From assembly GCA_030528445.1 (NCBI GenBank), contig JAUMYV010000001.1:5968-69967 (forward strand): a DNA stretch of 64,000 nt, read 5' to 3'. Positions within the stretch are counted from its first letter, which is position 1. Each line of letters starts with the position of its first letter. A program made the translations under genes and the position numbers. Positions 1-64,000 of the stretch are shown here, in pieces. Origin of the DNA: Porphyromonadaceae bacterium (lineage in GTDB: Bacteria > Bacteroidota > Bacteroidia > Bacteroidales > Porphyromonadaceae). A model generated the notes under the pieces. The model searched no databases, was not told the origin of the DNA, and saw only the letters and a list, made by a program, of their open reading frames with translations.

Positions 1-1
1 T

Positions 2-272
2 AGCCATTTCCCTAGAGTAAGCTCACTCCTAACCCAACTAGGGAAGATCAGTCTGCCTATATACTTCGTACACTACTTCTTCCTCACCAATCATTATCTG
101 CCTATCCCCGATTGGCTCAAAGAAAATAGACTACCAAGTGGGGTATATGCTCTGATAGCCCTACTCATATCAGCAGCAGTGATTGGACTTTCGGTCTTTG
201 TGATTCGCCTAATTGGGCGTTTCCCCCGTATATATAAGATATGTTTTGGGCGACTTCCTGAATCCAACAAGT
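2..272 (+). CDS. 3' fragment of a hydrophobic membrane protein, open at the window start (…YFVHYFFLTNHYLPIPDWLKENRLPSGVYALIALLISAAVIGLSVFVIRLIGRFPRIYKICFGRLPESNK*)
   Basis: Manual translation of frame 2 is stop-free from the window edge to TAA at 270-272. The hairpin plus T-run at 351-383 follows. It is not in the ORF track because it has no start codon. Confidence 0.25.
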
Positions 273-301
273 AAGGGGTAAATAGACAGCAATAAATGAA
301 T

Positions 302-383
302 ATCCCCCCGAACAGCCTATCGCATTATTCGGGGGGATACTGAGGCTACAAGCTCAGCCGTAGGTTAGCGGCTGAGCTTTTTC
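302..383. terminator. Two adjacent stem-loops: an 11-bp perfect stem at 302-338, and a 10-bp stem at 351-378 followed by TTTTT
   Basis: ATCCCCCCGAA…TTCGGGGGGAT and AGCTCAGCCG…CGGCTGAGCT+TTTTT. They sit at the 3' end of the minus-strand etf operon and of the plus-strand upstream fragment. Confidence 0.5.
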
Positions 384-1357
384 GTTAGGGCGGGGAGGAT
401 TTGGTGGAGGTCGCCTACGAGGCCGAGATCAGCCACACCGAAGATTGGGGCGAACTTATCCTTATTGATCGCAATGATATACTCCGACTCCTCCATACCT
501 GCTAGGTGCTGGATAGCACCAGATATGCCACAAGCGATGTACACATCAGGGCGAACCGTCTTACCCGTCTGCCCCACTTGGCGTTCGTGACCAATCAGCC
601 CAGCGTCTACCATTGCGCGAGAGGACGAAACCTCAGCCTTGATGCAGGCCGCTAGGGCTCTTAGCTTGTCGAAGCCGTCGTGACTGCCGACACCACGACC
701 ACCAGAGACGAGGATATTCGCCTCGGTGATGTCCACAAGGTGCTTCTCGGCCTTGACCACTTGCTTAACGCGCACCTTGGGAGCCTCAGTCGAGAACGCT
801 ACGGCGAAGCTCTCCGCCGTGCCAGTGCGGCTAGGATCGGCTGCCGAACGACGCATTACTCCAGGGCGAACGGTAGAGATCTGTGGGCGATGCTCTTTAC
901 ATAGGATAGTCGCACAGAGGTTACCACCGAAAGCTGGGCGGGTCATCATCAGATGGCCATCGGGCGACATATCGAGCTGTGTGCAGTCTGCAGTTAAGCC
1001 CGTCATCAGCCTAGCCGAGAGGCGTGGCCCTAGGTCTCGGCCAATCGTCGTAGCCCCTAGCATCACAATCTCGGGCTTCTTGGCCATAATTACCTGATGA
1101 AAGGCATGAGTATAGGGTTCGGTTAGGTAGTGCCCTAGGGCTGGGTCGTCCACAAGGATGACGTGATCTGCACCAGCGGCATGCAGTTCGCTCGCCAGTG
1201 GTGTGATGCCCTCGCCCATGAGGAGGGCTGTTACGGTCATTGGCTTCTGCTCGGCCAGCTCACGCGCCTTGGAGAGTAGCTCGAAAGCGACGGAGCTGAT
1301 CACGCCCTCGCGCTGCTCGGCAAAGACCAATATGCCTTGATAATCTTGGATATTCAT
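365..1357 (-). CDS. etfA: electron transfer flavoprotein, alpha subunit
   Basis: 330 aa with an ETF-alpha-like N-terminal region and a C-terminal FAD-binding region; adjacent to etfB and an acyl-CoA dehydrogenase. Confidence 0.9.
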   Translation of the reverse strand: MNIQDYQGILVFAEQREGVISSVAFELLSKARELAEQKPMTVTALLMGEGITPLASELHAAGADHVILVDDPALGHYLTEPYTHAFHQVIMAKKPEIVMLGATTIGRDLGPRLSARLMTGLTADCTQLDMSPDGHLMMTRPAFGGNLCATILCKEHRPQISTVRPGVMRRSAADPSRTGTAESFAVAFSTEAPKVRVKQVVKAEKHLVDITEANILVSGGRGVGSHDGFDKLRALAACIKAEVSSSRAMVDAGLIGHERQVGQTGKTVRPDVYIACGISGAIQHLAGMEESEYIIAINKDKFAPIFGVADLGLVGDLHQILPALTKKLSR

Positions 1358-1371
1358 AAGCTAGCTAAGAA

Positions 1372-2157
1372 TTAGATGATGAATTTTTCTTTGAGTTTCT
1401 CTAGGATCACGTCCGCAGCCTCTTCGGCAGTGAGATCTTCGTAGAGCACGCCCTTGGCCTTAGCTCCCTTGGTGAAGGACTTGCCGACGCGAGTGGGTGA
1501 GCCTTTGAGCCCGATGAACTGCTCATCGACGGTGATGTCTGCGCTGCTCCAGAGCGTGATGGGGCGGTCGAAGGTCTCCATGATCCCACGCACATTCATG
1601 TAGCGAGGCTCGTAACCAGAGGCAAGGATCGTCAGCACGCAGGGCATATCGACCTCAAGGATCTCGTAGCCCATCTCCGTTTCCTTGCGCACCTCGAGGG
1701 TTCGCTCACCGATCTTCTTGGCATCTGCCACGTAGGTTACCTGTGGTAGACCTAGGTGTTCGGCGATCTGGGGGCCTACCTGTGCGGTATCTCCGTCGAT
1801 TGCTTGTCGGCCAGTGATCAGGAGGTGAAACTCTAGGTTGCGTAGCGCAGCGGCGAGCGTGTAGGACGTAGCGAGCGAATCCGAACCGCCAAACTTGCGG
1901 TCACTCAGAAGAATCGCTTCGTCGACACCCATAGCGAAGGCTTCGCGCAGTATGGCTTCGGCTTGTGGAGGACCCATCGTGATGACCGTAACGTGGGCAC
2001 CGAACTCATCCTTGAAGCGCAGGGCTTGCTCTAGGCCGCCCTTGTCGTCGGGGTTCATGATGCTGGGCACGCCGTCGCGGATGAGTGTTCCCTTCACGGG
2101 ATCGATCTTAATCTCTGTCGTATCGGGGACTTGCTTAATGCAAACTACTATCTTCAT
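1372..2157 (-). CDS. etfB: electron transfer flavoprotein, beta subunit
   Basis: 261 aa, MKIVVCIKQVPDT… is a typical ETF-beta N-terminus; 14-bp gap to etfA. Confidence 0.9.
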   Translation of the reverse strand: MKIVVCIKQVPDTTEIKIDPVKGTLIRDGVPSIMNPDDKGGLEQALRFKDEFGAHVTVITMGPPQAEAILREAFAMGVDEAILLSDRKFGGSDSLATSYTLAAALRNLEFHLLITGRQAIDGDTAQVGPQIAEHLGLPQVTYVADAKKIGERTLEVRKETEMGYEILEVDMPCVLTILASGYEPRYMNVRGIMETFDRPITLWSSADITVDEQFIGLKGSPTRVGKSFTKGAKAKGVLYEDLTAEEAADVILEKLKEKFII

Positions 2158-2166
2158 ATCGGTACA

Positions 2167-3306
2167 TTATTTAAGTAAGTGCGAAGCGATCACGATGCGC
2201 TGCACTTCGCTTGTGCCTTCGTAAATCTCCGTAATCTTGGCGTCGCGCATCATGCGCTCGATGGGATACTCTCGGGTGTAGCCGTAGCCACCGTGGAATT
2301 GGACAGCCTTGTTGGTCATCTTGACCGCCACGTCGGCGGCGTAGAGCTTAGCCATAGCCGAATCCATCGAGTAGGGAACACCATTATCCTTCTTCCAAGC
2401 AGCCGAACGTACCATAAGTCGTGCGGCCTCAATTTCGGTTTTGAGGTCTGCTAGATGGAACTGTGTGTTCTGGAACTGAGCGATCGACTTGCCAAACTGC
2501 TTACGCTCCTTGGTGTACTTGACTGTCTCGTCGAGTGCTCCCTGCGCAATGCCCAGAGCTTGAGCTGCGATACCGATACGTCCGCCGTCGAGCGTCTGCA
2601 TCGCTACCTTGAAGCCTCCGCCCTCAAGGCCGAGCATATTCTCCTTGGGCACAATGCAGTCCTCCATGATGAGCTCGCAGGTAGCCGAGCCACGGATCCC
2701 CATCTTCAGCTCCTTCTTGCCGACGGTGAAGCCGGGCATATCCTTCTCGACGATGAAAGCAGTGATGCCCTTCGTCCCACGGCTCTTGTCCGTCATGGCG
2801 AAGATGATGTACACATGGGCGTATTCGGCGTTGGTGATGAAGATCTTATTCCCGTTGAGGATGTAGTTGTCTCCGTCCAGGACGGCTGTCGTCTGCTGTG
2901 CGGCAGCGTCAGTCCCTGCGTTAGGTTCGGTCAATCCGAAGGCTCCGATCCATTCGCCAGAGCAGAGCTTAGGCAGATACTTCATCTTCTGCTCCTCAGT
3001 GCCGAACTGATAGATTGGTGCGCAGCATAGCGATGTGTGTGCCGAGAGCACTACGCCCGTAGTGGCGCAGACCCGAGCGAGCTCCTCGATCGCCATGGAG
3101 TAGATCTGGTTGGTGGCACCTGCTCCGCCGTACTTGGTAGGAAACGGAATCCCCATCATCCCGAGCGAAGCCATCTTACGTACCGTCTCGATGGGGAAAC
3201 GCTCCTCTGCATCGATTTCAGCAGCTAAGGGCTTTACCTCCTTTTCGGCAAAGGCACGGATCATTTGCAGGAAAAGTTCTTCCTGTTTGGTCTTGCTAAA
3301 GTCCAT
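2167..3306 (-). CDS. bcd: acyl-CoA dehydrogenase, short-chain (butyryl-CoA) type
   Basis: 379 aa ACAD fold ending …YEGTSEVQRIVIASHLLK; sits immediately upstream of etfBA. Confidence 0.85.
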   Translation of the reverse strand: MDFSKTKQEELFLQMIRAFAEKEVKPLAAEIDAEERFPIETVRKMASLGMMGIPFPTKYGGAGATNQIYSMAIEELARVCATTGVVLSAHTSLCCAPIYQFGTEEQKMKYLPKLCSGEWIGAFGLTEPNAGTDAAAQQTTAVLDGDNYILNGNKIFITNAEYAHVYIIFAMTDKSRGTKGITAFIVEKDMPGFTVGKKELKMGIRGSATCELIMEDCIVPKENMLGLEGGGFKVAMQTLDGGRIGIAAQALGIAQGALDETVKYTKERKQFGKSIAQFQNTQFHLADLKTEIEAARLMVRSAAWKKDNGVPYSMDSAMAKLYAADVAVKMTNKAVQFHGGYGYTREYPIERMMRDAKITEIYEGTSEVQRIVIASHLLK

Positions 3307-3420
3307 ATATTATCGTTGTTGAATAGTTAATTCAAAGCTACTTTTGAGCTATTGGTCTAGGGAGGCGAGAGACGCCAGCGTATTGCGCAGATCTCTCGCA
3401 TGATTCCCCTAGAGCAAGCC

Positions 3421-4776
3421 CTACACGCGCCACATTTCTTCCTCCGTTGGCTCTACGATCTTGTCGGAGAGTGGAGCGATGCGAGAGATGTTGAGCAGAT
3501 GTTTGTAGGTGAAGTTCTCCGATATAGAGTTATTCCCCCAGGTACCACAACCCAAGGTATTGGTTACGGCTAGGCCGTTGCGGATGTGTCCGCCGGCAGT
3601 CGTGGCACTAGGAGCATTGACTACGATGCGCGAAACAGTTAGCTCGGAGCCTGCCAAGATGATGTGTGCTTGGTTGTTTGAGTGTATTGCTGCCGTATGT
3701 CCATTGCCTTCGTGGGCCAAGTTCGTGCGAGCGATCTCTACGCCCTGCTCGAAGTGTTCGTAAGGGAGTGTACACATTACGGGGCACATTTTCTCCTTGC
3801 AGATGACGTCTTCGGCACCGACGCCACGAGCCTCTACCATGATTACACGAGTACCCTCGGGAACGCTGATACCAGCCTTGTTGGCAATGAACTGAACGCT
3901 CTGCCCAACGATATCCTTAGCCAAATGTCCGTCTGTGAAAATCGCCTGACGGATGCGATCGCCCTCGTCTTCGGAGCAGAAATATGCACCATTGGCACGG
4001 AAAGCATCGAAGACGATGTCTTTGTCGGCTTGGTGGTAGATTACGCTTTGCTCGCCCGAGCAGATGATGCCGTTGTCGAAAGCTCTACCTGCAATAATTT
4101 TCTTGGCTGCCTCGTGGTAGTCGATATTGCGGTCTACGATTACCTGTACATTGCCTGCGCCGACGCCGAAGGAAGGTTTGCCCGAAGAGTACGCCGAGCG
4201 CACCATATCCATACCACCTGTAGCTACGACTACATCGACGGCCTTCATCAGCTCTTGAGTCTTCTCGATGCTAGGCTCCTCAATGATCTGGATCATCGCA
4301 TCTGGCACCCCGAATGGTGCGATTGCCTCCTTGATGAGGCGTACGGCGTGTGCAGAGCAATGCTTACTGCGAGGGTGAGGGGCTACGATGATGGCATTGC
4401 AGGTCTTTAGGGCGAAGATGATGTTGCTCATCGGGGTTACAACTGGATTGGTCGTTGGTGTAATGCTCCCCACTACGCCTATAGGCTTAGCCACCTCGAT
4501 CATACCCGTACGGTCGTCGATGTTGATGATGCCGACCGACTTCTTGCCCTTGAGGTTGTACCAAACGCCCTTAGACTTACCCTTGCACTTGGTTACTTTG
4601 TCTTCATACACGCCCATGCGAGTCTCATCGACCGACTCACGCGCGAGCATCTCGGCATTGTCATAGATTACCTTGGCCGCTGCGTGACAGATACGATCGA
4701 CCGACTCTTGGTTGTGTCTGGCTTGGAACTCACGTTGAGCCTCACGAGCTAGACTAATCATTTCTTTGATTTCCAT
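3421..4776 (-). CDS. sucD: CoA-acylating succinate-semialdehyde dehydrogenase
   Basis: 451 aa aldehyde-dehydrogenase family protein carrying an IICSGEQS catalytic-Cys motif; located in a 4-hydroxybutyrate operon. Confidence 0.8.
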
Positions 4777-4807
4777 TGCTAGTTATTTGGTTTGGTTGTT
4801 TAGGTTC

Positions 4808-5923
4808 CTAATAGAGCTGTGTATAGATCTGAGCGATTTCGTCCTCCGAGAAGGGAATGTAGTTATTCGCCAAGAGACGCTGCTGAGTGGCAAGTACAGC
4901 CTTGGCGAAGCCACGGCATTCCTCCTCTTGCATACCATACTCACGGAGCGGACGGCGAGTGATGAGCTGACCGAGTAGCGCATCGAGTGCTTCGTAGACC
5001 TCGCTAGGTGCGCATTCTAGATGCTCGGCGAGCTTCTGCTCTAGAGTAACGATTGCGCCAGTGGGTTTTTTCTGATGATAGAGCTTGAAGACAGCCGTGA
5101 AGAACTGATAGTTCGCCTCTCCGTGTGGCACGTGATAGTTACCCCCCAGTGGATACGATAGGGCATGTACAGCACCCACACCAACGTTGCCGAAGGCAAT
5201 ACCAGCCATATTCGCAGCCGTGAGCATCTCACTGGCATACTCGTGTCTGGCCTCTGGGTTACCTGCAATCTTGCGGAAGACTCCTATGATGATGCGCATA
5301 GCCTCTAGGCTAAAGATATGCGAGTAGGCATTGGCACGAGGAGAAACGTAGGACTCGACAGCGTGGATAAGCGCATCAATCGAGGCGGCTGCGTAGAAGC
5401 GGAAGGGCAGGCCGCGAAGCAATTCGGGTATTATTACCGCATCATCAGCCACGATTGCGTCGTCGGCCAAGCCCATCTTGGTGTGTTTGCTCTTAATCTC
5501 GGCGATTGAGATATTCGTTACCTCGCTACCAGTACCACAGGTAGTAGGTACGATGACCAATTTCTTCGCCTTCTTCAGCTCAATCTTGCGTTCGAAGGCA
5601 TCAAGCGCCGAGGTCAGTCCGTCTAAGACGAATAGCTTAGAAATGTCGATGACTGTACCACCTCCGATGGCGATTACTCTGTCGTAGATAATGTCCTTGA
5701 GGTCGGCGAGGATTTGGTTCATCATCTCGTCCGAAGGCTCACCCATGCCGTAGTGCTCTTGCATGACGAAGTGGCAAGGCAGACTGCAAGCCTTCATGAA
5801 AGGCTCGTAGAGGAACTCATTGGTGATCACGAGGTCTCGTTCGCCGAGGGCGAAAGCTTCGGCGAACGCCTTAAAGTCGGCAAACTCGTGAACTGTAGTT
5901 TTCAGTTTGAATAGTTGCATCAC
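4808..5923 (-). CDS. 4hbD: NAD-dependent 4-hydroxybutyrate dehydrogenase (iron-containing alcohol dehydrogenase family)
   Basis: 371 aa Fe-ADH fold (GGGTVIDISK); lies between sucD and cat2. Confidence 0.75.
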   Translation of the reverse strand: MMQLFKLKTTVHEFADFKAFAEAFALGERDLVITNEFLYEPFMKACSLPCHFVMQEHYGMGEPSDEMMNQILADLKDIIYDRVIAIGGGTVIDISKLFVLDGLTSALDAFERKIELKKAKKLVIVPTTCGTGSEVTNISIAEIKSKHTKMGLADDAIVADDAVIIPELLRGLPFRFYAAASIDALIHAVESYVSPRANAYSHIFSLEAMRIIIGVFRKIAGNPEARHEYASEMLTAANMAGIAFGNVGVGAVHALSYPLGGNYHVPHGEANYQFFTAVFKLYHQKKPTGAIVTLEQKLAEHLECAPSEVYEALDALLGQLITRRPLREYGMQEEECRGFAKAVLATQQRLLANNYIPFSEDEIAQIYTQLY

Positions 5924-5929
5924 TTTACT

Positions 5930-7225
5930 CTATTTATGGAACTTCTGATCATAAAACGCTTGGAGCTCAGCCCTAAAGTCGGGATGTGCTATGGCAATCA
6001 GTGCTTCGGCTCGCTCCCGTAGGCTACGCCCCTTGAGGTGTGCTACGCCATACTCGGTGACGATGTAGTCTACTTCGTTGCGCGAGGTCGTAACGGCTGC
6101 GCCTATGGCTAGGTGAGGTACGATACGTGAGGCCTTACCTCCACGAGCCGTGGAGGGGATGGCGATGATGCTCTTACCGCCACGAGACATCGACGCTCCA
6201 CGGACGTAATCGACCTGTCCGCCCACTCCGCTAAACTGTCTATCCCCCATCGACTCGGCTACGACCTGCCCCATCAGATCGACTTCGATACAGCTGTTGA
6301 TGCTGATCATACGATCGTTCTGGGCGATGACAGCAGGGCTATTGACGTAGTCCACGGGGTATAGCCATACGTCTGGGTTGTTGTTCACGAAGCGATAGAG
6401 CTCCTCGCTACCCATTAGGAACGTAGAGACCATCTTACCTGGATGCAAGCTCTTGTTTTTACCTGTAATCACGCCTGAGCGAACGAGCTCGACTACTCCA
6501 TCGGAGAACATCTCGGTGTGGATGCCTAGATCCTTCTTGTCGCCCAAGAAGAGCAATACGGCATCGGGAATAGCGCCTATGCCTAGCTGTAGTGTTGCCC
6601 CATCTGGGATTAGGCTAGCGCAGTGCCGGCCAATAGCCTGCTCCACTTCTCCAGCCTTAGCTTTGGGAATGGTGTAGAGTGGATAGTCGCAGAGGACGAT
6701 ATGGTCTAGTCTGGAGACATGAATGAGGTTATCGCCACCGACGAAAGGCATCTGTTTGTTGACCTCGGCAATCACTAGACGAGCACACTCTGTCGCGGGT
6801 TTGGTGTAGTCGCAGGAAATCCCGAAGCTGCAGTAGCCCTCGGCATTGGGCTCGGAGACCTGAATCATCGCGATATCGATGTGTAGTAGACCCTCACGCA
6901 TCATCTTGGGCACTTCGTGGAAGTAAATCGGGCAGTAGTCGGCACGAGCTTCATCGACCGCAGCCCGAGAGTTGGCACCGACGAAGTTGGTACGATGGCG
7001 AAAGTGTCTCGCCATCTCGGGGAGCATATACTCCCCTGGCCCGAGACAAAGCATATGATAGATCTCGACTCCCTCGAAGGCTTCTTTTTGCTCCGTGAGA
7101 GCCTTGACTAGTGTCTGTGGTACGGCCGCGGCATGTCCTAGAGCAATGCGATCGCCACTGCGGATGTGTCGAACAGCTTCGGCTGCTGTCGTCTGCCGCT
7201 CTTTGTAAGTTTCGGTCCAGTTCAT
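5930..7225 (-). CDS. cat2: 4-hydroxybutyrate CoA-transferase (acetyl-CoA hydrolase/transferase family)
   Basis: 431 aa with the family-typical N- and C-terminal regions. Confidence 0.8.
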   Translation of the reverse strand: MNWTETYKERQTTAAEAVRHIRSGDRIALGHAAAVPQTLVKALTEQKEAFEGVEIYHMLCLGPGEYMLPEMARHFRHRTNFVGANSRAAVDEARADYCPIYFHEVPKMMREGLLHIDIAMIQVSEPNAEGYCSFGISCDYTKPATECARLVIAEVNKQMPFVGGDNLIHVSRLDHIVLCDYPLYTIPKAKAGEVEQAIGRHCASLIPDGATLQLGIGAIPDAVLLFLGDKKDLGIHTEMFSDGVVELVRSGVITGKNKSLHPGKMVSTFLMGSEELYRFVNNNPDVWLYPVDYVNSPAVIAQNDRMISINSCIEVDLMGQVVAESMGDRQFSGVGGQVDYVRGASMSRGGKSIIAIPSTARGGKASRIVPHLAIGAAVTTSRNEVDYIVTEYGVAHLKGRSLRERAEALIAIAHPDFRAELQAFYDQKFHK

Positions 7226-7244
7226 AGCGTAGGTTTGGGTTGGT

Positions 7245-7553
7245 TTAAGGTTGGAGTTTTCGCTGACGTAGGATTGCTTTGGCCTGCTGGAGTAGATCTT
7301 CGCTTACGCCCTGCCGTAGGGTTACTTGCAGGGTGTCATCACCGAAAGCTTCGCGAACGATGCTCTGGACTACACGCTCCATAGTGTCATTGAGCGAGGG
7401 GCAAGAACTGCAAGAGCCGAGGAAGCGTACGCGAATGGTTTTGTTCTTGACCTCAATGAGCTCCAGATCGCCTCCGTGCTGGAGCAAGAGGGGGCGAACC
7501 CTCTTGCTAAGCACTTCACTCACGTTCTCAGTATTGAATGGCAAAGCATTCAT
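7245..7553 (-). CDS. NifU-like Fe-S cluster protein (Nfu C-terminal domain)
   Basis: 102 aa with a CSSCPS motif; sits between abfD and cat2 as in the P. gingivalis pathway locus. Confidence 0.75.
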   Translation of the reverse strand: MNALPFNTENVSEVLSKRVRPLLLQHGGDLELIEVKNKTIRVRFLGSCSSCPSLNDTMERVVQSIVREAFGDDTLQVTLRQGVSEDLLQQAKAILRQRKLQP

Positions 7554-7557
7554 TGCT

Positions 7558-9018
7558 TTATTGATCTAGCGATACATCTATCTTGGCGATCTTACGCGCC
7601 ATTTCTTTCTTGCCCTCTAGATCACTCTGTCGAGCGATCATGATGCGTTGCGCTTGAGGCGAACCTGCACCGTGCATACTCTCTGTACGGTAGCCCACAG
7701 CTGCTGTCCCGAGCGTGATGTTCTCGATTAGGCGAAGAATGCGCATGCGATTCTCGACGTGCTTGCCTTTGGCACCGACGAGGTACTTACGGACAACTGC
7801 CCCGAGCTTTGGATGACGTAGATCTGCCTCACTGGGCATGGTCACCATAATTCCACCTGCTATATCCTCGGCAAGGCGAGCGATCTCGTAGGGGAAGCGT
7901 GTAATATTTTGCTTACATACGTTAGCTAGCAGGAGGTCTACCATATAGTTGCCAGCCTTCATTTGCTTTCCCTCACTCGAGCAGGCGATACCACAGGCGT
8001 AGAGCGTCTCGTTCAGATGTGTCATCTCGATAATCTTGTCCTTGATGTGGGTTGCTTTGGGCACACCATTGTAGTCGGCAGCAAGAGCAGCAGCTCCAAT
8101 CAGCACGTCGCCTACACCGACCTTACAGCCTCCGTAGCTCTGGCGGTGGTAACCAGCGAATCGCTCTACCATCATGCCCGCAAATTGGTACTCACGACAC
8201 ATAAATACACGCTCGTTGGGGATGAACACTCGGTCGAAAACGACAAGTGCTTCGTGTCCTCCGAACTCTGTGTTCCCAGGATCAATGTCATGATACTCCT
8301 CGCTCTTGCGTGTATCGCAGCTCTGGCGGCCATAAATCATCAAGATACCCTCGGCATCGCTAGGACAAGCGAAAGAAACTGCGTAGTCGGAGTCCTCCTC
8401 GCGCATGGCGATGGTAGGCATGATCAGATGCTCGTGTGAGTTGACCGCTCCCGTTTGGTGAGCCTTGGCACCAGAGACGATGATACCATCCTCACGCACT
8501 TCGTCGATATGGAGGTACAAATCGGGATCTTCCTGCTGCGAAGGAGAGAGGCCACGGTCGCCCTTAGGGTCAGTCATCGCCCCATCGACTACTAGGTCAT
8601 TCTCCTGCACATACTTCAGATACTCGACAAATCGCTGGTGGTACTGCGTACCTAGCTCCTCGTCCATCTCGTAGGTGGTGGAGTAAATAGCGTTGAAGGC
8701 ATCCATCCCCACACAGCGCTGGAAGCACGATGCGGTCTTCTGCCCCAGTAGACGCTGCATCTTAACCTTGTTTTTGAGGTCTTCGGTGCTTTGATGTAGG
8801 TGACAGAATCGGTTGATGCGCTTACCTGTGAGGTTCGACACAGCAGTCATCACTTCTTGATGCTCGGGCATCTGCGCCAGTTCGTAGGTCATCGCTACGG
8901 AATTCATGGACGGACGAATGATAGGATGGTCTACTGGGTTTTCGATTTTTTCCCCCATAAACCAGACATTTAGGTTCATCTCCCTAAGGCTGTCCTCGTA
9001 CTCTTTTCTCGTCATCAT
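7558..9018 (-). CDS. abfD: 4-hydroxybutyryl-CoA dehydratase / vinylacetyl-CoA delta-isomerase
   Basis: 486 aa, 4-hydroxyphenylacetate-3-hydroxylase-like fold with CFQRC Fe-S ligand cysteines; first gene of the operon. Confidence 0.85.
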   Translation of the reverse strand: MMTRKEYEDSLREMNLNVWFMGEKIENPVDHPIIRPSMNSVAMTYELAQMPEHQEVMTAVSNLTGKRINRFCHLHQSTEDLKNKVKMQRLLGQKTASCFQRCVGMDAFNAIYSTTYEMDEELGTQYHQRFVEYLKYVQENDLVVDGAMTDPKGDRGLSPSQQEDPDLYLHIDEVREDGIIVSGAKAHQTGAVNSHEHLIMPTIAMREEDSDYAVSFACPSDAEGILMIYGRQSCDTRKSEEYHDIDPGNTEFGGHEALVVFDRVFIPNERVFMCREYQFAGMMVERFAGYHRQSYGGCKVGVGDVLIGAAALAADYNGVPKATHIKDKIIEMTHLNETLYACGIACSSEGKQMKAGNYMVDLLLANVCKQNITRFPYEIARLAEDIAGGIMVTMPSEADLRHPKLGAVVRKYLVGAKGKHVENRMRILRLIENITLGTAAVGYRTESMHGAGSPQAQRIMIARQSDLEGKKEMARKIAKIDVSLDQ

Positions 9019-9079
9019 ATCGGTCTAACGGTTATCAGTGAAACGTTTAAGTAATAATTCCGATAGTTAAGTTTGGCAC

Positions 9080-9203
9080 GCACGAGCCTAGAGGCCTGCG
9101 GACGAAGCCTATGGCATAGAGCCTAAAGTCTACGCACAAGTATCCGCAAAGGCCTATTGCATCAAGGTACAATACCCTCAACGCGCAGCCGAGCACGAGC
9201 CTA
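9080..9203. promoter_or_regulatory. Candidate operator/promoter repeats upstream of the abfD operon: an exact 11-bp direct repeat GCACGAGCCTA (9080-9090 and 9193-9203) plus three further AGCCTA/GGCCTA cores
   Basis: Read directly in the 694-bp intergenic region between abfD (minus) and the SWIM gene (plus). Confidence 0.3.
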
Positions 9204-9712
9204 AAATAATTTTAGTCTTGTCTGAATTTATTTCTGTCGCTTCATCACCCCTCTTCCCCAGGGTGGGAAACATCGCTTGTCATGGGCAGGTCTTCTGACT
9301 TCTCCTAGTTTTACGCCTTCCCGCTTGTCTGTAATAAGCCTAAGCAGTGGCATTGGGATGTAAAACTATTGTGTCTATTGGAGTTACAGCTGGGGGTACA
9401 GTCTCGGTCTTGCACCGAAGTTCCCTTTTAAGCCAATCGATTGACTACCGACTGATCACCTATGACAAGGGCAAAGATAGAAACAATTATAGAATAAAAT
9501 ACACAATTGATGCTTTTCCTGAATAAATTCTCTTGTCGATCTGTCTATTTCATCTTTACAATGGCTAAAATATAAACCTTATCCTAAGAGATTCCAGACA
9601 TTCTATCCTCTAGATCGAGTAAGGCGTATGATATGATACATGATGGCAGACCAAGGTCTGCTCTGAGATTGCTCTAGATAGAAAAAGGAGTTTCTCCAAT
9701 ATTCCTCTATCT

Positions 9713-11449
9713 TTGCTATCAGCTAATGTTGATAGGCTATTCTGTATGTACACTTTAGATAATTTTGACCAATTCATACCTCCTCGTATTCTCGAGCGAG
9801 GATGGGATTATTACAGGGCTGGAGCTGTTGATAGTCTTGAACAGCTGGACAAAAAAACTTGGAGCGCTTGGGTAAGCGGAACGGATGACTATGAAGTCGA
9901 GATTTCGCTCGCAGGGCGTAAGGTTCTAACTGCAGATTGCGATTGTCCATATGATGATACCTGTAAGCATATTGTGGCTGTTCTCTACGAGATTAAAGAA
10001 CACCTCAATGTCGTCGCTCCTGTCGTAGGCCTAGAGATCGTAGACCCTCCCACAGCACAACAAAAAGGACAATTGAGTCACCTAACCCGAGAGGAGCTAC
10101 TCTCTTTGGTCAGAGACTATAGCCAGATAGATAGGCACTTTACTCAGTACCTTAAGCGCAGATTATGCCCTACAGAGAGGTTGATTGGACTTTCGGATGA
10201 TCAATATCAGGCTATAGTACGTAAGATCTTTGAGGAACAAGCAGGGAGAGGGTGTGACAGCTACGACTTTGATTGGAGTGCTATATTTAGGCATCTCTAC
10301 ATTCTTAGGCGGCAGATCGACTCCCTATTCCAGCAAGAGCAATGGCGAGCTGTGCTGATTCTAGCTTTTGAGACACTGCGACAAATTGGCTGCAGATGGG
10401 AAGGTTGTTTACTCTATGATGATGACGTGTTCGATAGCCTTGACGAGCATCTCTCATGGGCCTATCCAAAGATTCTTGAGGTTTGCGATCGGATTAGTCA
10501 ATCCAATGATGCCGAGCGACTTCGCACATGGGCCTTGGCCTATGTCAATGGGATATATTATGAGACTCAATTAATACGAAATATCCATGGAGACTATGCA
10601 GATGAGGATTGGCTTTTTGAGGTACGTCGGCTACTTTCGTCCGAGGAAGAGGCTATTCAAGCTGTACGACTAAGTATTGAACAGGAAACTGATCCCTATC
10701 GTCAGACTTCGCATATACAGCACTTAGCTAAGCTCTATAAACAGCGTGGAGATATCAAGAGTCTAGATCAGCTCTACCACCAGTATATCCATATAGCAGA
10801 CATTCGCTTTGCTCTAGTTCAAGAACTAATCGACAGAAGGCTATATCAAGAGGCCATCAAACTCTGTAAGGAAAGCTCGAAGTACAGCGAAGATCCCACT
10901 GCGAGGTATTGGCAAACGAGATTCCTCGAGCTAGAGCTCGGTTGCTGGGAGAGATGCTCCAATGCTAGAGAGTGTATTCGGGTCTGTCGTGAGCTATTCT
11001 CTAGCTCCCGCGAAGCCCTCAAGTACTATAAGAAACTTAGGAAGCTTCTACCTCAAGCGGACTGGGAGGCTTTACGTCCCAAGCTGATGAAAAGTAAGCG
11101 GCTGAGCTATGAGGATCTAGTTTGGATTTACAAGGATGAAAAGTCCTACGACCAGCTATTTGACATCATTGATCGGTATAGCCATACGGGGCTTAACTAT
11201 CTTAGTGATGGGCGCTATTTGCCTGCCCAGTATGATGCTCGGCAATTGGCGTCACTAAGTAACAAGGTGCGCACTCTTGCCTCTGGGCAGGTTGATCGCA
11301 AAGGGTATCAGCTAGTAGCTAAACTGCTCTCCTATATGGCTCGGCTCTCAGGAGGTCGAGAGGTTGTTGCCTCTATATTATCGGAGTTTAGGATAAAGTA
11401 TCGGAGGCGACCTGCTATGCTTGACGAACTGAAGCGCGTTAAGGTCTAA
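9713..11449 (+). CDS. SWIM zinc-finger domain protein, otherwise uncharacterised helical protein
   Basis: 578 aa; CDCPYDDTCKHIVAV matches the SWIM CxCxnCxH signature. An alternative start at 9743 (MYTLDNF) is possible. Confidence 0.6.
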   Translation: MLSANVDRLFCMYTLDNFDQFIPPRILERGWDYYRAGAVDSLEQLDKKTWSAWVSGTDDYEVEISLAGRKVLTADCDCPYDDTCKHIVAVLYEIKEHLNVVAPVVGLEIVDPPTAQQKGQLSHLTREELLSLVRDYSQIDRHFTQYLKRRLCPTERLIGLSDDQYQAIVRKIFEEQAGRGCDSYDFDWSAIFRHLYILRRQIDSLFQQEQWRAVLILAFETLRQIGCRWEGCLLYDDDVFDSLDEHLSWAYPKILEVCDRISQSNDAERLRTWALAYVNGIYYETQLIRNIHGDYADEDWLFEVRRLLSSEEEAIQAVRLSIEQETDPYRQTSHIQHLAKLYKQRGDIKSLDQLYHQYIHIADIRFALVQELIDRRLYQEAIKLCKESSKYSEDPTARYWQTRFLELELGCWERCSNARECIRVCRELFSSSREALKYYKKLRKLLPQADWEALRPKLMKSKRLSYEDLVWIYKDEKSYDQLFDIIDRYSHTGLNYLSDGRYLPAQYDARQLASLSNKVRTLASGQVDRKGYQLVAKLLSYMARLSGGREVVASILSEFRIKYRRRPAMLDELKRVKV

Positions 11450-11475
11450 GTTAGGGTAATCTGAGACACCTAACA

Positions 11476-11511
11476 GGGGGCTGCGAGCAAAACGAATTTT
11501 GCCACAGCCCC
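11476..11511. terminator. Bidirectional terminator hairpin between the convergent SWIM and mraY genes; member of a hairpin family
   Basis: GGGGGCTGCGAGCAAAACGAATTTTGCCACAGCCCC is a near-exact reverse complement of 39899-39934. Confidence 0.5.
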
Positions 11512-11552
11512 ACTGTTTGTTCCTAAATCGATTGTATGTCGCGGATATTCCT

Positions 11553-12815
11553 CTAGCGAACCTTGAGAGTTACGACTGTGAGAACGGCCAAAATGATGCC
11601 GATGAGGAAGAAGCGCATGGTAATCTTTGCTTCGGGTAGAGCTGTTCGAGGTTTGTTCCACAGGCACTCGATACCGCTATTTACACCTTTCTGATAGTGG
11701 TGATGCAGGGGAGACATTCGGAAGATACGCTTACCCTCACCTGTTTTGCGCTTCGTGTACTTGAAGTAGCTAACCTGCAGGATAACCGATATCCCCTCCA
11801 TAATGAAGACACCACAGAGGATAGGTAGTAGTAGCTCCTTGCGGATAATCACGGCAAATACACCGATGATGCCCCCAAGCGTGAGGCTACCCGTGTCGCC
11901 CATAAAGACCTGAGCTGGGAAACCATTGTACCAGAGGAAGCCTAGAGTCGCCCCAACGAATGCAGCTGCGAATATTACAAGCTCCTCCGCTCCTGGGATA
12001 AACATGATGTTGAGGTAGCTTGCCATCTGGAAGTGAGACGAAACGTAAGCTAATACCCCAAGTACTACTCCAACAATCGCCGACGAGCCAGAGGCCAAGC
12101 CGTCTATCCCATCCGTTAGGTTTACCGTGTTGGATAGCATCGTGACGATGAAGACCGTCATGGCAACGAAGATGGCCCAGCCAAGTAGCGTTTTCGTCGT
12201 ACCATCCTCTAGGGGAAGGAGCTGAGCGTAGTCGAGGTTATTGTTCTTGACGAATGGGATGGTGGTTTGTGTACTCTTGCTATCCACCTTGGAGAAGTGA
12301 ATCTCTCGGGTTCCACTATTTGTCGTGATCTCGCTGTTTTCCTTGATGACGACCGCAGGGCTTAGGTATAGAGTTAGTCCAACGATGAGGCCGAGGAATA
12401 CCTGACCGACAATCTTGTACCTACCAGGTAGACCTTCCTTGTCCTTCTTGAAAACCTTGATATAATCATCCAAAAATCCGAGGAGCCCCATCAGCACGGT
12501 CGTGAGGATCATCAGTAGGATGTAAATGTTGTCTAGGCGTGCGAAGAGCAAGGTAGGAGCAAGAATGGCTAGAATGATGATTAGCCCTCCCATAGTTGGG
12601 GTGCCACGCTTGGCAAGCTGTCCTTCTAGCCCTAGGTCTCGGATACTCTCGCCAATCTGCAGACGCTGTAGATAACGTATGATCTTATGCCCTAGTATCG
12701 TTGTGATCAGCAGGGCTAAGATAAGCGTTAGCCCAGTGCGAAAAGAGACATAGGCAAAAAGTCGGCTGCCGGGAATGCCCCAGTCTTGGATGAGGTCAAA
12801 TAAATGATATAGCAT
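11553..12815 (-). CDS. mraY: phospho-N-acetylmuramoyl-pentapeptide transferase
   Basis: 420 aa polytopic protein with an MraY-typical N-terminus MLYHLFDLIQDWG. Confidence 0.9.
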   Translation of the reverse strand: MLYHLFDLIQDWGIPGSRLFAYVSFRTGLTLILALLITTILGHKIIRYLQRLQIGESIRDLGLEGQLAKRGTPTMGGLIIILAILAPTLLFARLDNIYILLMILTTVLMGLLGFLDDYIKVFKKDKEGLPGRYKIVGQVFLGLIVGLTLYLSPAVVIKENSEITTNSGTREIHFSKVDSKSTQTTIPFVKNNNLDYAQLLPLEDGTTKTLLGWAIFVAMTVFIVTMLSNTVNLTDGIDGLASGSSAIVGVVLGVLAYVSSHFQMASYLNIMFIPGAEELVIFAAAFVGATLGFLWYNGFPAQVFMGDTGSLTLGGIIGVFAVIIRKELLLPILCGVFIMEGISVILQVSYFKYTKRKTGEGKRIFRMSPLHHHYQKGVNSGIECLWNKPRTALPEAKITMRFFLIGIILAVLTVVTLKVR

Positions 12816-12853
12816 AGTGGTGATATTAATCTGAGGGTTAAGTAGCGTATGGC

Positions 12854-14353
12854 TTACTCTGTGGCAAACTGCTGACGAATAATTTCTCTATCATCGAAAG
12901 GATGGCGCACGCCTTGGATCTCTTGATAGGTCTCATGCCCCTTGCCTGCTATGAGAACTAGGTCGTGTGGTTGAGCCATCGAGCAGGCTTCTCGGATAGC
13001 CTCGGCGCGATCGGTGATGCGTCGCGTACGGTATTCATCGCCCTCGGAGACACCTGCCTGCATCTCGTCAAGGATTGCTTCAGGATCTTCGGTGCGTGGG
13101 TTGTCAGAAGTTAGGATGATGTAGTCGGCATATCGGAGTGCTTCGGCAGCCATCAGAGGACGCTTCCCTCTATCCCTATCGCCTCCGCAGCCTACCACGC
13201 AAATGATGCGAGCCTCGCGCTGTCGTGCTCCTTGCCTTAGGTCGTCGAGGGTCTGTAGTACGTTGGAGAGGGCGTCTGGGGTGTGCGCATAGTCGACAAA
13301 AGCCGTATAGCCTCGCTTCTCGCTGCGTAGCGCCTCTAGTCTCCCGTCCACAGATGTCAAAGCCGAGAGGTAGCGAAGGATTTCGTCCTTGGGCATACCA
13401 AGTAAGTGTGCTGTGGCGTAGACTGCTAGCAGGTTGTAAGCGTTGAAAGCTCCTACTAGGCGAACCGAGACTTCCTGCCCATCCAGTTCGAGTAGCGTAC
13501 TGTCTGCGTATTGCTCTAAGATACGTCCCTTGAAGTCGGCAAGCGTATTGAGGGCATATAGTTTGCGTCTAGCTAAGGTATTCTGTAGCATCACCTCTCC
13601 ATTGCGGTCGTCGGCATTGCTTAGAGCAAAGGCCTCCGAGGGCAATAGGTCGAAGAAGCGCTTCTTGGCATAGAGATATTCTTTGAGCGTGCCGTGATAG
13701 TCGAGATGATCTCTCGTGAGGTTCGTGAAGACTCCGCCCTCAAACGCGAGCCCAGCGATACGCCTCTGCTCTACAGCATGCGAGCTAACTTCCATGAAGA
13801 CGAAAGCACACCCCGCATCCCGCATGCGAGCTAGCAGAGCCTGTAGCTCTAGTGCTCCAGGGGTAGTGTGCGTCGTGTCGATAGCCTCTGTGCCGACATA
13901 GTTGCGCACGGTACTGATGAGGCCAGTCGGATAGCCCGCAGACATATATAGGCGGTAGAGGAGGGTAGCGATGGTCGTCTTACCATTGGTCCCCGTTACC
14001 CCTACCACTCTGAGCGATTGGCTGGGATGGCCATGCCAAGCCGAAGCCATACGTCCAAGCATCTCTCGGCTATCGGGAGTGAGCACGTAGCACACACTGG
14101 GGGTTGGCGCCTCGGGGCGCTCTTGCGTGACGACGACCTTGGCTCCAGATGCGATGGCCTTGTCTATGTAGTTGTGCCCATCTACAGCCACGCCTCGAAC
14201 GGCAACGAAAATCGTGCCATGAGTTACTTGGCGTGAATCTTCGGTAAGGGTTGTTAGCTGGACTCCTTCGGCCGATCCGATTAGCTCGTATGGTATTTGT
14301 TCGGGCTCTAGACGCCTTGCAGTCGTTGCCTTGAGTAGTTCTGTCAGTAACAT
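12854..14353 (-). CDS. murE: UDP-N-acetylmuramoyl-L-alanyl-D-glutamate--2,6-diaminopimelate ligase
   Basis: 499 aa Mur ligase with GVTGTNGKTT P-loop. Confidence 0.9.
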   Translation of the reverse strand: MLLTELLKATTARRLEPEQIPYELIGSAEGVQLTTLTEDSRQVTHGTIFVAVRGVAVDGHNYIDKAIASGAKVVVTQERPEAPTPSVCYVLTPDSREMLGRMASAWHGHPSQSLRVVGVTGTNGKTTIATLLYRLYMSAGYPTGLISTVRNYVGTEAIDTTHTTPGALELQALLARMRDAGCAFVFMEVSSHAVEQRRIAGLAFEGGVFTNLTRDHLDYHGTLKEYLYAKKRFFDLLPSEAFALSNADDRNGEVMLQNTLARRKLYALNTLADFKGRILEQYADSTLLELDGQEVSVRLVGAFNAYNLLAVYATAHLLGMPKDEILRYLSALTSVDGRLEALRSEKRGYTAFVDYAHTPDALSNVLQTLDDLRQGARQREARIICVVGCGGDRDRGKRPLMAAEALRYADYIILTSDNPRTEDPEAILDEMQAGVSEGDEYRTRRITDRAEAIREACSMAQPHDLVLIAGKGHETYQEIQGVRHPFDDREIIRQQFATE

Positions 14354-14404
14354 AGATTAATATGATGGGTTAGGCGAAGCCAATTGATAGCCTCGTCCAC
14401 TAGT

Positions 14405-16642
14405 CTATTGTCCTAGAGTAATGTTGATTTTGGTGCCTTGCTTGGCCTTGGAGCCTGCTGGGATGCTCTGTGAGACGACACGTCCGCTACCCGAGAAGCG
14501 TGGGATATATCCTCGGCTCAGTAGCGTATGTGTCGCATCGGTAGCACTCTGCCCTACTACATTGGGTATTGTTCCCGCGGAAGCTTTGGGGAGTTTACGC
14601 TCGCGACGCTCGGCATCTATATGGATGTATTCCTCTTCGCTGATTTCTCCGTCGGCCTGATACCGTTCGTCCACCTGCTGCAGGAGGGCTTGTAGCGCTT
14701 CTTTTCTGCCAGAGGCTACCGCCATGCGTGGTTGAATGTCTTTCGGCGTTGGGATAGAGTCTAGGCTACGAGGTGTCTCCATAGATATTAAGCGTTCTGC
14801 TAGATCACGAATGACAGGCCCAGCCATCGAGCCACCACCTGCAGCGAATTCCTTGGAGGGATTTCGGATGACTACAATCATGGAGTAGCGCGGTGCTTCA
14901 CTAGGGAAATAGCCACAGAAAGAAACCTGATGCGTCTTGCCGTCAGGCCCGCTATAGCTGCCTCCTTGAGCAATCTGAGCCGTACCGCTCTTGCCACTGA
15001 TGGCTACGACGTCGGTGCGCAAGCTGCGTCCCGTGCCATCGGTTACCACCTTGCGGAGCATATCCTGTAGGGCGGTAAGGGTAGAGGGCTTGCAGATGCT
15101 CTCCTTGAGTACAGTAGGCTCTTGCTGCTCGATAACCTCGCCCTCGTCGTCGCGTATCTGCGTCACCATATAGGGGCGCATCAGCTTGCCACCGTTGGCT
15201 ATGGCGTTGAAGAATGCTAGTGTATAGATAGGGGGTATCTGCGTCTCGTAGCCGAAGCTCATCCATGCTAGCGTTGTTCCATACCAGCGGTTGGGGTTGT
15301 CCGACTTCTTGCGGACTCTGGCTCGAGCTGCTCCTGGTATCTCTAGCTTTAGGTCAAGTCCGAAGCCGAGATCACGGATCTTCTGCACATAGTCGTCGGG
15401 GCGATTGGCATAGCCCTTGACGATAATCTTCGCTACTCCTACGTTGCTCGAGCGCTCAATTACTTGCGAAGCCGAGATACGCCCATAGCCACGTCCATAG
15501 TTATGGTCTCTGAGGAGTCGCTTGCCCACAGTCCAGCCTCCATTGCCCACATCAATCGTATCCGTTGGGCTGACGATACCATCATCAAGGGCAACCATCA
15601 TGGAGGCGACCTTGAAGGTTGAGCCTGGCTCACTCATATCCGAGGCTGCGTAGTTTATGGTTTCCTGATAGTCGCCTTGGGCATCGCGCTGCAGGTTCGT
15701 AATGGCAAGTATCTTGCCTGTTTTTACCTCCATCAGTACGGCGCTACCACTACCTGCTCTGAACTTGCCAAGCTGGGCACGCATGATGCCTTCAAGCAGG
15801 TTTTGTTTATTCATATCTAGTGTCGTGTAGATATTCATCCCTGGCTTGGGAGCGGTGAGTACCTTTAGGTTGTAGCGCTGAGCATTGTAGCGTTTGACGC
15901 CTTCGCCTATTTGACCTCTCAACAGAGAGTCGTAGTGTAGCTCTAGGCCTTGTTTGCCTTGTGAGAGGCCATCTTTCTTCTCCGCATAGACGGAGCCAAT
16001 GGTACGCAGAGCGAGCGAACCGAATGGATTGATGCGCTTGGAGCGCTCCTCGGTGATGAGCATTTGTTTGAGTAGACTCTTCTCTTTGAGCCGTCCATTC
16101 TCATAGCGGTTGGCAAACGGAGTTTGGCTGAGTAGTAGCTTGAGGTCTAGATAGCTGATGTCTATAGGTGCAATGAGGCAATAGCGATTTTTCTTCTGAT
16201 AGGCCTTGCGCCAGCGCTCCCTCTGTGATTTGACCTTAGAGCCATAGAGGCTGTCTAGACGAGCTTGTAGCTCATCTAGTTCGTGGCTGAGTTTATCTTG
16301 TAGTGCTTTGCGCTTGACCCTAAGCAGGCTATCCTTGGGCATCTGGAGTTTGTCGTTGTGCGCCAGTCGGAGCGCTCCAGCATTGAAGTCGAGGTATAGT
16401 CTGTATGAGGGAGCGGTAATCGCTACTGGACGACCATCCGAGGCATAGATAGATCCTCGGATAGGCTCTAGCATAATCGGCTCTGGGCGGTGGAGCGTTT
16501 GCCCAACCTTACGCCATTTCTCGCCTTCTTCTCCCGTTATCATCAAGATCATCTTGGCACAAATCGCGATAAGTATAACTGCGAACCCAGCTCCAAACAG
16601 CCAATAGATAAGCTGCGGGGTAATGCGTTGTTTGTTGTTCAT
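14405..16642 (-). CDS. ftsI: penicillin-binding protein, FtsI/PBP3-type transpeptidase
   Basis: 745 aa with an N-terminal TM segment, STFK, SSN and KSGT motifs. Confidence 0.85.
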   Translation of the reverse strand: MNNKQRITPQLIYWLFGAGFAVILIAICAKMILMITGEEGEKWRKVGQTLHRPEPIMLEPIRGSIYASDGRPVAITAPSYRLYLDFNAGALRLAHNDKLQMPKDSLLRVKRKALQDKLSHELDELQARLDSLYGSKVKSQRERWRKAYQKKNRYCLIAPIDISYLDLKLLLSQTPFANRYENGRLKEKSLLKQMLITEERSKRINPFGSLALRTIGSVYAEKKDGLSQGKQGLELHYDSLLRGQIGEGVKRYNAQRYNLKVLTAPKPGMNIYTTLDMNKQNLLEGIMRAQLGKFRAGSGSAVLMEVKTGKILAITNLQRDAQGDYQETINYAASDMSEPGSTFKVASMMVALDDGIVSPTDTIDVGNGGWTVGKRLLRDHNYGRGYGRISASQVIERSSNVGVAKIIVKGYANRPDDYVQKIRDLGFGLDLKLEIPGAARARVRKKSDNPNRWYGTTLAWMSFGYETQIPPIYTLAFFNAIANGGKLMRPYMVTQIRDDEGEVIEQQEPTVLKESICKPSTLTALQDMLRKVVTDGTGRSLRTDVVAISGKSGTAQIAQGGSYSGPDGKTHQVSFCGYFPSEAPRYSMIVVIRNPSKEFAAGGGSMAGPVIRDLAERLISMETPRSLDSIPTPKDIQPRMAVASGRKEALQALLQQVDERYQADGEISEEEYIHIDAERRERKLPKASAGTIPNVVGQSATDATHTLLSRGYIPRFSGSGRVVSQSIPAGSKAKQGTKINITLGQ

Positions 16643-16651
16643 GTCGATGAG

Positions 16652-17182
16652 TTATTGAGTCGTTTGTGGCGCTTGGTCGATGATCTCGTAGGGTGGGTGA
16701 GTCGAGCTCTCTAGGTTGAGATTGAGGCTCTGTATGTTGGTCTCGATATTGCTGATGCGCTCGTGCTTGATGAGCTCAGCTGTGGTGAATAGAGACTTGT
16801 AGCGAATGTCCTCAAGATCTCGCTCAAGCCTACCAACCTTCTTGTCCATTATGGAGAACTGGTATCCCCACATGATGCTTAGCCCGAGAAGGAATATGCA
16901 GTATATCCCGAAGATCCCGAACCGCCGAAATAGCCTAGATCGGTTGGACTTCAGCCAGCTGCCGATGTTAAGGGAGCTAGATGAGGTGTCTTCTGTCAGA
17001 TCATTGATACGTTTGAGTACAGCATCGCGGCGCTCGCGTTGCTTCTCGCTCATCTGCACCTCTTGAGTCTCTGTCTCCCTGTCTTCGCCTTGAGGTATAG
17101 TAGCTCCTTGATGTGCATCTCGATGAGCCCTCTCGATGAGCTCTTCTATATCGCTTGGCTGTTGCTTATTTTCGTCGATCAT
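16652..17182 (-). CDS. putative FtsL-like cell-division protein (single TM segment plus coiled coil)
   Basis: 176 aa with a charged N-terminus, one TM segment and a coiled-coil tail; position between rsmH and ftsI. Confidence 0.5.
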   Translation of the reverse strand: MIDENKQQPSDIEELIERAHRDAHQGATIPQGEDRETETQEVQMSEKQRERRDAVLKRINDLTEDTSSSSLNIGSWLKSNRSRLFRRFGIFGIYCIFLLGLSIMWGYQFSIMDKKVGRLERDLEDIRYKSLFTTAELIKHERISNIETNIQSLNLNLESSTHPPYEIIDQAPQTTQ

Positions 17183-17219
17183 AGTGGTTGCTAGACTATA
17201 ATATGATACTGTTTGATGT

Positions 17220-18134
17220 TTAGTTGGGTTGCCACTGTGCGATGCGTAGCTTAGCGCTACGACTGCGCGGATTGAGTGCTTCCTCTTCTTCAGAGGGGGT
17301 AATGGGCTTGCGGGTAATCATTTGCCAAGGCGATCGGGCTGCCCCATAGATCTGTGCCTCGGCATCCTGCTGGCCGCTTTCTTTGAAGAAGTTCTTGACG
17401 ATGCGATCCTCTAGTGAGTGGTAGGTCATCACGACGAGTCGCCCTCCGGGGCGGAGTACACGTTTGCAGGCCTCTAGCATATCGCGTAGAGCTCCAAGCT
17501 CATCATTGACCTCTATGCGCAAGGCTTGGAAGAGCATGCTGAGCTGTTTCTTCTCCTCTTTGGGATTGATGCAGGGGCGTACGACCTCTAGCAAATCACC
17601 TATGGTCGAGATAGGACGCTCCCCACGTGCACGGCAGATACGACTAGCGATTTGCCGACTCTGGCGTAGCTCTCCGTAGTTGTAGATGATGTTGGCTAGT
17701 TGCTCCTCTTCGTAGTCGTTCAGGACGTCTCGTGCCGAGAGACCAGATCGTGCATTCATCCGCATATCAAGCAGAGGTTCCTCTGCGCGGAAGCTAAAGC
17801 CACGTTCCTGAGCATCGAAGTGATGAGACGACACGCCTAGGTCGGCCAAGATAGCGTCTACCTGCCCGAGTCGCCCGTAGTAATCCATGAAGCGGTCTAT
17901 ATGCCTAAAATTGGATGCAATGAAGGTAAACGACGGATGTGGTGCTATATTGATCATAGCATCGGCATCCTGGTCGACTGAGAAGAGATGCCCCTCCTCT
18001 CCTAGGCGATCGAGTATGGCACGAGAGTGTCCTCCTCCTCCGAAGGTTACATCAATGTAGCAACCCTCTGGGCGGATATTCATACCATCTAAGCATTCCT
18101 CCAGCATCACTGGTACATGGTAGACCTGCGTCAT
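17220..18134 (-). CDS. rsmH: 16S rRNA (cytosine1402-N4)-methyltransferase
   Basis: 304 aa MraW fold with FGGGGHS SAM-binding motif. Confidence 0.9.
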   Translation of the reverse strand: MTQVYHVPVMLEECLDGMNIRPEGCYIDVTFGGGGHSRAILDRLGEEGHLFSVDQDADAMINIAPHPSFTFIASNFRHIDRFMDYYGRLGQVDAILADLGVSSHHFDAQERGFSFRAEEPLLDMRMNARSGLSARDVLNDYEEEQLANIIYNYGELRQSRQIASRICRARGERPISTIGDLLEVVRPCINPKEEKKQLSMLFQALRIEVNDELGALRDMLEACKRVLRPGGRLVVMTYHSLEDRIVKNFFKESGQQDAEAQIYGAARSPWQMITRKPITPSEEEEALNPRSRSAKLRIAQWQPN

Positions 18135-18484
18135 AGTTTTATCTGTTTAATTGGTTTTGCCTGTAAGCATCTAGAGGGGGGATAGCCGTACAATACTCCT
18201 AAATCGTCAGTAGGATTGCATCTCTCAAGGTGATGTGCCTAAGGAGTCAGCCCAATTCTCTCTAGAGAAACCTCGGAAACGGCAAAGTTAGAATTAAATT
18301 CATCTCGAAGCAATAACTATTTTAATTTTTTTCTTACAAATCAGCCTTGCTAACAATCTCATTATCCTAGCGCTTCTGCATCGCTTCGGCTGTATATTAG
18401 AGACCTTTGCCAAAGTTCTCTATTGTGCTAGCCGAGCCTTCTGTTTTTTGGTCTAGTCAAATGCCGAGGTCTAGCCAATGAATA

Positions 18485-18527
18485 AACCCCAAAGTGTGGC
18501 TTGTAGTAGGCACGACACTCTGGGGTT
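18485..18527 (-). terminator. Hairpin (13-bp stem with one mismatch) downstream of yidC
   Basis: AACCCCAAAGTGT…ACACTCTGGGGTT, followed by a T-rich stretch on the minus strand. Confidence 0.45.
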
Positions 18528-18551
18528 AAACTTAGAGTTTAGGATAATCAA

Positions 18552-20450
18552 TTAGCGACCTTTCTTCTGGCGCTCACGTTGCATTTGCTGTTGCTGACGC
18601 TGAGCCTCCTCTAGTCGCTCCATCCATTTACTTTTCTTGCGAGGCTTCTTCTTGTTTTCCTCCATCTTGGCTAGGAGCTTCTCTTCGTTGATTGCGTATC
18701 GGAAGGCGAAGTACTGAATGATCGTAATCAGCGTAGAGATGAAGTAGTAGTAGCTAAGTCCCGAAGCATTTTGGTTGAACATGAAGAAGAACATGATGCT
18801 CATCATATAGGGCATGTACTTCATCCCTGCCATCGCTTCGCCGCCAGCCGATGCCGTCTGAGACATCATATACTTATTATATATGATATTGACGATCGTC
18901 ATCAGGAGACAGAATAGACTGATGTGATTGCCCAGTAGACTGCTCACGAGCGGAATGTTGAAGTCCCAGCTGATCACAGGGTCGTAGGTCGAGAGGTCAT
19001 GAGCCCACAGGAAGCTCTCGCCACGTAGTAGGATCGATGTGGGGAAATACATATACAGAGCGATGAGGAATGGCATCTGTAGGAGCATAGGCAAGCAACC
19101 ACTCATGGGGCTAGCACCAGCCGAGCTGTAGAGAGCCATAGTCTCTCTCTGCTTCTTGAGCATCGTCTCTTGGTCGGTCTTGCCCTCGTATTTCTTGTTG
19201 ATCTCCTCTACCTGTGGGCGCAGGATGCGCATCTTGGCTTGGGAGAGGTAGCTCTTGTAGGTAAAGGGTGAGAGCAGCAGCTTGATGAAGATTGTCAGCA
19301 GTAGGATGATGATGCCCCAGTTGCTGATGTAGTCCTTGAGGAAGCTAACGATCGGTATGATGAGGTAGCGGTTGAGCGCACGGAATACATTAACCCCTAG
19401 GTAAACTAGGTGGTCTAGGTGGAGCTGCTCGTCCTTGCTCAGGTTCTCGTCATAGGAGCGGAGTAGCTCGTAGTCGTTGGGGCCGAAGAAAAATGTGAAG
19501 TCTGCCTGAGCTCCCTGTCTTAGGTTGAAGGGGAATGTTCCCTTCATGGAGCAGCTACGGATGTAACCACTATTCTCGGGCATGGCTTCGATGGCAATAA
19601 CGTTGTCGTCGAAAGAGCCAGTTCGGTTGATGAGTACCGAGCTGAAGTATTTATCCTTGAAGGCCAGCCAACGCAGAGACTCGGTTACTTTCTCTTCGTC
19701 ATGCCCAGAGGTGCTCAGGTCATCGACATCGCCACTACGCGTGTAGTAGTAGATTGAGCTGTACTGAGCCTCGAACTTGTGGCTCTGCTCCTGCTGTGGG
19801 ATGCGCTGCGTCCACTCTACATCCTGTAGCGAGGTATTGGCAGGGAGGAGACGCTCTAGGTTGTGTCCATAGATGCCGAAGTCTAGGCGATAATCGTCTG
19901 GGTGCAGCTTGTAACGGAAGTCGAGATAGCTGCCCTGCTCGATGGGTAAGCGCATCACAGCTGTGCTGTCGGTCTGCTCTACGAGCTCGAAGGTGAGGTC
20001 GGCTGTATTGAGGATGCTATTCTGCAGGGTGCGTAGAGGTAGATTGAAGCGTACGTCCTCTGGAGCGAATAGGCGAACGGGCTTCTTCTCTTCATCGGCC
20101 TTGCCTTCGTCTGCATTATTGAGGTAGTTACTTAGGATCGCCTCCACTGGGGTGCCGCCTCGTGTAGAGAGCTTGACGCTCAGGTTGGTGTTCTTGAGCT
20201 CAACGGTCTGCACGGGGCGAGCCTGTTGGTAGGCAGGCACGATGGGCTGACCTAGAGAGTCGACCTCTGCGGATGCCATATTGGCTGTAGGGGTGGGATT
20301 GATTGAGCCCACAGAGCTAACGGGGACATTGGGTGTCTGCTCGGTCGGGGTGGGATCGGCCTTCTGCTCTGGTGTGGGCTTGTTGAACCAGTTGAAGCCT
20401 AGTAGTATTGCTCCGATTAGGAGCAGTCCGATTAGGGTGTTTCTATCCAT
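18552..20450 (-). CDS. yidC: membrane protein insertase YidC
   Basis: 632 aa with a large periplasmic N-terminal domain, a C-terminal 5-TM core and a basic tail. Confidence 0.85.
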   Translation of the reverse strand: MDRNTLIGLLLIGAILLGFNWFNKPTPEQKADPTPTEQTPNVPVSSVGSINPTPTANMASAEVDSLGQPIVPAYQQARPVQTVELKNTNLSVKLSTRGGTPVEAILSNYLNNADEGKADEEKKPVRLFAPEDVRFNLPLRTLQNSILNTADLTFELVEQTDSTAVMRLPIEQGSYLDFRYKLHPDDYRLDFGIYGHNLERLLPANTSLQDVEWTQRIPQQEQSHKFEAQYSSIYYYTRSGDVDDLSTSGHDEEKVTESLRWLAFKDKYFSSVLINRTGSFDDNVIAIEAMPENSGYIRSCSMKGTFPFNLRQGAQADFTFFFGPNDYELLRSYDENLSKDEQLHLDHLVYLGVNVFRALNRYLIIPIVSFLKDYISNWGIIILLLTIFIKLLLSPFTYKSYLSQAKMRILRPQVEEINKKYEGKTDQETMLKKQRETMALYSSAGASPMSGCLPMLLQMPFLIALYMYFPTSILLRGESFLWAHDLSTYDPVISWDFNIPLVSSLLGNHISLFCLLMTIVNIIYNKYMMSQTASAGGEAMAGMKYMPYMMSIMFFFMFNQNASGLSYYYFISTLITIIQYFAFRYAINEEKLLAKMEENKKKPRKKSKWMERLEEAQRQQQQMQRERQKKGR

Positions 20451-20515
20451 TCTTATGTATATAGGCCAGTGTCTCTGGCGTGACTATGTCTTGTTTGATG
20501 TATTGATGTGATCAA

Positions 20516-22180
<1,665 letters not shown>

Positions 22181-22509
22181 TCAAGAGACGCGCGAGTAAG
22201 GCATAAACCACCACAAAGTTACGTGATTATTTGCAAAGTGTCCTCGATTGAATTGATAAAATTGGAAGCCCTAATGCCCTAGGATTGTTAGATATTGCTG
22301 CGCTACTTGTCTCTATGATGCCTGTAAGTGAGGTGCAATCTGTTTGATATAGCCATACATTATAAAAATAGTTTTCCATCTATTAGCTATTTCTGGCTCC
22401 ATGGTGTAGCCATGCTGTGTGTCGTGGTGAAAAAGCGGAAAACTTCTATGTCTGTTTTTCGCGATTTTAGTTAAATTATGTGAATAAACTGAGGATGAGT
22501 GGAGGCATT

Positions 22510-22860
22510 GAGCGAACGATTTTGGGCGATTGGTTCGGCTTGGCAGAAAAATCTCTCAGAGTTTTTCTCGGATTGTAGGACTAATTCGCTGCGATGTGTG
22601 CACACATCCGGAAAGATTAGTGCACAGAAATTCTGAAATGATGGTCTTGCTTAGGTGAGATTAGGTTAGGTTTTATTTTATCTATTTAATTGTCAATTTG
22701 ATATAGATATGTGTTTTAACGGGCTGTTTTCATTCGGCTGGGACTAAGTACCAAAATGAGGTCGAACTCAATCTAGAGCCTTCTAGGGGGCAAATACGCG
22801 GTGTGCCATTTTTGACCCCACCCAAAGCATTTCCCTAATCAATATTCTGAATTCGCTTCG
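22510..22860 (+). repeat. Copy A of a ~300-350-bp modular intergenic repeat family; contains the perfect 16-bp palindrome GATGTGTGCACACATC at 22593-22608
   Basis: Two conserved blocks (…TTGTAGGACTAAT…GCGATGTGTGCACACATCCGGAAAGATTAGTGCACAGAAATTCTGAAAT… and …TTTTCATTCGGCTGGG…CAATCTAGAGCCTTCTAGGGGGCAAATACGCGG…TTTTTGACC…) shared with 37690-38060 and, in inverted orientation, 55250-55530. Confidence 0.6.
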
Positions 22861-23014
22861 ATTATATAAATCCCTAGTTGTTGTATTTGTGAATAATTGA
22901 TAACTTTGCCGAAAATCTGCAATATGTATTAGATGTAGCTGTAAGTGTGATTGTTATTTAGTGTTGTGGTTATTAAGTGTTTCTAATATAAAAATATAAT
23001 CAATCGGTATTTCT

Positions 23015-23515
23015 ATGAAGTTAATAAGTATCATGAGTCCTAAATCAATTATTCTATTGGTGCTGTCTGTATTCGTTTTAGGCGTGGTTGTCTCTTGTAG
23101 CGAGACAACGGATGTTCCCGCCGAGGCGATAGTGCGCAAGCTGTCTGTAACCAAAAAGGAGGCTCACTCAGGGGAGAAGGAAGGAATCCTCATGACTCCC
23201 CTGCCAAATGGGTTCGTTAGGTATGTGCATTATGGTATATTGGCTCCGATAGAGCTGCGTGGCACTCCTCATCTCGAGATTTCTCGAGTGGATCATAAGG
23301 TTACGCTCAAGGAGGTGTTCGTCGGCAACCCAGACGTCAATGGCATAGCGACCCATTATATAGAAGCCGAGCTTGGTGTTTTTGATATTGGGCACGAGTA
23401 CCAGTTCACTTTGCTTAATCACAAGGGTAAACGCATTCTAGACTCGACATTTCGCTACGGAGGTGTACTTGAGTTCTGGCACGAATTTCCCAAGCATCAT
23501 TCCTATTTGCCCTAG
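23015..23515 (+). CDS. hypothetical lipoprotein
   Basis: 166 aa with a signal peptide and a VVSC lipobox. Confidence 0.6.
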   Translation: MKLISIMSPKSIILLVLSVFVLGVVVSCSETTDVPAEAIVRKLSVTKKEAHSGEKEGILMTPLPNGFVRYVHYGILAPIELRGTPHLEISRVDHKVTLKEVFVGNPDVNGIATHYIEAELGVFDIGHEYQFTLLNHKGKRILDSTFRYGGVLEFWHEFPKHHSYLP

Positions 23516-23684
23516 GGCTATTCCCAGGGTTGAGCCTGCTGTCTTATCTGTGATATGCTTCTTTTGGTGTTGGTTCATTGGAGAATAATGTCTAACTTTG
23601 CAGTCCATTATAGCTCGTAATAGAAATAACGGTTACCAACAAACGTTTTTAAGCAAAGAAGTAAAACTAAATAAGATAAGCATA

Positions 23685-23939
23685 ATGAAAAAAGGAATTC
23701 ACCCTGAGAACTATCGTCCTGTAGTATTTAAAGATATGTCTAATGAAGACATCTTCATTACTCGTTCTACGATGGCTGCGAAGGAAACTATCGAGATCGA
23801 TGGCGTAGAGTATCCTCTGATTAAGGTGGAAATCTCAAACACTTCACACCCATTCTTTACTGGCAAGGCTAAGCTTGTCGATACTGCTGGTCGCGTAGAC
23901 AAGTTCATGAGCCGCTACGGTAACCGCGCCAAGAAGTAA
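23685..23939 (+). CDS. rpmE: 50S ribosomal protein L31
   Basis: [17 protein letters not shown]… is a canonical L31; the track ORF at 23598 has a spurious N-terminal extension. Confidence 0.9.
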
Positions 23940-23964
23940 TCCTTAGTGCATAACCACATAGAGA

Positions 23965-24002
23965 GGGCTGTGTCGAAATGAATGTTTCGGTGCAGCCCTT
24001 TT
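23965..24002 (+). terminator. rho-independent terminator of rpmE
   Basis: GGGCTGTGTCGAAA…TTTCGGTGCAGCCC followed by TTTT. Confidence 0.5.
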
Positions 24003-24182
24003 GGCGTATACTTTAGTCTGCTTTGCTCTCAGGCTTGAGTTCGTGAAATTTGTTCAGTATAACCACCATCATAGATTGAGGTAAAAACTAACTCTGGCCT
24101 TCGTCCTACTAGCCTCTTTTGTTCAGATTCAAGGGCGGAGCTTCGTCTAGCTCCAGAGGCGAAGACGTAAACCAACACTCTT

Positions 24183-25592
24183 TTGAGAGATATGATAGAA
24201 ACCAATCAACCCGGTCGGCCTCAGACAGAGGCGACCTCTCATGGTCTGATGCAGCTCATACGCGCGCGCATTCGGGATATTTTTGACTTGACCAACGACA
24301 AGAGCAACGAGCACTTTACCATCGATGCAATCAAGGAGGACGTAGACTTCCGTGGTTCCAAGATGTGGATCTTGATATTCGCCATCATGATCGCTTCATT
24401 GGGGCTTAACGTCAATTCTACGGCTGTGATCATCGGTGCGATGTTGATTTCTCCTCTGATGGGGCCAATCATTGGCTTCGGATTAGGATTGGGGATTTAT
24501 GATTTCGAGCTGATTAAGCGTTCGCTCCGTAATCTTGGTCTGATGACGCTCATCAGCATCCTGACGGCTACTATGTATTTTTTGCTTTCGCCTCTGAGCC
24601 AGGCTCAGAGCGAATTGCTTGCACGTACTCAGCCTACGATCTATGATGTCTTCATCGCCTTCGTCGGTGGAGCTGCAGGGATCATCGCTAGCAGCACGCG
24701 CAATAAGGGGAACGTACTCCCTGGGGTCGCTATTGCTACCGCTCTGATGCCACCGCTCTGTACGGCTGGTTACGGGCTCTCGCAGGGTAACTTGAGCTTC
24801 TTCTTCGGAGCATTCTATCTGTATCTAATCAACTCGGTGTTTATTGGGCTCTCGACCTTTGTGATGGTGCGTGTCCTCAAGTTCCCCTACAAGTCCTTTG
24901 TCAATCCCGAGCGAGAGCGCAAGATTCGTCGCTTCGTGACGACCATAGCTCTGTGTACCATCGCCCCAAGCATCTACTTTGGGGTACTACTCATCAGAGA
25001 TAGTGTGATGGAGGATGGAGCGAATCGTTTCGTCTTGGAGCAGCTCAATACGGCAACGAATCAGGTGGTTAAGCAGCAGTTCATCAAGCAAGGGCGCGAG
25101 AAGCGACTAGAGGTGGTACTGCTGGGGCAAGAACTGCCAGAGGAGTATCTCGATAGCATCAGAGGGCGTATGCCTCGCTACGGCCTAGAGGACGTCCATT
25201 TGGTTGTCCGTCAGGGCTTCGGAGCACAGGCTGAGGATGTGGATATGAAAGAGCTTAAGAGCGTCCTATTGCAAGATTTATATGAGAATTCGGACAAAAT
25301 CATTCGTCAGCAGAGCAAGCAGATTGATTCGCTCAAGGCCTTGCTTGAACGCTATAGCCGCTACTCTGAGCTAGCTCCCGATGTGCAACGGGAGGCACGA
25401 GACCTATTCCCAGACCTCGGGCGGCTCAGTTTTGCCCCTAGCTTCTCCAATGGCACTCAGCCAGACTCGATGCTGACGGTAGTGGTAGAGAGCAAGCGCC
25501 GCCTGCGTTCGGAGGAGGAGCTTCGTCTGAAGACTTGGCTCAAGAGCCGTACCAAGGTGTCTAACCTGCACCTCATATCCGTGGTTCAATAG
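24183..25592 (+). CDS. DUF389-like integral membrane protein with a ~200-aa C-terminal cytoplasmic extension
   Basis: 469 aa; 6-7 TM segments including ISPLMGP and LMPPL motifs; the C-terminal half is charged and coiled-coil. Confidence 0.55.
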   Translation: MRDMIETNQPGRPQTEATSHGLMQLIRARIRDIFDLTNDKSNEHFTIDAIKEDVDFRGSKMWILIFAIMIASLGLNVNSTAVIIGAMLISPLMGPIIGFGLGLGIYDFELIKRSLRNLGLMTLISILTATMYFLLSPLSQAQSELLARTQPTIYDVFIAFVGGAAGIIASSTRNKGNVLPGVAIATALMPPLCTAGYGLSQGNLSFFFGAFYLYLINSVFIGLSTFVMVRVLKFPYKSFVNPERERKIRRFVTTIALCTIAPSIYFGVLLIRDSVMEDGANRFVLEQLNTATNQVVKQQFIKQGREKRLEVVLLGQELPEEYLDSIRGRMPRYGLEDVHLVVRQGFGAQAEDVDMKELKSVLLQDLYENSDKIIRQQSKQIDSLKALLERYSRYSELAPDVQREARDLFPDLGRLSFAPSFSNGTQPDSMLTVVVESKRRLRSEEELRLKTWLKSRTKVSNLHLISVVQ

Positions 25593-25776
25593 CCTCCCTA
25601 AATCATCCTACGAGAGGATTTTTGTAGACGGGTTGTATCGAAAAGGTCGGTACAATCCGTCTTTTGTTTGACTAAAACGTTGATTTTCCAGTGGATTGCT
25701 GGGGTTTTGTTGGGAACATGTACCTTTGTTAAGAAGTGTTTTTCTATTAGATAGTCGTTGCTTATAAAATAAGAGT

Positions 25777-28700
25777 ATGAAAAGGATCATCAGCCTCATA
25801 GGCCTCTGCGCGGTGCTCTGTCTGCTAGGGTGGACAAGCCTAGACGCTCAGCGCAGTGCCAAATACACCGCCCAAGCGACCGCACTCAAGCAAGAGCTTC
25901 AGGAGGCTCAGAAGCTACGCCAACCCAAAACGGCTCTCGAGCGAGCTCAGAGCCTGATGCGTCTGGCAGAGACCAATCGCCATTTCTCCGACCTTGTGTT
26001 TGCCCTAATGGCTAGCCGTGAGGCGAATCGGAGTATTGACACCGAGCGTGAGACGGAGATATTCGCTGCATTGGCACGTGTGGCTAAGCTGATCTGGCTC
26101 AGACCCGACGAGCGTAGTTTGCTGAGTGCTGTTACGTACGCTCTGTATCAAGACCATTACTATCAGAATCGTTTCTACTCACGGCGCAGTGCCGTGGAGG
26201 AAGGAGAGGCGTATGACCCGATCGACCCGACTCGCTGGTCGGATAGCCTCTATCGCCGTAAGTTAGAAGCCCTAGAGCAAGAAGCCCTCGGGGAGCGTCG
26301 CGTCCTGCATCAGCCGATGCGCCATCAACTCCCCTCGAGTGTGCTCAGAGGGGAGTCCAAGTGGAGCGGTACGGTCGGGAGCTATGTCTATCGTCTCCTG
26401 CTATATCGTTCGCTGGAGCATCGTCCCTTTGTGCTTGAGAGCTTGTCGGCTTATGTCAAGGAGCTGCCCATAGTGGCAGATCGTCTGCATGCAGACTACT
26501 TCCTCCTGCAGCATCAAAGAAGTGAGGAGAACGAGCGGGCGCTCTATGGCCAGTTCCTCGATACATACGCTGGCGAACTCGAAGTGATGCAGTATATCAC
26601 GGATATCAGCCAAAAGCTCTATGGACCCAATGAGCCACGCCGAGCCGTAGAGCTAGTCGATCGTTACCTCCAGAGATTTGGCTCCAAAGTTTCGGCCGAT
26701 TTAGTCCGCTCAATCAAGAACTATAGGGCAAGTTTGCTGGAAGCTTCTCTAAGCTACGAGGTCGGGGCGAACATCGTGACGGGGCACCGTGTGCAGACGC
26801 TGCGCCTAAATCACAAGCTACTGGATAGCGTTCGCCTCAGGCTCTACCATGCGCCCTCGGTGCTACTCAACCTCGATGAGCGCTACGACCCTAAGCAGCT
26901 CAACCTAGAGCTAGAGCGTACCATCGCCCTTGTCCCAGATAGCCTCTGGGGCAGTCGAAGCGACACGCTACGACTGGAGCATCGACACAGAGGATTGCAC
27001 TATCTGCACATCGAACCCGTACGTAGCCCACAGGCATCGTCTCTGCGCAAGGTCTACCATAGCGACCGATATCTGAGGTACTATGTGACGGATCAGTTCG
27101 TCATCAATCACAACAATCAAGGACATAGAGTCGAGCATCTGCAGTGGCTAGATGCAGGCTCTGGCCGTCCGCTCGTCGCCCTTGCTGTAGAGATGAAGGA
27201 GCAGAGAGGTGGAGAGCGACAGAGCGTGCAGACCGATGAGCAGGGGTGCATGCGTCTCCCAGCTCTCTCAGAGGGGCATTGGTATGCCAATCTGTTTGTT
27301 CGCTCCATGAATCCCGAAGACCCACTCGGGTTATCAGTCGGGTTGAGTCGCCCATACCGAGAAGATCGCATGGGGCAGAAATCTCAGGTGGAGGTATTGC
27401 TCTCGACCGATCGCCCCGTCTACCGCCCAGCCGATACGCTACGTCTATGGGGCTATCTGGCAGAGCAAAAAGCGCATGCCGAGCTAGCTCGGGTCATGCC
27501 AGAGGAGGATATCGAGCTCGTTCTCTACGATGCCAACTCGGAGCGTATCAACTCCGCCCGTGTGACAACGGATAGTCTTGGGCGGTTCGACGAACGATTT
27601 GCGCTGCCTCGTGAGGCTAAGCTCGGGTGGTATCGCATCATTTGTAAGCGAGGAGGCCGATATATAACCTCCTCCAGCTTGCTTGTCGAGGAGTACCGTA
27701 AGCCGACCTTCGAGGTCAAGATGACCAAGGAGGAGCGATTGCTTCGCTTGGGAGATAGCATCGAGCTCTCCCTACGTGTGGTGGATATGACAGGTTTGCC
27801 GCTGCCTTCAGTGCGCCTATTGCCCAAAGTCCAGATTGCGGGGCGCGCATACCAGCCTCGATTCGGCTATTTCATCACGATGAGCCGCGAGCAAGAGGAA
27901 CTCGATTTGCCCGAATTAGTGACTGATGCAGAGGGGAGTGCCACGCTACGCCTGCGCCTCTCTCGTCTCAAAGCCTTCGATAAACTAGACTCTGCCGTAG
28001 AGATCTATCAGCACTATCAAGTAGGCGTTCAGGCTACCGCAACGACGGGCGAGGTACAGCGTGGAGAAATTCGCTTCTCCATAGGGAAAGATCTGCCTCA
28101 GATTACGGCACAGCTCCCCCAATACATTGAGGCCAATCAGCCCAAGCAAATACTAGAAGTTCGGGTGCAGAACTCCGATTATGAGGATGTGCCCTACCTT
28201 GCTACATACGAGATCTACAATGGGCAGAAGGTTTGGCTCACAGATACTTGTAGCTCCAATACGGAGCATAACCTCGCTGGGCGACTGCTTCCCCTCCCCT
28301 CGGGGGCGTATGATCTCAAGACACGGATTACGCTGGAGGACGGCCGAGAGCTCTGCGACACGACGAGCTTCGTCCTCTACCGAGCGATCGAGCGTACCGT
28401 CGAGACCAAGGGGGCTCCACTCGTGGCCACAGCCCCAGAGCTGACGTATTCGAGCCAAAGACCTCCTCTGATTTACTACGCATCGGCTCTAGAGGATAGC
28501 TATATCCACTACCGCACCGAGGTAGATGGTAGGATAATAGGCTATGGGATGCTTCGCCCTCGCCCTTCGGCACTCAATCAGTTGAGGATTGATTTGCCCC
28601 AAGAGACGACCGAGCAGGTACGTGTGTATCTCTATACGGTTCGCTCCGCAAGGCTCTATGAGCAGACGTTTACATTCGATCGCGTACAGCCCGACAAGGA

Positions 28701-31506
28701 GCTAAAGCTAAGCTGGCAGAGCTTCAGAGACAGACTGCGCTCTGGTAGCAAGGAGACTTGGGAGCTACGCATCCTACACAAGGGCAAACCTGTATGCGCC
28801 TCAGTGGCGGCATGGATGTACGACAGTGCTCTGGATGCTGTGATGCCTCTGAGATTCTCTCGGCTTCGGGCTCATCCTCTACTTAGTCCATTCTCTGCTA
28901 ATGCTCATCCTCTGACGATCGACAGGTTTGCTCCAAATGCGATAGCGCAGATGAACTGGAGGGAAACCGAGAGCGAAAGTTACGATTCGTGGTATCAGCC
29001 CTTCGCCCCTCTAGGCAGAATGCAGGAGGAGTATGCAGGAGGCGATGCCGTATTGTTTGAGGAGGCATCCGTATCTATGAAGACAGCTACAGGTGCTCTG
29101 CCAATGCGAGCCCAAGAGCTGAGATCTATGGTGGTCAGAGACAGCCATGAAGTAGCCAATGATGTGGCTGATGCACCGAAGATAGAGGGTGGATTGAGGC
29201 AAGACTTTGCCGAGACAGCCTTCTTCCGCCCTCGAATGCTCACGGACAAGGATGGCGTGGTGAGCTGGTCGTTTCAGCTACCCGACAACTTAACCCGCTG
29301 GCGTCTAGAGCTCGTGGCGCACACTGCGGATATGAATACGGGCTACCAAACGGCATACATCGAGAGCTATCGAGAGCTGATGCTCAAGCCTTACCTCCCT
29401 CGTCTTATTCGCTTGGGCGATAAGCTGAGCCTTGCGGCTCAGGTGCAGAATCTAAGCGATCGAGAGCAGAGGGGTACTGTGCGCCTAGAGCTCTTCCGCC
29501 TCCAAGATCAAGCCATCATTCATCAAGATAGTTTGCCCCTAGAGGTCGCTCGTGCAGAGACTCAGGATTTACGCTTCTCGGTTACGCTAGACCAGTCGCT
29601 CGAGCTAGACTCTATCGGGGTGCGTATGATGGCGCACGGCTCTAGCTTCGCCGACGGAGAGCAGCGCACTCTGCCAATCGTTTCGCCTAGGGAGGAGGCG
29701 GTACGTAGCGAAGCCTTTACGCTACTAACCGCCGAGCAAACCAAGGTTGATCTCTCGACGCTCTTCCCCTCGACGGGCTTTATCCCCGATAGAGGTCGGC
29801 TCGAGGTACGTGTAGAGAGCAATCCGCTCTTCCTCGCATTACAAACATTACCGACGCTTGCCCGGGACAATCTTGCCAACTCGATCTCGATAAGCTCTGC
29901 ACTCTATGGACAAGCTCTAGCCAAGTCCATCGCTCAAACTCCAGGACTACAGCACTGGATCGCCGAGCGTCGTGCACAGAGGGGAGTAAGCCTAAGGGAT
30001 GATAGGGATAGCCTGCTGAAGCGCCCTCTCTCGACGACACCTTGGGCGAAGGCAGTCGCCGAGGAAGACGAAAACAAACGCTTGGCTTCGCTGGTCGCCT
30101 TCTTCGACACCCTCGGGCAGAGCGATCGGGAGCAACGTCTCCTTCGTGAGCTTGCCGAGCTGCAGGGCAGCGATGGTCTATGGCCTTGGTTCGCCCATAT
30201 GCGTGGCAGTCTGTACACGACGACCTATGTGATGCGCCAGTTGGTTCGCCTGCGTCAGCTCAATCCTAGCTCAGTAGATACCCGACGCACCGAACTGATG
30301 CTACAGAAGGGGCATCAGGCACTTGATAGGGCTATGGCGGAGCTGATGCAGCAGATTCAAGAGGCAGAGCGCAAGTCTAAGCAAATCAATGGGCAAATCT
30401 CTAGCCTAGAGCTCAACTATCTCTATATCCTTGAGCTTAATAAGCGAGCCAAGTCCGAGTCGAATGCTCCCCAGAGGCGATTCTTCCTCGAGCGTCTGCG
30501 TCGTGGTGCACACGAGCTACCTCTATGGGCGAAGCCACAAGCTGCGGTCATCCTCGCCCAGTACGATAGACCGCTGGCACTTCTACTCGTGGAGTCTCTG
30601 CGTCAGCATATGAGCGATGCAGAGGTCGGAGCCTTCTTCGCCCAAATCAGCTCGAGTGGCTATTGGTGGGCTAATCGTTCCTATAGTATTGTGACCGAGA
30701 CGATAGAGGCATTGCGCCTACTCGCACCAGAGGATAAGGCGACGCTTCGCGCTCTGCAGCAGTGGCTCCTCAACCAGAAGCGGTCGGTACGCTGGGAGAG
30801 CACTACGGCTACGGCAGAGGCTCTGTATGCTTTATTTGTCGGGGCTGGTAGTACGGATCTTCGAGAGCCTAATCGCACGGCGCTGACGCTAAAGAGAGCA
30901 GATGGCACAGAGCTAACCCAGTCGGGCGAGCGTATCAGGCTGGTTGAGCACTTCGACCGAGAGAGCTATCCTCGAGTTATCGAGGCAAGAGCTCAGCACT
31001 CGGGGCAGGTCTGGGGCACGGCTACCGCACGCTATATGCTCCCAAGCGTTGAGGAGCGTGCTTCGGGCAGGGAGATACAGATTGAGCGACGCCACTACCT
31101 CAAGGCCGTGCAGGGCGGGGTAGAGCAGCTGATCCCCCTCTCCACAGGTCAGAGACTTGCTGTGGGTGATGTGCTGGTGACTAAGCTTATGCTCAAGCTA
31201 AGTCGAGAGATGGACTTCGTTGCCCTAAGTGACCCTCGTCTAGGTTGTGCCGAACCTGTGCGCCAAACCTCGGGCTATGAGTGGCGCTCTGGAGCGAGTT
31301 ACTATTACGAGCCAAGAGATCTGATGACCAACTTCTACTTCGATCGTCTCGGTCGGGGTGAATATCAGATCGAGTACGAGCAGTATGTCGTGCGCTCTGG
31401 TATCTATCAAGCCACTTCGGCATCCGCGCTGTCTGTCTATGCGCCCGAGTACACTGCGACCTCGGGCTTCGGAGGCCGACTAGAGGTGGCCGAGCGCAAG
31501 CGGTAG
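25777..31506 (+). CDS. alpha-2-macroglobulin-family protein (secreted, 1909 aa)
   Basis: Signal peptide present. ETAFFRPRMLTDKDGVVSWSFQLPDNLTRWRLELVAHT matches the A2M FxP…TDxxG…LPDSxTxWR hallmark, and the size is typical of bacterial A2M. No CxEQ thioester motif is seen in the translation. Confidence 0.7.
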   Translation: MKRIISLIGLCAVLCLLGWTSLDAQRSAKYTAQATALKQELQEAQKLRQPKTALERAQSLMRLAETNRHFSDLVFALMASREANRSIDTERETEIFAALARVAKLIWLRPDERSLLSAVTYALYQDHYYQNRFYSRRSAVEEGEAYDPIDPTRWSDSLYRRKLEALEQEALGERRVLHQPMRHQLPSSVLRGESKWSGTVGSYVYRLLLYRSLEHRPFVLESLSAYVKELPIVADRLHADYFLLQHQRSEENERALYGQFLDTYAGELEVMQYITDISQKLYGPNEPRRAVELVDRYLQRFGSKVSADLVRSIKNYRASLLEASLSYEVGANIVTGHRVQTLRLNHKLLDSVRLRLYHAPSVLLNLDERYDPKQLNLELERTIALVPDSLWGSRSDTLRLEHRHRGLHYLHIEPVRSPQASSLRKVYHSDRYLRYYVTDQFVINHNNQGHRVEHLQWLDAGSGRPLVALAVEMKEQRGGERQSVQTDEQGCMRLPALSEGHWYANLFVRSMNPEDPLGLSVGLSRPYREDRMGQKSQVEVLLSTDRPVYRPADTLRLWGYLAEQKAHAELARVMPEEDIELVLYDANSERINSARVTTDSLGRFDERFALPREAKLGWYRIICKRGGRYITSSSLLVEEYRKPTFEVKMTKEERLLRLGDSIELSLRVVDMTGLPLPSVRLLPKVQIAGRAYQPRFGYFITMSREQEELDLPELVTDAEGSATLRLRLSRLKAFDKLDSAVEIYQHYQVGVQATATTGEVQRGEIRFSIGKDLPQITAQLPQYIEANQPKQILEVRVQNSDYEDVPYLATYEIYNGQKVWLTDTCSSNTEHNLAGRLLPLPSGAYDLKTRITLEDGRELCDTTSFVLYRAIERTVETKGAPLVATAPELTYSSQRPPLIYYASALEDSYIHYRTEVDGRIIGYGMLRPRPSALNQLRIDLPQETTEQVRVYLYTVRSARLYEQTFTFDRVQPDKELKLSWQSFRDRLRSGSKETWELRILHKGKPVCASVAAWMYDSALDAVMPLRFSRLRAHPLLSPFSANAHPLTIDRFAPNAIAQMNWRETESESYDSWYQPFAPLGRMQEEYAGGDAVLFEEASVSMKTATGALPMRAQELRSMVVRDSHEVANDVADAPKIEGGLRQDFAETAFFRPRMLTDKDGVVSWSFQLPDNLTRWRLELVAHTADMNTGYQTAYIESYRELMLKPYLPRLIRLGDKLSLAAQVQNLSDREQRGTVRLELFRLQDQAIIHQDSLPLEVARAETQDLRFSVTLDQSLELDSIGVRMMAHGSSFADGEQRTLPIVSPREEAVRSEAFTLLTAEQTKVDLSTLFPSTGFIPDRGRLEVRVESNPLFLALQTLPTLARDNLANSISISSALYGQALAKSIAQTPGLQHWIAERRAQRGVSLRDDRDSLLKRPLSTTPWAKAVAEEDENKRLASLVAFFDTLGQSDREQRLLRELAELQGSDGLWPWFAHMRGSLYTTTYVMRQLVRLRQLNPSSVDTRRTELMLQKGHQALDRAMAELMQQIQEAERKSKQINGQISSLELNYLYILELNKRAKSESNAPQRRFFLERLRRGAHELPLWAKPQAAVILAQYDRPLALLLVESLRQHMSDAEVGAFFAQISSSGYWWANRSYSIVTETIEALRLLAPEDKATLRALQQWLLNQKRSVRWESTTATAEALYALFVGAGSTDLREPNRTALTLKRADGTELTQSGERIRLVEHFDRESYPRVIEARAQHSGQVWGTATARYMLPSVEERASGREIQIERRHYLKAVQGGVEQLIPLSTGQRLAVGDVLVTKLMLKLSREMDFVALSDPRLGCAEPVRQTSGYEWRSGASYYYEPRDLMTNFYFDRLGRGEYQIEYEQYVVRSGIYQATSASALSVYAPEYTATSGFGGRLEVAERKR

Positions 31507-31530
31507 CCAAGAGACTGAATACATTAAAAA

Positions 31531-31570
31531 GCCCATAGGGGAGCGTTGTATCTCCTCTATGGGCCTTTTC
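31531..31570. terminator. Bidirectional terminator between the A2M gene (+) and rnz (-)
   Basis: GCCCATAGGGGA…TCTCCTCTATGGGC followed by CTTTTC. Confidence 0.5.
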
Positions 31571-31591
31571 TCATTTCGTATCGATACTTCT

Positions 31592-32506
31592 CTACAGCTC
31601 TAGGCACATCCCTTCGTTGGCTGCCTCTGTGTCGGGAAATACTGCTCGAGCCTCCGCAAGCAAGTCGTCGGTCGTGTGGTAGCGCGCCGAGTAATGCCCG
31701 ATGAGCAGTCGTCTGGCTTGAGCCGCTTGCGCTATCAGCGCTGCCTCTCTTGCCGTACTATGCCCCGTTTGCCCAGCTCGTGCGACCTCACTGCTCAGGA
31801 AGGTTGCCTCGTGATAGAGGAGCGTTACGTCCTTGATGAGTGGTGCGTTATTGGGCAGGTAGGATGTATCGGAGCAGTAGGCATAGCTACGTGGCTCGCG
31901 TCCACGCTTGGTCAGGCGGCTATTGGCGATGACCTCCCCCGTCTCACAGACGAAGTCTTCGCCTCGTAGGATAGCAGGATAGGCTGCTAGAGGAATGCCG
32001 TAGAAGTCTGCCGAGGCCTTGTCGAGATGGAGGGACGTAACCTTCTCCCGAAAGAGGTAGCCCTGTGTAGGTGTACGGTGCTTGAGGGGAATTGTGGAGA
32101 TTGAAACAGAGCGATCTTCCCAGACGGTCTGTGCCTTGCGTGTATCCGTCTCGGTGATGACGACGCGGTAGGCCATTTGGTCGCAAAACTGCTCGAGGAT
32201 TGGCTCGAGAAAACGCTTTAGCCCTATAGGTCCGATGATGTGTAGGTCGCCCGTACGCCCCAGCATACCCAGCGAGGAGATGAGCCCGGGAAGCCCGAAG
32301 CAGTGGTCGCCGTGTAGGTGAGAGATGAAGATTGCGATGAGCTTGCCGAAGCTCAAGCGCTGTAGGCGCATCTGTCTCTGTGCGCCCTCGCCACAGTCGA
32401 TCATATAGAGTTTACCTCGTAGCTCTACAACCTGAGAACTAGGGAGGTGCGCTACGGTGGGCAGAGCAGATCCACAGCCGAGTATATGTATGTTGAAGTC
32501 GGACAT
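31592..32506 (-). CDS. rnz: ribonuclease Z (tRNA 3' endonuclease; metallo-beta-lactamase fold)
   Basis: 304 aa with an HLHGDHCFGLPGL metal-binding motif. Confidence 0.85.
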   Translation of the reverse strand: MSDFNIHILGCGSALPTVAHLPSSQVVELRGKLYMIDCGEGAQRQMRLQRLSFGKLIAIFISHLHGDHCFGLPGLISSLGMLGRTGDLHIIGPIGLKRFLEPILEQFCDQMAYRVVITETDTRKAQTVWEDRSVSISTIPLKHRTPTQGYLFREKVTSLHLDKASADFYGIPLAAYPAILRGEDFVCETGEVIANSRLTKRGREPRSYAYCSDTSYLPNNAPLIKDVTLLYHEATFLSSEVARAGQTGHSTAREAALIAQAAQARRLLIGHYSARYHTTDDLLAEARAVFPDTEAANEGMCLEL

Positions 32507-32532
32507 TGGGTTAAGTTAGCTTGAGTGTAGGG

Positions 32533-32979
32533 TTAGCGCTTGCTTCTGAAGAAGCGCTGCATTAGTTCGCGCGCCTCCTCTGCCAGTACGCCTGCGGTAA
32601 TGCGGCAGGCTCTAGGTAGGATTTGAGGTGAGAAGACACGATAGCCAAACTTCTCCTCGCCTGCTCCGTAGACCACACGTGCTAGTCGCCCCCAGCGGAT
32701 GGCACCTGCGCACATCGGGCAGGGCTCTATGGTTACGTAGAGCTGGCAGTCCACTAGATATTTGCTCCCTACTGCCGAGGAGGCTGCCGTGATGGCGAGC
32801 ATCTCGGCGTGCGCCGTAGGGTCGCCTAGAGCCTCTACTCTATTGTGTGCACGGGCGAGCACTCGGCCGTGAGCCACGACTACGGCACCAATCGGCACCT
32901 CACCCTCCTCGTAGGCCATTTGTGCCTCCTGCAGAGCAATGCGCATGTAATATTCGTCATCGTAGGGCAACCACTGCAT
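32533..32979 (-). CDS. tadA: tRNA-specific adenosine deaminase
   Basis: 148 aa with HAEMLAI and PCPMCAGAI zinc-ligand motifs. Confidence 0.85.
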   Translation of the reverse strand: MQWLPYDDEYYMRIALQEAQMAYEEGEVPIGAVVVAHGRVLARAHNRVEALGDPTAHAEMLAITAASSAVGSKYLVDCQLYVTIEPCPMCAGAIRWGRLARVVYGAGEEKFGYRVFSPQILPRACRITAGVLAEEARELMQRFFRSKR

Positions 32980-32982
32980 AGC

Positions 32983-33186
32983 CTATCTCATTTCCTCCTC
33001 GCTGAAGAGCATCGGCGCGTCCAGCTCAAATCGTCTGATGATCTCTGTCATCATTAGCTCTCTAAGCCAATGGGAGCGATTGTCTACTTGGTACTTCTTG
33101 CAGTACTGCTCGAGGGCTCTGAGCTCTCGCTCGTTGAGCTTGAGCATGAGTTTGTGTGGGCGTGCTGGTCGGCCTCGTTTCTTCAT
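32983..33186 (-). CDS. small basic protein, possible ribbon-helix-helix-like DNA-binding protein
   Basis: 67 aa; a predicted beta-strand KLMLKLNE followed by two helices; its stop is 3 nt from the tadA start. Confidence 0.4.
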   Translation of the reverse strand: MKKRGRPARPHKLMLKLNERELRALEQYCKKYQVDNRSHWLRELMMTEIIRRFELDAPMLFSEEEMR

Positions 33187-33202
33187 TGCTCTCAGATCAA
33201 AA

Positions 33203-34600
33203 TCAACCTTGTTTGAGGTCTCTTATTAGGATATTAGCTTCGGATATCTCGTATCCTTGTCTGGTGACGAGCATCGCCTCCCATTGTGCTCGGTAGGTTT
33301 CCTCATGATCAATGCGGAAGTCTTCGTATCCGTAGCGGTCGAGCTTCTCGACTAGATACCCCACAGTGAGTAGCTCTGGGTCGATAGCTGGATGATAGTA
33401 GCCCTCCTCTACGGGGTTGCCATAGGCAATTTCGTTGATGATGCCTACCTCCTCTAGGCGAGCCAGCACCTGCCCAACCAAGCGAAGTGGTATCTGGCAT
33501 TCGCTCGATAGCGATTCGGCACGATAGGGTTTTGCCCCCTCCTGGCCAAATCTCTGCACAATCTTGCTTGCTACGAGGATGGTGACGAAGTCGAAGTAGC
33601 GGCGAGAGGCTTTGAGCGATGCCTCACCGAAAGAGAACCTGCGGATATTCTGTATCGAGTAGCAGAGCTGTGCACCGAATAGGGTAATCGTCCAAGAGAG
33701 CTGCATCCATAGCAAGAGCAATGGGAAGGCTGCGAAGCTACCGTAGATGGCGTTGTAGCGAGAGATCCACAGCACCCCACTGATGTAGAGGGATTGGAAG
33801 ATCTGGAAGGCGATACCCGCCAGAGTACCCGAGATAAGGGCTGGGACAAAGCGGACGCGTACGTTGGGCAGTAGCATATAGAGCGCCACCAGAGATGCGA
33901 TTGAGAAGATGTATGGAATTAGGTTGAGCGAAAACTCCATAACCGAGCTGATAATCATCACATCGGGCGAAACCATATTGCGTACAGCTGTCCCAAGTAT
34001 TGTGACTACACTACTGCCTGTAAGCAGTATAGGTAGTAGTAGGAAGAACCCGAAGTAATCGAGTATTCGTCTAGACCATGGGCGGCTGTGGGGAGCCTGC
34101 CAAATGCTGTTGAGGGCATCTTCGATCGAGGCAATCAGCATCAGCACTGTGTAGAGCAAGACCACGAGACCGAACCCGATGAATAGGCCTCCCTGTACTT
34201 GCTCTAGATAATTCTCTACGTAGAGAAATACCTGGGAGAGCTGATCCTCCTGACCAGGAAAAGCCTCTACAAGAGCATCGTGTACCACCGTTTGCAGTCC
34301 GAAGCCCTTGGCTATGCCCACAATTACGGCCAGCATAGGGACGATGGAGAGTACTGTGCTATAGGTTAGGGAGGCCGCTCGGCTCATCAGATCGTCGAAG
34401 ATGAAGCTCTTGGTGGCCATGTACAGCACTTTGAGCGTGTTGGCGATTAGCCTGAAGGGTTGTGGTATCTCATCTGGGCTTAGGCGCCACATATCAAGGG
34501 ATATAAAGCGGAAACTTCTCAAGCCCCATAGACGCATCTGTCTGATGCTACGTTTCAACCAATTTTCTTTTGTCATAGGGTGCAAAGTTAAACAACTCAA
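33203..34600 (-). CDS. YihY/BrkB-family (formerly 'RNase BN') inner-membrane protein
   Basis: 465 aa with a multi-TM YihY core and a ~120-aa soluble C-terminal tail; an alternative start at 34576 is possible. Confidence 0.7.
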   Translation of the reverse strand: MSCLTLHPMTKENWLKRSIRQMRLWGLRSFRFISLDMWRLSPDEIPQPFRLIANTLKVLYMATKSFIFDDLMSRAASLTYSTVLSIVPMLAVIVGIAKGFGLQTVVHDALVEAFPGQEDQLSQVFLYVENYLEQVQGGLFIGFGLVVLLYTVLMLIASIEDALNSIWQAPHSRPWSRRILDYFGFFLLLPILLTGSSVVTILGTAVRNMVSPDVMIISSVMEFSLNLIPYIFSIASLVALYMLLPNVRVRFVPALISGTLAGIAFQIFQSLYISGVLWISRYNAIYGSFAAFPLLLLWMQLSWTITLFGAQLCYSIQNIRRFSFGEASLKASRRYFDFVTILVASKIVQRFGQEGAKPYRAESLSSECQIPLRLVGQVLARLEEVGIINEIAYGNPVEEGYYHPAIDPELLTVGYLVEKLDRYGYEDFRIDHEETYRAQWEAMLVTRQGYEISEANILIRDLKQG

Positions 34601-34713
34601 TCCAAGGGGGCAAGAGTATCATCAGCAGGAGAATAAGATACGAGCCTGCAAAGGAGTATGGGGAGGATTGAAAGAAAATAAAAACCTCGCTCTCTAGTGA
34701 GAACGAGGCTGAG

Positions 34714-34797
34714 TACCCGGAGCCGGGATCGAACCGGCACGAACTTGCGTTCATTGGTGTTTGAGACCAACGCGTCTACCAATTCCGCCATCCGGGC
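34714..34797 (-). tRNA. tRNA-Leu (anticodon CAA)
   Basis: Hand-folded: acceptor stem GCCCGGA/TCCGGGT, anticodon stem TTGGT/ACCAA with loop CTCAAAC, long variable arm (class II), T-loop GGTTCGATCC. Confidence 0.8.
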
Positions 34798-34877
34798 GGT
34801 GATTGCGCCACAAAGGTAGGTAATTATTTCGATTGCGCAAGCTACACCGAAAATTGCAACCTCCGAAGTACCTAAAA

Positions 34878-34912
34878 GGGGCTGTGGCAAGATTCGATGC
34901 TGCCACAGCCCC
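34878..34912 (-). terminator. rho-independent terminator of the TonB-dependent receptor gene
   Basis: Perfect 12-bp stem GGGGCTGTGGCA…TGCCACAGCCCC followed by TTTT on the minus strand; related to the 11476 and 39899 hairpins. Confidence 0.55.
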
Positions 34913-34938
34913 TTCTGTTACTCAAAAGCCATAAATGC

Positions 34939-37284
34939 TTATAGCTTGTAGGATAGACCTATGCGGAAGTTAGTTGGTGTATTGGGAACCATTTGGTTGC
35001 CGAGCGCCTCTTGGTAGCTCTCGGTATTCATCACGTTGTACACGTTGGCACTTAGTCTCAGATTCTTCATGATCTGATAGGCGAGACCTAGGTCAAGTAG
35101 CGTATAGGCGGGGAAATGATTTTGTCTGATTCTGCGCTCTCCTTGATAGCTAAAGGCATAGTTTAGGCTCAAACTTTTGAGTAGTCCTCTCTGGATTGTG
35201 TATTCACCCAAGCTGTAAGCCTTATGCTTAGCAATACCATCGACAGCAGTGCCAGGTTTGATGATCCCGTCGTTCTCACTCTTCTTGCGATACTTGTCAA
35301 TCTGATTTTCTCCATACTTGGCATCCGTGTAGCTATAGCCGAATGAGAGGTTAAGCCCTTCGATAGGCATAAGTTTAGCCTCTGCCTCTATCCCCTGAGA
35401 AGTGATTTGACCAACCTGCCCAGTGAGTAAGTAATCCACATCCTTGCCATTGACCTGACGTATCTCTTTGCCGAGGCTAACGATGGTGTTGTTCTGGAGA
35501 ATATGATACACCGAGGCCGATAGCTCAAGCCACTTGAGTGGATTAGCTCGAGTCCCTAGCTCTATCTGGTAGCCACTGCGGGGCTTGAAGATGCCTACTC
35601 CAGGCTTCGTCTCGATCTCATTGCCATTATTGTCAATATAGATGCGATTGGGTCTAGAGAATGTGCGATCTGGGTTGAAGTAGTTGGCCACAGAGCTGTA
35701 CAGGCTTAGCTGCTTGATAGGCGTATAGACTAGACCAAATCGATAGGTCAGTGCCATATCGTTGGTTTTGTTGGGGTAGGTATCCACGTCTTCGAACGAA
35801 TGTTTGCCGTCGGTCACAGCGCGATCTGCAGAGGAACGGAAGCTATAGAGGTCATATCTAAGTGCTGTCATCGCCTGCAGTTGAGGGCTAAACTCCCAAA
35901 TATCCTGTACGAAGAAACCGCTAGATAGCGTGTGCGATGGGCTCGCTTGGCTAAACTTGCTCTTGAGTTCTCCTACACCTTTGGGCTCGTAGGCAGACAC
36001 GATCCAAGGAGGCGTAACGCCATACACATCGGGCTCGCTACCCTTGAGGTTATAGCCCTTGTAGGTTACTCGACGCATATAGCTGATGTCCGAGCCTGCG
36101 GTTAGGTTGTGCTTGATGAAGCCTGTGTAGAACTTAGCATCTAGAGTGAGCTGATTCTGGAAAGTCTTGGCGATATGCTCGAAGCGCAATGGGAAGGTAA
36201 ACTCCACACGGCTTAGGTCGATATACCGCTTCTTATCGCCCTTACCCTTGATGTAGTGGGCGTATTCTGTCGTCTCGCTTGTTACGTAGCTGAGATCCTC
36301 TGTACTGAAGTAGTCGATGTCGTCCCAGTTGGCAGAGGCATGCTCGACCAACTTGATTTGGGGGGTAAACGTGTGTACCCAGCGCACAGAGCCGTTTAGG
36401 TTGCGGTGGTACATGAAGTCGGAGCTATTGTTGTAGCGTACACTTCTGTTTTTACGAATACGCTCCTCTAGCTCTCCAGATTTGAGGTAGAGCTTGTCTC
36501 CTTGGGTTGTGTAGACGTCCTGCGACAAGGTAGGAGGTAGCCCTGCCTCGGTACCATAGAAGTCATTGTTGTGGCTCACACGGATGTCGAGCTCGTCCCT
36601 GCTCCATCGGCCATTGAGCGTACCATAGAGCTTGAGCGTCTTGTCTCCTAGATCTCTCCAGCCGTCCTCTCTAGTATATGTGGCTAGGAATAGTCCGCTC
36701 CAACCCGAGCCGAGGTAGTTGCCAACCAAGGCCGAGGCACGCATATAGTTCCAGCTACCATAGTTGAGGCTTGCCTCAATCTCTTTTTTTGCCTTAGCCT
36801 TACGGCGCACGATGAGCAGAGCACCGCCTACGGCAGAGTGCCCCTGTAGTACAGAGGCAGGCCCCTTGAGTAGCTCTAGGCTCTCTACCTCGCTCAGATC
36901 CGACAGAGGATAGGAGTTGAAGGTTGTGCGCTCGTCCCTCATACCATCTACAGAGATAGGAGCGTAGTCGAAGCCCCGTACGTTGAGCTGTAGAAATGCC
37001 CCATAGGTCTTACTGATGCCACTACCGCCACCGATGAAGCGGATGGCGTCCGTCGTGCGATAGAGATTTCGATTTTTGAGCTGATTGACCTGTAGGCTAC
37101 TGATGCTCAAGGGAAGTTTGTCCAGTGAGACACTGCTGCGGGAGATCTGTGGCTGAGCTCGTAGGTAGTCGGCCACAACCTCCACTTCGTTTAGCCTGTG
37201 GGTGGTGATGCTGTCTGTCTGCTCTTGGGCAACAAGTAAACTCGGAGCGACCAAGAGACCAAGGGATAGAATTTTCTTCATCAA
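34939..37284 (-). CDS. TonB-dependent outer-membrane receptor
   Basis: 781 aa with a signal peptide, plug domain and beta-barrel. Confidence 0.85.
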   Translation of the reverse strand: MMKKILSLGLLVAPSLLVAQEQTDSITTHRLNEVEVVADYLRAQPQISRSSVSLDKLPLSISSLQVNQLKNRNLYRTTDAIRFIGGGSGISKTYGAFLQLNVRGFDYAPISVDGMRDERTTFNSYPLSDLSEVESLELLKGPASVLQGHSAVGGALLIVRRKAKAKKEIEASLNYGSWNYMRASALVGNYLGSGWSGLFLATYTREDGWRDLGDKTLKLYGTLNGRWSRDELDIRVSHNNDFYGTEAGLPPTLSQDVYTTQGDKLYLKSGELEERIRKNRSVRYNNSSDFMYHRNLNGSVRWVHTFTPQIKLVEHASANWDDIDYFSTEDLSYVTSETTEYAHYIKGKGDKKRYIDLSRVEFTFPLRFEHIAKTFQNQLTLDAKFYTGFIKHNLTAGSDISYMRRVTYKGYNLKGSEPDVYGVTPPWIVSAYEPKGVGELKSKFSQASPSHTLSSGFFVQDIWEFSPQLQAMTALRYDLYSFRSSADRAVTDGKHSFEDVDTYPNKTNDMALTYRFGLVYTPIKQLSLYSSVANYFNPDRTFSRPNRIYIDNNGNEIETKPGVGIFKPRSGYQIELGTRANPLKWLELSASVYHILQNNTIVSLGKEIRQVNGKDVDYLLTGQVGQITSQGIEAEAKLMPIEGLNLSFGYSYTDAKYGENQIDKYRKKSENDGIIKPGTAVDGIAKHKAYSLGEYTIQRGLLKSLSLNYAFSYQGERRIRQNHFPAYTLLDLGLAYQIMKNLRLSANVYNVMNTESYQEALGNQMVPNTPTNFRIGLSYKL

Positions 37285-38433
37285 AATTGGTGAATTAATT
37301 GTTTTGGTTTCGTCTTAGTTTGTCTTAAAGATCGCACAAAGGTACGCCTTTTTGTCTGCATACCAATAGATTAGTTTTTGGGGGATAGAAGGCGATGCCA
37401 TTGCTCCTGCTATCATATCTCTATTGGGCTAGTTCTAAGCTCAGTATTCATCATGTGAGTAGGCATGGTGTATATTTTGGATAGATCTCTGTGGTAGCTA
37501 TGAGGGGGAAAGTGCATAAGATGTGTATAACTGGTGTGCATCATGAAAAATTCACTGCTTTACACATTCATTCTACTCGATAAGAGGCGGCGCAGCACGC
37601 GGCGTCGCTACCAACTGAAAACAATAGCCGAAAAAAACGAAGATGTTACAGATCGTTTCTCGCGGATTTGGTTAAAGTATGTAAACGAATTGGCTTCAAA
37701 CTGGGGCAAACGAATAGGTCATTTGGGCGGAATTGGTTTGACTGCGCCCAAAAACTCTAAGTGTTTTTGAGAAATTGTAGGACTAATCCCAGGCGATGTG
37801 TACACACATCCGAAAAGATTAGTGTAGAGAAATTCTGAAATTCTTGCTTCGCTCGGATAAAATCGGACTGAAATTCTTTTTAAATATTTGATTATTAGTT
37901 TCTTGTGAAAGATTTGTTTTAAGGCGTTATTTTCATTCGGCTGGGCCCCAAGGTGCCAAAATGATGTCAAACTCAATCTAGAGCCTTCTAGAGGCCAAAT
38001 ACGCGGTCTGTCGTTTTTGACCTCTCCCAAAGTATTTCTCTCATCAACATTCTGAAAAATGGTCTAAAATATAAATCTTGCTTATTGGCACTTATGTTCC
38101 AATCCTACCTTATTAGCTATTCCTTGTCGATACCTTGTGCTACTCTAGAGAGGTGTGGAAAGATTTTCTATGCAAATGGCGTAAGATGTTCATAAGTGCG
38201 CAATTAATAGATGTTGTGTGATGTGCATAACTCTGTCTATAACTTGTGGTTATTTTGTCTAATGATTGATTTTCAATGCTTTGTGATGAGATTATGCGAT
38301 GTGTATTAGTTGATATGTATAAAGTATTGAAAACAATAATGATATAGTTGGAACGAAAAAAACAAGCCAAAAAACGTTTTTTTCTTACCGATTTATTGGT
38401 CAACTTTGTAGGACGAAAAGAGTACAAAATCAT
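37285..38433. other. Candidate oriC: a 1.1-kb AT-rich non-coding region immediately upstream of dnaA with several near-consensus DnaA boxes and an AT-rich tract
   Basis: TGTGTATAA (37522, 8/9 match to TGTGGATAA), GTTATGCACA (reverse complement at 38225, 8/9), TGTGGTTAT and TGTGGAAAG. The stretch at 38280-38400 is very AT-rich. Confidence 0.4.
37690..38060 (+). repeat. Copy B of the modular intergenic repeat family, inside the dnaA upstream region; near-palindrome GATGTGTACACACATC at 37795-37810
   Basis: Both conserved blocks align with copy A at about 85 percent identity, with a variable AT-rich linker between them. Confidence 0.6.
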
Positions 38434-39873
38434 GTGCTTCTTAATCGCCTTTTTCATCGTCAAATAAATACTGCGCTACACGATATATTTATGCTCGCAC
38501 CAATCAAGTTTACCGAAGACGAGGTCGCATTGGCCTTGAGTCTTTGGGGCAAGTGCCACGCCTTTTTGGTTTCGCTGCTGGATGAAACAGCAGTGAAGAA
38601 CTGGATTGATCCCATTGAACCCTGTGGCCTCAAAGGGGAGGAACTCACGTTGAGGGTTCCGACGGAACACTTCGCCATCTACCTAGAGGAGAACTTCGCC
38701 CGCGAATTTAACCTTATGCTACAGTCCTATGTAGGTGCCAATGCAATCTTGATTTTTGAGTACCGTAGCCAAACGGCTTCTCTCCTCGAAACACCAGCGA
38801 GCAAGCAGGAGGAGATGCCAGCGCGCAAGGTAGAGAACTATGTGAGCTTCCTCAACGATGCTCTGCGCTTCGAGACCTTCTACGAGAGTGAGTGTAATCG
38901 TGTAGCCCGTATGATCGCTCAAGGTGTAGCGGAGCGTCCTGGGCAAGCCCCTCTAAACCTCCTTTTCATATACGGCCCTAGCGGGGTAGGCAAGACGCAC
39001 CTCTCCCAAGCCATTGGGCAGAAGGTGCAGGAGCTCCACCCAAATATGCGCGTGTGCTACGTCTCTAGTGCCAAGTTTGAGGCTCAGTACGTCCACGATG
39101 CACGCTTCCGCGAGCGTGGGTCATTCATTGAGTTCTATCAGCAAATGGATGTCCTAATCATCGACGATATCCAAGGTCTTGTGGGTAAGGAGAAGACGCA
39201 ACAGGCCTTTTTCGAGATTTTCAATCACCTCTACTTGCTCAACAAGCAGATAGTCCTAACGGCGGATATACCGCCAGTGGAGTTTCGTGGCATTGAGAAC
39301 CGCATTTTTACTCGCATCCAAAGCTCTGTGATGATTCCACTCGAGCGCCCAGATATTGAGCTTAGGCGTAAGATCCTGCGTAGCAAAGTGGCAGAGAGTG
39401 GCGTGCAGCTTGGCGACGAGATCGTGGAGTTCATCGCCGAGAATATGCAAAATAACGTCCGCGAGCTAGATGGTGCGATCAAGACCCTTGTGATTCGAGC
39501 ACAGATCAATCAGAGGGAGATTAATATGAACGATGTTCGCCAGGTCGTGTGCTCCTCAATCAGCATGGAGAAGCCCGAGATCACGATGGATCGCATACAG
39601 CAGCTTGTGGCTCAAGAGTACAATATCGAGGTGGCTCAGCTACGTAGCAGTACGCGCCGTGCCGATATAGCTCTGCCTAGACAGATCGTGATGTACATGA
39701 CTAAGAAGCACACCGACCACTCCTACAACGCCATTGCCGAGCGTCTAGGACGCAAGAACCATACGACCGTGATGCACGGAGTCAAGGCCGTGGGCGATAG
39801 GATGAGCGTCGATGAGGGCTTCCGACAGACGATGACGCAGCTAGAGACTCTGCTCATGCAACCAGCTTTCTAG
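38434..39873 (+). CDS. dnaA: chromosomal replication initiator protein
   Basis: 479 aa with Walker A GPSGVGKTHL, an AAA+ core and a C-terminal DnaA-box-binding domain. Confidence 0.95.
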   Translation: MLLNRLFHRQINTALHDIFMLAPIKFTEDEVALALSLWGKCHAFLVSLLDETAVKNWIDPIEPCGLKGEELTLRVPTEHFAIYLEENFAREFNLMLQSYVGANAILIFEYRSQTASLLETPASKQEEMPARKVENYVSFLNDALRFETFYESECNRVARMIAQGVAERPGQAPLNLLFIYGPSGVGKTHLSQAIGQKVQELHPNMRVCYVSSAKFEAQYVHDARFRERGSFIEFYQQMDVLIIDDIQGLVGKEKTQQAFFEIFNHLYLLNKQIVLTADIPPVEFRGIENRIFTRIQSSVMIPLERPDIELRRKILRSKVAESGVQLGDEIVEFIAENMQNNVRELDGAIKTLVIRAQINQREINMNDVRQVVCSSISMEKPEITMDRIQQLVAQEYNIEVAQLRSSTRRADIALPRQIVMYMTKKHTDHSYNAIAERLGRKNHTTVMHGVKAVGDRMSVDEGFRQTMTQLETLLMQPAF

Positions 39874-39898
39874 TACACAGATACCAAATACTCTACGA

Positions 39899-39934
39899 GG
39901 GGCTGTGGCAAAATTCGTTTTTGCTCGCAGCCCC
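39899..39934 (+). terminator. rho-independent terminator of dnaA
   Basis: GGGGCTGTGGCAAAATTCGTTTTTGCTCGCAGCCCC followed by TTTAT. Confidence 0.55.
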
Positions 39935-39940
39935 TTTATA

Positions 39941-40062
39941 GGTGTTTCAGAATGCGCAAAATGCAAGGCGCTAAGACTGAGGCTGACGGGAGCATACTCT
40001 AGTATGTGACCGAAGCCGAATGTCGTAAGCAACGCCGCAGTTTGTGCATTCTGAAACACCGT
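39941..40062. repeat. A ~120-nt element bounded by a 20-bp inverted repeat (GTGTTTCAGAATGCGCAAA … TTTGTGCATTCTGAAACAC); candidate structured RNA or small repeat
   Basis: The arms pair with one mismatch. The arm motif GCATTTTGYRCATTCTGA recurs at 57242-57256 (reverse complement) and 57388-57405. Confidence 0.3.
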
Positions 40063-40281
40063 CAAGCGTTTCGGAGTACGCAATGTGCAAGTCGTTTGAT
40101 TCCGTAAGTATTTCTCGGGAAAAGTAATATCTTTGCTCAAAACTTTGGAGGATAGAGATAAACTCATGTAGAGATCACTCGTGATGGTGGTGCGTCAGTT
40201 TGCCTCGTTGCGACCTGCTCTACCCTTGTCAAGCTAAGCCGATGTTAGTTTAATCCCAACCACAATCCATACATTCGACCG

Positions 40282-42873
40282 ATGCAATTGAAATACTTGT
40301 TTACTGCAATCTGTGTCCTCTCGCTCTCTTGGAGTAGCCAGGCAGACCCTGTAGATAGAGCGCAAGCCACAAAGCTGGCTTCACGCTACGTGCGCCTACA
40401 TCCCAGCTACGAGACTCAGCTACGGGCCTCTCTAGAGGCAGACTGCGAGCCTGCCTATTACATCTTCAACGACAGAGATCGGGAGGGCTTTGTGATTATT
40501 TCGGGAGACGACCGCACTGCGCCCGTTCTCGGCTATGGCTCATCTGGAGAGCTCGACCCTAAGAAGCTACCCGAGCCATTGGCTAGGCTTCTAGCCATGC
40601 ACACCGAGCGTCTAGAGAAGATGAGAGGTGCGATGCTTATCCCTGGTGTCCCTATACCTATCCCCAAACCCAATCCTAAAGCTATCAAGGGTCCACTACT
40701 CCGTTCACTTTGGAATCAGAGTGCTCCTTTCAATGATCAAGCTCCCCTCATTGGCTCTCAGCGAGCCGTCACGGGGTGCGTGGCTACGGCTATGGCACAG
40801 CTCATGTACTACCATAAGTGGCCCATCAGAGGGCTAGGTTCGCATAGCTATCGGCATAGTACGGGGACGCTCTCGGTAAACTTCGCCGAGTCGGTCTATG
40901 ACTGGGAGCATATGCTCGATGAATATGCCTACGACGATCCTTTGGGCGACCCCAAGAGGCGTAAACCTCTGTGGAATGATGTGCAGGCTCGTGCCGTGGC
41001 CAAGCTGATGTTGGACGCTGGCATTGCCATCAGCACGGGCTATAATCTGAGCGACTCGGGCAGTGGCTCGAATGTGGGTGAGGCTGAGAGAGCTTTGGCT
41101 AAGTACTTTGGATACCGCACCAAGACTGTCTACCGCAACTACACGCCTAGCCACAAGGTTTTGGCTGCTATCAAACAGGAACTGGATCGGGATAACCCGA
41201 TCCTCATGGTGGGCTCCCAAAAAACTTCGGGACATGCTTGGGTGCTGGACGGTTATGATGAGAATGGCTATCTACACGTCAACTGGGGGTGGGGTGGATT
41301 GAGCAATGGCTATTTTGCTCTGAGCTTCATGAGCCCCGACAATGCTGGTATCGGCGGCTTTGTGGGTGGCTATAACCAAGGACAAGTTCTCCTCTTGGCT
41401 CATCCAAACCGAGAGGGTAGCGAGGGGTTTGCCTCTGAGCCTGATGACTGCTTATATCTTCTCCCCAAGGCAGGACTCAGATTTCATCAAAGTTTGACAG
41501 ACCTCTCCCGTCGAGAAATAGGTATCAGGATAGAGCGTTTGGCTAAGCAAAAGAATCCTACTTATAAGGCAGAGATAGCCATTGCCCTACGCAATAGCCA
41601 AGGGGAGCAGCTACAGCTTACCCCTCATAGCACGAGTCTTGAGGGGCAAGAGCATAACGGAGTGTACCGAGATATTGTGATGACGGTCTCTCTGCCCGAG
41701 GAGCTAGCCGATGGAGCCTATAGTCTGCACACGATGTATCGGGCAGCTGGCCACGACAGCGCCCCGTGGCTAGAGGTCAGCAATGATATCCCGCTTTACT
41801 TCTCAGTCAAGGCCGGGGCGATCGTTTTACCTCCTCTAGCCGAACAGACCGACCTCGTCCTGCGCCTAACCGAGCAGCCTAGACAGCTCACCCCCTTCTG
41901 GCAGGGGCAGTCTGCCAGTGTGCTGCTCTCGGTAGACAACCCCACGCCCTTCGACTCGGAGTTTGGTGATATTATGCTACGGCTCAAGAAAGATGGCAAG
42001 AGCTATGAGGTCTCTGTCGAGCAATTCCGTTTTCATGACCATAGCCGATACGCTGGGATTGTGTCTGTGCCCTCTACGCATCCTCGCCCCTTGGAGGTTG
42101 GGCTGTACGATGTAGAGTTTTTCTTTCGCCGCCCTGGTCTCGACCAGACGATCGTCAATGATTTTGGCCCTTTTCAGCTCGAAGTGTTGGAGAGTGCGGG
42201 CAAGCCCCTCGTGGTATTGGCCCAGGACTATGCTAGTCGCAATGGCATGAGTAGAAGCCTTATGCTCAGGAGGGGAACAGAGGAGTGGAACGACGAGCGC
42301 CTAGACCTCAAAAGCCTCGAAGGGAATGGGCTTACCGCACATGCGATACTCTTCAACAAAGGAGCCGTGCCCTATCATGGGCCTATAACCTTTGCCCTTG
42401 TGGATGCAGTCACGGGAGATAGGCATATCTTGGAGACTAAGCTAGAGCAGACGATAGAGCCTAATGCGCTGAGAGATGATCTGTTGGTGCAGATTCCCTA
42501 TGCCCTACTAGAGAGCCTCCCCAAAGAGCGGAGGTATGATCTTCGCATTTTCGCTAGTATCGATGGTCAGGAGCGAGAGGTTTGGGCCGAGAAGGTTTAT
42601 CGCCGTGCGCTGATCATTACTGGTATCAATGCCGCTCCCATCGCGGAAGTTAGCTACCTTGAGGAGATTCCCTCGGTAACACTTACAGATCGCCACATCG
42701 TCTTGTCAGGGTTCTGTGTTGGAGAGCAAATCTGGATAATAAATTTGAGCGGTCAGGTCGTCTATCAGGCGACGATGCCAGAGATGCGCGAAGTGCAACT
42801 CCCGATCTCGGGGTTTTCGGCTGGGATATATATTGTCTGCATCCAAGGATATAGGTGCAAGTTGATTGTCTGA
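40282..42873 (+). CDS. C10-family (streptopain/PrtT-like) cysteine peptidase with a T9SS C-terminal sorting domain
   Basis: 863 aa with a signal peptide. GCVATAMAQLMYYH is the catalytic-Cys context and HAWVLDGYDENGYLHVNWGWGG the catalytic-His context. The C-terminal ~80 aa, ending …GIYIVCIQGYRCKLIV, resemble a Por-secretion CTD. Confidence 0.7.
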   Translation: MQLKYLFTAICVLSLSWSSQADPVDRAQATKLASRYVRLHPSYETQLRASLEADCEPAYYIFNDRDREGFVIISGDDRTAPVLGYGSSGELDPKKLPEPLARLLAMHTERLEKMRGAMLIPGVPIPIPKPNPKAIKGPLLRSLWNQSAPFNDQAPLIGSQRAVTGCVATAMAQLMYYHKWPIRGLGSHSYRHSTGTLSVNFAESVYDWEHMLDEYAYDDPLGDPKRRKPLWNDVQARAVAKLMLDAGIAISTGYNLSDSGSGSNVGEAERALAKYFGYRTKTVYRNYTPSHKVLAAIKQELDRDNPILMVGSQKTSGHAWVLDGYDENGYLHVNWGWGGLSNGYFALSFMSPDNAGIGGFVGGYNQGQVLLLAHPNREGSEGFASEPDDCLYLLPKAGLRFHQSLTDLSRREIGIRIERLAKQKNPTYKAEIAIALRNSQGEQLQLTPHSTSLEGQEHNGVYRDIVMTVSLPEELADGAYSLHTMYRAAGHDSAPWLEVSNDIPLYFSVKAGAIVLPPLAEQTDLVLRLTEQPRQLTPFWQGQSASVLLSVDNPTPFDSEFGDIMLRLKKDGKSYEVSVEQFRFHDHSRYAGIVSVPSTHPRPLEVGLYDVEFFFRRPGLDQTIVNDFGPFQLEVLESAGKPLVVLAQDYASRNGMSRSLMLRRGTEEWNDERLDLKSLEGNGLTAHAILFNKGAVPYHGPITFALVDAVTGDRHILETKLEQTIEPNALRDDLLVQIPYALLESLPKERRYDLRIFASIDGQEREVWAEKVYRRALIITGINAAPIAEVSYLEEIPSVTLTDRHIVLSGFCVGEQIWIINLSGQVVYQATMPEMREVQLPISGFSAGIYIVCIQGYRCKLIV

Positions 42874-43002
42874 GCGGTGAGCAAAGAACGAACTTAGGTC
42901 AGGGAAATTATGTACCTTGCGTTGTTTTTGGCATTCAGTACCCTCCCGATCTGTTTGCCATAGCGCTAGTCAACAATAGCAACCTCAATACTTATTATAC
43001 GT

Positions 43003-43911
43003 ATGGCATTTATAGATGTACAGCATGTTAGCAAGCATTATGCTGCACATACCGCCCTAGACGACGTTAGTCTATCCGTCCAAGCTGGGCGTGTCTTCGG
43101 TCTGCTTGGCCCTAATGGAGCGGGCAAAACATCGCTCATCCGCATCATTAACCGTATCACGGCTCCAGATAGCGGGACAATCCTCTTCGATGGTCATCCA
43201 CTCAAATCTGAGGATGTAGCACGTATCGGTTACCTCCCCGAGGAGCGCGGACTATACCGCAAGATGAAAGTGGGCGATCAGGCTATTTATCTCTCTCGTC
43301 TCAAAGGGCTCTGCAAGGCCGAGGCCAAAAAACGCCTAGAGCAATGGTTTGAGAAGTTTGACATCATGCCTTGGTGGGATAAGAAGGTCGAGGAGCTCTC
43401 CAAGGGGATGCAGCAGAAAGTACAGTTCATCTGCACTGTGCTACACGAACCCGATCTGCTGATTTTCGACGAGCCCTTTAGTGGCTTCGACCCCGTCAAT
43501 GCCGAGCTACTCAAAAGCGAAATTCTACAGCTAAGAGACCAAGGGCGTACGATCATCTTCTCCACCCACAATATGCAAAGTGTGGAGGAGGTGTGCGACG
43601 ACATTGCCCTAATCAATCGCTCGCGTCTAGTACTTAGTGGCACAGTGGAGGAGATCCGTGCCCGATATGCCAGCCCGTACGTGGAGCTACGCGTAGATAA
43701 GGGGCTCTCGACCGAAGATCTAGAGCACATTAGCCCTATTAGCTCCAAGCTACACCAAGGGCAGATGGTGCTCAAACTGATGCGTCGCGAAGGGGAGAGC
43801 AATAGAGCGCTTATCAACCGACTACCCGAGCATATCAATATCCTAGAGTTTCACCAAGAGATTCCATCAATGCATGAGATCTTCCTAAATACAGTGCAGA
43901 ACCATGATTAA
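43003..43911 (+). CDS. ABC transporter ATP-binding protein
   Basis: 302 aa with Walker A GPNGAGKTS, signature LSKGMQQKV and Walker B. Confidence 0.85.
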   Translation: MAFIDVQHVSKHYAAHTALDDVSLSVQAGRVFGLLGPNGAGKTSLIRIINRITAPDSGTILFDGHPLKSEDVARIGYLPEERGLYRKMKVGDQAIYLSRLKGLCKAEAKKRLEQWFEKFDIMPWWDKKVEELSKGMQQKVQFICTVLHEPDLLIFDEPFSGFDPVNAELLKSEILQLRDQGRTIIFSTHNMQSVEEVCDDIALINRSRLVLSGTVEEIRARYASPYVELRVDKGLSTEDLEHISPISSKLHQGQMVLKLMRREGESNRALINRLPEHINILEFHQEIPSMHEIFLNTVQNHD

Positions 43912-45223
43912 CTATGGCAAAATAGGGCTGGTCATCCAGCGCGAATACATCACACGTGTCGCCAAGAAGAGCTTTATCCTTATCACGCTACTTGCCCCAC
44001 TAGTCTTCGTTCTGATAGCAACCATTCCGATTCTGCTCAGCCAAATGGACAAAGGCGAGCAGCAACTAGTAGCGGTAATCGACCGCACTGGGCAGTATGC
44101 TCCGCTACTGGAAGATACGGATCAGTATCGCTTCGTCGTAGCAGACAAGAGTGCCAACGAATATCGCTCTGCTGGTAGCGAGCAGGAGATCACGGCTGTG
44201 CTAGAGATCACAGAGGATCTAGGTGTATCCCCCAAGGCAATCAACCTATTCTCGTTCAAGACTCTACCCACAGGTCTAGAGCGGTACATCAACAGCCTGC
44301 TCTCGGAGTATGTAACTGACCAAAAAATCGCTTCGCACAATATCCCCGAGCTCAAGGAGATCATCCGTACGAGCAAGGTCGATATTGTTGCCAATACCTA
44401 TAAGTGGACGGAAGATGGTGCAGAGAATGTCAGCTCTGGGGCAGCCTCCAGTGTGATTGGGCTGGTGCTTAGCTTCATCAGCTATATGTTCATCATGCTC
44501 TACGGTGGGATGATTATCCAGAGCGTCATAGAGGAGAAAAAGAGCCGTATCGTGGAGGTGATGGTATCCTCCGTTCGTCCCTTCGAGCTGATGATGGGGA
44601 AAATCATCGGAATCGGTCTAGTTGGTCTAACGCAGATTTTCATTTGGGTCGTGGCATTGATTGGGATCAGTCTAGCTGCCCAATTCTTCCTCATCGGCAG
44701 TCTGTATAGCCCAGAGGCTTTGGCTGCGGCGCAGAGTAGCGGGAGCCTATCGGCAAGTGAGCTACAGGCTGCCTCGGATATTTTCGGCGTGATGGAGGGG
44801 ATCAACTTCTTCCAGATGATTGTATTCTTTGTGCTGTTTTTCATCGGGGGCTATCTGCTCTATGCCTCGGTGCTTGCAGCTCTCGCCTCTTCGGTATCGA
44901 GCGACGAGGATGCGGGCCAGCTGATGCTTCCCGTGACGATGATTATGGTCTTCTCTCTCTATGTGGGTATGGCTGCAGCCGACAATCCCGAGGGCAATCT
45001 GGCCTTCTGGACTTCGCTCATTCCATTTACGTCTCCCATCGTCATGATGTCGCGCCTAGCCTACGATGTGCCAATATGGGAGCAAATTCTTAGCCTTGTG
45101 CTACTCTTTGGGTTTTCAATCCTGCTTACCTACTTCGGAGCTAAGATCTACCGTGTCGGCATCCTGATGTATGGCAAGAAGCCTTCGCTCAAGGAGCTAT
45201 GGAAATGGATGAATTACAAGTAA
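43904..45223 (+). CDS. ABC-2 family transporter permease
   Basis: 439 aa with an N-terminal TM segment, a large extracytoplasmic loop and a C-terminal 5-TM bundle; overlaps the ATPase gene by 8 bp. Confidence 0.7.
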   Translation: MINYGKIGLVIQREYITRVAKKSFILITLLAPLVFVLIATIPILLSQMDKGEQQLVAVIDRTGQYAPLLEDTDQYRFVVADKSANEYRSAGSEQEITAVLEITEDLGVSPKAINLFSFKTLPTGLERYINSLLSEYVTDQKIASHNIPELKEIIRTSKVDIVANTYKWTEDGAENVSSGAASSVIGLVLSFISYMFIMLYGGMIIQSVIEEKKSRIVEVMVSSVRPFELMMGKIIGIGLVGLTQIFIWVVALIGISLAAQFFLIGSLYSPEALAAAQSSGSLSASELQAASDIFGVMEGINFFQMIVFFVLFFIGGYLLYASVLAALASSVSSDEDAGQLMLPVTMIMVFSLYVGMAAADNPEGNLAFWTSLIPFTSPIVMMSRLAYDVPIWEQILSLVLLFGFSILLTYFGAKIYRVGILMYGKKPSLKELWKWMNYK

Positions 45224-45236
45224 CAGCCTAGAGAAG

Positions 45237-45716
45237 ATGAGCCCAGAGAAGATCAAAGTCCTATTTGTGTGTCTAGGGAATATCTGTCGTTCACCATCTG
45301 CCGAGGGTGTATTCCTACATTACCTCAAGCGTGAGGGATTGGCCGAACGATTCGAAATCGACTCGGCTGGCACTTCGGCGTATCACGAGGGCGAGCGTGC
45401 CGATGGTCGGATGCGTGCCCATGCCGCGCGCAGAGGGTATGACCTCCTATCGCTTAGTCGTCCCGTAAGGTATGAGGATTTCTTTCATTACGACTATATC
45501 ATCGGGATGGACGAGGCGAATAGGCGTACGCTACTCGAGCGAGCTCCGACCGAGGAGTCTGCCAGCAAGATCAGCATCCTAACGGATTGGGCGCCTAACC
45601 CCCTTCGAGATCATGTCCCCGACCCATACTACGGCGGTAGCGAAGGCTTCGAGCTAGTCCTCGACCTAATCGAATACTGCTGTCCGCATCTGGCTAATAA
45701 GATGCTAGAGCAATAG
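45237..45716 (+). CDS. low-molecular-weight protein-tyrosine phosphatase
   Basis: 159 aa with a CLGNICRS CX5R P-loop and a DPYY motif. Confidence 0.85.
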   Translation: MSPEKIKVLFVCLGNICRSPSAEGVFLHYLKREGLAERFEIDSAGTSAYHEGERADGRMRAHAARRGYDLLSLSRPVRYEDFFHYDYIIGMDEANRRTLLERAPTEESASKISILTDWAPNPLRDHVPDPYYGGSEGFELVLDLIEYCCPHLANKMLEQ

Positions 45717-45736
45717 AAGAAGCATTAAGAAAAAGA

Positions 45737-45777
45737 AAGCCCCCTGCCATCGTGAAGATACACTTGGCAGGGGGCTT
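45737..45777. terminator. Bidirectional terminator between the phosphatase gene (+) and nagB (-)
   Basis: AAGCCCCCTGCCA…TGGCAGGGGGCTT, flanked by an A-run and a T-rich stretch. Confidence 0.5.
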
Positions 45778-45807
45778 TCGTCCTCTGTAGGAGTATTAAG
45801 CGAGAGC

Positions 45808-46602
45808 TTATAGGTTGCCGCGTTCAATATCCTTGAAATAATTGTAGGTGCCTACCTTTAGTTCTAGACAAGCTGCCTCATCGCAGACGATGATGCCGTG
45901 AGGATGTAGCTGTAGGGCGGTGATCGTCCACATTTGGTTTACCGAACCCTCTACGGCCTGCTGTAGAGCACGTGCCTTGGCATGACCATTCACAAGAATC
46001 AGAACCTCACGCGCATCCATCACTGTACCTACCCCGACAGTCATAGCAGTCTTAGGTACCTTATTGACATCACCCTCGAAGAAGCGAGAGTTGGCGATGA
46101 TCGTATCGGTTGTCAGGGTCTTGACGCGAGTACGAGAGGAGAGCGAAGAGCCTGGCTCATTGAATGCAATATGACCATCGGGGCCAATACCACCGAGGAA
46201 GAGATCGATGCCTCCAGCCTTGACGATTGCAGCTTCGTACGCAGCACATTCGGCCGCAGGGTCTGGAGCATTGCCATCGAGGATGTGCACATGCTCGGGA
46301 TTGATGTCGATGTGGTTGAAGAAATTATTCCACATGAACGAGTGGTAGCTCTGCGGATGATCTTGAGCCAAGCCAATATATTCGTCCATATTGAACGTTA
46401 CGACCTGGGCGAAAGATACACGCCCAGCCTTGTGTGCTTCAACTAAGGCACGATACATACCTAGAGGCGAAGATCCAGTAGGTAACCCAAGCACAAAATG
46501 AGGATGATCTGTCGTAGGAACGAAAGCGTTGATACGAGCAATCACATACTCGGCAGCCCAAGAGGCTATAGCTTGAGCATCTGGCTGAATGATTAGTCTC
46601 AT
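45808..46602 (-). CDS. nagB: glucosamine-6-phosphate deaminase
   Basis: 264 aa, canonical NagB. Confidence 0.9.
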
Positions 46603-46651
46603 TTATATATTTCTATTAGTTTGATGATGTCCTATTGTAAGATGCTAGGCA

Positions 46652-47854
46652 TTACGATTCTTTAAGTGCGTTGGCGACTTCCTGCCCAAGAGCCCAAGCG
46701 GCATCCACGACCGCAGGCAGATCCGCCATCTTGAGCTCTACGGGCGTACCTATCTGCGTCCAGCCCATTTCTTCGGCAAAAGGCAATAGTTTCTTAACCG
46801 AGGCAGGCGCCCAAGTGTAGGAGCCGAAGACTGCATAGAGGCGATGCTTGAGCTCACGAACACGGATCAAGTTGAGCATATTCTCAATCGGAGAGAATAG
46901 GCCACCACAATAGGTTGGGCTACCAACGATTAGTGCCTTGTAAGTGAAAATATCGCGTAGGATCTCGGACTGATCGCTCTTGCTTACGTTGTGGCAGACC
47001 ACTTGGTTGATGCCAGCCTCGGCTAGAGACTGTGCGATGATATCTGCCATCTGCTCGGTATTGCCATACATAGAACCATAGAGGATTACAACGCCATCCT
47101 TGCCTTCGTAGCGGCTAAGGCGATCGTAAATCTCTAGGGCCTCGGGGAAGTGTTTAGGCGTCCAAACCACTCCGTGCGTAGGGCAGATATAGTCGATTGT
47201 CAGATTCTGCTCGTTCATTGACTTGAGGGCTTTCTGAACGAATGTGCCATATTTACCTACAATGCAAGAGTAATAGCGATGCATCTCTCTGAAGTAGAGA
47301 TCTAGATCGGCTTGGTAGTCGAAGATATGACCATTCAAAGCGCCAAAGGTTCCGAATGCGTCCGCGGAGAAAAGCACCTTTTTAGTTTGCTCGTAGGTAA
47401 ACATTACCTCAGGCCAGTGTACCATGGGTGCCATCAAGAAGGAGAACTCATGCTTGCCCACACGGATCGCATCACCACTCTTTACCTCAACAAGTCCGTC
47501 AGTGATGCCGTGGTAGCCCTTGAGCATATCGAAAGTCTTCTTATTACCAATGATCTTGACATTGGGATAGCGCTTACGAAGCAAGCCGATAGACCCTCCG
47601 TGGTCGGGTTCCATGTGGTTAACAATCAAGTAATCGAGCTGGCGATCGCCAAGCACGGTCTCAATCTTATGGAAAAACACATCTGAGTAGCACACATCGA
47701 CCGTATCGATAAGTGTAGTCACCTCGTCGACTACGAGGAAAGAGTTGTACGACACACCGTAGGGCAGCGACCACATATTCTCGAAGAGCTCCTTGGTGCG
47801 GTCGTTAACTCCAACGTAGTAAATAGAGTCTGTAACCTGAGGTACTTGATACAT
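46652..47854 (-). CDS. FprA-family A-type flavoprotein (flavodiiron protein: metallo-beta-lactamase plus flavodoxin domains)
   Basis: An HMEPDHGG di-iron motif and a C-terminal flavodoxin-like domain. The start is trimmed to Met23 (MYQVPQV) to avoid a 47-bp overlap with lgt; the track ORF runs to 47920. Confidence 0.75.
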   Translation of the reverse strand: MYQVPQVTDSIYYVGVNDRTKELFENMWSLPYGVSYNSFLVVDEVTTLIDTVDVCYSDVFFHKIETVLGDRQLDYLIVNHMEPDHGGSIGLLRKRYPNVKIIGNKKTFDMLKGYHGITDGLVEVKSGDAIRVGKHEFSFLMAPMVHWPEVMFTYEQTKKVLFSADAFGTFGALNGHIFDYQADLDLYFREMHRYYSCIVGKYGTFVQKALKSMNEQNLTIDYICPTHGVVWTPKHFPEALEIYDRLSRYEGKDGVVILYGSMYGNTEQMADIIAQSLAEAGINQVVCHNVSKSDQSEILRDIFTYKALIVGSPTYCGGLFSPIENMLNLIRVRELKHRLYAVFGSYTWAPASVKKLLPFAEEMGWTQIGTPVELKMADLPAVVDAAWALGQEVANALKES

Positions 47855-47873
47855 ATTATTAGGTGTTTGATTA

Positions 47874-48770
47874 TTATGCTTGGTTAGTTGATTGGAGAGG
47901 ATGCTTATAGGCACGAACAATGAGCCAAAGCCCTACTAGAACGAATGGGATGCTCAAGAGCTGACCCATATTGAGCCCGATGGCTTGTATCATATCTAGT
48001 TCCCAGCTCTCCTGCACATTCTTAATGCTCTCTACGATGACACGAGCACCGAATATGCCTGTCAGGAAATAACCGAGGATTAGACCCGAGTAGTGTAGGG
48101 CAGCATCACGCTTCCAGTATAGCCACATGCAGCATGCGAAGACAAGTAGATAAGCCAGCGCCTCGTAGAGCTGAGTGGGATGCCAGCCGATAGAGCCCGA
48201 GAGCAGTCCCTGCTCCACCTCTGTCAGTGCTTCACCTGCTCTATGCTTGGCGAAGATATTGTAATACTCGCCCGACCGCACGAAGCTGAATGCCCAAGGC
48301 AGTTGTGTTGGGCGACCGAAAATTTCGCTATTCATTAGATTGCCCAGACGAATCAACGCCGCGGCCAAACCCACAGGCACGGCTAAGCGGTCTAGCGTCC
48401 ATGTAATTGGCTTTTTGACTACTCGGCGAGAATAAATCCACACAGCGATGATGATGCCTAGCGTACCGCCATGGCTAGCAAGACCTCCCTCCCACACGGC
48501 GAAGATCTTGAGCGGATTGGCTAGATAATATATAGGGTCATAGAAAAGGACGTGCCCCAGTCTAGCCCCAACCACTGTACCAAGAACAACGTATATATAG
48601 AGCGAACTCATCCACTCGGGATTGAGCTTCTCGCGCTTCCAAATTTTTTCCTCAATAGCGGGTCCCAAAATCAAGAGACCCAGGGCAAAGAGCAATCCAT
48701 ACCAACGAACCTCTCGACCAAATAGCTCAAAGATAGCAGGGTCTACATTCCAATTAATGACGCTAAGCAT
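47874..48770 (-). CDS. lgt: prolipoprotein diacylglyceryl transferase
   Basis: 298 aa polytopic protein with a typical Lgt N-terminus. Confidence 0.85.
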
Positions 48771-48797
48771 ACTACGTGGTGATGTGAATTAGATAGA

Positions 48798-49703
48798 CTA
48801 ACAAAGTTTGGCAATCCACTGCTCACGCTCCCCAGGCAAGAGGTCTATGAGCGGGATCTCCTGCATCGTGTAGCAGCCGCTACTCTGTCGCATAGAAGCA
48901 CGAGCCACTGCTACAAGAATCTGTGCCGTGAGGGCTGGATTGTTGATACGCATATTAAACTCAAGGAGCTGATTGTGCGTCTGGCCCGACACGCCCTTGC
49001 GCGTCATATTGACCCCATGCCCCATATCAATGAGCGCGTCGACGGAGTCCACGATTTGCACGTGCGTCTCATCGTTTGCGAAGTATTCATCCGCCTTGAT
49101 TGCAGCCTTAACCTGATCTGGTTCGTAGCCTTCTTCTAGCTCAATGTAGACCATTCGCCTATGAATCCCTGTCCCTGTTGGGATTGTCATTGATAGGGCT
49201 TTGCGAACACCTGAGATAGCCTTAACTGCTACCGTATGCCCCATGCTCATCCCTGGGCCAAAGTTGGTGTACGTTACCCCTTTGGGGACAATTGCCTCCA
49301 TAAGCGTGCGAACGATGGAGTCGCTACCTGGATCCCAGCCAGAGGCAATAATCGCCACGGCATTGTTTTCTCGAGCCTGATTCCCTAGGCTGCGGCGTAG
49401 TGCCACGATGCCCGTGTGGATGTCGTAGCTATCGACTGTATTGATGCCAAGGCTCAAGATCTCTAGCGCTGTAGCCTCTACCAAGCGTGTTGGTGAGCAA
49501 ATGATCGCTACATCTACCTGCCCAAGCTCAGAGATATGCCCAACTACTGGATAGGGCGAGAGCTCATGGGGGATCTGTGTAGGGTCTCGGCGTACAACGC
49601 CTGCGATCTCAAAATCATCTGCGGCTCGGAGAGCCTCTACTGCATAGCGACCAATATTGCCATAACCTACGATGGCCGCTCTAATAGTCTTTGCCTTCGA
49701 CAT
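48798..49703 (-). CDS. ddh: meso-diaminopimelate D-dehydrogenase
   Basis: 301 aa with AIVGYGNIGR Rossmann and SGWDPG motifs, matching Corynebacterium/Porphyromonas Ddh. Confidence 0.8.
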   Translation of the reverse strand: MSKAKTIRAAIVGYGNIGRYAVEALRAADDFEIAGVVRRDPTQIPHELSPYPVVGHISELGQVDVAIICSPTRLVEATALEILSLGINTVDSYDIHTGIVALRRSLGNQARENNAVAIIASGWDPGSDSIVRTLMEAIVPKGVTYTNFGPGMSMGHTVAVKAISGVRKALSMTIPTGTGIHRRMVYIELEEGYEPDQVKAAIKADEYFANDETHVQIVDSVDALIDMGHGVNMTRKGVSGQTHNQLLEFNMRINNPALTAQILVAVARASMRQSSGCYTMQEIPLIDLLPGEREQWIAKLC

Positions 49704-49865
49704 TTTTCGTTTCTAATCCTATTTCTTTCTGTTATATAATTTAGCAAGACAAAGGTAATCATTTATCACTAAACCAGAGAGTCCTAGAAAACAACCAAAG
49801 GACTGGAGATAGATAGCTCAAGCTACCCTCTCCAGCCCTCTATATGTGTTGTATGGGGCTATCTG

Positions 49866-51221
49866 TTAGAATCCAAACTTGCCGGGGAATTTGGGCATCT
49901 TCGGGAGCTTAGGCATCTTACCGCTGAAGCCCTGTAGTTGCTTCATCATCTTGCGCATCTGGGTGAACTGGTTAATCAGTTTATTGACCTCTTGCACGCT
50001 CGTGCCACTACCGTCGGCAATGCGCTTGCGTCGGCGACCATCAATGATAGACGGGCGCTTACGCTCCTCTGGTGTCATGGAGTAGATGATTGCTTCTACG
50101 CTCTTGAAGGCATTGTCATCCAGTTCGATGCCCTTGTTGTCGTTCATTAGCTTGCTTAACCCTGGGATCATTGAGGCAAGATCCTTGAGGCTACCCATTT
50201 TCTTGATTTGCTGTATCTGAGCGAGGAAGTCATTGAAGTCGAACTGATCTTTGGCGATGCGCTCCTCCAGCCTACGAGCCTCACGCTCATCGTACTGTTG
50301 CTGTGCACGCTCAACCAAAGAGATGATGTCACCCATGCCGAGGATGCGGTCTGCCATACGATCGGGATGGAAGACATCTAGAGCATCCATCTTCTCGCCT
50401 GTGCCGACAAACTTGATTGGCTTGTCTACGACAGATCGAATGGAGAGGGCGGCACCACCACGTGTATCACCATCGAGCTTGGTTAGGACAACGCCATCGA
50501 AGTCTAGACGCTGATTAAACTCCTTGGCGGTGTTCACGGCATCTTGACCTGTCATCGAGTCTACGACGAAGAGTGTCTCCGAGGGCTTGATCCCGGCCTT
50601 AATCGCTTCAATCTCGCGCATCATCTCCTCGTCGATAGCTAGACGACCAGCTGTATCGACGATCACGGTGTCGCACCCCTGAGCCATAGCCTCGGCGACA
50701 CCACGACGGGCGATGCCTACGGGGTCTTTGCTGTCTAGGTCGAAGAAAATAGGAACGCCAATCTGCTCGGCTAGTACCCTAAGTTGCTCGATAGCTGCGG
50801 GACGATAGACGTCGGCTGCCACGAGTAGCGGCTTGCGGCTCTGCTTCGTCTTGAGGAGGTTGGCTAGCTTGCCACTCATCGTGGTCTTACCAGAGCCTTG
50901 CAGACCCGACATAAGAATGATGGCTGGATGCCCCGAGAGGTTAATATCCATGGCCTTACCACCCATGAGCTCGGCGAGCTCATCGTGGACGATCTTGACC
51001 ATCAATTCTCCTGGGCGAACTGAAGTAAGCACATTCTGCCCAAGTGCCTTGACTTTGATTTGTTCGGTAAACTGCTTGGCTACATTATAGTTCACGTCGG
51101 CCTCTAGGAGTGCACGGCGCACATCTTTGAGGGTCTCGGCTACATTTATCTCGGTGATTTTGCCCTCACCTTTGAGGATCTTAAATGATCTCTCGAGTCT
51201 TTCGCTTAAATTTTCGAACAT
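49866..51221 (-). CDS. ffh: signal recognition particle protein
   Basis: 451 aa with NG and M domains and GLQGSGKTT. Confidence 0.95.
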   Translation of the reverse strand: MFENLSERLERSFKILKGEGKITEINVAETLKDVRRALLEADVNYNVAKQFTEQIKVKALGQNVLTSVRPGELMVKIVHDELAELMGGKAMDINLSGHPAIILMSGLQGSGKTTMSGKLANLLKTKQSRKPLLVAADVYRPAAIEQLRVLAEQIGVPIFFDLDSKDPVGIARRGVAEAMAQGCDTVIVDTAGRLAIDEEMMREIEAIKAGIKPSETLFVVDSMTGQDAVNTAKEFNQRLDFDGVVLTKLDGDTRGGAALSIRSVVDKPIKFVGTGEKMDALDVFHPDRMADRILGMGDIISLVERAQQQYDEREARRLEERIAKDQFDFNDFLAQIQQIKKMGSLKDLASMIPGLSKLMNDNKGIELDDNAFKSVEAIIYSMTPEERKRPSIIDGRRRKRIADGSGTSVQEVNKLINQFTQMRKMMKQLQGFSGKMPKLPKMPKFPGKFGF

Positions 51222-51279
51222 GAGCTTCTATCTCTTATGCCCCATACTCTCAGCCGTACCGAGAGTGGGCATCATACTA

Positions 51280-51630
51280 CTAAACGATTTGATTGGTAGC
51301 CGTATCGGGGAATACGACTGATGGCTTGAATCCCTGAGCCTCCTCGTAGGTCATCCAAGCATAGGCCATGATAATCACTATATCGCCTGGTTGTACCAAA
51401 CGAGCGGCTGCACCGTTGAGGCAAACGACTCCAGAGCCACGCTCGCCAGGTATAGTATAGGTTTCTAGGCGGGCACCATTATTGTTATTGACAATCTGCA
51501 CCTTCTCCCCAGGGAGGATATTGGCGGCCTCCATCAGAGCTTCGTCGATGGTAATGCTGCCGATGTAGCTAAGATTGGCCTCTGTGACGGTTACTCGATG
51601 TATCTTGGACTTAACAAGTTCTACTAACAT
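51280..51630 (-). CDS. panD: aspartate 1-decarboxylase
   Basis: 116 aa with a [21 protein letters not shown] pyruvoyl-precursor region. Confidence 0.9.
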
Positions 51631-51763
51631 TATTTCTGTTGTTATTCCTTATAACGTAGGCAAAGATACTCTAATTCTCAAAACTGCAGATTCGCACGAG
51701 AGATACTATCTAGCCATAAAAACAAAAATCCAGTAAGCAATCGCCTACTGGAGTCTTTGATAG

Positions 51764-51836
51764 AGCGGAAGACGGGGCTCAAACCCGCGACCCTTAGCTT
51801 GGAAGGCTAATGCTCTATCAACTGAGCTACTTCCGC
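51764..51836 (-). tRNA. tRNA-Gly (anticodon TCC)
   Basis: Hand-folded, 73 nt: acceptor GCGGAAG/CTTCCGC, anticodon stem TTAGC/GCTAA with loop CTTCCAA. Confidence 0.8.
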
Positions 51837-51858
51837 ATTCCCTAAGGAAACAAAAGGG

Positions 51859-51941
51859 TGGGCAGTGATGGATTCGAACCACCGAAGGCATAAGCCAGCT
51901 GAGTTACAGTCAGCCCCATTTGGCCACTCTGGTAACTGCCC
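51859..51941 (-). tRNA. tRNA-Tyr (anticodon GTA)
   Basis: Hand-folded, 83 nt: acceptor GGGCAGT/ACTGCCC, anticodon loop CTGTAAC, long variable arm, T-loop GGTTCGAATCC. Confidence 0.8.
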
Positions 51942-51976
51942 TTCCTTGTTTTGTTTTTGCACTGCAAAGATAGAGA

Positions 51977-52486
51977 CTATTTTTCAACTGTGCAAATCGG
52001 CCGGCACATTTTTATCGCAGCCTCTGCTGCTTCCTCGCCCTTGTTGCCTAGTTTGCCTCCCGCACGTTCCTCTGCTTGAGTCATATTCTCTGTCGTTAGT
52101 ACACAGAAAATAACTGGCTTGATCTCGGAGAATTCGTGCGCGCGTGTCGCATTTAGGTAGCTGATGCCATAGCTCACGCCTTGGCAGATATAGTCGAAGT
52201 GGGGAGTATCGCCACGCACGACACAGCCGATCACGATGACCGCATCGATATTCATCTCTGCTCTTAGGCGTGCAGCAGCATTCGTGAGTTCAAAAGTACC
52301 TGGCACGCGCATGACCTTGATCTTCTTTACGCCAGATTGCTTGAGCACTCTGATGGCTCCCTCGAGGAGCACTTCTGTGATGTTACTATTCCACTCGGCC
52401 ACCGCTATGGCGATGCTAAGCCCCTTGCCATCCAAGATTACTGGGGCTTGGTGCTCTCTCGACTGGATGTATTCGATTGTAGACAT
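51977..52486 (-). CDS. ribH: 6,7-dimethyl-8-ribityllumazine synthase
   Basis: 169 aa, canonical RibH. Confidence 0.9.
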
Positions 52487-52591
52487 AATCCTACTATACG
52501 TATTTATATATGGTGTAATGAAAATGTCGCATGATGAGACCCACTAAGTGAGAGACACCATGCGACGAATGATATCATCAACAAAACTGAC

Positions 52592-53281
52592 TTACTTGAC
52601 AGCGGCTGTAGCGCGGATAATATCGGCCTCTACAGTCTGAGCCTCTGGGGCGGTGTAGTACTTGGTCTTGATGCTTTGATATAGCTCTAGGGCTTTCTTA
52701 GGGTCTCCTAGTTTCTCATAGGCGTGGCCCGCCTTGATGAGGCAGCTGGGAGCAATCGCATCGTTGTCTGCCATAGATGCAGCCTTCTCGTAGGCGCTAG
52801 CAGCCTCCTTGATTTGGCCAAGTTGAGCATGGCAGTCACCGATAAGGCGTTGGATAGATGGAGCTACATAGGCATCCTTGGATGTAAACTGCTTGAGCGC
52901 ATCGAGCGCTTCCTGATATTTGCCTGCATCGTAGAGGCAGATGCCAGCATAGGCGTACGATAGGTTGGCTGCTGCCGAACCCGAGTATTCCTTCTGGATG
53001 GCCTCGAAGCCCATAATAGCCATGCCTTCGCCTTTGAGAGCTACACTATCCTGACCCATAAGAAAGCGGTCTTCGGCTACATACATAGCAGCAGAAGCCT
53101 TCTCGGCAGCTGGTTTGCTTACCTTATTGACATAGACGAAAGCGCCAACACCAATGAGAATAACGGCACCGAGGGCGATGAGGATCTTCTTCAGATTTTT
53201 CTCTAGGAATTGCTCTCCCTGCACCATAGCTTCCTCTACCTGTGTCTCTAGTTCAGAATTTTGAAGATGTTTTTTAGACAT
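52592..53281 (-). CDS. membrane-anchored tetratricopeptide-repeat protein
   Basis: 229 aa with an N-terminal TM segment and TPR-like repeats. Confidence 0.7.
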   Translation of the reverse strand: MSKKHLQNSELETQVEEAMVQGEQFLEKNLKKILIALGAVILIGVGAFVYVNKVSKPAAEKASAAMYVAEDRFLMGQDSVALKGEGMAIMGFEAIQKEYSGSAAANLSYAYAGICLYDAGKYQEALDALKQFTSKDAYVAPSIQRLIGDCHAQLGQIKEAASAYEKAASMADNDAIAPSCLIKAGHAYEKLGDPKKALELYQSIKTKYYTAPEAQTVEADIIRATAAVK

Positions 53282-53650
53282 ACTTATTCTAGCTTGTATT
53301 ATTTGATTTGTTTATAATCCTAATTATTAGCCCTGCAAAGGTAAGAATAAGTCATTATAAACCAAAAGCCTCTTCGGTTAGATAGGGCTAGGGAAGGGCT
53401 CAATCCTCCAGCAGTTTAACATCCGTGCCTGGAGTCTGCGCTTCCAATTTGGATACAAAATAATAACACACAAATTGCAGAGTCGCAAGTATCTCTGCAA
53501 TTTGTATGTCAGTGAGTTTTGACTCACTGTGTGACTTTCGACATTTGCTCCGCACGGATTTCGTCGTCGGGCTTGGTTATTGACATGAGCAAACTCCCTG
53601 CGCCCTCAGTCTCAATGTCTTGTGGTTGCCGCATGCTGCAAAGGTCTCTC

Positions 53651-54985
53651 TTATTGCTTTGGGGCAGTTTTGAAGTTGTACAAGAAAGGCTCGGTCGAGA
53701 TGCCGCGCTTCTTGTCTAGTCCAATCGCTATCAAGACATAGTCTGTATTGGGTCTCTTGGGCTTGAAGTACTTGTCCGTGAGCTCAGTAGTGCCTGTTTT
53801 GATAAGTTCATCGAGAGACTTGTGCTCGCGTTCGCCGTATATGCATTGTAATATCATATATTGCATAGCGGGAATGCCTTCGACCATTTCGTTAGCTTTG
53901 CTTTTGTTTAGGTAGTGGTCGACAAAGGTTTTTTTCTGGATGGTAATGTAGTAGCCGTCCGTGTTACTTGGTTTGAGGCTTCCGATCAGAGCACTTGATG
54001 TGATTTCCTTTTGTTCGAAGCTAAATGTATTGCTCGATGAGGTGTAGGGTTTGGATCTGAATGCAAACTCCTGGAGTCCAGTCGTTAGCTCTTTCTTCTC
54101 GTTGATGCCATAGCAGTAGACGATGTATTCGGTGTTTGGCCAAACGCACAGGTCGGAAGTGATGCCTTCGGAGAGCTTGCCTGTCTGTTTGCCTTTTGTG
54201 AGCGTACGCTTGAAGATCTCATCGCCGAATTTGCCCCAAAAAGCCATGTCTGCCTTGATAACATCGCCATGTCTTTGGTTAATTTCTTCGTACATAGATT
54301 TGCGCAGAATCGTGTAGATGTAGGTCATCTCTGGGTCGGGGGATTCGATGGTGAAGTCTCCGTCTAGAGCCTCAAGGTTGGATATAGTCACTTTGAATTT
54401 GGCTTCTGCTGCCGAGGTAACCGTTACTTCGCACTTAGCTTCATGGCCATGAGTGCTTGCCGTAATGGTGGTTTTCCCCTCCTTTAGAGCAACGACCTCT
54501 CCTTGGTTGACTGTGGCAACATTGGTGTCGCTACTCTTCCAGGCAATAGTAGCTGTGGCTCCTGCTGGCGCTAGAGTAGCTATTAGCTTGAGCTTTTCTC
54601 CCACCTTTATTTCTGCCGAATTTTTGTCTAGCATGATGCTTTCGATAGTCAGGGGCTGAGCCTTCACGGTTACCACGCAGACTGCTGTTGCCTTGCCACA
54701 TTTGGCAGAGATATTTGCAGTTCCTTCCTTGATAGCTTTAATCAGACCATTTTCGACGGATGCAACAGAGGGGGCACTGCTCTCCCAGAGAATTGTTTTG
54801 TCTACAGCATTTGCGGGCTTAACCTCCGCTTCCAATTGCACGCTAGCACCAACGCTTAGTGTGACGAGACCTTTGCTTAGAGCTATGCTCTCCGCTTCTG
54901 TGCGCACCTCCTCTTTTTCTTTACACATCGTCAGTGATGTGGCGCATAGCGTTAGGGCTACGAGCTGCTTCCAAATACCTTTCAT
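53651..54985 (-). CDS. surface lipoprotein with two bacterial Ig-like (Big_2) domains
   Basis: 444 aa with a signal peptide, a Cys lipobox and two Big_2-like repeats. Confidence 0.7.
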   Translation of the reverse strand: MKGIWKQLVALTLCATSLTMCKEKEEVRTEAESIALSKGLVTLSVGASVQLEAEVKPANAVDKTILWESSAPSVASVENGLIKAIKEGTANISAKCGKATAVCVVTVKAQPLTIESIMLDKNSAEIKVGEKLKLIATLAPAGATATIAWKSSDTNVATVNQGEVVALKEGKTTITASTHGHEAKCEVTVTSAAEAKFKVTISNLEALDGDFTIESPDPEMTYIYTILRKSMYEEINQRHGDVIKADMAFWGKFGDEIFKRTLTKGKQTGKLSEGITSDLCVWPNTEYIVYCYGINEKKELTTGLQEFAFRSKPYTSSSNTFSFEQKEITSSALIGSLKPSNTDGYYITIQKKTFVDHYLNKSKANEMVEGIPAMQYMILQCIYGEREHKSLDELIKTGTTELTDKYFKPKRPNTDYVLIAIGLDKKRGISTEPFLYNFKTAPKQ

Positions 54986-55249
54986 TGTTTATCTGTGTTT
55001 AAGTGTTTTTAATGTGAGAGCAACGCTTTGCTCTCGTGACTTGTATCAATGTCCAACAAATATAGCGAATAGGCTCTAGATTGACCAAATAAATTGGATG
55101 GAAATAAAGCTTGTGAAAATTCGTTGGAATTGTTGTGTGCAGAGGCTGTGATTTAAGCAAATCCATTGCTCGTTGTAGAGGTGGGTTTTTTGAAACAAAA
55201 ATTTGCACTTGTGTTGATGTTTGAAGGCCATGGTGATTGGCTTCGTCCA

Positions 55250-55530
55250 TTGGGAACCCCAAAAAGGCAGATCGCGTATTTGCCGTCTAAGAGCCTCTAG
55301 ATTGCGTTTGACCGCGTTTTGGCTCTAACCCCCTAGGCGGATGAAGATAGTCGCTCAAAACGAGCTGTTTGTAATTGATTGTTTTTCAGTTGGATAAAAT
55401 GTGTGTTTGGGGGCGTTTTATCTTGTTGAAGCATCCATTTCAGAATTTCTCTGCACCAATCTTTTCGGGTTTGTGTATACATCGCCGAAAATTAGTCCTA
55501 CAATCTCTCAAAAACTCTAATAGATTTTGA
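55250..55530 (-). repeat. Copy C (inverted) of the modular intergenic repeat family, pointing toward the Big_2 lipoprotein gene
   Basis: The reverse complements of 55441-55530 and 55255-55345 align with blocks 1 and 2 of copies A and B; the palindrome is degenerate here. Confidence 0.55.
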
Positions 55531-55847
55531 GGCAAGTCGGATGTGATCCTCAAAACTATCTCATCTTTTGCTTGAATTTTATAGTTGTTTTTTAACACTT
55601 CTTGGCGGTTGGTTTGTATTTTCGGTGTCAATGCCTCCAAGCTATTAAACATCAATTTGCTTTAATTTTTTAGGAAATGCTTGATTGTAATTGTAGAAAA
55701 GTTCCTTTGTTTATATATTTGCGACCTAAAAATCAGTATAATCCCAAAAATAGGTCAAAGAAAAATGGAGGGTAAAGCATCGTTAAACGGAGCTTCTACC
55801 TCGATTGATTCATAATAACTAATATTTACCTCGCAATCATCAGACTT

Positions 55848-57104
55848 ATGCACAGTAAACACCTTCTCTCTACTTTCGTTTTGGGGGCTATTCTGGTCTC
55901 TTCATGCACCAAGCAGGAGCCGTTGTCCCCGCAGACGCCTAGCACTCCATCAACGGAAGAGCCGCAAAAAGAGCAGCCAGCGACTCTATTCCCCAAGCCC
56001 GACAACTCTATTGAACTCACGGGCTATCCCGCCGAGAGGCTACTGAAGATACTCTCTATCCAAAAGATCGACCGAGTAATCGATCTAGGAGCAACGCGTA
56101 TTACGCAGGAGCAACTAGGCGAAATTAAAAATCTATCGGATCAGCTAGTCAAGGATAGTGGAGCAAGTACCCAGTTAGAGAAGCATCAGGTTCTCTTCAA
56201 ATGGATCACCTCAAAGGTCAAGTACGGGCATGTCTTTGATCCATCAATCCCCGACTTCAATAGCGCTTACTCAAGCTACAAGTACCAAAAAGCTATCTGC
56301 CAAGGCTATGCCAATCTGCTCAAAGTGATGTGCTACACCCAAGGCATCAATGCCCCTGTGGTCAATGGTCTGGCTAGATTCAATACATTAGGATCTCCCG
56401 CTGGGCATGCGTGGAACTATGTCCTGCTAGATGGGAAATGGCATGTCTCTGATCCGACGAATGGTATTTTCTACGAAGCCGATCGTAAAGATAAATTTAA
56501 TTTTCTCCTACCCGAGCGCTTGGACTTCGCACTCTGGCAAGACGATTATCTAACCTACATATATGAGAATCAAGAACTCACCGTAGGCGAAGTGCATGGT
56601 ACTGTGGCCGATGGTAAGCTTATGGTTCCCTACAGCATAGGAGGCATCCGCATCAGTAACTTTAACCCTACTTCCTTGCCCAAATCTGTTCGTGAAATCT
56701 ATCTGGGAATCAACATCAAGCACTTGGGTCTATCGGACAATCGTAGGCTACTACATATAGGAAGTGAGATCGAGAAGATCGCCATTGATCCCGAAAATAA
56801 GTATCTAGAAGATTTTCGCGGTAGTATCTACGAACGTGGTGAAAAGACGAGTAAGCTAATCCTAATCCCTGCGCGCCAAAAGAAGGTCTACCTCAAGGCG
56901 GAGAAAGAGATTGCCAAGAATACCCTCTATAATCACCTCGGTATAGAAGAGTTACATTTCTCCGAGGGAACTGAGGTAATCATGGATTATGCCGTGGAGA
57001 AGTGTCCTAGCCTCAAAGCAGTCTACGTTCCTCAGTCGGTCAAGACCATAGGTGCTAAGGCATTCGCCGAGTGCAGTCCAGAGCTCAAGGTCATTCGCTA
57101 CTAA
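55848..57104 (+). CDS. lipoprotein with a transglutaminase-like cysteine-peptidase core and a C-terminal BspA-type LRR segment
   Basis: 418 aa with signal peptide and lipobox SSC; CQGYANL…GHAWNYVLLDGKWHVSDPT is a Cys-His-Asp TGase-like core; the C-terminus has a SVKTIGAKAFAEC LRR_5-like unit. Confidence 0.7.
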   Translation: MHSKHLLSTFVLGAILVSSCTKQEPLSPQTPSTPSTEEPQKEQPATLFPKPDNSIELTGYPAERLLKILSIQKIDRVIDLGATRITQEQLGEIKNLSDQLVKDSGASTQLEKHQVLFKWITSKVKYGHVFDPSIPDFNSAYSSYKYQKAICQGYANLLKVMCYTQGINAPVVNGLARFNTLGSPAGHAWNYVLLDGKWHVSDPTNGIFYEADRKDKFNFLLPERLDFALWQDDYLTYIYENQELTVGEVHGTVADGKLMVPYSIGGIRISNFNPTSLPKSVREIYLGINIKHLGLSDNRRLLHIGSEIEKIAIDPENKYLEDFRGSIYERGEKTSKLILIPARQKKVYLKAEKEIAKNTLYNHLGIEELHFSEGTEVIMDYAVEKCPSLKAVYVPQSVKTIGAKAFAECSPELKVIRY

Positions 57105-57940
57105 GCAAGCCTTCGAGGCTGTAAGCAGATAACCCAAGCGTGTCGCAAGCCCAGAAATGGGGGTTAGCGACACGCTTGACTCGTTGATTATAGATCGACC
57201 AAAAAGTCGAAAAGCGCAGATAAACATCAGGTGGTGTGTCGGAATGCACAAAATGCTGTGTTGCTTGCGATATTTGCTCCGCACGGACTTCGTCGTCAGC
57301 CTCAGTCTTAGCGCCCTCTCCCGCACGATTGCTCGCCTCGGCATAGCTGGAGTAAACTCAGCTCTGTTCTCGGCTTACACAATTCTTGCATTTTGCACAT
57401 TCTGAGGCACCTAAAAAGGGACTGGGCAAAAGCGAGTTTTGCCAAAGGTCTCTTCAATTGGGATGTGCAAAGTGAATATATGATTACTAGGTGTTCTTCT
57501 AATCAGCCCCTAGTTTTTCATTTGATGCTTGAATTTGCTCTGCGTGGAGTTGAGGCCTGCTTTTTGCCCAAGCGGGCAAAAAGCAGTAATTTTGTGGGTG
57601 GCTATGGTGTCTCGATATGGGGCTTAATCGGGGGTAGGTGTAAGACCTGTGTAGACGGATGCGTTGCCGTGTATATGCGCTGGCATGCTCTAGAGGGTCT
57701 CTATAAGGCGGTATATTAGGGTGCTACCCTGTTCTGAGCCAGCGCAAAGCTTGCTCAAGGTAGGCTTCGGGTGTACTCTCTTGATGTAGAGAGTATTGGT
57801 TTCCGATGTCTTCCAATCCTAGTCCAATATATGCCCCTAATAAACCATTGACCCTTTGCCTCGGTGAAAGGTCAATGGTATGAAATCGGATGACCGGCCA
57901 ATCCCATAGTTGTCATGGGATACTTACGCGATAACGTGTC

Positions 57941-59017
57941 ATGGACAGATCAAGACCAAAGACGAACTTAGCTATACAGCCTCGTCTATACAGATATAAC
58001 TACAAGAGGCAGAGTTATGCCAGGACTCTCCGGGGGGAGGCTAATCCCTCCGTTGGGGGTGTTTGTGTAGATCGGCTCGCACGCGTGCAAGCCTTAACCC
58101 CATCCCTCATACCCCTGCTCTGCCTCATCATCCTCTTGTCTGCTTGCTCCAAGGCGACCAATGAGCCTCAGGGGAGTACGCCCCTTGCTCCCATAGTACG
58201 CCCTAAGCTCCCCATAGAGTATATGGCAGAGCGTAATGTAGATCAGTCTGGTCACGGCTTTGTAGAGAGCGATAGATGGCAAGACTGTGGTTACTTCACT
58301 TACGAGGAGGCAAGTCGGATTGATATAGCAGGTTATCATCTGCCTAGTCCCGAAGAAATGAACGGTATCCTACCCATACCACACCGAGAGCAGCACATGA
58401 CTAACCCTAATGGCTACCCTAAAACTTATATGGGTATCCCTAAGGATTTCAATGCCGCCCCTCCCATACTGATAAGTGATGACCAAGAGCTTATGGAGGT
58501 AGCAGGCGAGAGAGGGCTATATAGCTCGCTCTATGGTGTAGTAGGAGCTTACACGGGTCGACGTGCCGCCTATGCCCTGCGCTTCTGGGACGAGAGGGAG
58601 CGTAAGTATTACTCAGCTTTCCGCTACGAGATACAACGTACACAAGCAGGCACTCGCCTAGACGAGAGCTTGACTCAGTACCGCCTACAGATACGGGTTC
58701 GCTATCTAGGCAAGCACAGCTCCCTACGCCTGACTCCCCAAGATATGGAACTAGTCTGTAGCGAGGATTGGTGGGCTAAGGGTGGGGAGAGAGATATTGT
58801 AGCCTACCTACCTAATTGTGGTTTTATCTTTGACCCTTCTTCTCCCGAGCGACACCCCAGTGTCCTAGGGACTATCGGACGTTATTGGCTCAAAGAGAGC
58901 GAGAGCCCAGAGCTCAAGCGATACCGCTACCTAGAAATCAGCAATAAGGCTACTGGTATGGACGGGCACGAGGTCTTCCCTAGGCTCCCCGTACGTCTAT
59001 TTCGCAATCACAACTAA
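57941..59017 (+). CDS. hypothetical lipoprotein; the true start is probably internal (GTG at about 58084)
   Basis: 358-aa ORF; the signal peptide and lipobox (LIPLLCLIILLSAC) begin about 48 aa in and the preceding sequence is unusually basic. Confidence 0.55.
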   Translation: MDRSRPKTNLAIQPRLYRYNYKRQSYARTLRGEANPSVGGVCVDRLARVQALTPSLIPLLCLIILLSACSKATNEPQGSTPLAPIVRPKLPIEYMAERNVDQSGHGFVESDRWQDCGYFTYEEASRIDIAGYHLPSPEEMNGILPIPHREQHMTNPNGYPKTYMGIPKDFNAAPPILISDDQELMEVAGERGLYSSLYGVVGAYTGRRAAYALRFWDERERKYYSAFRYEIQRTQAGTRLDESLTQYRLQIRVRYLGKHSSLRLTPQDMELVCSEDWWAKGGERDIVAYLPNCGFIFDPSSPERHPSVLGTIGRYWLKESESPELKRYRYLEISNKATGMDGHEVFPRLPVRLFRNHN

Positions 59018-59052
59018 GAAATCAAGTTCTAAATATCTAAGATAGCTCGACG

Positions 59053-60306
59053 ATGAAGATACTTCATAACCTAAGCAGAGTATGCTACATGCTCTTGCTA
59101 CTTTGCTTTGCCTTGGCTTGTCGGCAAGAAGAGCCTGAGCAGAGTGTTGCAACGGAGGCTATCTCCCCCTTAGCTACACTCCCCCAACAGCTCAATGAGG
59201 CGGGGATTAGCCTAGATAATCCCAAAGGCCTGCTTATCCTATCGGAGGGTAACTTCTCCAGCGAAGCAGGACACCTCAGCTTCGTAGACCAAGCCCAAGG
59301 AACCATAGCCAACGGCATTGTTCAAGCGGTGAATGCTCGCCGTCTAGGATCCGTTGCACAAGACTTAGCTGTATATCAAGGGAGGCTCTATGTCCTCAGC
59401 CAAAATGGAGATACTAGAGCACAGGGACAAATGAAACAGATTGCCGTCTTTGATAAGTCTTTTCGCCACATCGAGGACTATGATCTAGATATAGCGATAG
59501 ACCCTACGGATTATAGTCGCCCAAGGCGGATAGGCATCAGTAACGACCGCGCTTATATCTACTTCAAGGAAGAGATATATGAGTGTGCTTTAGACAGTGA
59601 ACCGCGAGGTGATTGCTACGAAGTGGACGAGATCTCCCAAGCCCTAGACGAGCGGCTCTATACTATTCATCAAGGTGGCAAGGAATACTTAATGATTGCA
59701 GGCAAACGAAATATCTATCGTTTGGGGAGGAACCTAGAGGTAAGCTCCTTTGCCCTCCCCTATGGACAACGTGTGCTTGCTATGGCAGTAGCCCCTAAGC
59801 TGGCAGATCGAGACGACATATATACCTGGGTGCTCGTCGAAGACGAAGCCAAGGGTAGCAACGTCCTTGTCAAACTCCGCAACCTCGAGCAGGAAGCGGT
59901 CTATGACCTCCCCCTAAGGATAGCGGGTCGCCAGCCTCAAGACATCTCACTCCTAGCTATAGAGTTGAATCTTGGTACTGCCCTAGTGTTTAAGGAGCAA
60001 GGGCAGATATACCGCTTCAATACTTGGGACAAGACATTGCACAGCCTCTACACTTCGGGGAATGGTGGACGCAATAAGCTCTATGGTATGCTTGGTCTCT
60101 CGCCTCGCCGAGGTTCTATCTACTTCTCGGAATTTACGGATTACGCTCAATTTGCTGCGGCTTGGGTAGGGGAGTTGGATTTGATGGGACGAGTACGCAA
60201 GACCTACCCTGTCTCCCCCGCCACGGAGGTGGGCTTATCGACGTCGGGCTTGTATACGCCCTTCTGTGCTGGTATCTATCCTATCGAGGCATTGTATACT
60301 TATTAG
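59053..60306 (+). CDS. hypothetical lipoprotein
   Basis: 417 aa with signal peptide and lipobox LAC. Confidence 0.6.
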   Translation: MKILHNLSRVCYMLLLLCFALACRQEEPEQSVATEAISPLATLPQQLNEAGISLDNPKGLLILSEGNFSSEAGHLSFVDQAQGTIANGIVQAVNARRLGSVAQDLAVYQGRLYVLSQNGDTRAQGQMKQIAVFDKSFRHIEDYDLDIAIDPTDYSRPRRIGISNDRAYIYFKEEIYECALDSEPRGDCYEVDEISQALDERLYTIHQGGKEYLMIAGKRNIYRLGRNLEVSSFALPYGQRVLAMAVAPKLADRDDIYTWVLVEDEAKGSNVLVKLRNLEQEAVYDLPLRIAGRQPQDISLLAIELNLGTALVFKEQGQIYRFNTWDKTLHSLYTSGNGGRNKLYGMLGLSPRRGSIYFSEFTDYAQFAAAWVGELDLMGRVRKTYPVSPATEVGLSTSGLYTPFCAGIYPIEALYTY

Positions 60307-60356
60307 ACAGAGTAACATAACCACAATATAGCAACAAAGACAACTATTTATATCAA

Positions 60357-61694
60357 ATGAACAAATCAAGAAACTCAAAAAAACTCGCCTCGGGCATACT
60401 TGCCCTAACGGCGGTATTGGCTACAGCCTGCTCACAGAGCAGTTTAGAGCCTAAGTTGCAAACAGAGGACTTAGTCCCAGGACAGACACTTGAGCTGTCC
60501 ACTATTGACAGGATTTTAGTCAATCAGACAGAGTATGACCTCAAGAGTGATAGCCTCGTACTGGTATCACTCTACAAGGCTATGGGAGGGGCTAGCTGGT
60601 TCCGCAATGAGAACTGGCTCACAAGCGAACCTCTGGAGAACTGGCATGGTGTACACACCAAGGAGGTAGATGGCAAGCAACGTGTATATGCGCTCTACAT
60701 AGGTGGCAATAATCTGCGCGGAGCTATCCCCTCTAGCATCAAGTACCTAACGGCTCTACATACCCTGCAGCTCAAGCACAATTACCATATAGAGGGCTCG
60801 ATTCCCGAGGGCATCTTCGATCTAGTTAAGCTGCGCACTCTAGACCTTAGCTTCACAGGCGTAACGGGGGAGCTAAGCTCCAAGGTCGGTCAGCTTACAG
60901 ACCTAGACTCCCTCAATCTATGGACTGGTCCTTGGGACCTACGTAAATCGGGACAGTACCTCCCTAATCCTCGCCGACTATCTGGGACACTCCCCAAGGA
61001 GCTGGGTAAACTTAGCAAGGCGCGCTACATCAGCGTATACAATCAGAACTTCTCGGGGCAAATCCCCAGCGAACTCTCGGGGCTAACATCTGTAGAGGAG
61101 CTTAGCTTACAGGGGAATGCATTCTCGGGCAATATCCCAGCGAGTCTTGGGAACTTACAGCGTGTACGAAAGCTCTATTTGGGTGAGAATAAACTCGTTG
61201 GCACTATCCCTAGTGAACTATGTAATACGGCTACTCTTGAGGAGCTTATCCTCAGCCATAATCAGCTAGAAGGCTCACTACCCCAGGCTATGGCCAAATG
61301 GCAAAGGCTTAACCTCTTGGATGTAAACAGCAATCGCCTATCGGGTGAGCTCCCTGCAGAACTAGCCGATATGAAAGATCTATTTAAGTTGGATATTCGC
61401 AACAACGGCTTCGAGGGCTCGCTCCCCGTTCGCCTTGGTGGTGAACAGCAAGACTTCCTTCGCTTCGTAGATGTGCGCAACAATAACTTATCGGGGGCAT
61501 TCCCTGCTAAGGTCGCTCACAAGCTGCGCGAACTAGAGCCTAATGGGGTATATCCTTTCTCTAAATTTTTCTATACGGAGTATCGCATATCAGGCAACCG
61601 CTTCTCGGGCGAGCTACCCACAGCCTACCAAGATGTAGACCGTGAGTTTATCCTCCCCCAGCAGAGTGGGTATAGCTTTGCGAACTACAAATAG
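60357..61694 (+). CDS. leucine-rich-repeat lipoprotein (plant/internalin-type LxxLxLxxNxLxGxIP repeats)
   Basis: 445 aa with lipobox ATAC and about ten 24-residue LRRs. Confidence 0.7.
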   Translation: MNKSRNSKKLASGILALTAVLATACSQSSLEPKLQTEDLVPGQTLELSTIDRILVNQTEYDLKSDSLVLVSLYKAMGGASWFRNENWLTSEPLENWHGVHTKEVDGKQRVYALYIGGNNLRGAIPSSIKYLTALHTLQLKHNYHIEGSIPEGIFDLVKLRTLDLSFTGVTGELSSKVGQLTDLDSLNLWTGPWDLRKSGQYLPNPRRLSGTLPKELGKLSKARYISVYNQNFSGQIPSELSGLTSVEELSLQGNAFSGNIPASLGNLQRVRKLYLGENKLVGTIPSELCNTATLEELILSHNQLEGSLPQAMAKWQRLNLLDVNSNRLSGELPAELADMKDLFKLDIRNNGFEGSLPVRLGGEQQDFLRFVDVRNNNLSGAFPAKVAHKLRELEPNGVYPFSKFFYTEYRISGNRFSGELPTAYQDVDREFILPQQSGYSFANYK

Positions 61695-61837
61695 GCTTCT
61701 ATTGGCTAGACACTGTTGCGTGGGTAATACCGCGACCTCCAAATGGTGCCCCCAAAGAGGTTTGGTATTACCCCGCCAACGGCGTCCAAAAGACAAGATA
61801 AAAACAGAACTATTTAATTAATAACTAAGACCTCACT

Positions 61838-63355
61838 ATGAATAAAAATATTAGTCTAAGCTTGGGATTAGCTCTATTGTTTTCGCTCTCGGCTTGCAAG
61901 CAAGAACCTTTGCCCCAAGAACCTCAATCCAAACCTACTCCCGAGAAACCTACTGAGCCAGAAAAGCCGACAGAGCCAGAGCAGCCTGCCGAACCAAACA
62001 AGCCAGAACCTAAGGGGTTTGAAGCTGGCGACTTCAAAGAAGAGATGCTTGTCGATGGTGTGCTTACCCTGCCCGACCATTTTACGAGCATTACCAGCCA
62101 TGCCCTAGATGCTCATAAGGTAAATATCAGGGAGGTTGTAGCTCCAGGAGTTGCCGAGGTAGCCCCCGAGGTATTTATGGGTGCAACAAGCCTGAGCAAA
62201 CTCTCTCTGCCTAAGGTGGCGAAACTTGGCAATAAGGCATTTGAGGACTGCAATAGCTTGACCATGCTCGACTTGCCCGAGCTTATAGAAGTAGGTGAGA
62301 ATTGCTTCGCTGGGTGTACTGCACTCAATAGCCTAATGCTCCCCAAGCTCATGAAGGTTGGCAATAAGGCTTTTGAGCAGTGCAACAGTCTGACAAAGGT
62401 GGATCTGCCAGCCTTGGAAGAATTGGGCGAAGAGTCCCTTGCTATGTGCCTCAACCTAGCTGAGGTTAACTTCCCGATGCTTAAGAAGGTGGGGGATAAG
62501 GCTTTCTTCTTCAATTATAACCTATATAAAATCACTCTAGGGGGGACGAAGCCCGAAATGTCAGCCACAGCATTTCAAAATACATCAGTTGCCAAGGAAC
62601 TATACATCCCCGAGGGCGCTGTAGCTGATTATACCGATTGGGCTAATGAAGTGTACTTCATCAGCATTAATGGCAAGATGGAGATACTTACCAAAAACTT
62701 CAGCACATTGCCCAAGGGATTAAGAATACAGAACAAGAATGGGAATAGCATTCTCAAAAGACGTGGGGAGGATGAAATAACGCTGAAAGACTTTGTCCTA
62801 TCTAGAGAAGCTAAAGTTATTGATGAAGGCGTGTTTAATGGGTTCGAATACGCAGATGATGAGCTAGAAGGCTACTTTGCTGCGTATGGTGTAGAAAAGT
62901 TAAAGTCAGGGGCATTCTACTCGCATAGAGGTTTCTCTCTGATAGAGTTGCCCAATGCCACAAGCATAGCCAGTGGTATGTTTGGCGATGCTAAGGGCAT
63001 CAAGCACATTATTCTCCCCAAACTTGCTCACGTGCAATCTAATGTGTTTGAGCGTACGGGGATTGAGTATATCCAACTACAAAATGCCAAACAGATTGAT
63101 AAGCATGCTTTCTCTGGATGCCAAGACTTAAAATATCTCATTTTAGGTGCGACCCCTCCCAAAACACCAGAATTGGTGGATAAGAACTCTCCCCTTAACG
63201 ATAGTATCTTTGGTCTTGATTCTGGCGGTAGCCCCGTTAAGCCTGGGCAGGTTACCATAGTTGTGCCAGACGAAGCTCTCGCTAAGTATGCAGGTTGGAA
63301 GACCAAATACACGCAGGTCAAGGAGGTCATCCCTGTAAGCAAATTCAAACGCTAG
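61838..63355 (+). CDS. BspA-type leucine-rich-repeat (LRR_5) surface lipoprotein
   Basis: 505 aa with lipobox SAC, a Pro/Glu-rich PEKPTEPE linker and repeated VGNKAFEQCNSLTKVDLP units. Confidence 0.7.
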   Translation: MNKNISLSLGLALLFSLSACKQEPLPQEPQSKPTPEKPTEPEKPTEPEQPAEPNKPEPKGFEAGDFKEEMLVDGVLTLPDHFTSITSHALDAHKVNIREVVAPGVAEVAPEVFMGATSLSKLSLPKVAKLGNKAFEDCNSLTMLDLPELIEVGENCFAGCTALNSLMLPKLMKVGNKAFEQCNSLTKVDLPALEELGEESLAMCLNLAEVNFPMLKKVGDKAFFFNYNLYKITLGGTKPEMSATAFQNTSVAKELYIPEGAVADYTDWANEVYFISINGKMEILTKNFSTLPKGLRIQNKNGNSILKRRGEDEITLKDFVLSREAKVIDEGVFNGFEYADDELEGYFAAYGVEKLKSGAFYSHRGFSLIELPNATSIASGMFGDAKGIKHIILPKLAHVQSNVFERTGIEYIQLQNAKQIDKHAFSGCQDLKYLILGATPPKTPELVDKNSPLNDSIFGLDSGGSPVKPGQVTIVVPDEALAKYAGWKTKYTQVKEVIPVSKFKR

Positions 63356-63359
63356 TTTA

Positions 63360-64000
63360 TGAAGACGATTCTATGTTTTACGCTCTCGGCACTTATGTTA
63401 GCTTCGGCTTGCAATAGGATGCCCGAGGGCGTAAAGCCCATCAAGACAGAGGGCGAAGAGACTACCCCCAAAAATACAGAGCCAACAACGCCCAAAACTC
63501 CCGAAGAGCCTCAGAAACCTCAGAATCTCAAAGTCTTTACAGCCAAAGACCTCAAGGTGGAGATGCTTATCGATGGCGTACTAACGATCCCGAGTGAGTA
63601 TGGCGAATTGGCTCCAGAGTCCCTCAAAGGCCGCACAGATATCTCCGCCCTTGTGGCAGAGGGCGTCATTAAAGTGGGGGATAATGCTTTGGAGCAGTGT
63701 ACTAAGCTCAAGCGAGTGCTACTGCCTAAGGCTACTCATCTAGGAAGTAACGTTTTCTGGAAGTGCTACGAACTACGTCATGTTGGTATCCCTAAGGTTG
63801 AGTACATCGGCGGGCAGGCCTTCTATGCCGTATTGGAGCTGGAAGAGGTTGTGATGGGTAGCCGTGTACCGCAGGCTAGTAGTGATGCTTTTAAGTATAG
63901 TACAGTGGGCAAGGTGCTGAGTGTAGCCGTAGGCAGCGAGCAGGCTTTTAGGCACTTTGCTAGCACGCACCGCTTCGCCAGTATCAAAGGGGCGAACCCT
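63360..64000 (+). CDS. BspA-type LRR lipoprotein, paralog of 61838-63355; 5' part only (runs off the window)
   Basis: Manual translation gives MKTILCFTLSALMLASACNRMPEG… with a Pro-rich linker and IKVGDNALEQCTKLKRVLLP LRR_5 units. It is absent from the ORF track because no stop codon falls in the window. Confidence 0.6.

Follow-up and report, generated by a model that had tools for sequence, protein, structure and literature searches.

The BOX elements of S. pneumoniae and the ERIC/IRU elements of enterobacteria are non-coding interspersed repeats that possess an internal imperfect palindrome and have no known dedicated transposase and no classical ends. Each genome carries about a hundred or more of them, with a variable number of modules, usually in transcribed regions or 3' of genes; ERIC is about 127 bp in length and the BOX modules are 45-59 bp. 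The GTAG-tagged REPs mobilized by RAYT tyrosine transposases and the palindrome-associated elements derived from IS200/IS605 exhibit no terminal inverted repeats and no target duplications, and they carry GTAG 5' of a stem-loop (Di Nocera et al. 2013, PMC3733652). REPs are 20-40 bp in length with loops of 2-20 nt, are abundant, lie mostly downstream of genes, and often form head-to-head dimers, and those of the GTAG type are unreported in Bacteroidetes (PMC3733652). P. gingivalis possesses the BrickBuilt MITE, an element with a 23-nt tandem minisatellite at its core and small inverted-repeat ends that is present in 19 copies per genome (Klein et al. 2015, PMC4596501).

The window (i.e., the whole 64-kb stretch of DNA that was analyzed) contains a previously undescribed non-coding repeat of ~450 bp that is dispersed in unrelated gene contexts. 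An nhmmer profile gave exactly three full matches in the window (copies A, B, and C), with no further copy, at the places where the first-pass annotation had noticed two copies and an inverted third; all three were confirmed, and their similarity is far beyond chance. Copies A and B share 76.3% identity over 342 bp (E 3.8e-63), and copies B and C share 70.1% identity over 271 bp (E 7e-28). The length of ~300-350 bp assigned earlier was too short, as the element also includes an extra 5' block and a conserved tail and extends over about 450 bp. On the basis of its similarity to B and to a copy in another genome (copy D, described below), copy A spans about 22427-22872 on the + strand (about 446 bp), begins with GTGAAAAAGCGGAAAAC, and finishes with ATATAAATC. 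It is located between pyrG (20516-22153, - strand) and the gene for a 166-aa lipoprotein (23015-23515, + strand). Copy B (about 37627-38077, + strand, about 451 bp) is located between the gene for a TonB-dependent receptor (34939-37284, - strand) and dnaA (+ strand), for which a start at 38491 is more likely than the previously indicated 38434 because homologues have 455-465 residues. Copy C (55261-55531, - strand) is more diverged and is represented by the core alone (block 1, linker, and block 2), with match segments of 83% identity over 93 bp, 74% over 101 bp, and 70% over 271 bp; its 5' block and 3' tail could not be aligned with the other copies. The flanking genes encode a Big_2 lipoprotein (53651-54985, - strand) and a transglutaminase/LRR protein (55848-57104, + strand). 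The copies are old, with an overall identity of 65-71% when gaps are counted as mismatches.

The element has a fixed layout of 5' block, block 1, AT-rich linker, block 2, and tail. All motifs that had been quoted for it are present, with ATTGTAGGACTAAT found at 22572, 37774, and 55491 (-) in copies A, B, and C, AGAAATTCTGAAAT at 22626, 37828, and 55437 (-), and CAATCTAGAGCCT at 22769, 37974, and, with one mismatch, 55292 (-). Upstream of block 1, at a distance of about 90 nt, a third conserved block is found (TTTTCGCG.TTTT.GTTAAA.TATGT). The 5' conserved block of copy A, GTTTTTCGCGATTTTAGTTAAATTATGTGAATAAACTG (22456-22496, + strand), shows 70-82% conservation across A, B, and D and has variable flanks. 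Block 1, where conservation peaks at 83-97% among A, B, and D, is an imperfect palindrome of ~95 bp at 22545-22640 (+ strand) in copy A and at 37747-37842 (+ strand) in copy B. In copy A it contains AAAAATCTCTCAGAGTTTTT, GTAG, the hairpin ACTAAT..GATGTGTGCACACATC..ATTAGT, and then CAGAAATTCTG, in that order. The 16-bp palindrome GATGTGTGCACACATC (22593-22608) is indeed perfect in copy A and matches on both strands, whereas the "one-step shift" described for the inner palindrome of copy B (GATGTGTACACACATC, 37795-37810) is in fact a single base change within the 4-nt center (GATGTG-TGCA-CACATC versus GATGTG-TACA-CACATC). The strings T-GTAG-G-ACTAAT...ATTAGT and TTGTAGGACTAAT...GATTAGT are invariant in A, B, C, and D, and GTAG is situated 1 nt 5' of a 6-7-bp stem. 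The linker that follows (22641-22712 in copy A, + strand) is AT-rich and variable; A, B, and D share 47-68% identity in it and differ by indels. Block 2 (GTTTTAACGGGCTGTTTTCATTCGGCTGGG ... CAATCTAGAGCCTTCTAGGGGGCAAATACGCGGTGTGCCATTTTTGACC) occupies 22713-22818 (+ strand) in copy A, with a weak hairpin and a T-run at its end, and 37916-38020 (+ strand) in copy B. The conserved tail finishes in ATATAAATC, where the 3' boundary is sharp; the boundary on the 5' side is fuzzy. The blocks are far better kept than the linkers, so that conservation is strongly patchy; across A, B, and D, windowed identity had a variance of 0.0195, compared to 0.0065 ± 0.0017 in shuffles, none of which (0/5000) was as high. 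No element motif was found elsewhere in the 64 kb apart from one isolated exact match, at 55071-55084 (- strand), to the best-conserved part of block 2, the 14-mer TCAATCTAGAGCCT. This 14-mer is positioned in the 21-nt spacer that separates TTTG from TATATTTG in the promoter-like site of the Big_2 gene, and it alone matches, its flanks being unrelated to the element.

Three of the four divergent intergenic regions in the window carry a copy, and all five copies that were located (A, B, C, D, and E) lie in such regions; weighted by length, the probability of this placement by chance is about 0.03 when only the window is counted and about 0.003 when all five copies are. The first-pass annotation had emphasized that each copy points at the next gene. 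This statement is true but uninformative, as all three copies are situated between divergently transcribed genes and either orientation would then face a gene start. The real regularity is placement in divergent intergenic regions rather than orientation. According to Pfam, the neighboring genes are functionally unrelated (pyrG, lipoprotein, TonB-dependent receptor, dnaA, Big_2, and LRR/T9SS proteins), and at least one neighbor of every copy encodes a surface or exported protein.

Of the features that would reclassify the element as a MITE, shared terminal inverted repeats were looked for with a negative result, and no target-site duplication was visible. No pair of terminal inverted repeats around the four full regions was common to the copies, and the sole conserved inverted repeat of at least 8 nt that emerged when A, B, and D were scanned column by column was the central palindrome. 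The ends of the element, of which the 5' one is fuzzy, bore no visible direct repeat. The size of about 450 bp, the non-coding nature, and the several dispersed copies are MITE-like traits. Pfam searches revealed no transposase or recombinase among the 41 larger ORFs of the window (a set that excludes three large ORFs at 59053-63355 and the smaller ones), and no transposase, recombinase, or RAYT/TnpA gene was found in the flanking loci that were fetched. The only tandem arrays detected by TRF were trivial (5-10 nt, scores of 30-35). The "brick-like" label given to the element earlier is appropriate in the broad sense that the repeat is dispersed, intergenic, and lineage-restricted, but it does not extend to BrickBuilt itself, as no 23-nt tandem array or shared inverted-repeat ends were present. 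Like BrickBuilt (PMC4596501), the element is found in the same genus, is strictly intergenic, modular (leader, body, and tail in BrickBuilt), and limited in its hosts, and lies near gene starts; it differs in having few copies in addition to lacking the array and the ends. Conserved modules, a large imperfect internal palindrome, and the lack of a known dedicated transposase and of classical ends are shared with BOX and ERIC, which resemble the element in appearance and in the way they work and from which it is distinguished by its few copies, its longer unit, and the lack of sequence similarity. The GTAG next to a stem-loop, itself unpaired, is reminiscent of REP/RAYT, although a 4-mer may occur there by chance. 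Unlike a REP, the element is a 450-bp unit present in few copies, and its 44-nt hairpin, which encloses a 29-31-nt interior, lies within this unit. REPs and MITEs usually lie downstream of genes, and the location of the element, always between divergent promoters, is just the reverse.

As judged from the genomes and reads in which matches were found, the family is confined to a small canine-oral Porphyromonas clade that comprises the MAG of the window, COT-290, and a few relatives represented only in read archives. An exact-pattern scan of 185,579 representative genomes yielded one real locus and two chance matches; the real locus is the intact copy D, the only one in this set, in Porphyromonas sp. 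COT-290 OH3588. The core motif had no match in the representative genome of P. gingivalis by pattern scan, nothing real was found in the JGI metagenomes (one chance 25-mer) or, by distant blastn, in plasmids and phages, and two scans of viral contigs found nothing. The copies beyond the window are D, E, and F, and each genome possesses 1-3 intact copies. The non-orthologous pairs A-D and B-D are 75-76% identical by blastn, as similar as A and B are to each other. Copy E (L013, 8975-9405) adjoins pyrG in OH3588 with the same position and polarity as copy A; it is decayed, scoring 74 bits compared to about 450 for an intact copy, and has lost the palindrome and the T-run. Different DNA is present at the pyrG site in COT-290 OH860. 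Recombination between D and E as the source of the OH860 arrangement is not shown by the data because the OH860 sequence matches L002 (70-234) at a distance of 2.4 kb from D. In relatives with pyrG 87-92% identical, panD-ffh-pyrG-yidC are contiguous without the element, and copy A therefore sits at a synteny breakpoint. No precise empty site was seen; the relatives that lack the element show a rearranged locus. The genome of L012 (85% nucleotide identity) has a partial variant upstream of dnaA that is different from copy B, with a block 2 that is closer to that of copy A than to that of copy B, and colinearity with the window is lost about 75 nt after the end of copy B. In a sister species, four independent assemblies all break about 45 nt after the position of the element. 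Contig breaks can also come from strain variation. Copies have been gained, lost, or decayed differently in sister genomes, and they coincide with synteny breakpoints and assembly breaks.

Copy B had been placed at the replication origin, and this assignment is not established; the copy is upstream of dnaA, but no flip of the GC skew occurs at this point. A more distant relative (L010 and L011; DnaA 67% identical) has secA upstream of dnaA and lacks the element there. DnaA-box-like 9-mers are present at 37522 and 38222, next to copy B but outside the element. Neither conservation upstream of dnaA in relatives nor boxes inside the element, as would be expected for an oriC component, was found. 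Motifs of the GATGTGTA type occur in the element and near dnaA, but they were rejected as boxes because their match to the DnaA box is partial and relatives lack the element in the dnaA region. Copies A, B, and C all face dnaA, for which the chance is 1 in 4; an orientation relative to replication was dropped as an idea for this reason and because the GC skew places no origin there.

We consider the element to be a new interspersed repeat of mobile origin that lacks terminal inverted repeats, and we hold this interpretation with about even confidence. It would most likely represent selfish DNA, or DNA that was once mobile, whose insertion or survival is limited to the gap between two divergent promoters, and the conserved blocks may be the parts recognized by the machinery that copies the element or by a host protein. 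Any extant mobilizer would not be a classical DDE transposase, since terminal inverted repeats and target duplications are lacking. By analogy to REP/RAYT and IS200/IS605, an enzyme of the HUH/Y1 type acting on a hairpin in single-stranded DNA would be the most natural, if speculative, candidate. Counterpoints to mobile origin are the low copy number and the age of the copies, the lack of shared terminal inverted repeats and of a visible target-site duplication, the lack of a transposase or recombinase gene in the scanned ORFs and flanks, and the failure to see a precise empty site. Furthermore, selection for a host function that requires at least one copy per genome would explain equally well why the blocks are preserved in non-orthologous copies across two species and why E has decayed, and the restriction to gaps between divergent promoters may hint at a regulatory role. 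A more elaborate version seems decidedly unlikely. In it, the element would be a new kind of non-autonomous mobile DNA for Bacteroidota that lacks terminal inverted repeats and is copied via its nested GTAG hairpin by a single-strand-specific HUH/Y1 enzyme, in a manner related to REP/RAYT; it would be targeted to the negatively supercoiled DNA between divergent promoters, in which the 95-bp palindrome could extrude, and at least one copy per genome would be kept intact through co-option as a protein-binding module or an RNA.

Several other explanations start from the position of the copies. The leading proposal of the first-pass annotation was a shared promoter and 5' leader, with a palindromic operator, that drives the gene at which each copy points. 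The block 1 to block 2 direction does face a gene start in every copy, but this outcome is unavoidable in divergent regions, and the genes have Bacteroidetes-type -7 boxes (TAnnTTTG) of their own outside the element. The -7-type box of the lipoprotein gene, TAACTTTG, is at 22901-22908 (+ strand), the TAnnTTTG box of the Big_2 gene is at 55064 between the element and the start codon, and those of the divergent genes (22214 and 37337) are on the opposite side of the element. Within the element, linker included, no TAnnTTTG box is conserved between copies. The box of the next gene is found at a distance that varies from about 30 to about 320 nt, and a leader would be terminated at the T-run that closes block 2 before reaching the gene. 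A role as the core promoter of the neighboring genes is not supported, and we regard the promoter/leader proposal as very improbable. An invertible promoter of the Bacteroidales type (an inverton) for phase-variable surface proteins would be consistent with the surface or exported protein encoded beside every copy, with the assemblies that break at the edge of the element, and with a perfect 13-nt inverted repeat, 645 nt apart, that brackets copy D. This repeat is not shared by the other copies, however, so that no inverted repeat flanks the element in all of them; in addition, there is neither an internal promoter box nor a nearby recombinase gene in the scanned ORFs and flanks, making an inverton extremely improbable. 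We view as unlikely a cis-acting, protein-bound module, perhaps a domesticated repeat, in which the palindromes of block 1 and the TCTAGA-centered motif of block 2 would function as operators or as an insulator. Such a module would account for the exclusive location between divergent promoters, for the near invariance of block 1 in sequence beyond pairing (asymmetric flanks included), for palindromes that fold equally on both strands, and for the exact 14-mer in the promoter-like spacer of the Big_2 gene. It accords poorly with unrelated neighboring genes, with the variable distances to promoter boxes, with the decay of E at the pyrG site without loss of pyrG, with relatives that lack the element at the same genes, and with motifs that are found nowhere else in the 64 kb save for that single 14-mer; moreover, 450 bp is very long for an operator.

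Other readings concern what the element itself might encode. A structured non-coding RNA, as also suggested earlier, received no positive evidence and is only weakened, given the 4-5 sequences at hand. The RNAalifold covariation term was +0.19 kcal/mol, the power of so few sequences being low, and the number of stem pairs changed on both sides (2, from four sequences) is indistinguishable from the 1.0 ± 0.7 in shuffles, of which 115/500 were as high. No Rfam family matched the elements at the gathering threshold, and only noise was obtained at E <= 10. Hairpins exist, yet the folding energy is ordinary, with single-sequence z-scores between +0.4 and -2.3 for both strands and between +0.4 and -1.4 for block 2, which is no better than shuffles. 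A more specific possibility, which we consider unlikely, is that the copies are genes for a trans-acting sRNA, with block 2 (about 100 nt) being the RNA, which would end at the hairpin and T-run, block 1 its palindromic operator upstream, the linker the site of its promoter, and spare copies decaying as long as every genome retains one or more intact copies. The T-run, preceded by a weak hairpin, follows block 2 in A, B, C, and D and is terminator-like in copy B, where a terminator scan identified a site at 37992-38019; the same scan flagged nothing at the end of block 2 in copy A. Consistent with an sRNA, the blocks are conserved and the linkers are free, OH3588 retains the intact D while E has decayed, and the one-sided stem changes that keep pairing are all G-U on the + strand. 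In contrast, block 2 shows neither covariation nor unusual stability, conservation among A, B, and D continues for about 60 nt beyond the T-run, and the missing TAnnTTTG box applies to this promoter as well. A conserved GTTTTAAG in the linker was rejected as an sRNA promoter, since it departs from TAnnTTTG and two decayed copies fit that consensus better than the intact ones. As the first-pass annotation stated, no ORF is conserved between copies. Copy D has a 68-aa ORF on the + strand and copy B has a similar frame with two stops, as might be left by the decay of a protein-coding gene or by a pseudogene array. Copy A, however, is frameshifted, the frames being broken by stops and a 1-nt indel, and the variable positions, including a 5-nt spacer, affect all three codon positions, which led us to reject the coding interpretation. 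A six-frame chimeric query had no match at E <= 1 among 5.8 billion called proteins, and a coding ancestry is scarcely credible.

If the assignment as an interspersed repeat of mobile origin is right, the element adds one more lineage-specific repeat to a genus already known for such repeats. Its value would then be chiefly practical. It would account for the assembly breaks upstream of dnaA and pyrG in canine-oral Porphyromonas, would mark synteny breakpoints, and would warn annotators against promoter or origin labels. Less ordinary are the strict placement between divergent promoters, the cross-species conservation of blocks in non-orthologous copies, and a GTAG-tagged hairpin in a phylum without described REP/RAYT repeats of the GTAG class. 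Should any of these traits reflect a function or a new route of mobilization, OH3588 with its single intact copy would offer a simple test system.

The window also contains an unrelated MITE, at 39941-40060 and 57233-57411. It resembles the element in being intergenic and in occurring in the same genomes, but differs in having 20-nt terminal inverted repeats (GGTGTTTCAGAATGCNCAAA), a length of 120-180 bp, and a location downstream of genes. A link between the ATTCTGAAA motifs of the element and the terminal repeat of this second repeat (CATTCTGAAACACC) was rejected, as only 9-10 nt are in common and not in all copies. The presence of this MITE indicates that the clade does harbor mobile repeats, and in OH3588 one of its copies adjoins copy E.

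The three similar intergenic stretches recognized in the first-pass annotation proved to be homologous by blastn and by an nhmmer profile, and are referred to here as copies A (∼22427–22872, + strand), B (∼37627–38077, + strand), and C (core 55261–55531, − strand). By blastn, A matched B with 76.3% identity over 342 bp (E = 3.8e-63) and C with 82.8% over 93 bp plus 74.3% over 101 bp, while B and C were 70.1% identical over 271 bp (E = 7e-28). The profile of A, B, and C returned exactly three full-length matches in the 64 kb, with the rest at or below noise. Every motif quoted earlier was located in the sequence and the 16-bp palindrome of copy A is perfect, but the proposed unit length of 300 to 350 bp was too short; alignment with a fourth copy extended it to ∼450 bp. 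That copy, D, was the one real locus obtained when 185,579 representative genomes were scanned for an exact pattern of the block 1 core (TGTAGGACTAA, 34–50 nt, AAATTCTGAAA). It lies in Porphyromonas sp. COT-290 OH3588 (fetched locus L002, 2684–3150), whose CTP synthase is 97% identical to that of the window, and it shows 75 to 76% identity to A and B over 430 bp, comparable to A versus B. Loci fetched by neighboring genes yielded a decayed copy E (L013, 8975–9405; 74 bits versus ∼450), which sits beside pyrG in OH3588 with the position and polarity of A, and a partial block 2, copy F (L012, 1–134), at a contig start upstream of dnaA in a relative with 96% identical DnaA. A protein from an NCBI MAG labeled "Porphyromonadaceae bacterium" matched the CTP synthase of the window at 100% identity, and a read-archive assembly (SRR24915846) was 100% identical to the window across 14.7 kb. 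Nothing real emerged from JGI metagenomes, viral contigs, plasmids, or phages, and the RNA, plasmid, phage, and viral libraries searched contained no match. The repeat is real and previously undescribed.

Its modules keep a fixed order: a 5′ block (TTTTCGCG.TTTT.GTTAAA.TATGT), a variable stretch, block 1, an AT-rich variable linker, block 2, and a tail terminating in ATATAAATC; copy C is reduced to block 1, linker, and block 2. Block 1 is a ∼95 bp imperfect palindrome in which AAAAA(n)CTCTnAGAGTTTTT and ATT-GTAG-G precede a nested hairpin (ACTAAT / 5–7 variable nt / GCGATGTG-NNNN-CACATCCG / AAAG / ATTAGT), and GCAGAGAAATTCTGAAAT comes after it. The palindromes of A and B differ by a single base within the 4-nt center; the inner stem of C is broken, but in this copy the TTTTCGG of the variable spacer forms pairs with the conserved CCGAAAA. 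Block 2 contains CTAGAGCCTTCTAG and GGCAAATACGCG..TGCC, followed by a T-run. When identity among A, B, and D was measured in 20-column windows, the two variable stretches reached 42 to 58%, block 1 83 to 97%, and block 2 75 to 90%. Because this patchiness was matched by none of 5000 column shuffles, the blocks are under some constraint, from either element propagation or the host.

Copies A through E all lie between divergently transcribed genes. The annotated orientation of each copy toward the next gene is true but uninformative as a rule, since in a divergent region either orientation faces a gene start. Only 4 of the 42 intergenic gaps in the window are divergent and three of these hold a copy; the length-weighted chance of such placement, with elements removed, is ∼0.03 for the window and ∼0.003 for all five copies. 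The placement is non-random, and opposite to that of REP elements and the second repeat family of the window, which lie downstream of genes. The fourth divergent gap, the only one without the repeat, holds a cobalamin riboswitch (9268–9478, − strand, 85.7 bits). About 250 nt downstream of this riboswitch, with a small ORF between, is an HpaB-family gene (7558–9018) of the 4-hydroxyphenylacetate 3-hydroxylase/4-hydroxybutyryl-CoA dehydratase type, an unusual gene to find after a B12 riboswitch. A 578-aa ORF (9713–11449, + strand) with only a SWIM zinc-finger match is the sole + strand gene within a long − strand housekeeping run.

The suggestion that the repeat is a shared promoter and 5′-leader module was not borne out and is now highly improbable. 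The −7 boxes (TAnnTTTG) of the lipoprotein gene (22901) and pyrG (22214) lie outside A, that of the TonB-dependent receptor gene (37337) outside B, and those of the genes around C (55064 and 55721) outside C; no box of this Bacteroidetes type is conserved within the repeat, and the spacing from the repeat to the box of the downstream gene varies from ∼30 to ∼320 nt. That the repeat is a cis module bound by a protein and set between divergent promoters is unlikely, at perhaps one chance in six. Two observations hint at it: the near-invariant sequence exceeds what pairing needs, and the best-conserved portion of block 2 recurs as an isolated exact 14-mer, TCAATCTAGAGCCT, with unrelated flanks, in the spacer of the promoter-like site of the Big_2 lipoprotein gene (55057–55090, − strand; TTTG, 21 nt, TATATTTG). 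A trans-acting small RNA, which block 2 would encode up to the T-run under control of block 1 as its operator, is similarly improbable; it would account for the retention of at least one intact copy per genome, and a terminator scan found the T-run site terminator-like in B only. Rfam searches of the window elements gave nothing at the gathering threshold, and A, B, and D gave noise alone at E ≤ 10. Folding z-scores of blocks 1 and 2 ranged from +0.4 to −2.3 on either strand, and the RNAalifold covariation term of the aligned copies was +0.19 kcal/mol. In the hairpins that recur, pairing holds in 92% of cells, but 20 of the 37 pairs are invariant; changes on both sides occur in two pairs, which is no excess (115 of 500 shuffles reach two; with four sequences the test is weak). 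A structured RNA is thus unsupported rather than excluded. The repeat is non-coding. As the first-pass annotation held, no ORF is conserved: stop codons break the frames, as does a 1-nt indel in A. Within block 1, the variable spacer of 5 nt alters all three codon positions, and a six-frame query of 5.8 billion called proteins gave zero matches at E ≤ 1. A pseudogene is very improbable.

Comparison with relatives pointed to turnover. Of the two OH3588 copies, D is intact and E has decayed; with gaps counted as mismatches, A is 45% identical to its positional counterpart E, versus 68% and 71% for the non-orthologous pairs A–D and B–D. The order panD-ffh-pyrG-yidC is contiguous in relatives with pyrG 87 to 92% identical (L015, L019–L026), whereas in the window ffh and panD (49866–51630) are separated from pyrG (20516–22153) by ∼27.7 kb (22154–49865, including dnaA), which means that the window lineage and COT-290 underwent a rearrangement. 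Copy A lies at the pyrG edge of this interval, a synteny breakpoint. The genes beyond E in OH3588 are unlike those beyond A, and the sequence upstream of pyrG in OH860 changes completely after 126 nt. That OH860 DNA (L014, 268–434), read in reverse orientation, shares 92% identity with L002 70–234, which lies 2.4 kb from copy D; it belongs to a further repeat family or else marks a strain-specific rearrangement that joined the two loci. At the dnaA locus, a genome with 85% nucleotide identity loses colinearity at window position 38152, ∼75 nt past B, and its block 2 there is closer to that of A (76%) than to that of B. In a sister species (DnaA 84% identical), 4 of 4 independent assemblies begin ∼45 nt past the position of the repeat; these breaks reflect either strain polymorphism or a repeat that has one or more assembly k-mers in common with another copy elsewhere. 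Copies that are differentially gained, lost, and degraded at rearrangement junctions, all inside a narrow clade, behave as interspersed repeats of mobile origin do. The earlier assignment of copy B to the replication origin did not hold: DnaA-box-like 9-mers lie outside B, no GC skew sign change occurs around dnaA, leaving an origin there unconfirmed, and a relative with 67% identical DnaA has secA upstream of dnaA and lacks the repeat. A role as an oriC component is accordingly most doubtful. The longest dnaA ORF starts at GTG 38434 (479 aa); since homologues span 455 to 465 aa, ATG 38491 is the more likely start.

We favor, at about even confidence, the view that this is a new non-coding family of interspersed repeats, specific to its lineage, that lacks terminal inverted repeats and has a mobile origin. 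Divergent promoter gaps would either tolerate such a repeat or be its target, and the conserved blocks would be its recognized parts. No terminal inverted repeats common to the copies were found, which contradicts a MITE, and the copies share no flanking inverted repeats, making an inverton very unlikely. The 41 larger window ORFs scanned with Pfam are ordinary housekeeping and surface-protein genes with no recombinase among them, three large ORFs at 59053–63355 and smaller ORFs lying outside that scan. With no terminal inverted repeats, no visible target duplications, and a GTAG directly 5′ of its conserved hairpin, the repeat is reminiscent of REP/RAYT and IS200/IS605-type elements, which may hint at how it moves; however, it departs from the REP definition in size, copy number, and location. 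BOX and ERIC are its nearest analogues in behavior and architecture, and BrickBuilt the nearest within the genus, but it belongs to none of these. The "brick-like" label is apt for a dispersed intergenic family, but the tandem 23-nt array of BrickBuilt is absent. The findings to date call for no new mechanism; the unusual placement and block-wise conservation make the repeat worth further study.

A second dispersed repeat, unrelated to the A–F family, occurs at 39941–40060 and 57233–57411, with a partial copy at 53527–53573. It is 120 to 180 bp long with clear 20-nt terminal inverted repeats (GGTGTTTCAGAATGCNCAAA) and is a canonical MITE-like element, lying just downstream of dnaA, the 418-aa transglutaminase/LRR gene, and the Big_2 gene; in COT-290 OH3588, another copy (L013, ∼9596–9751) separates copy E from pyrG. 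At 34876–34914 and 39897–39930, directly after the TonB-dependent receptor gene and dnaA, are near-identical GC-rich hairpins (GGGGCTGTGGCA ... TGCCACAGCCCC) that look like a shared intrinsic terminator family that is possibly bidirectional.
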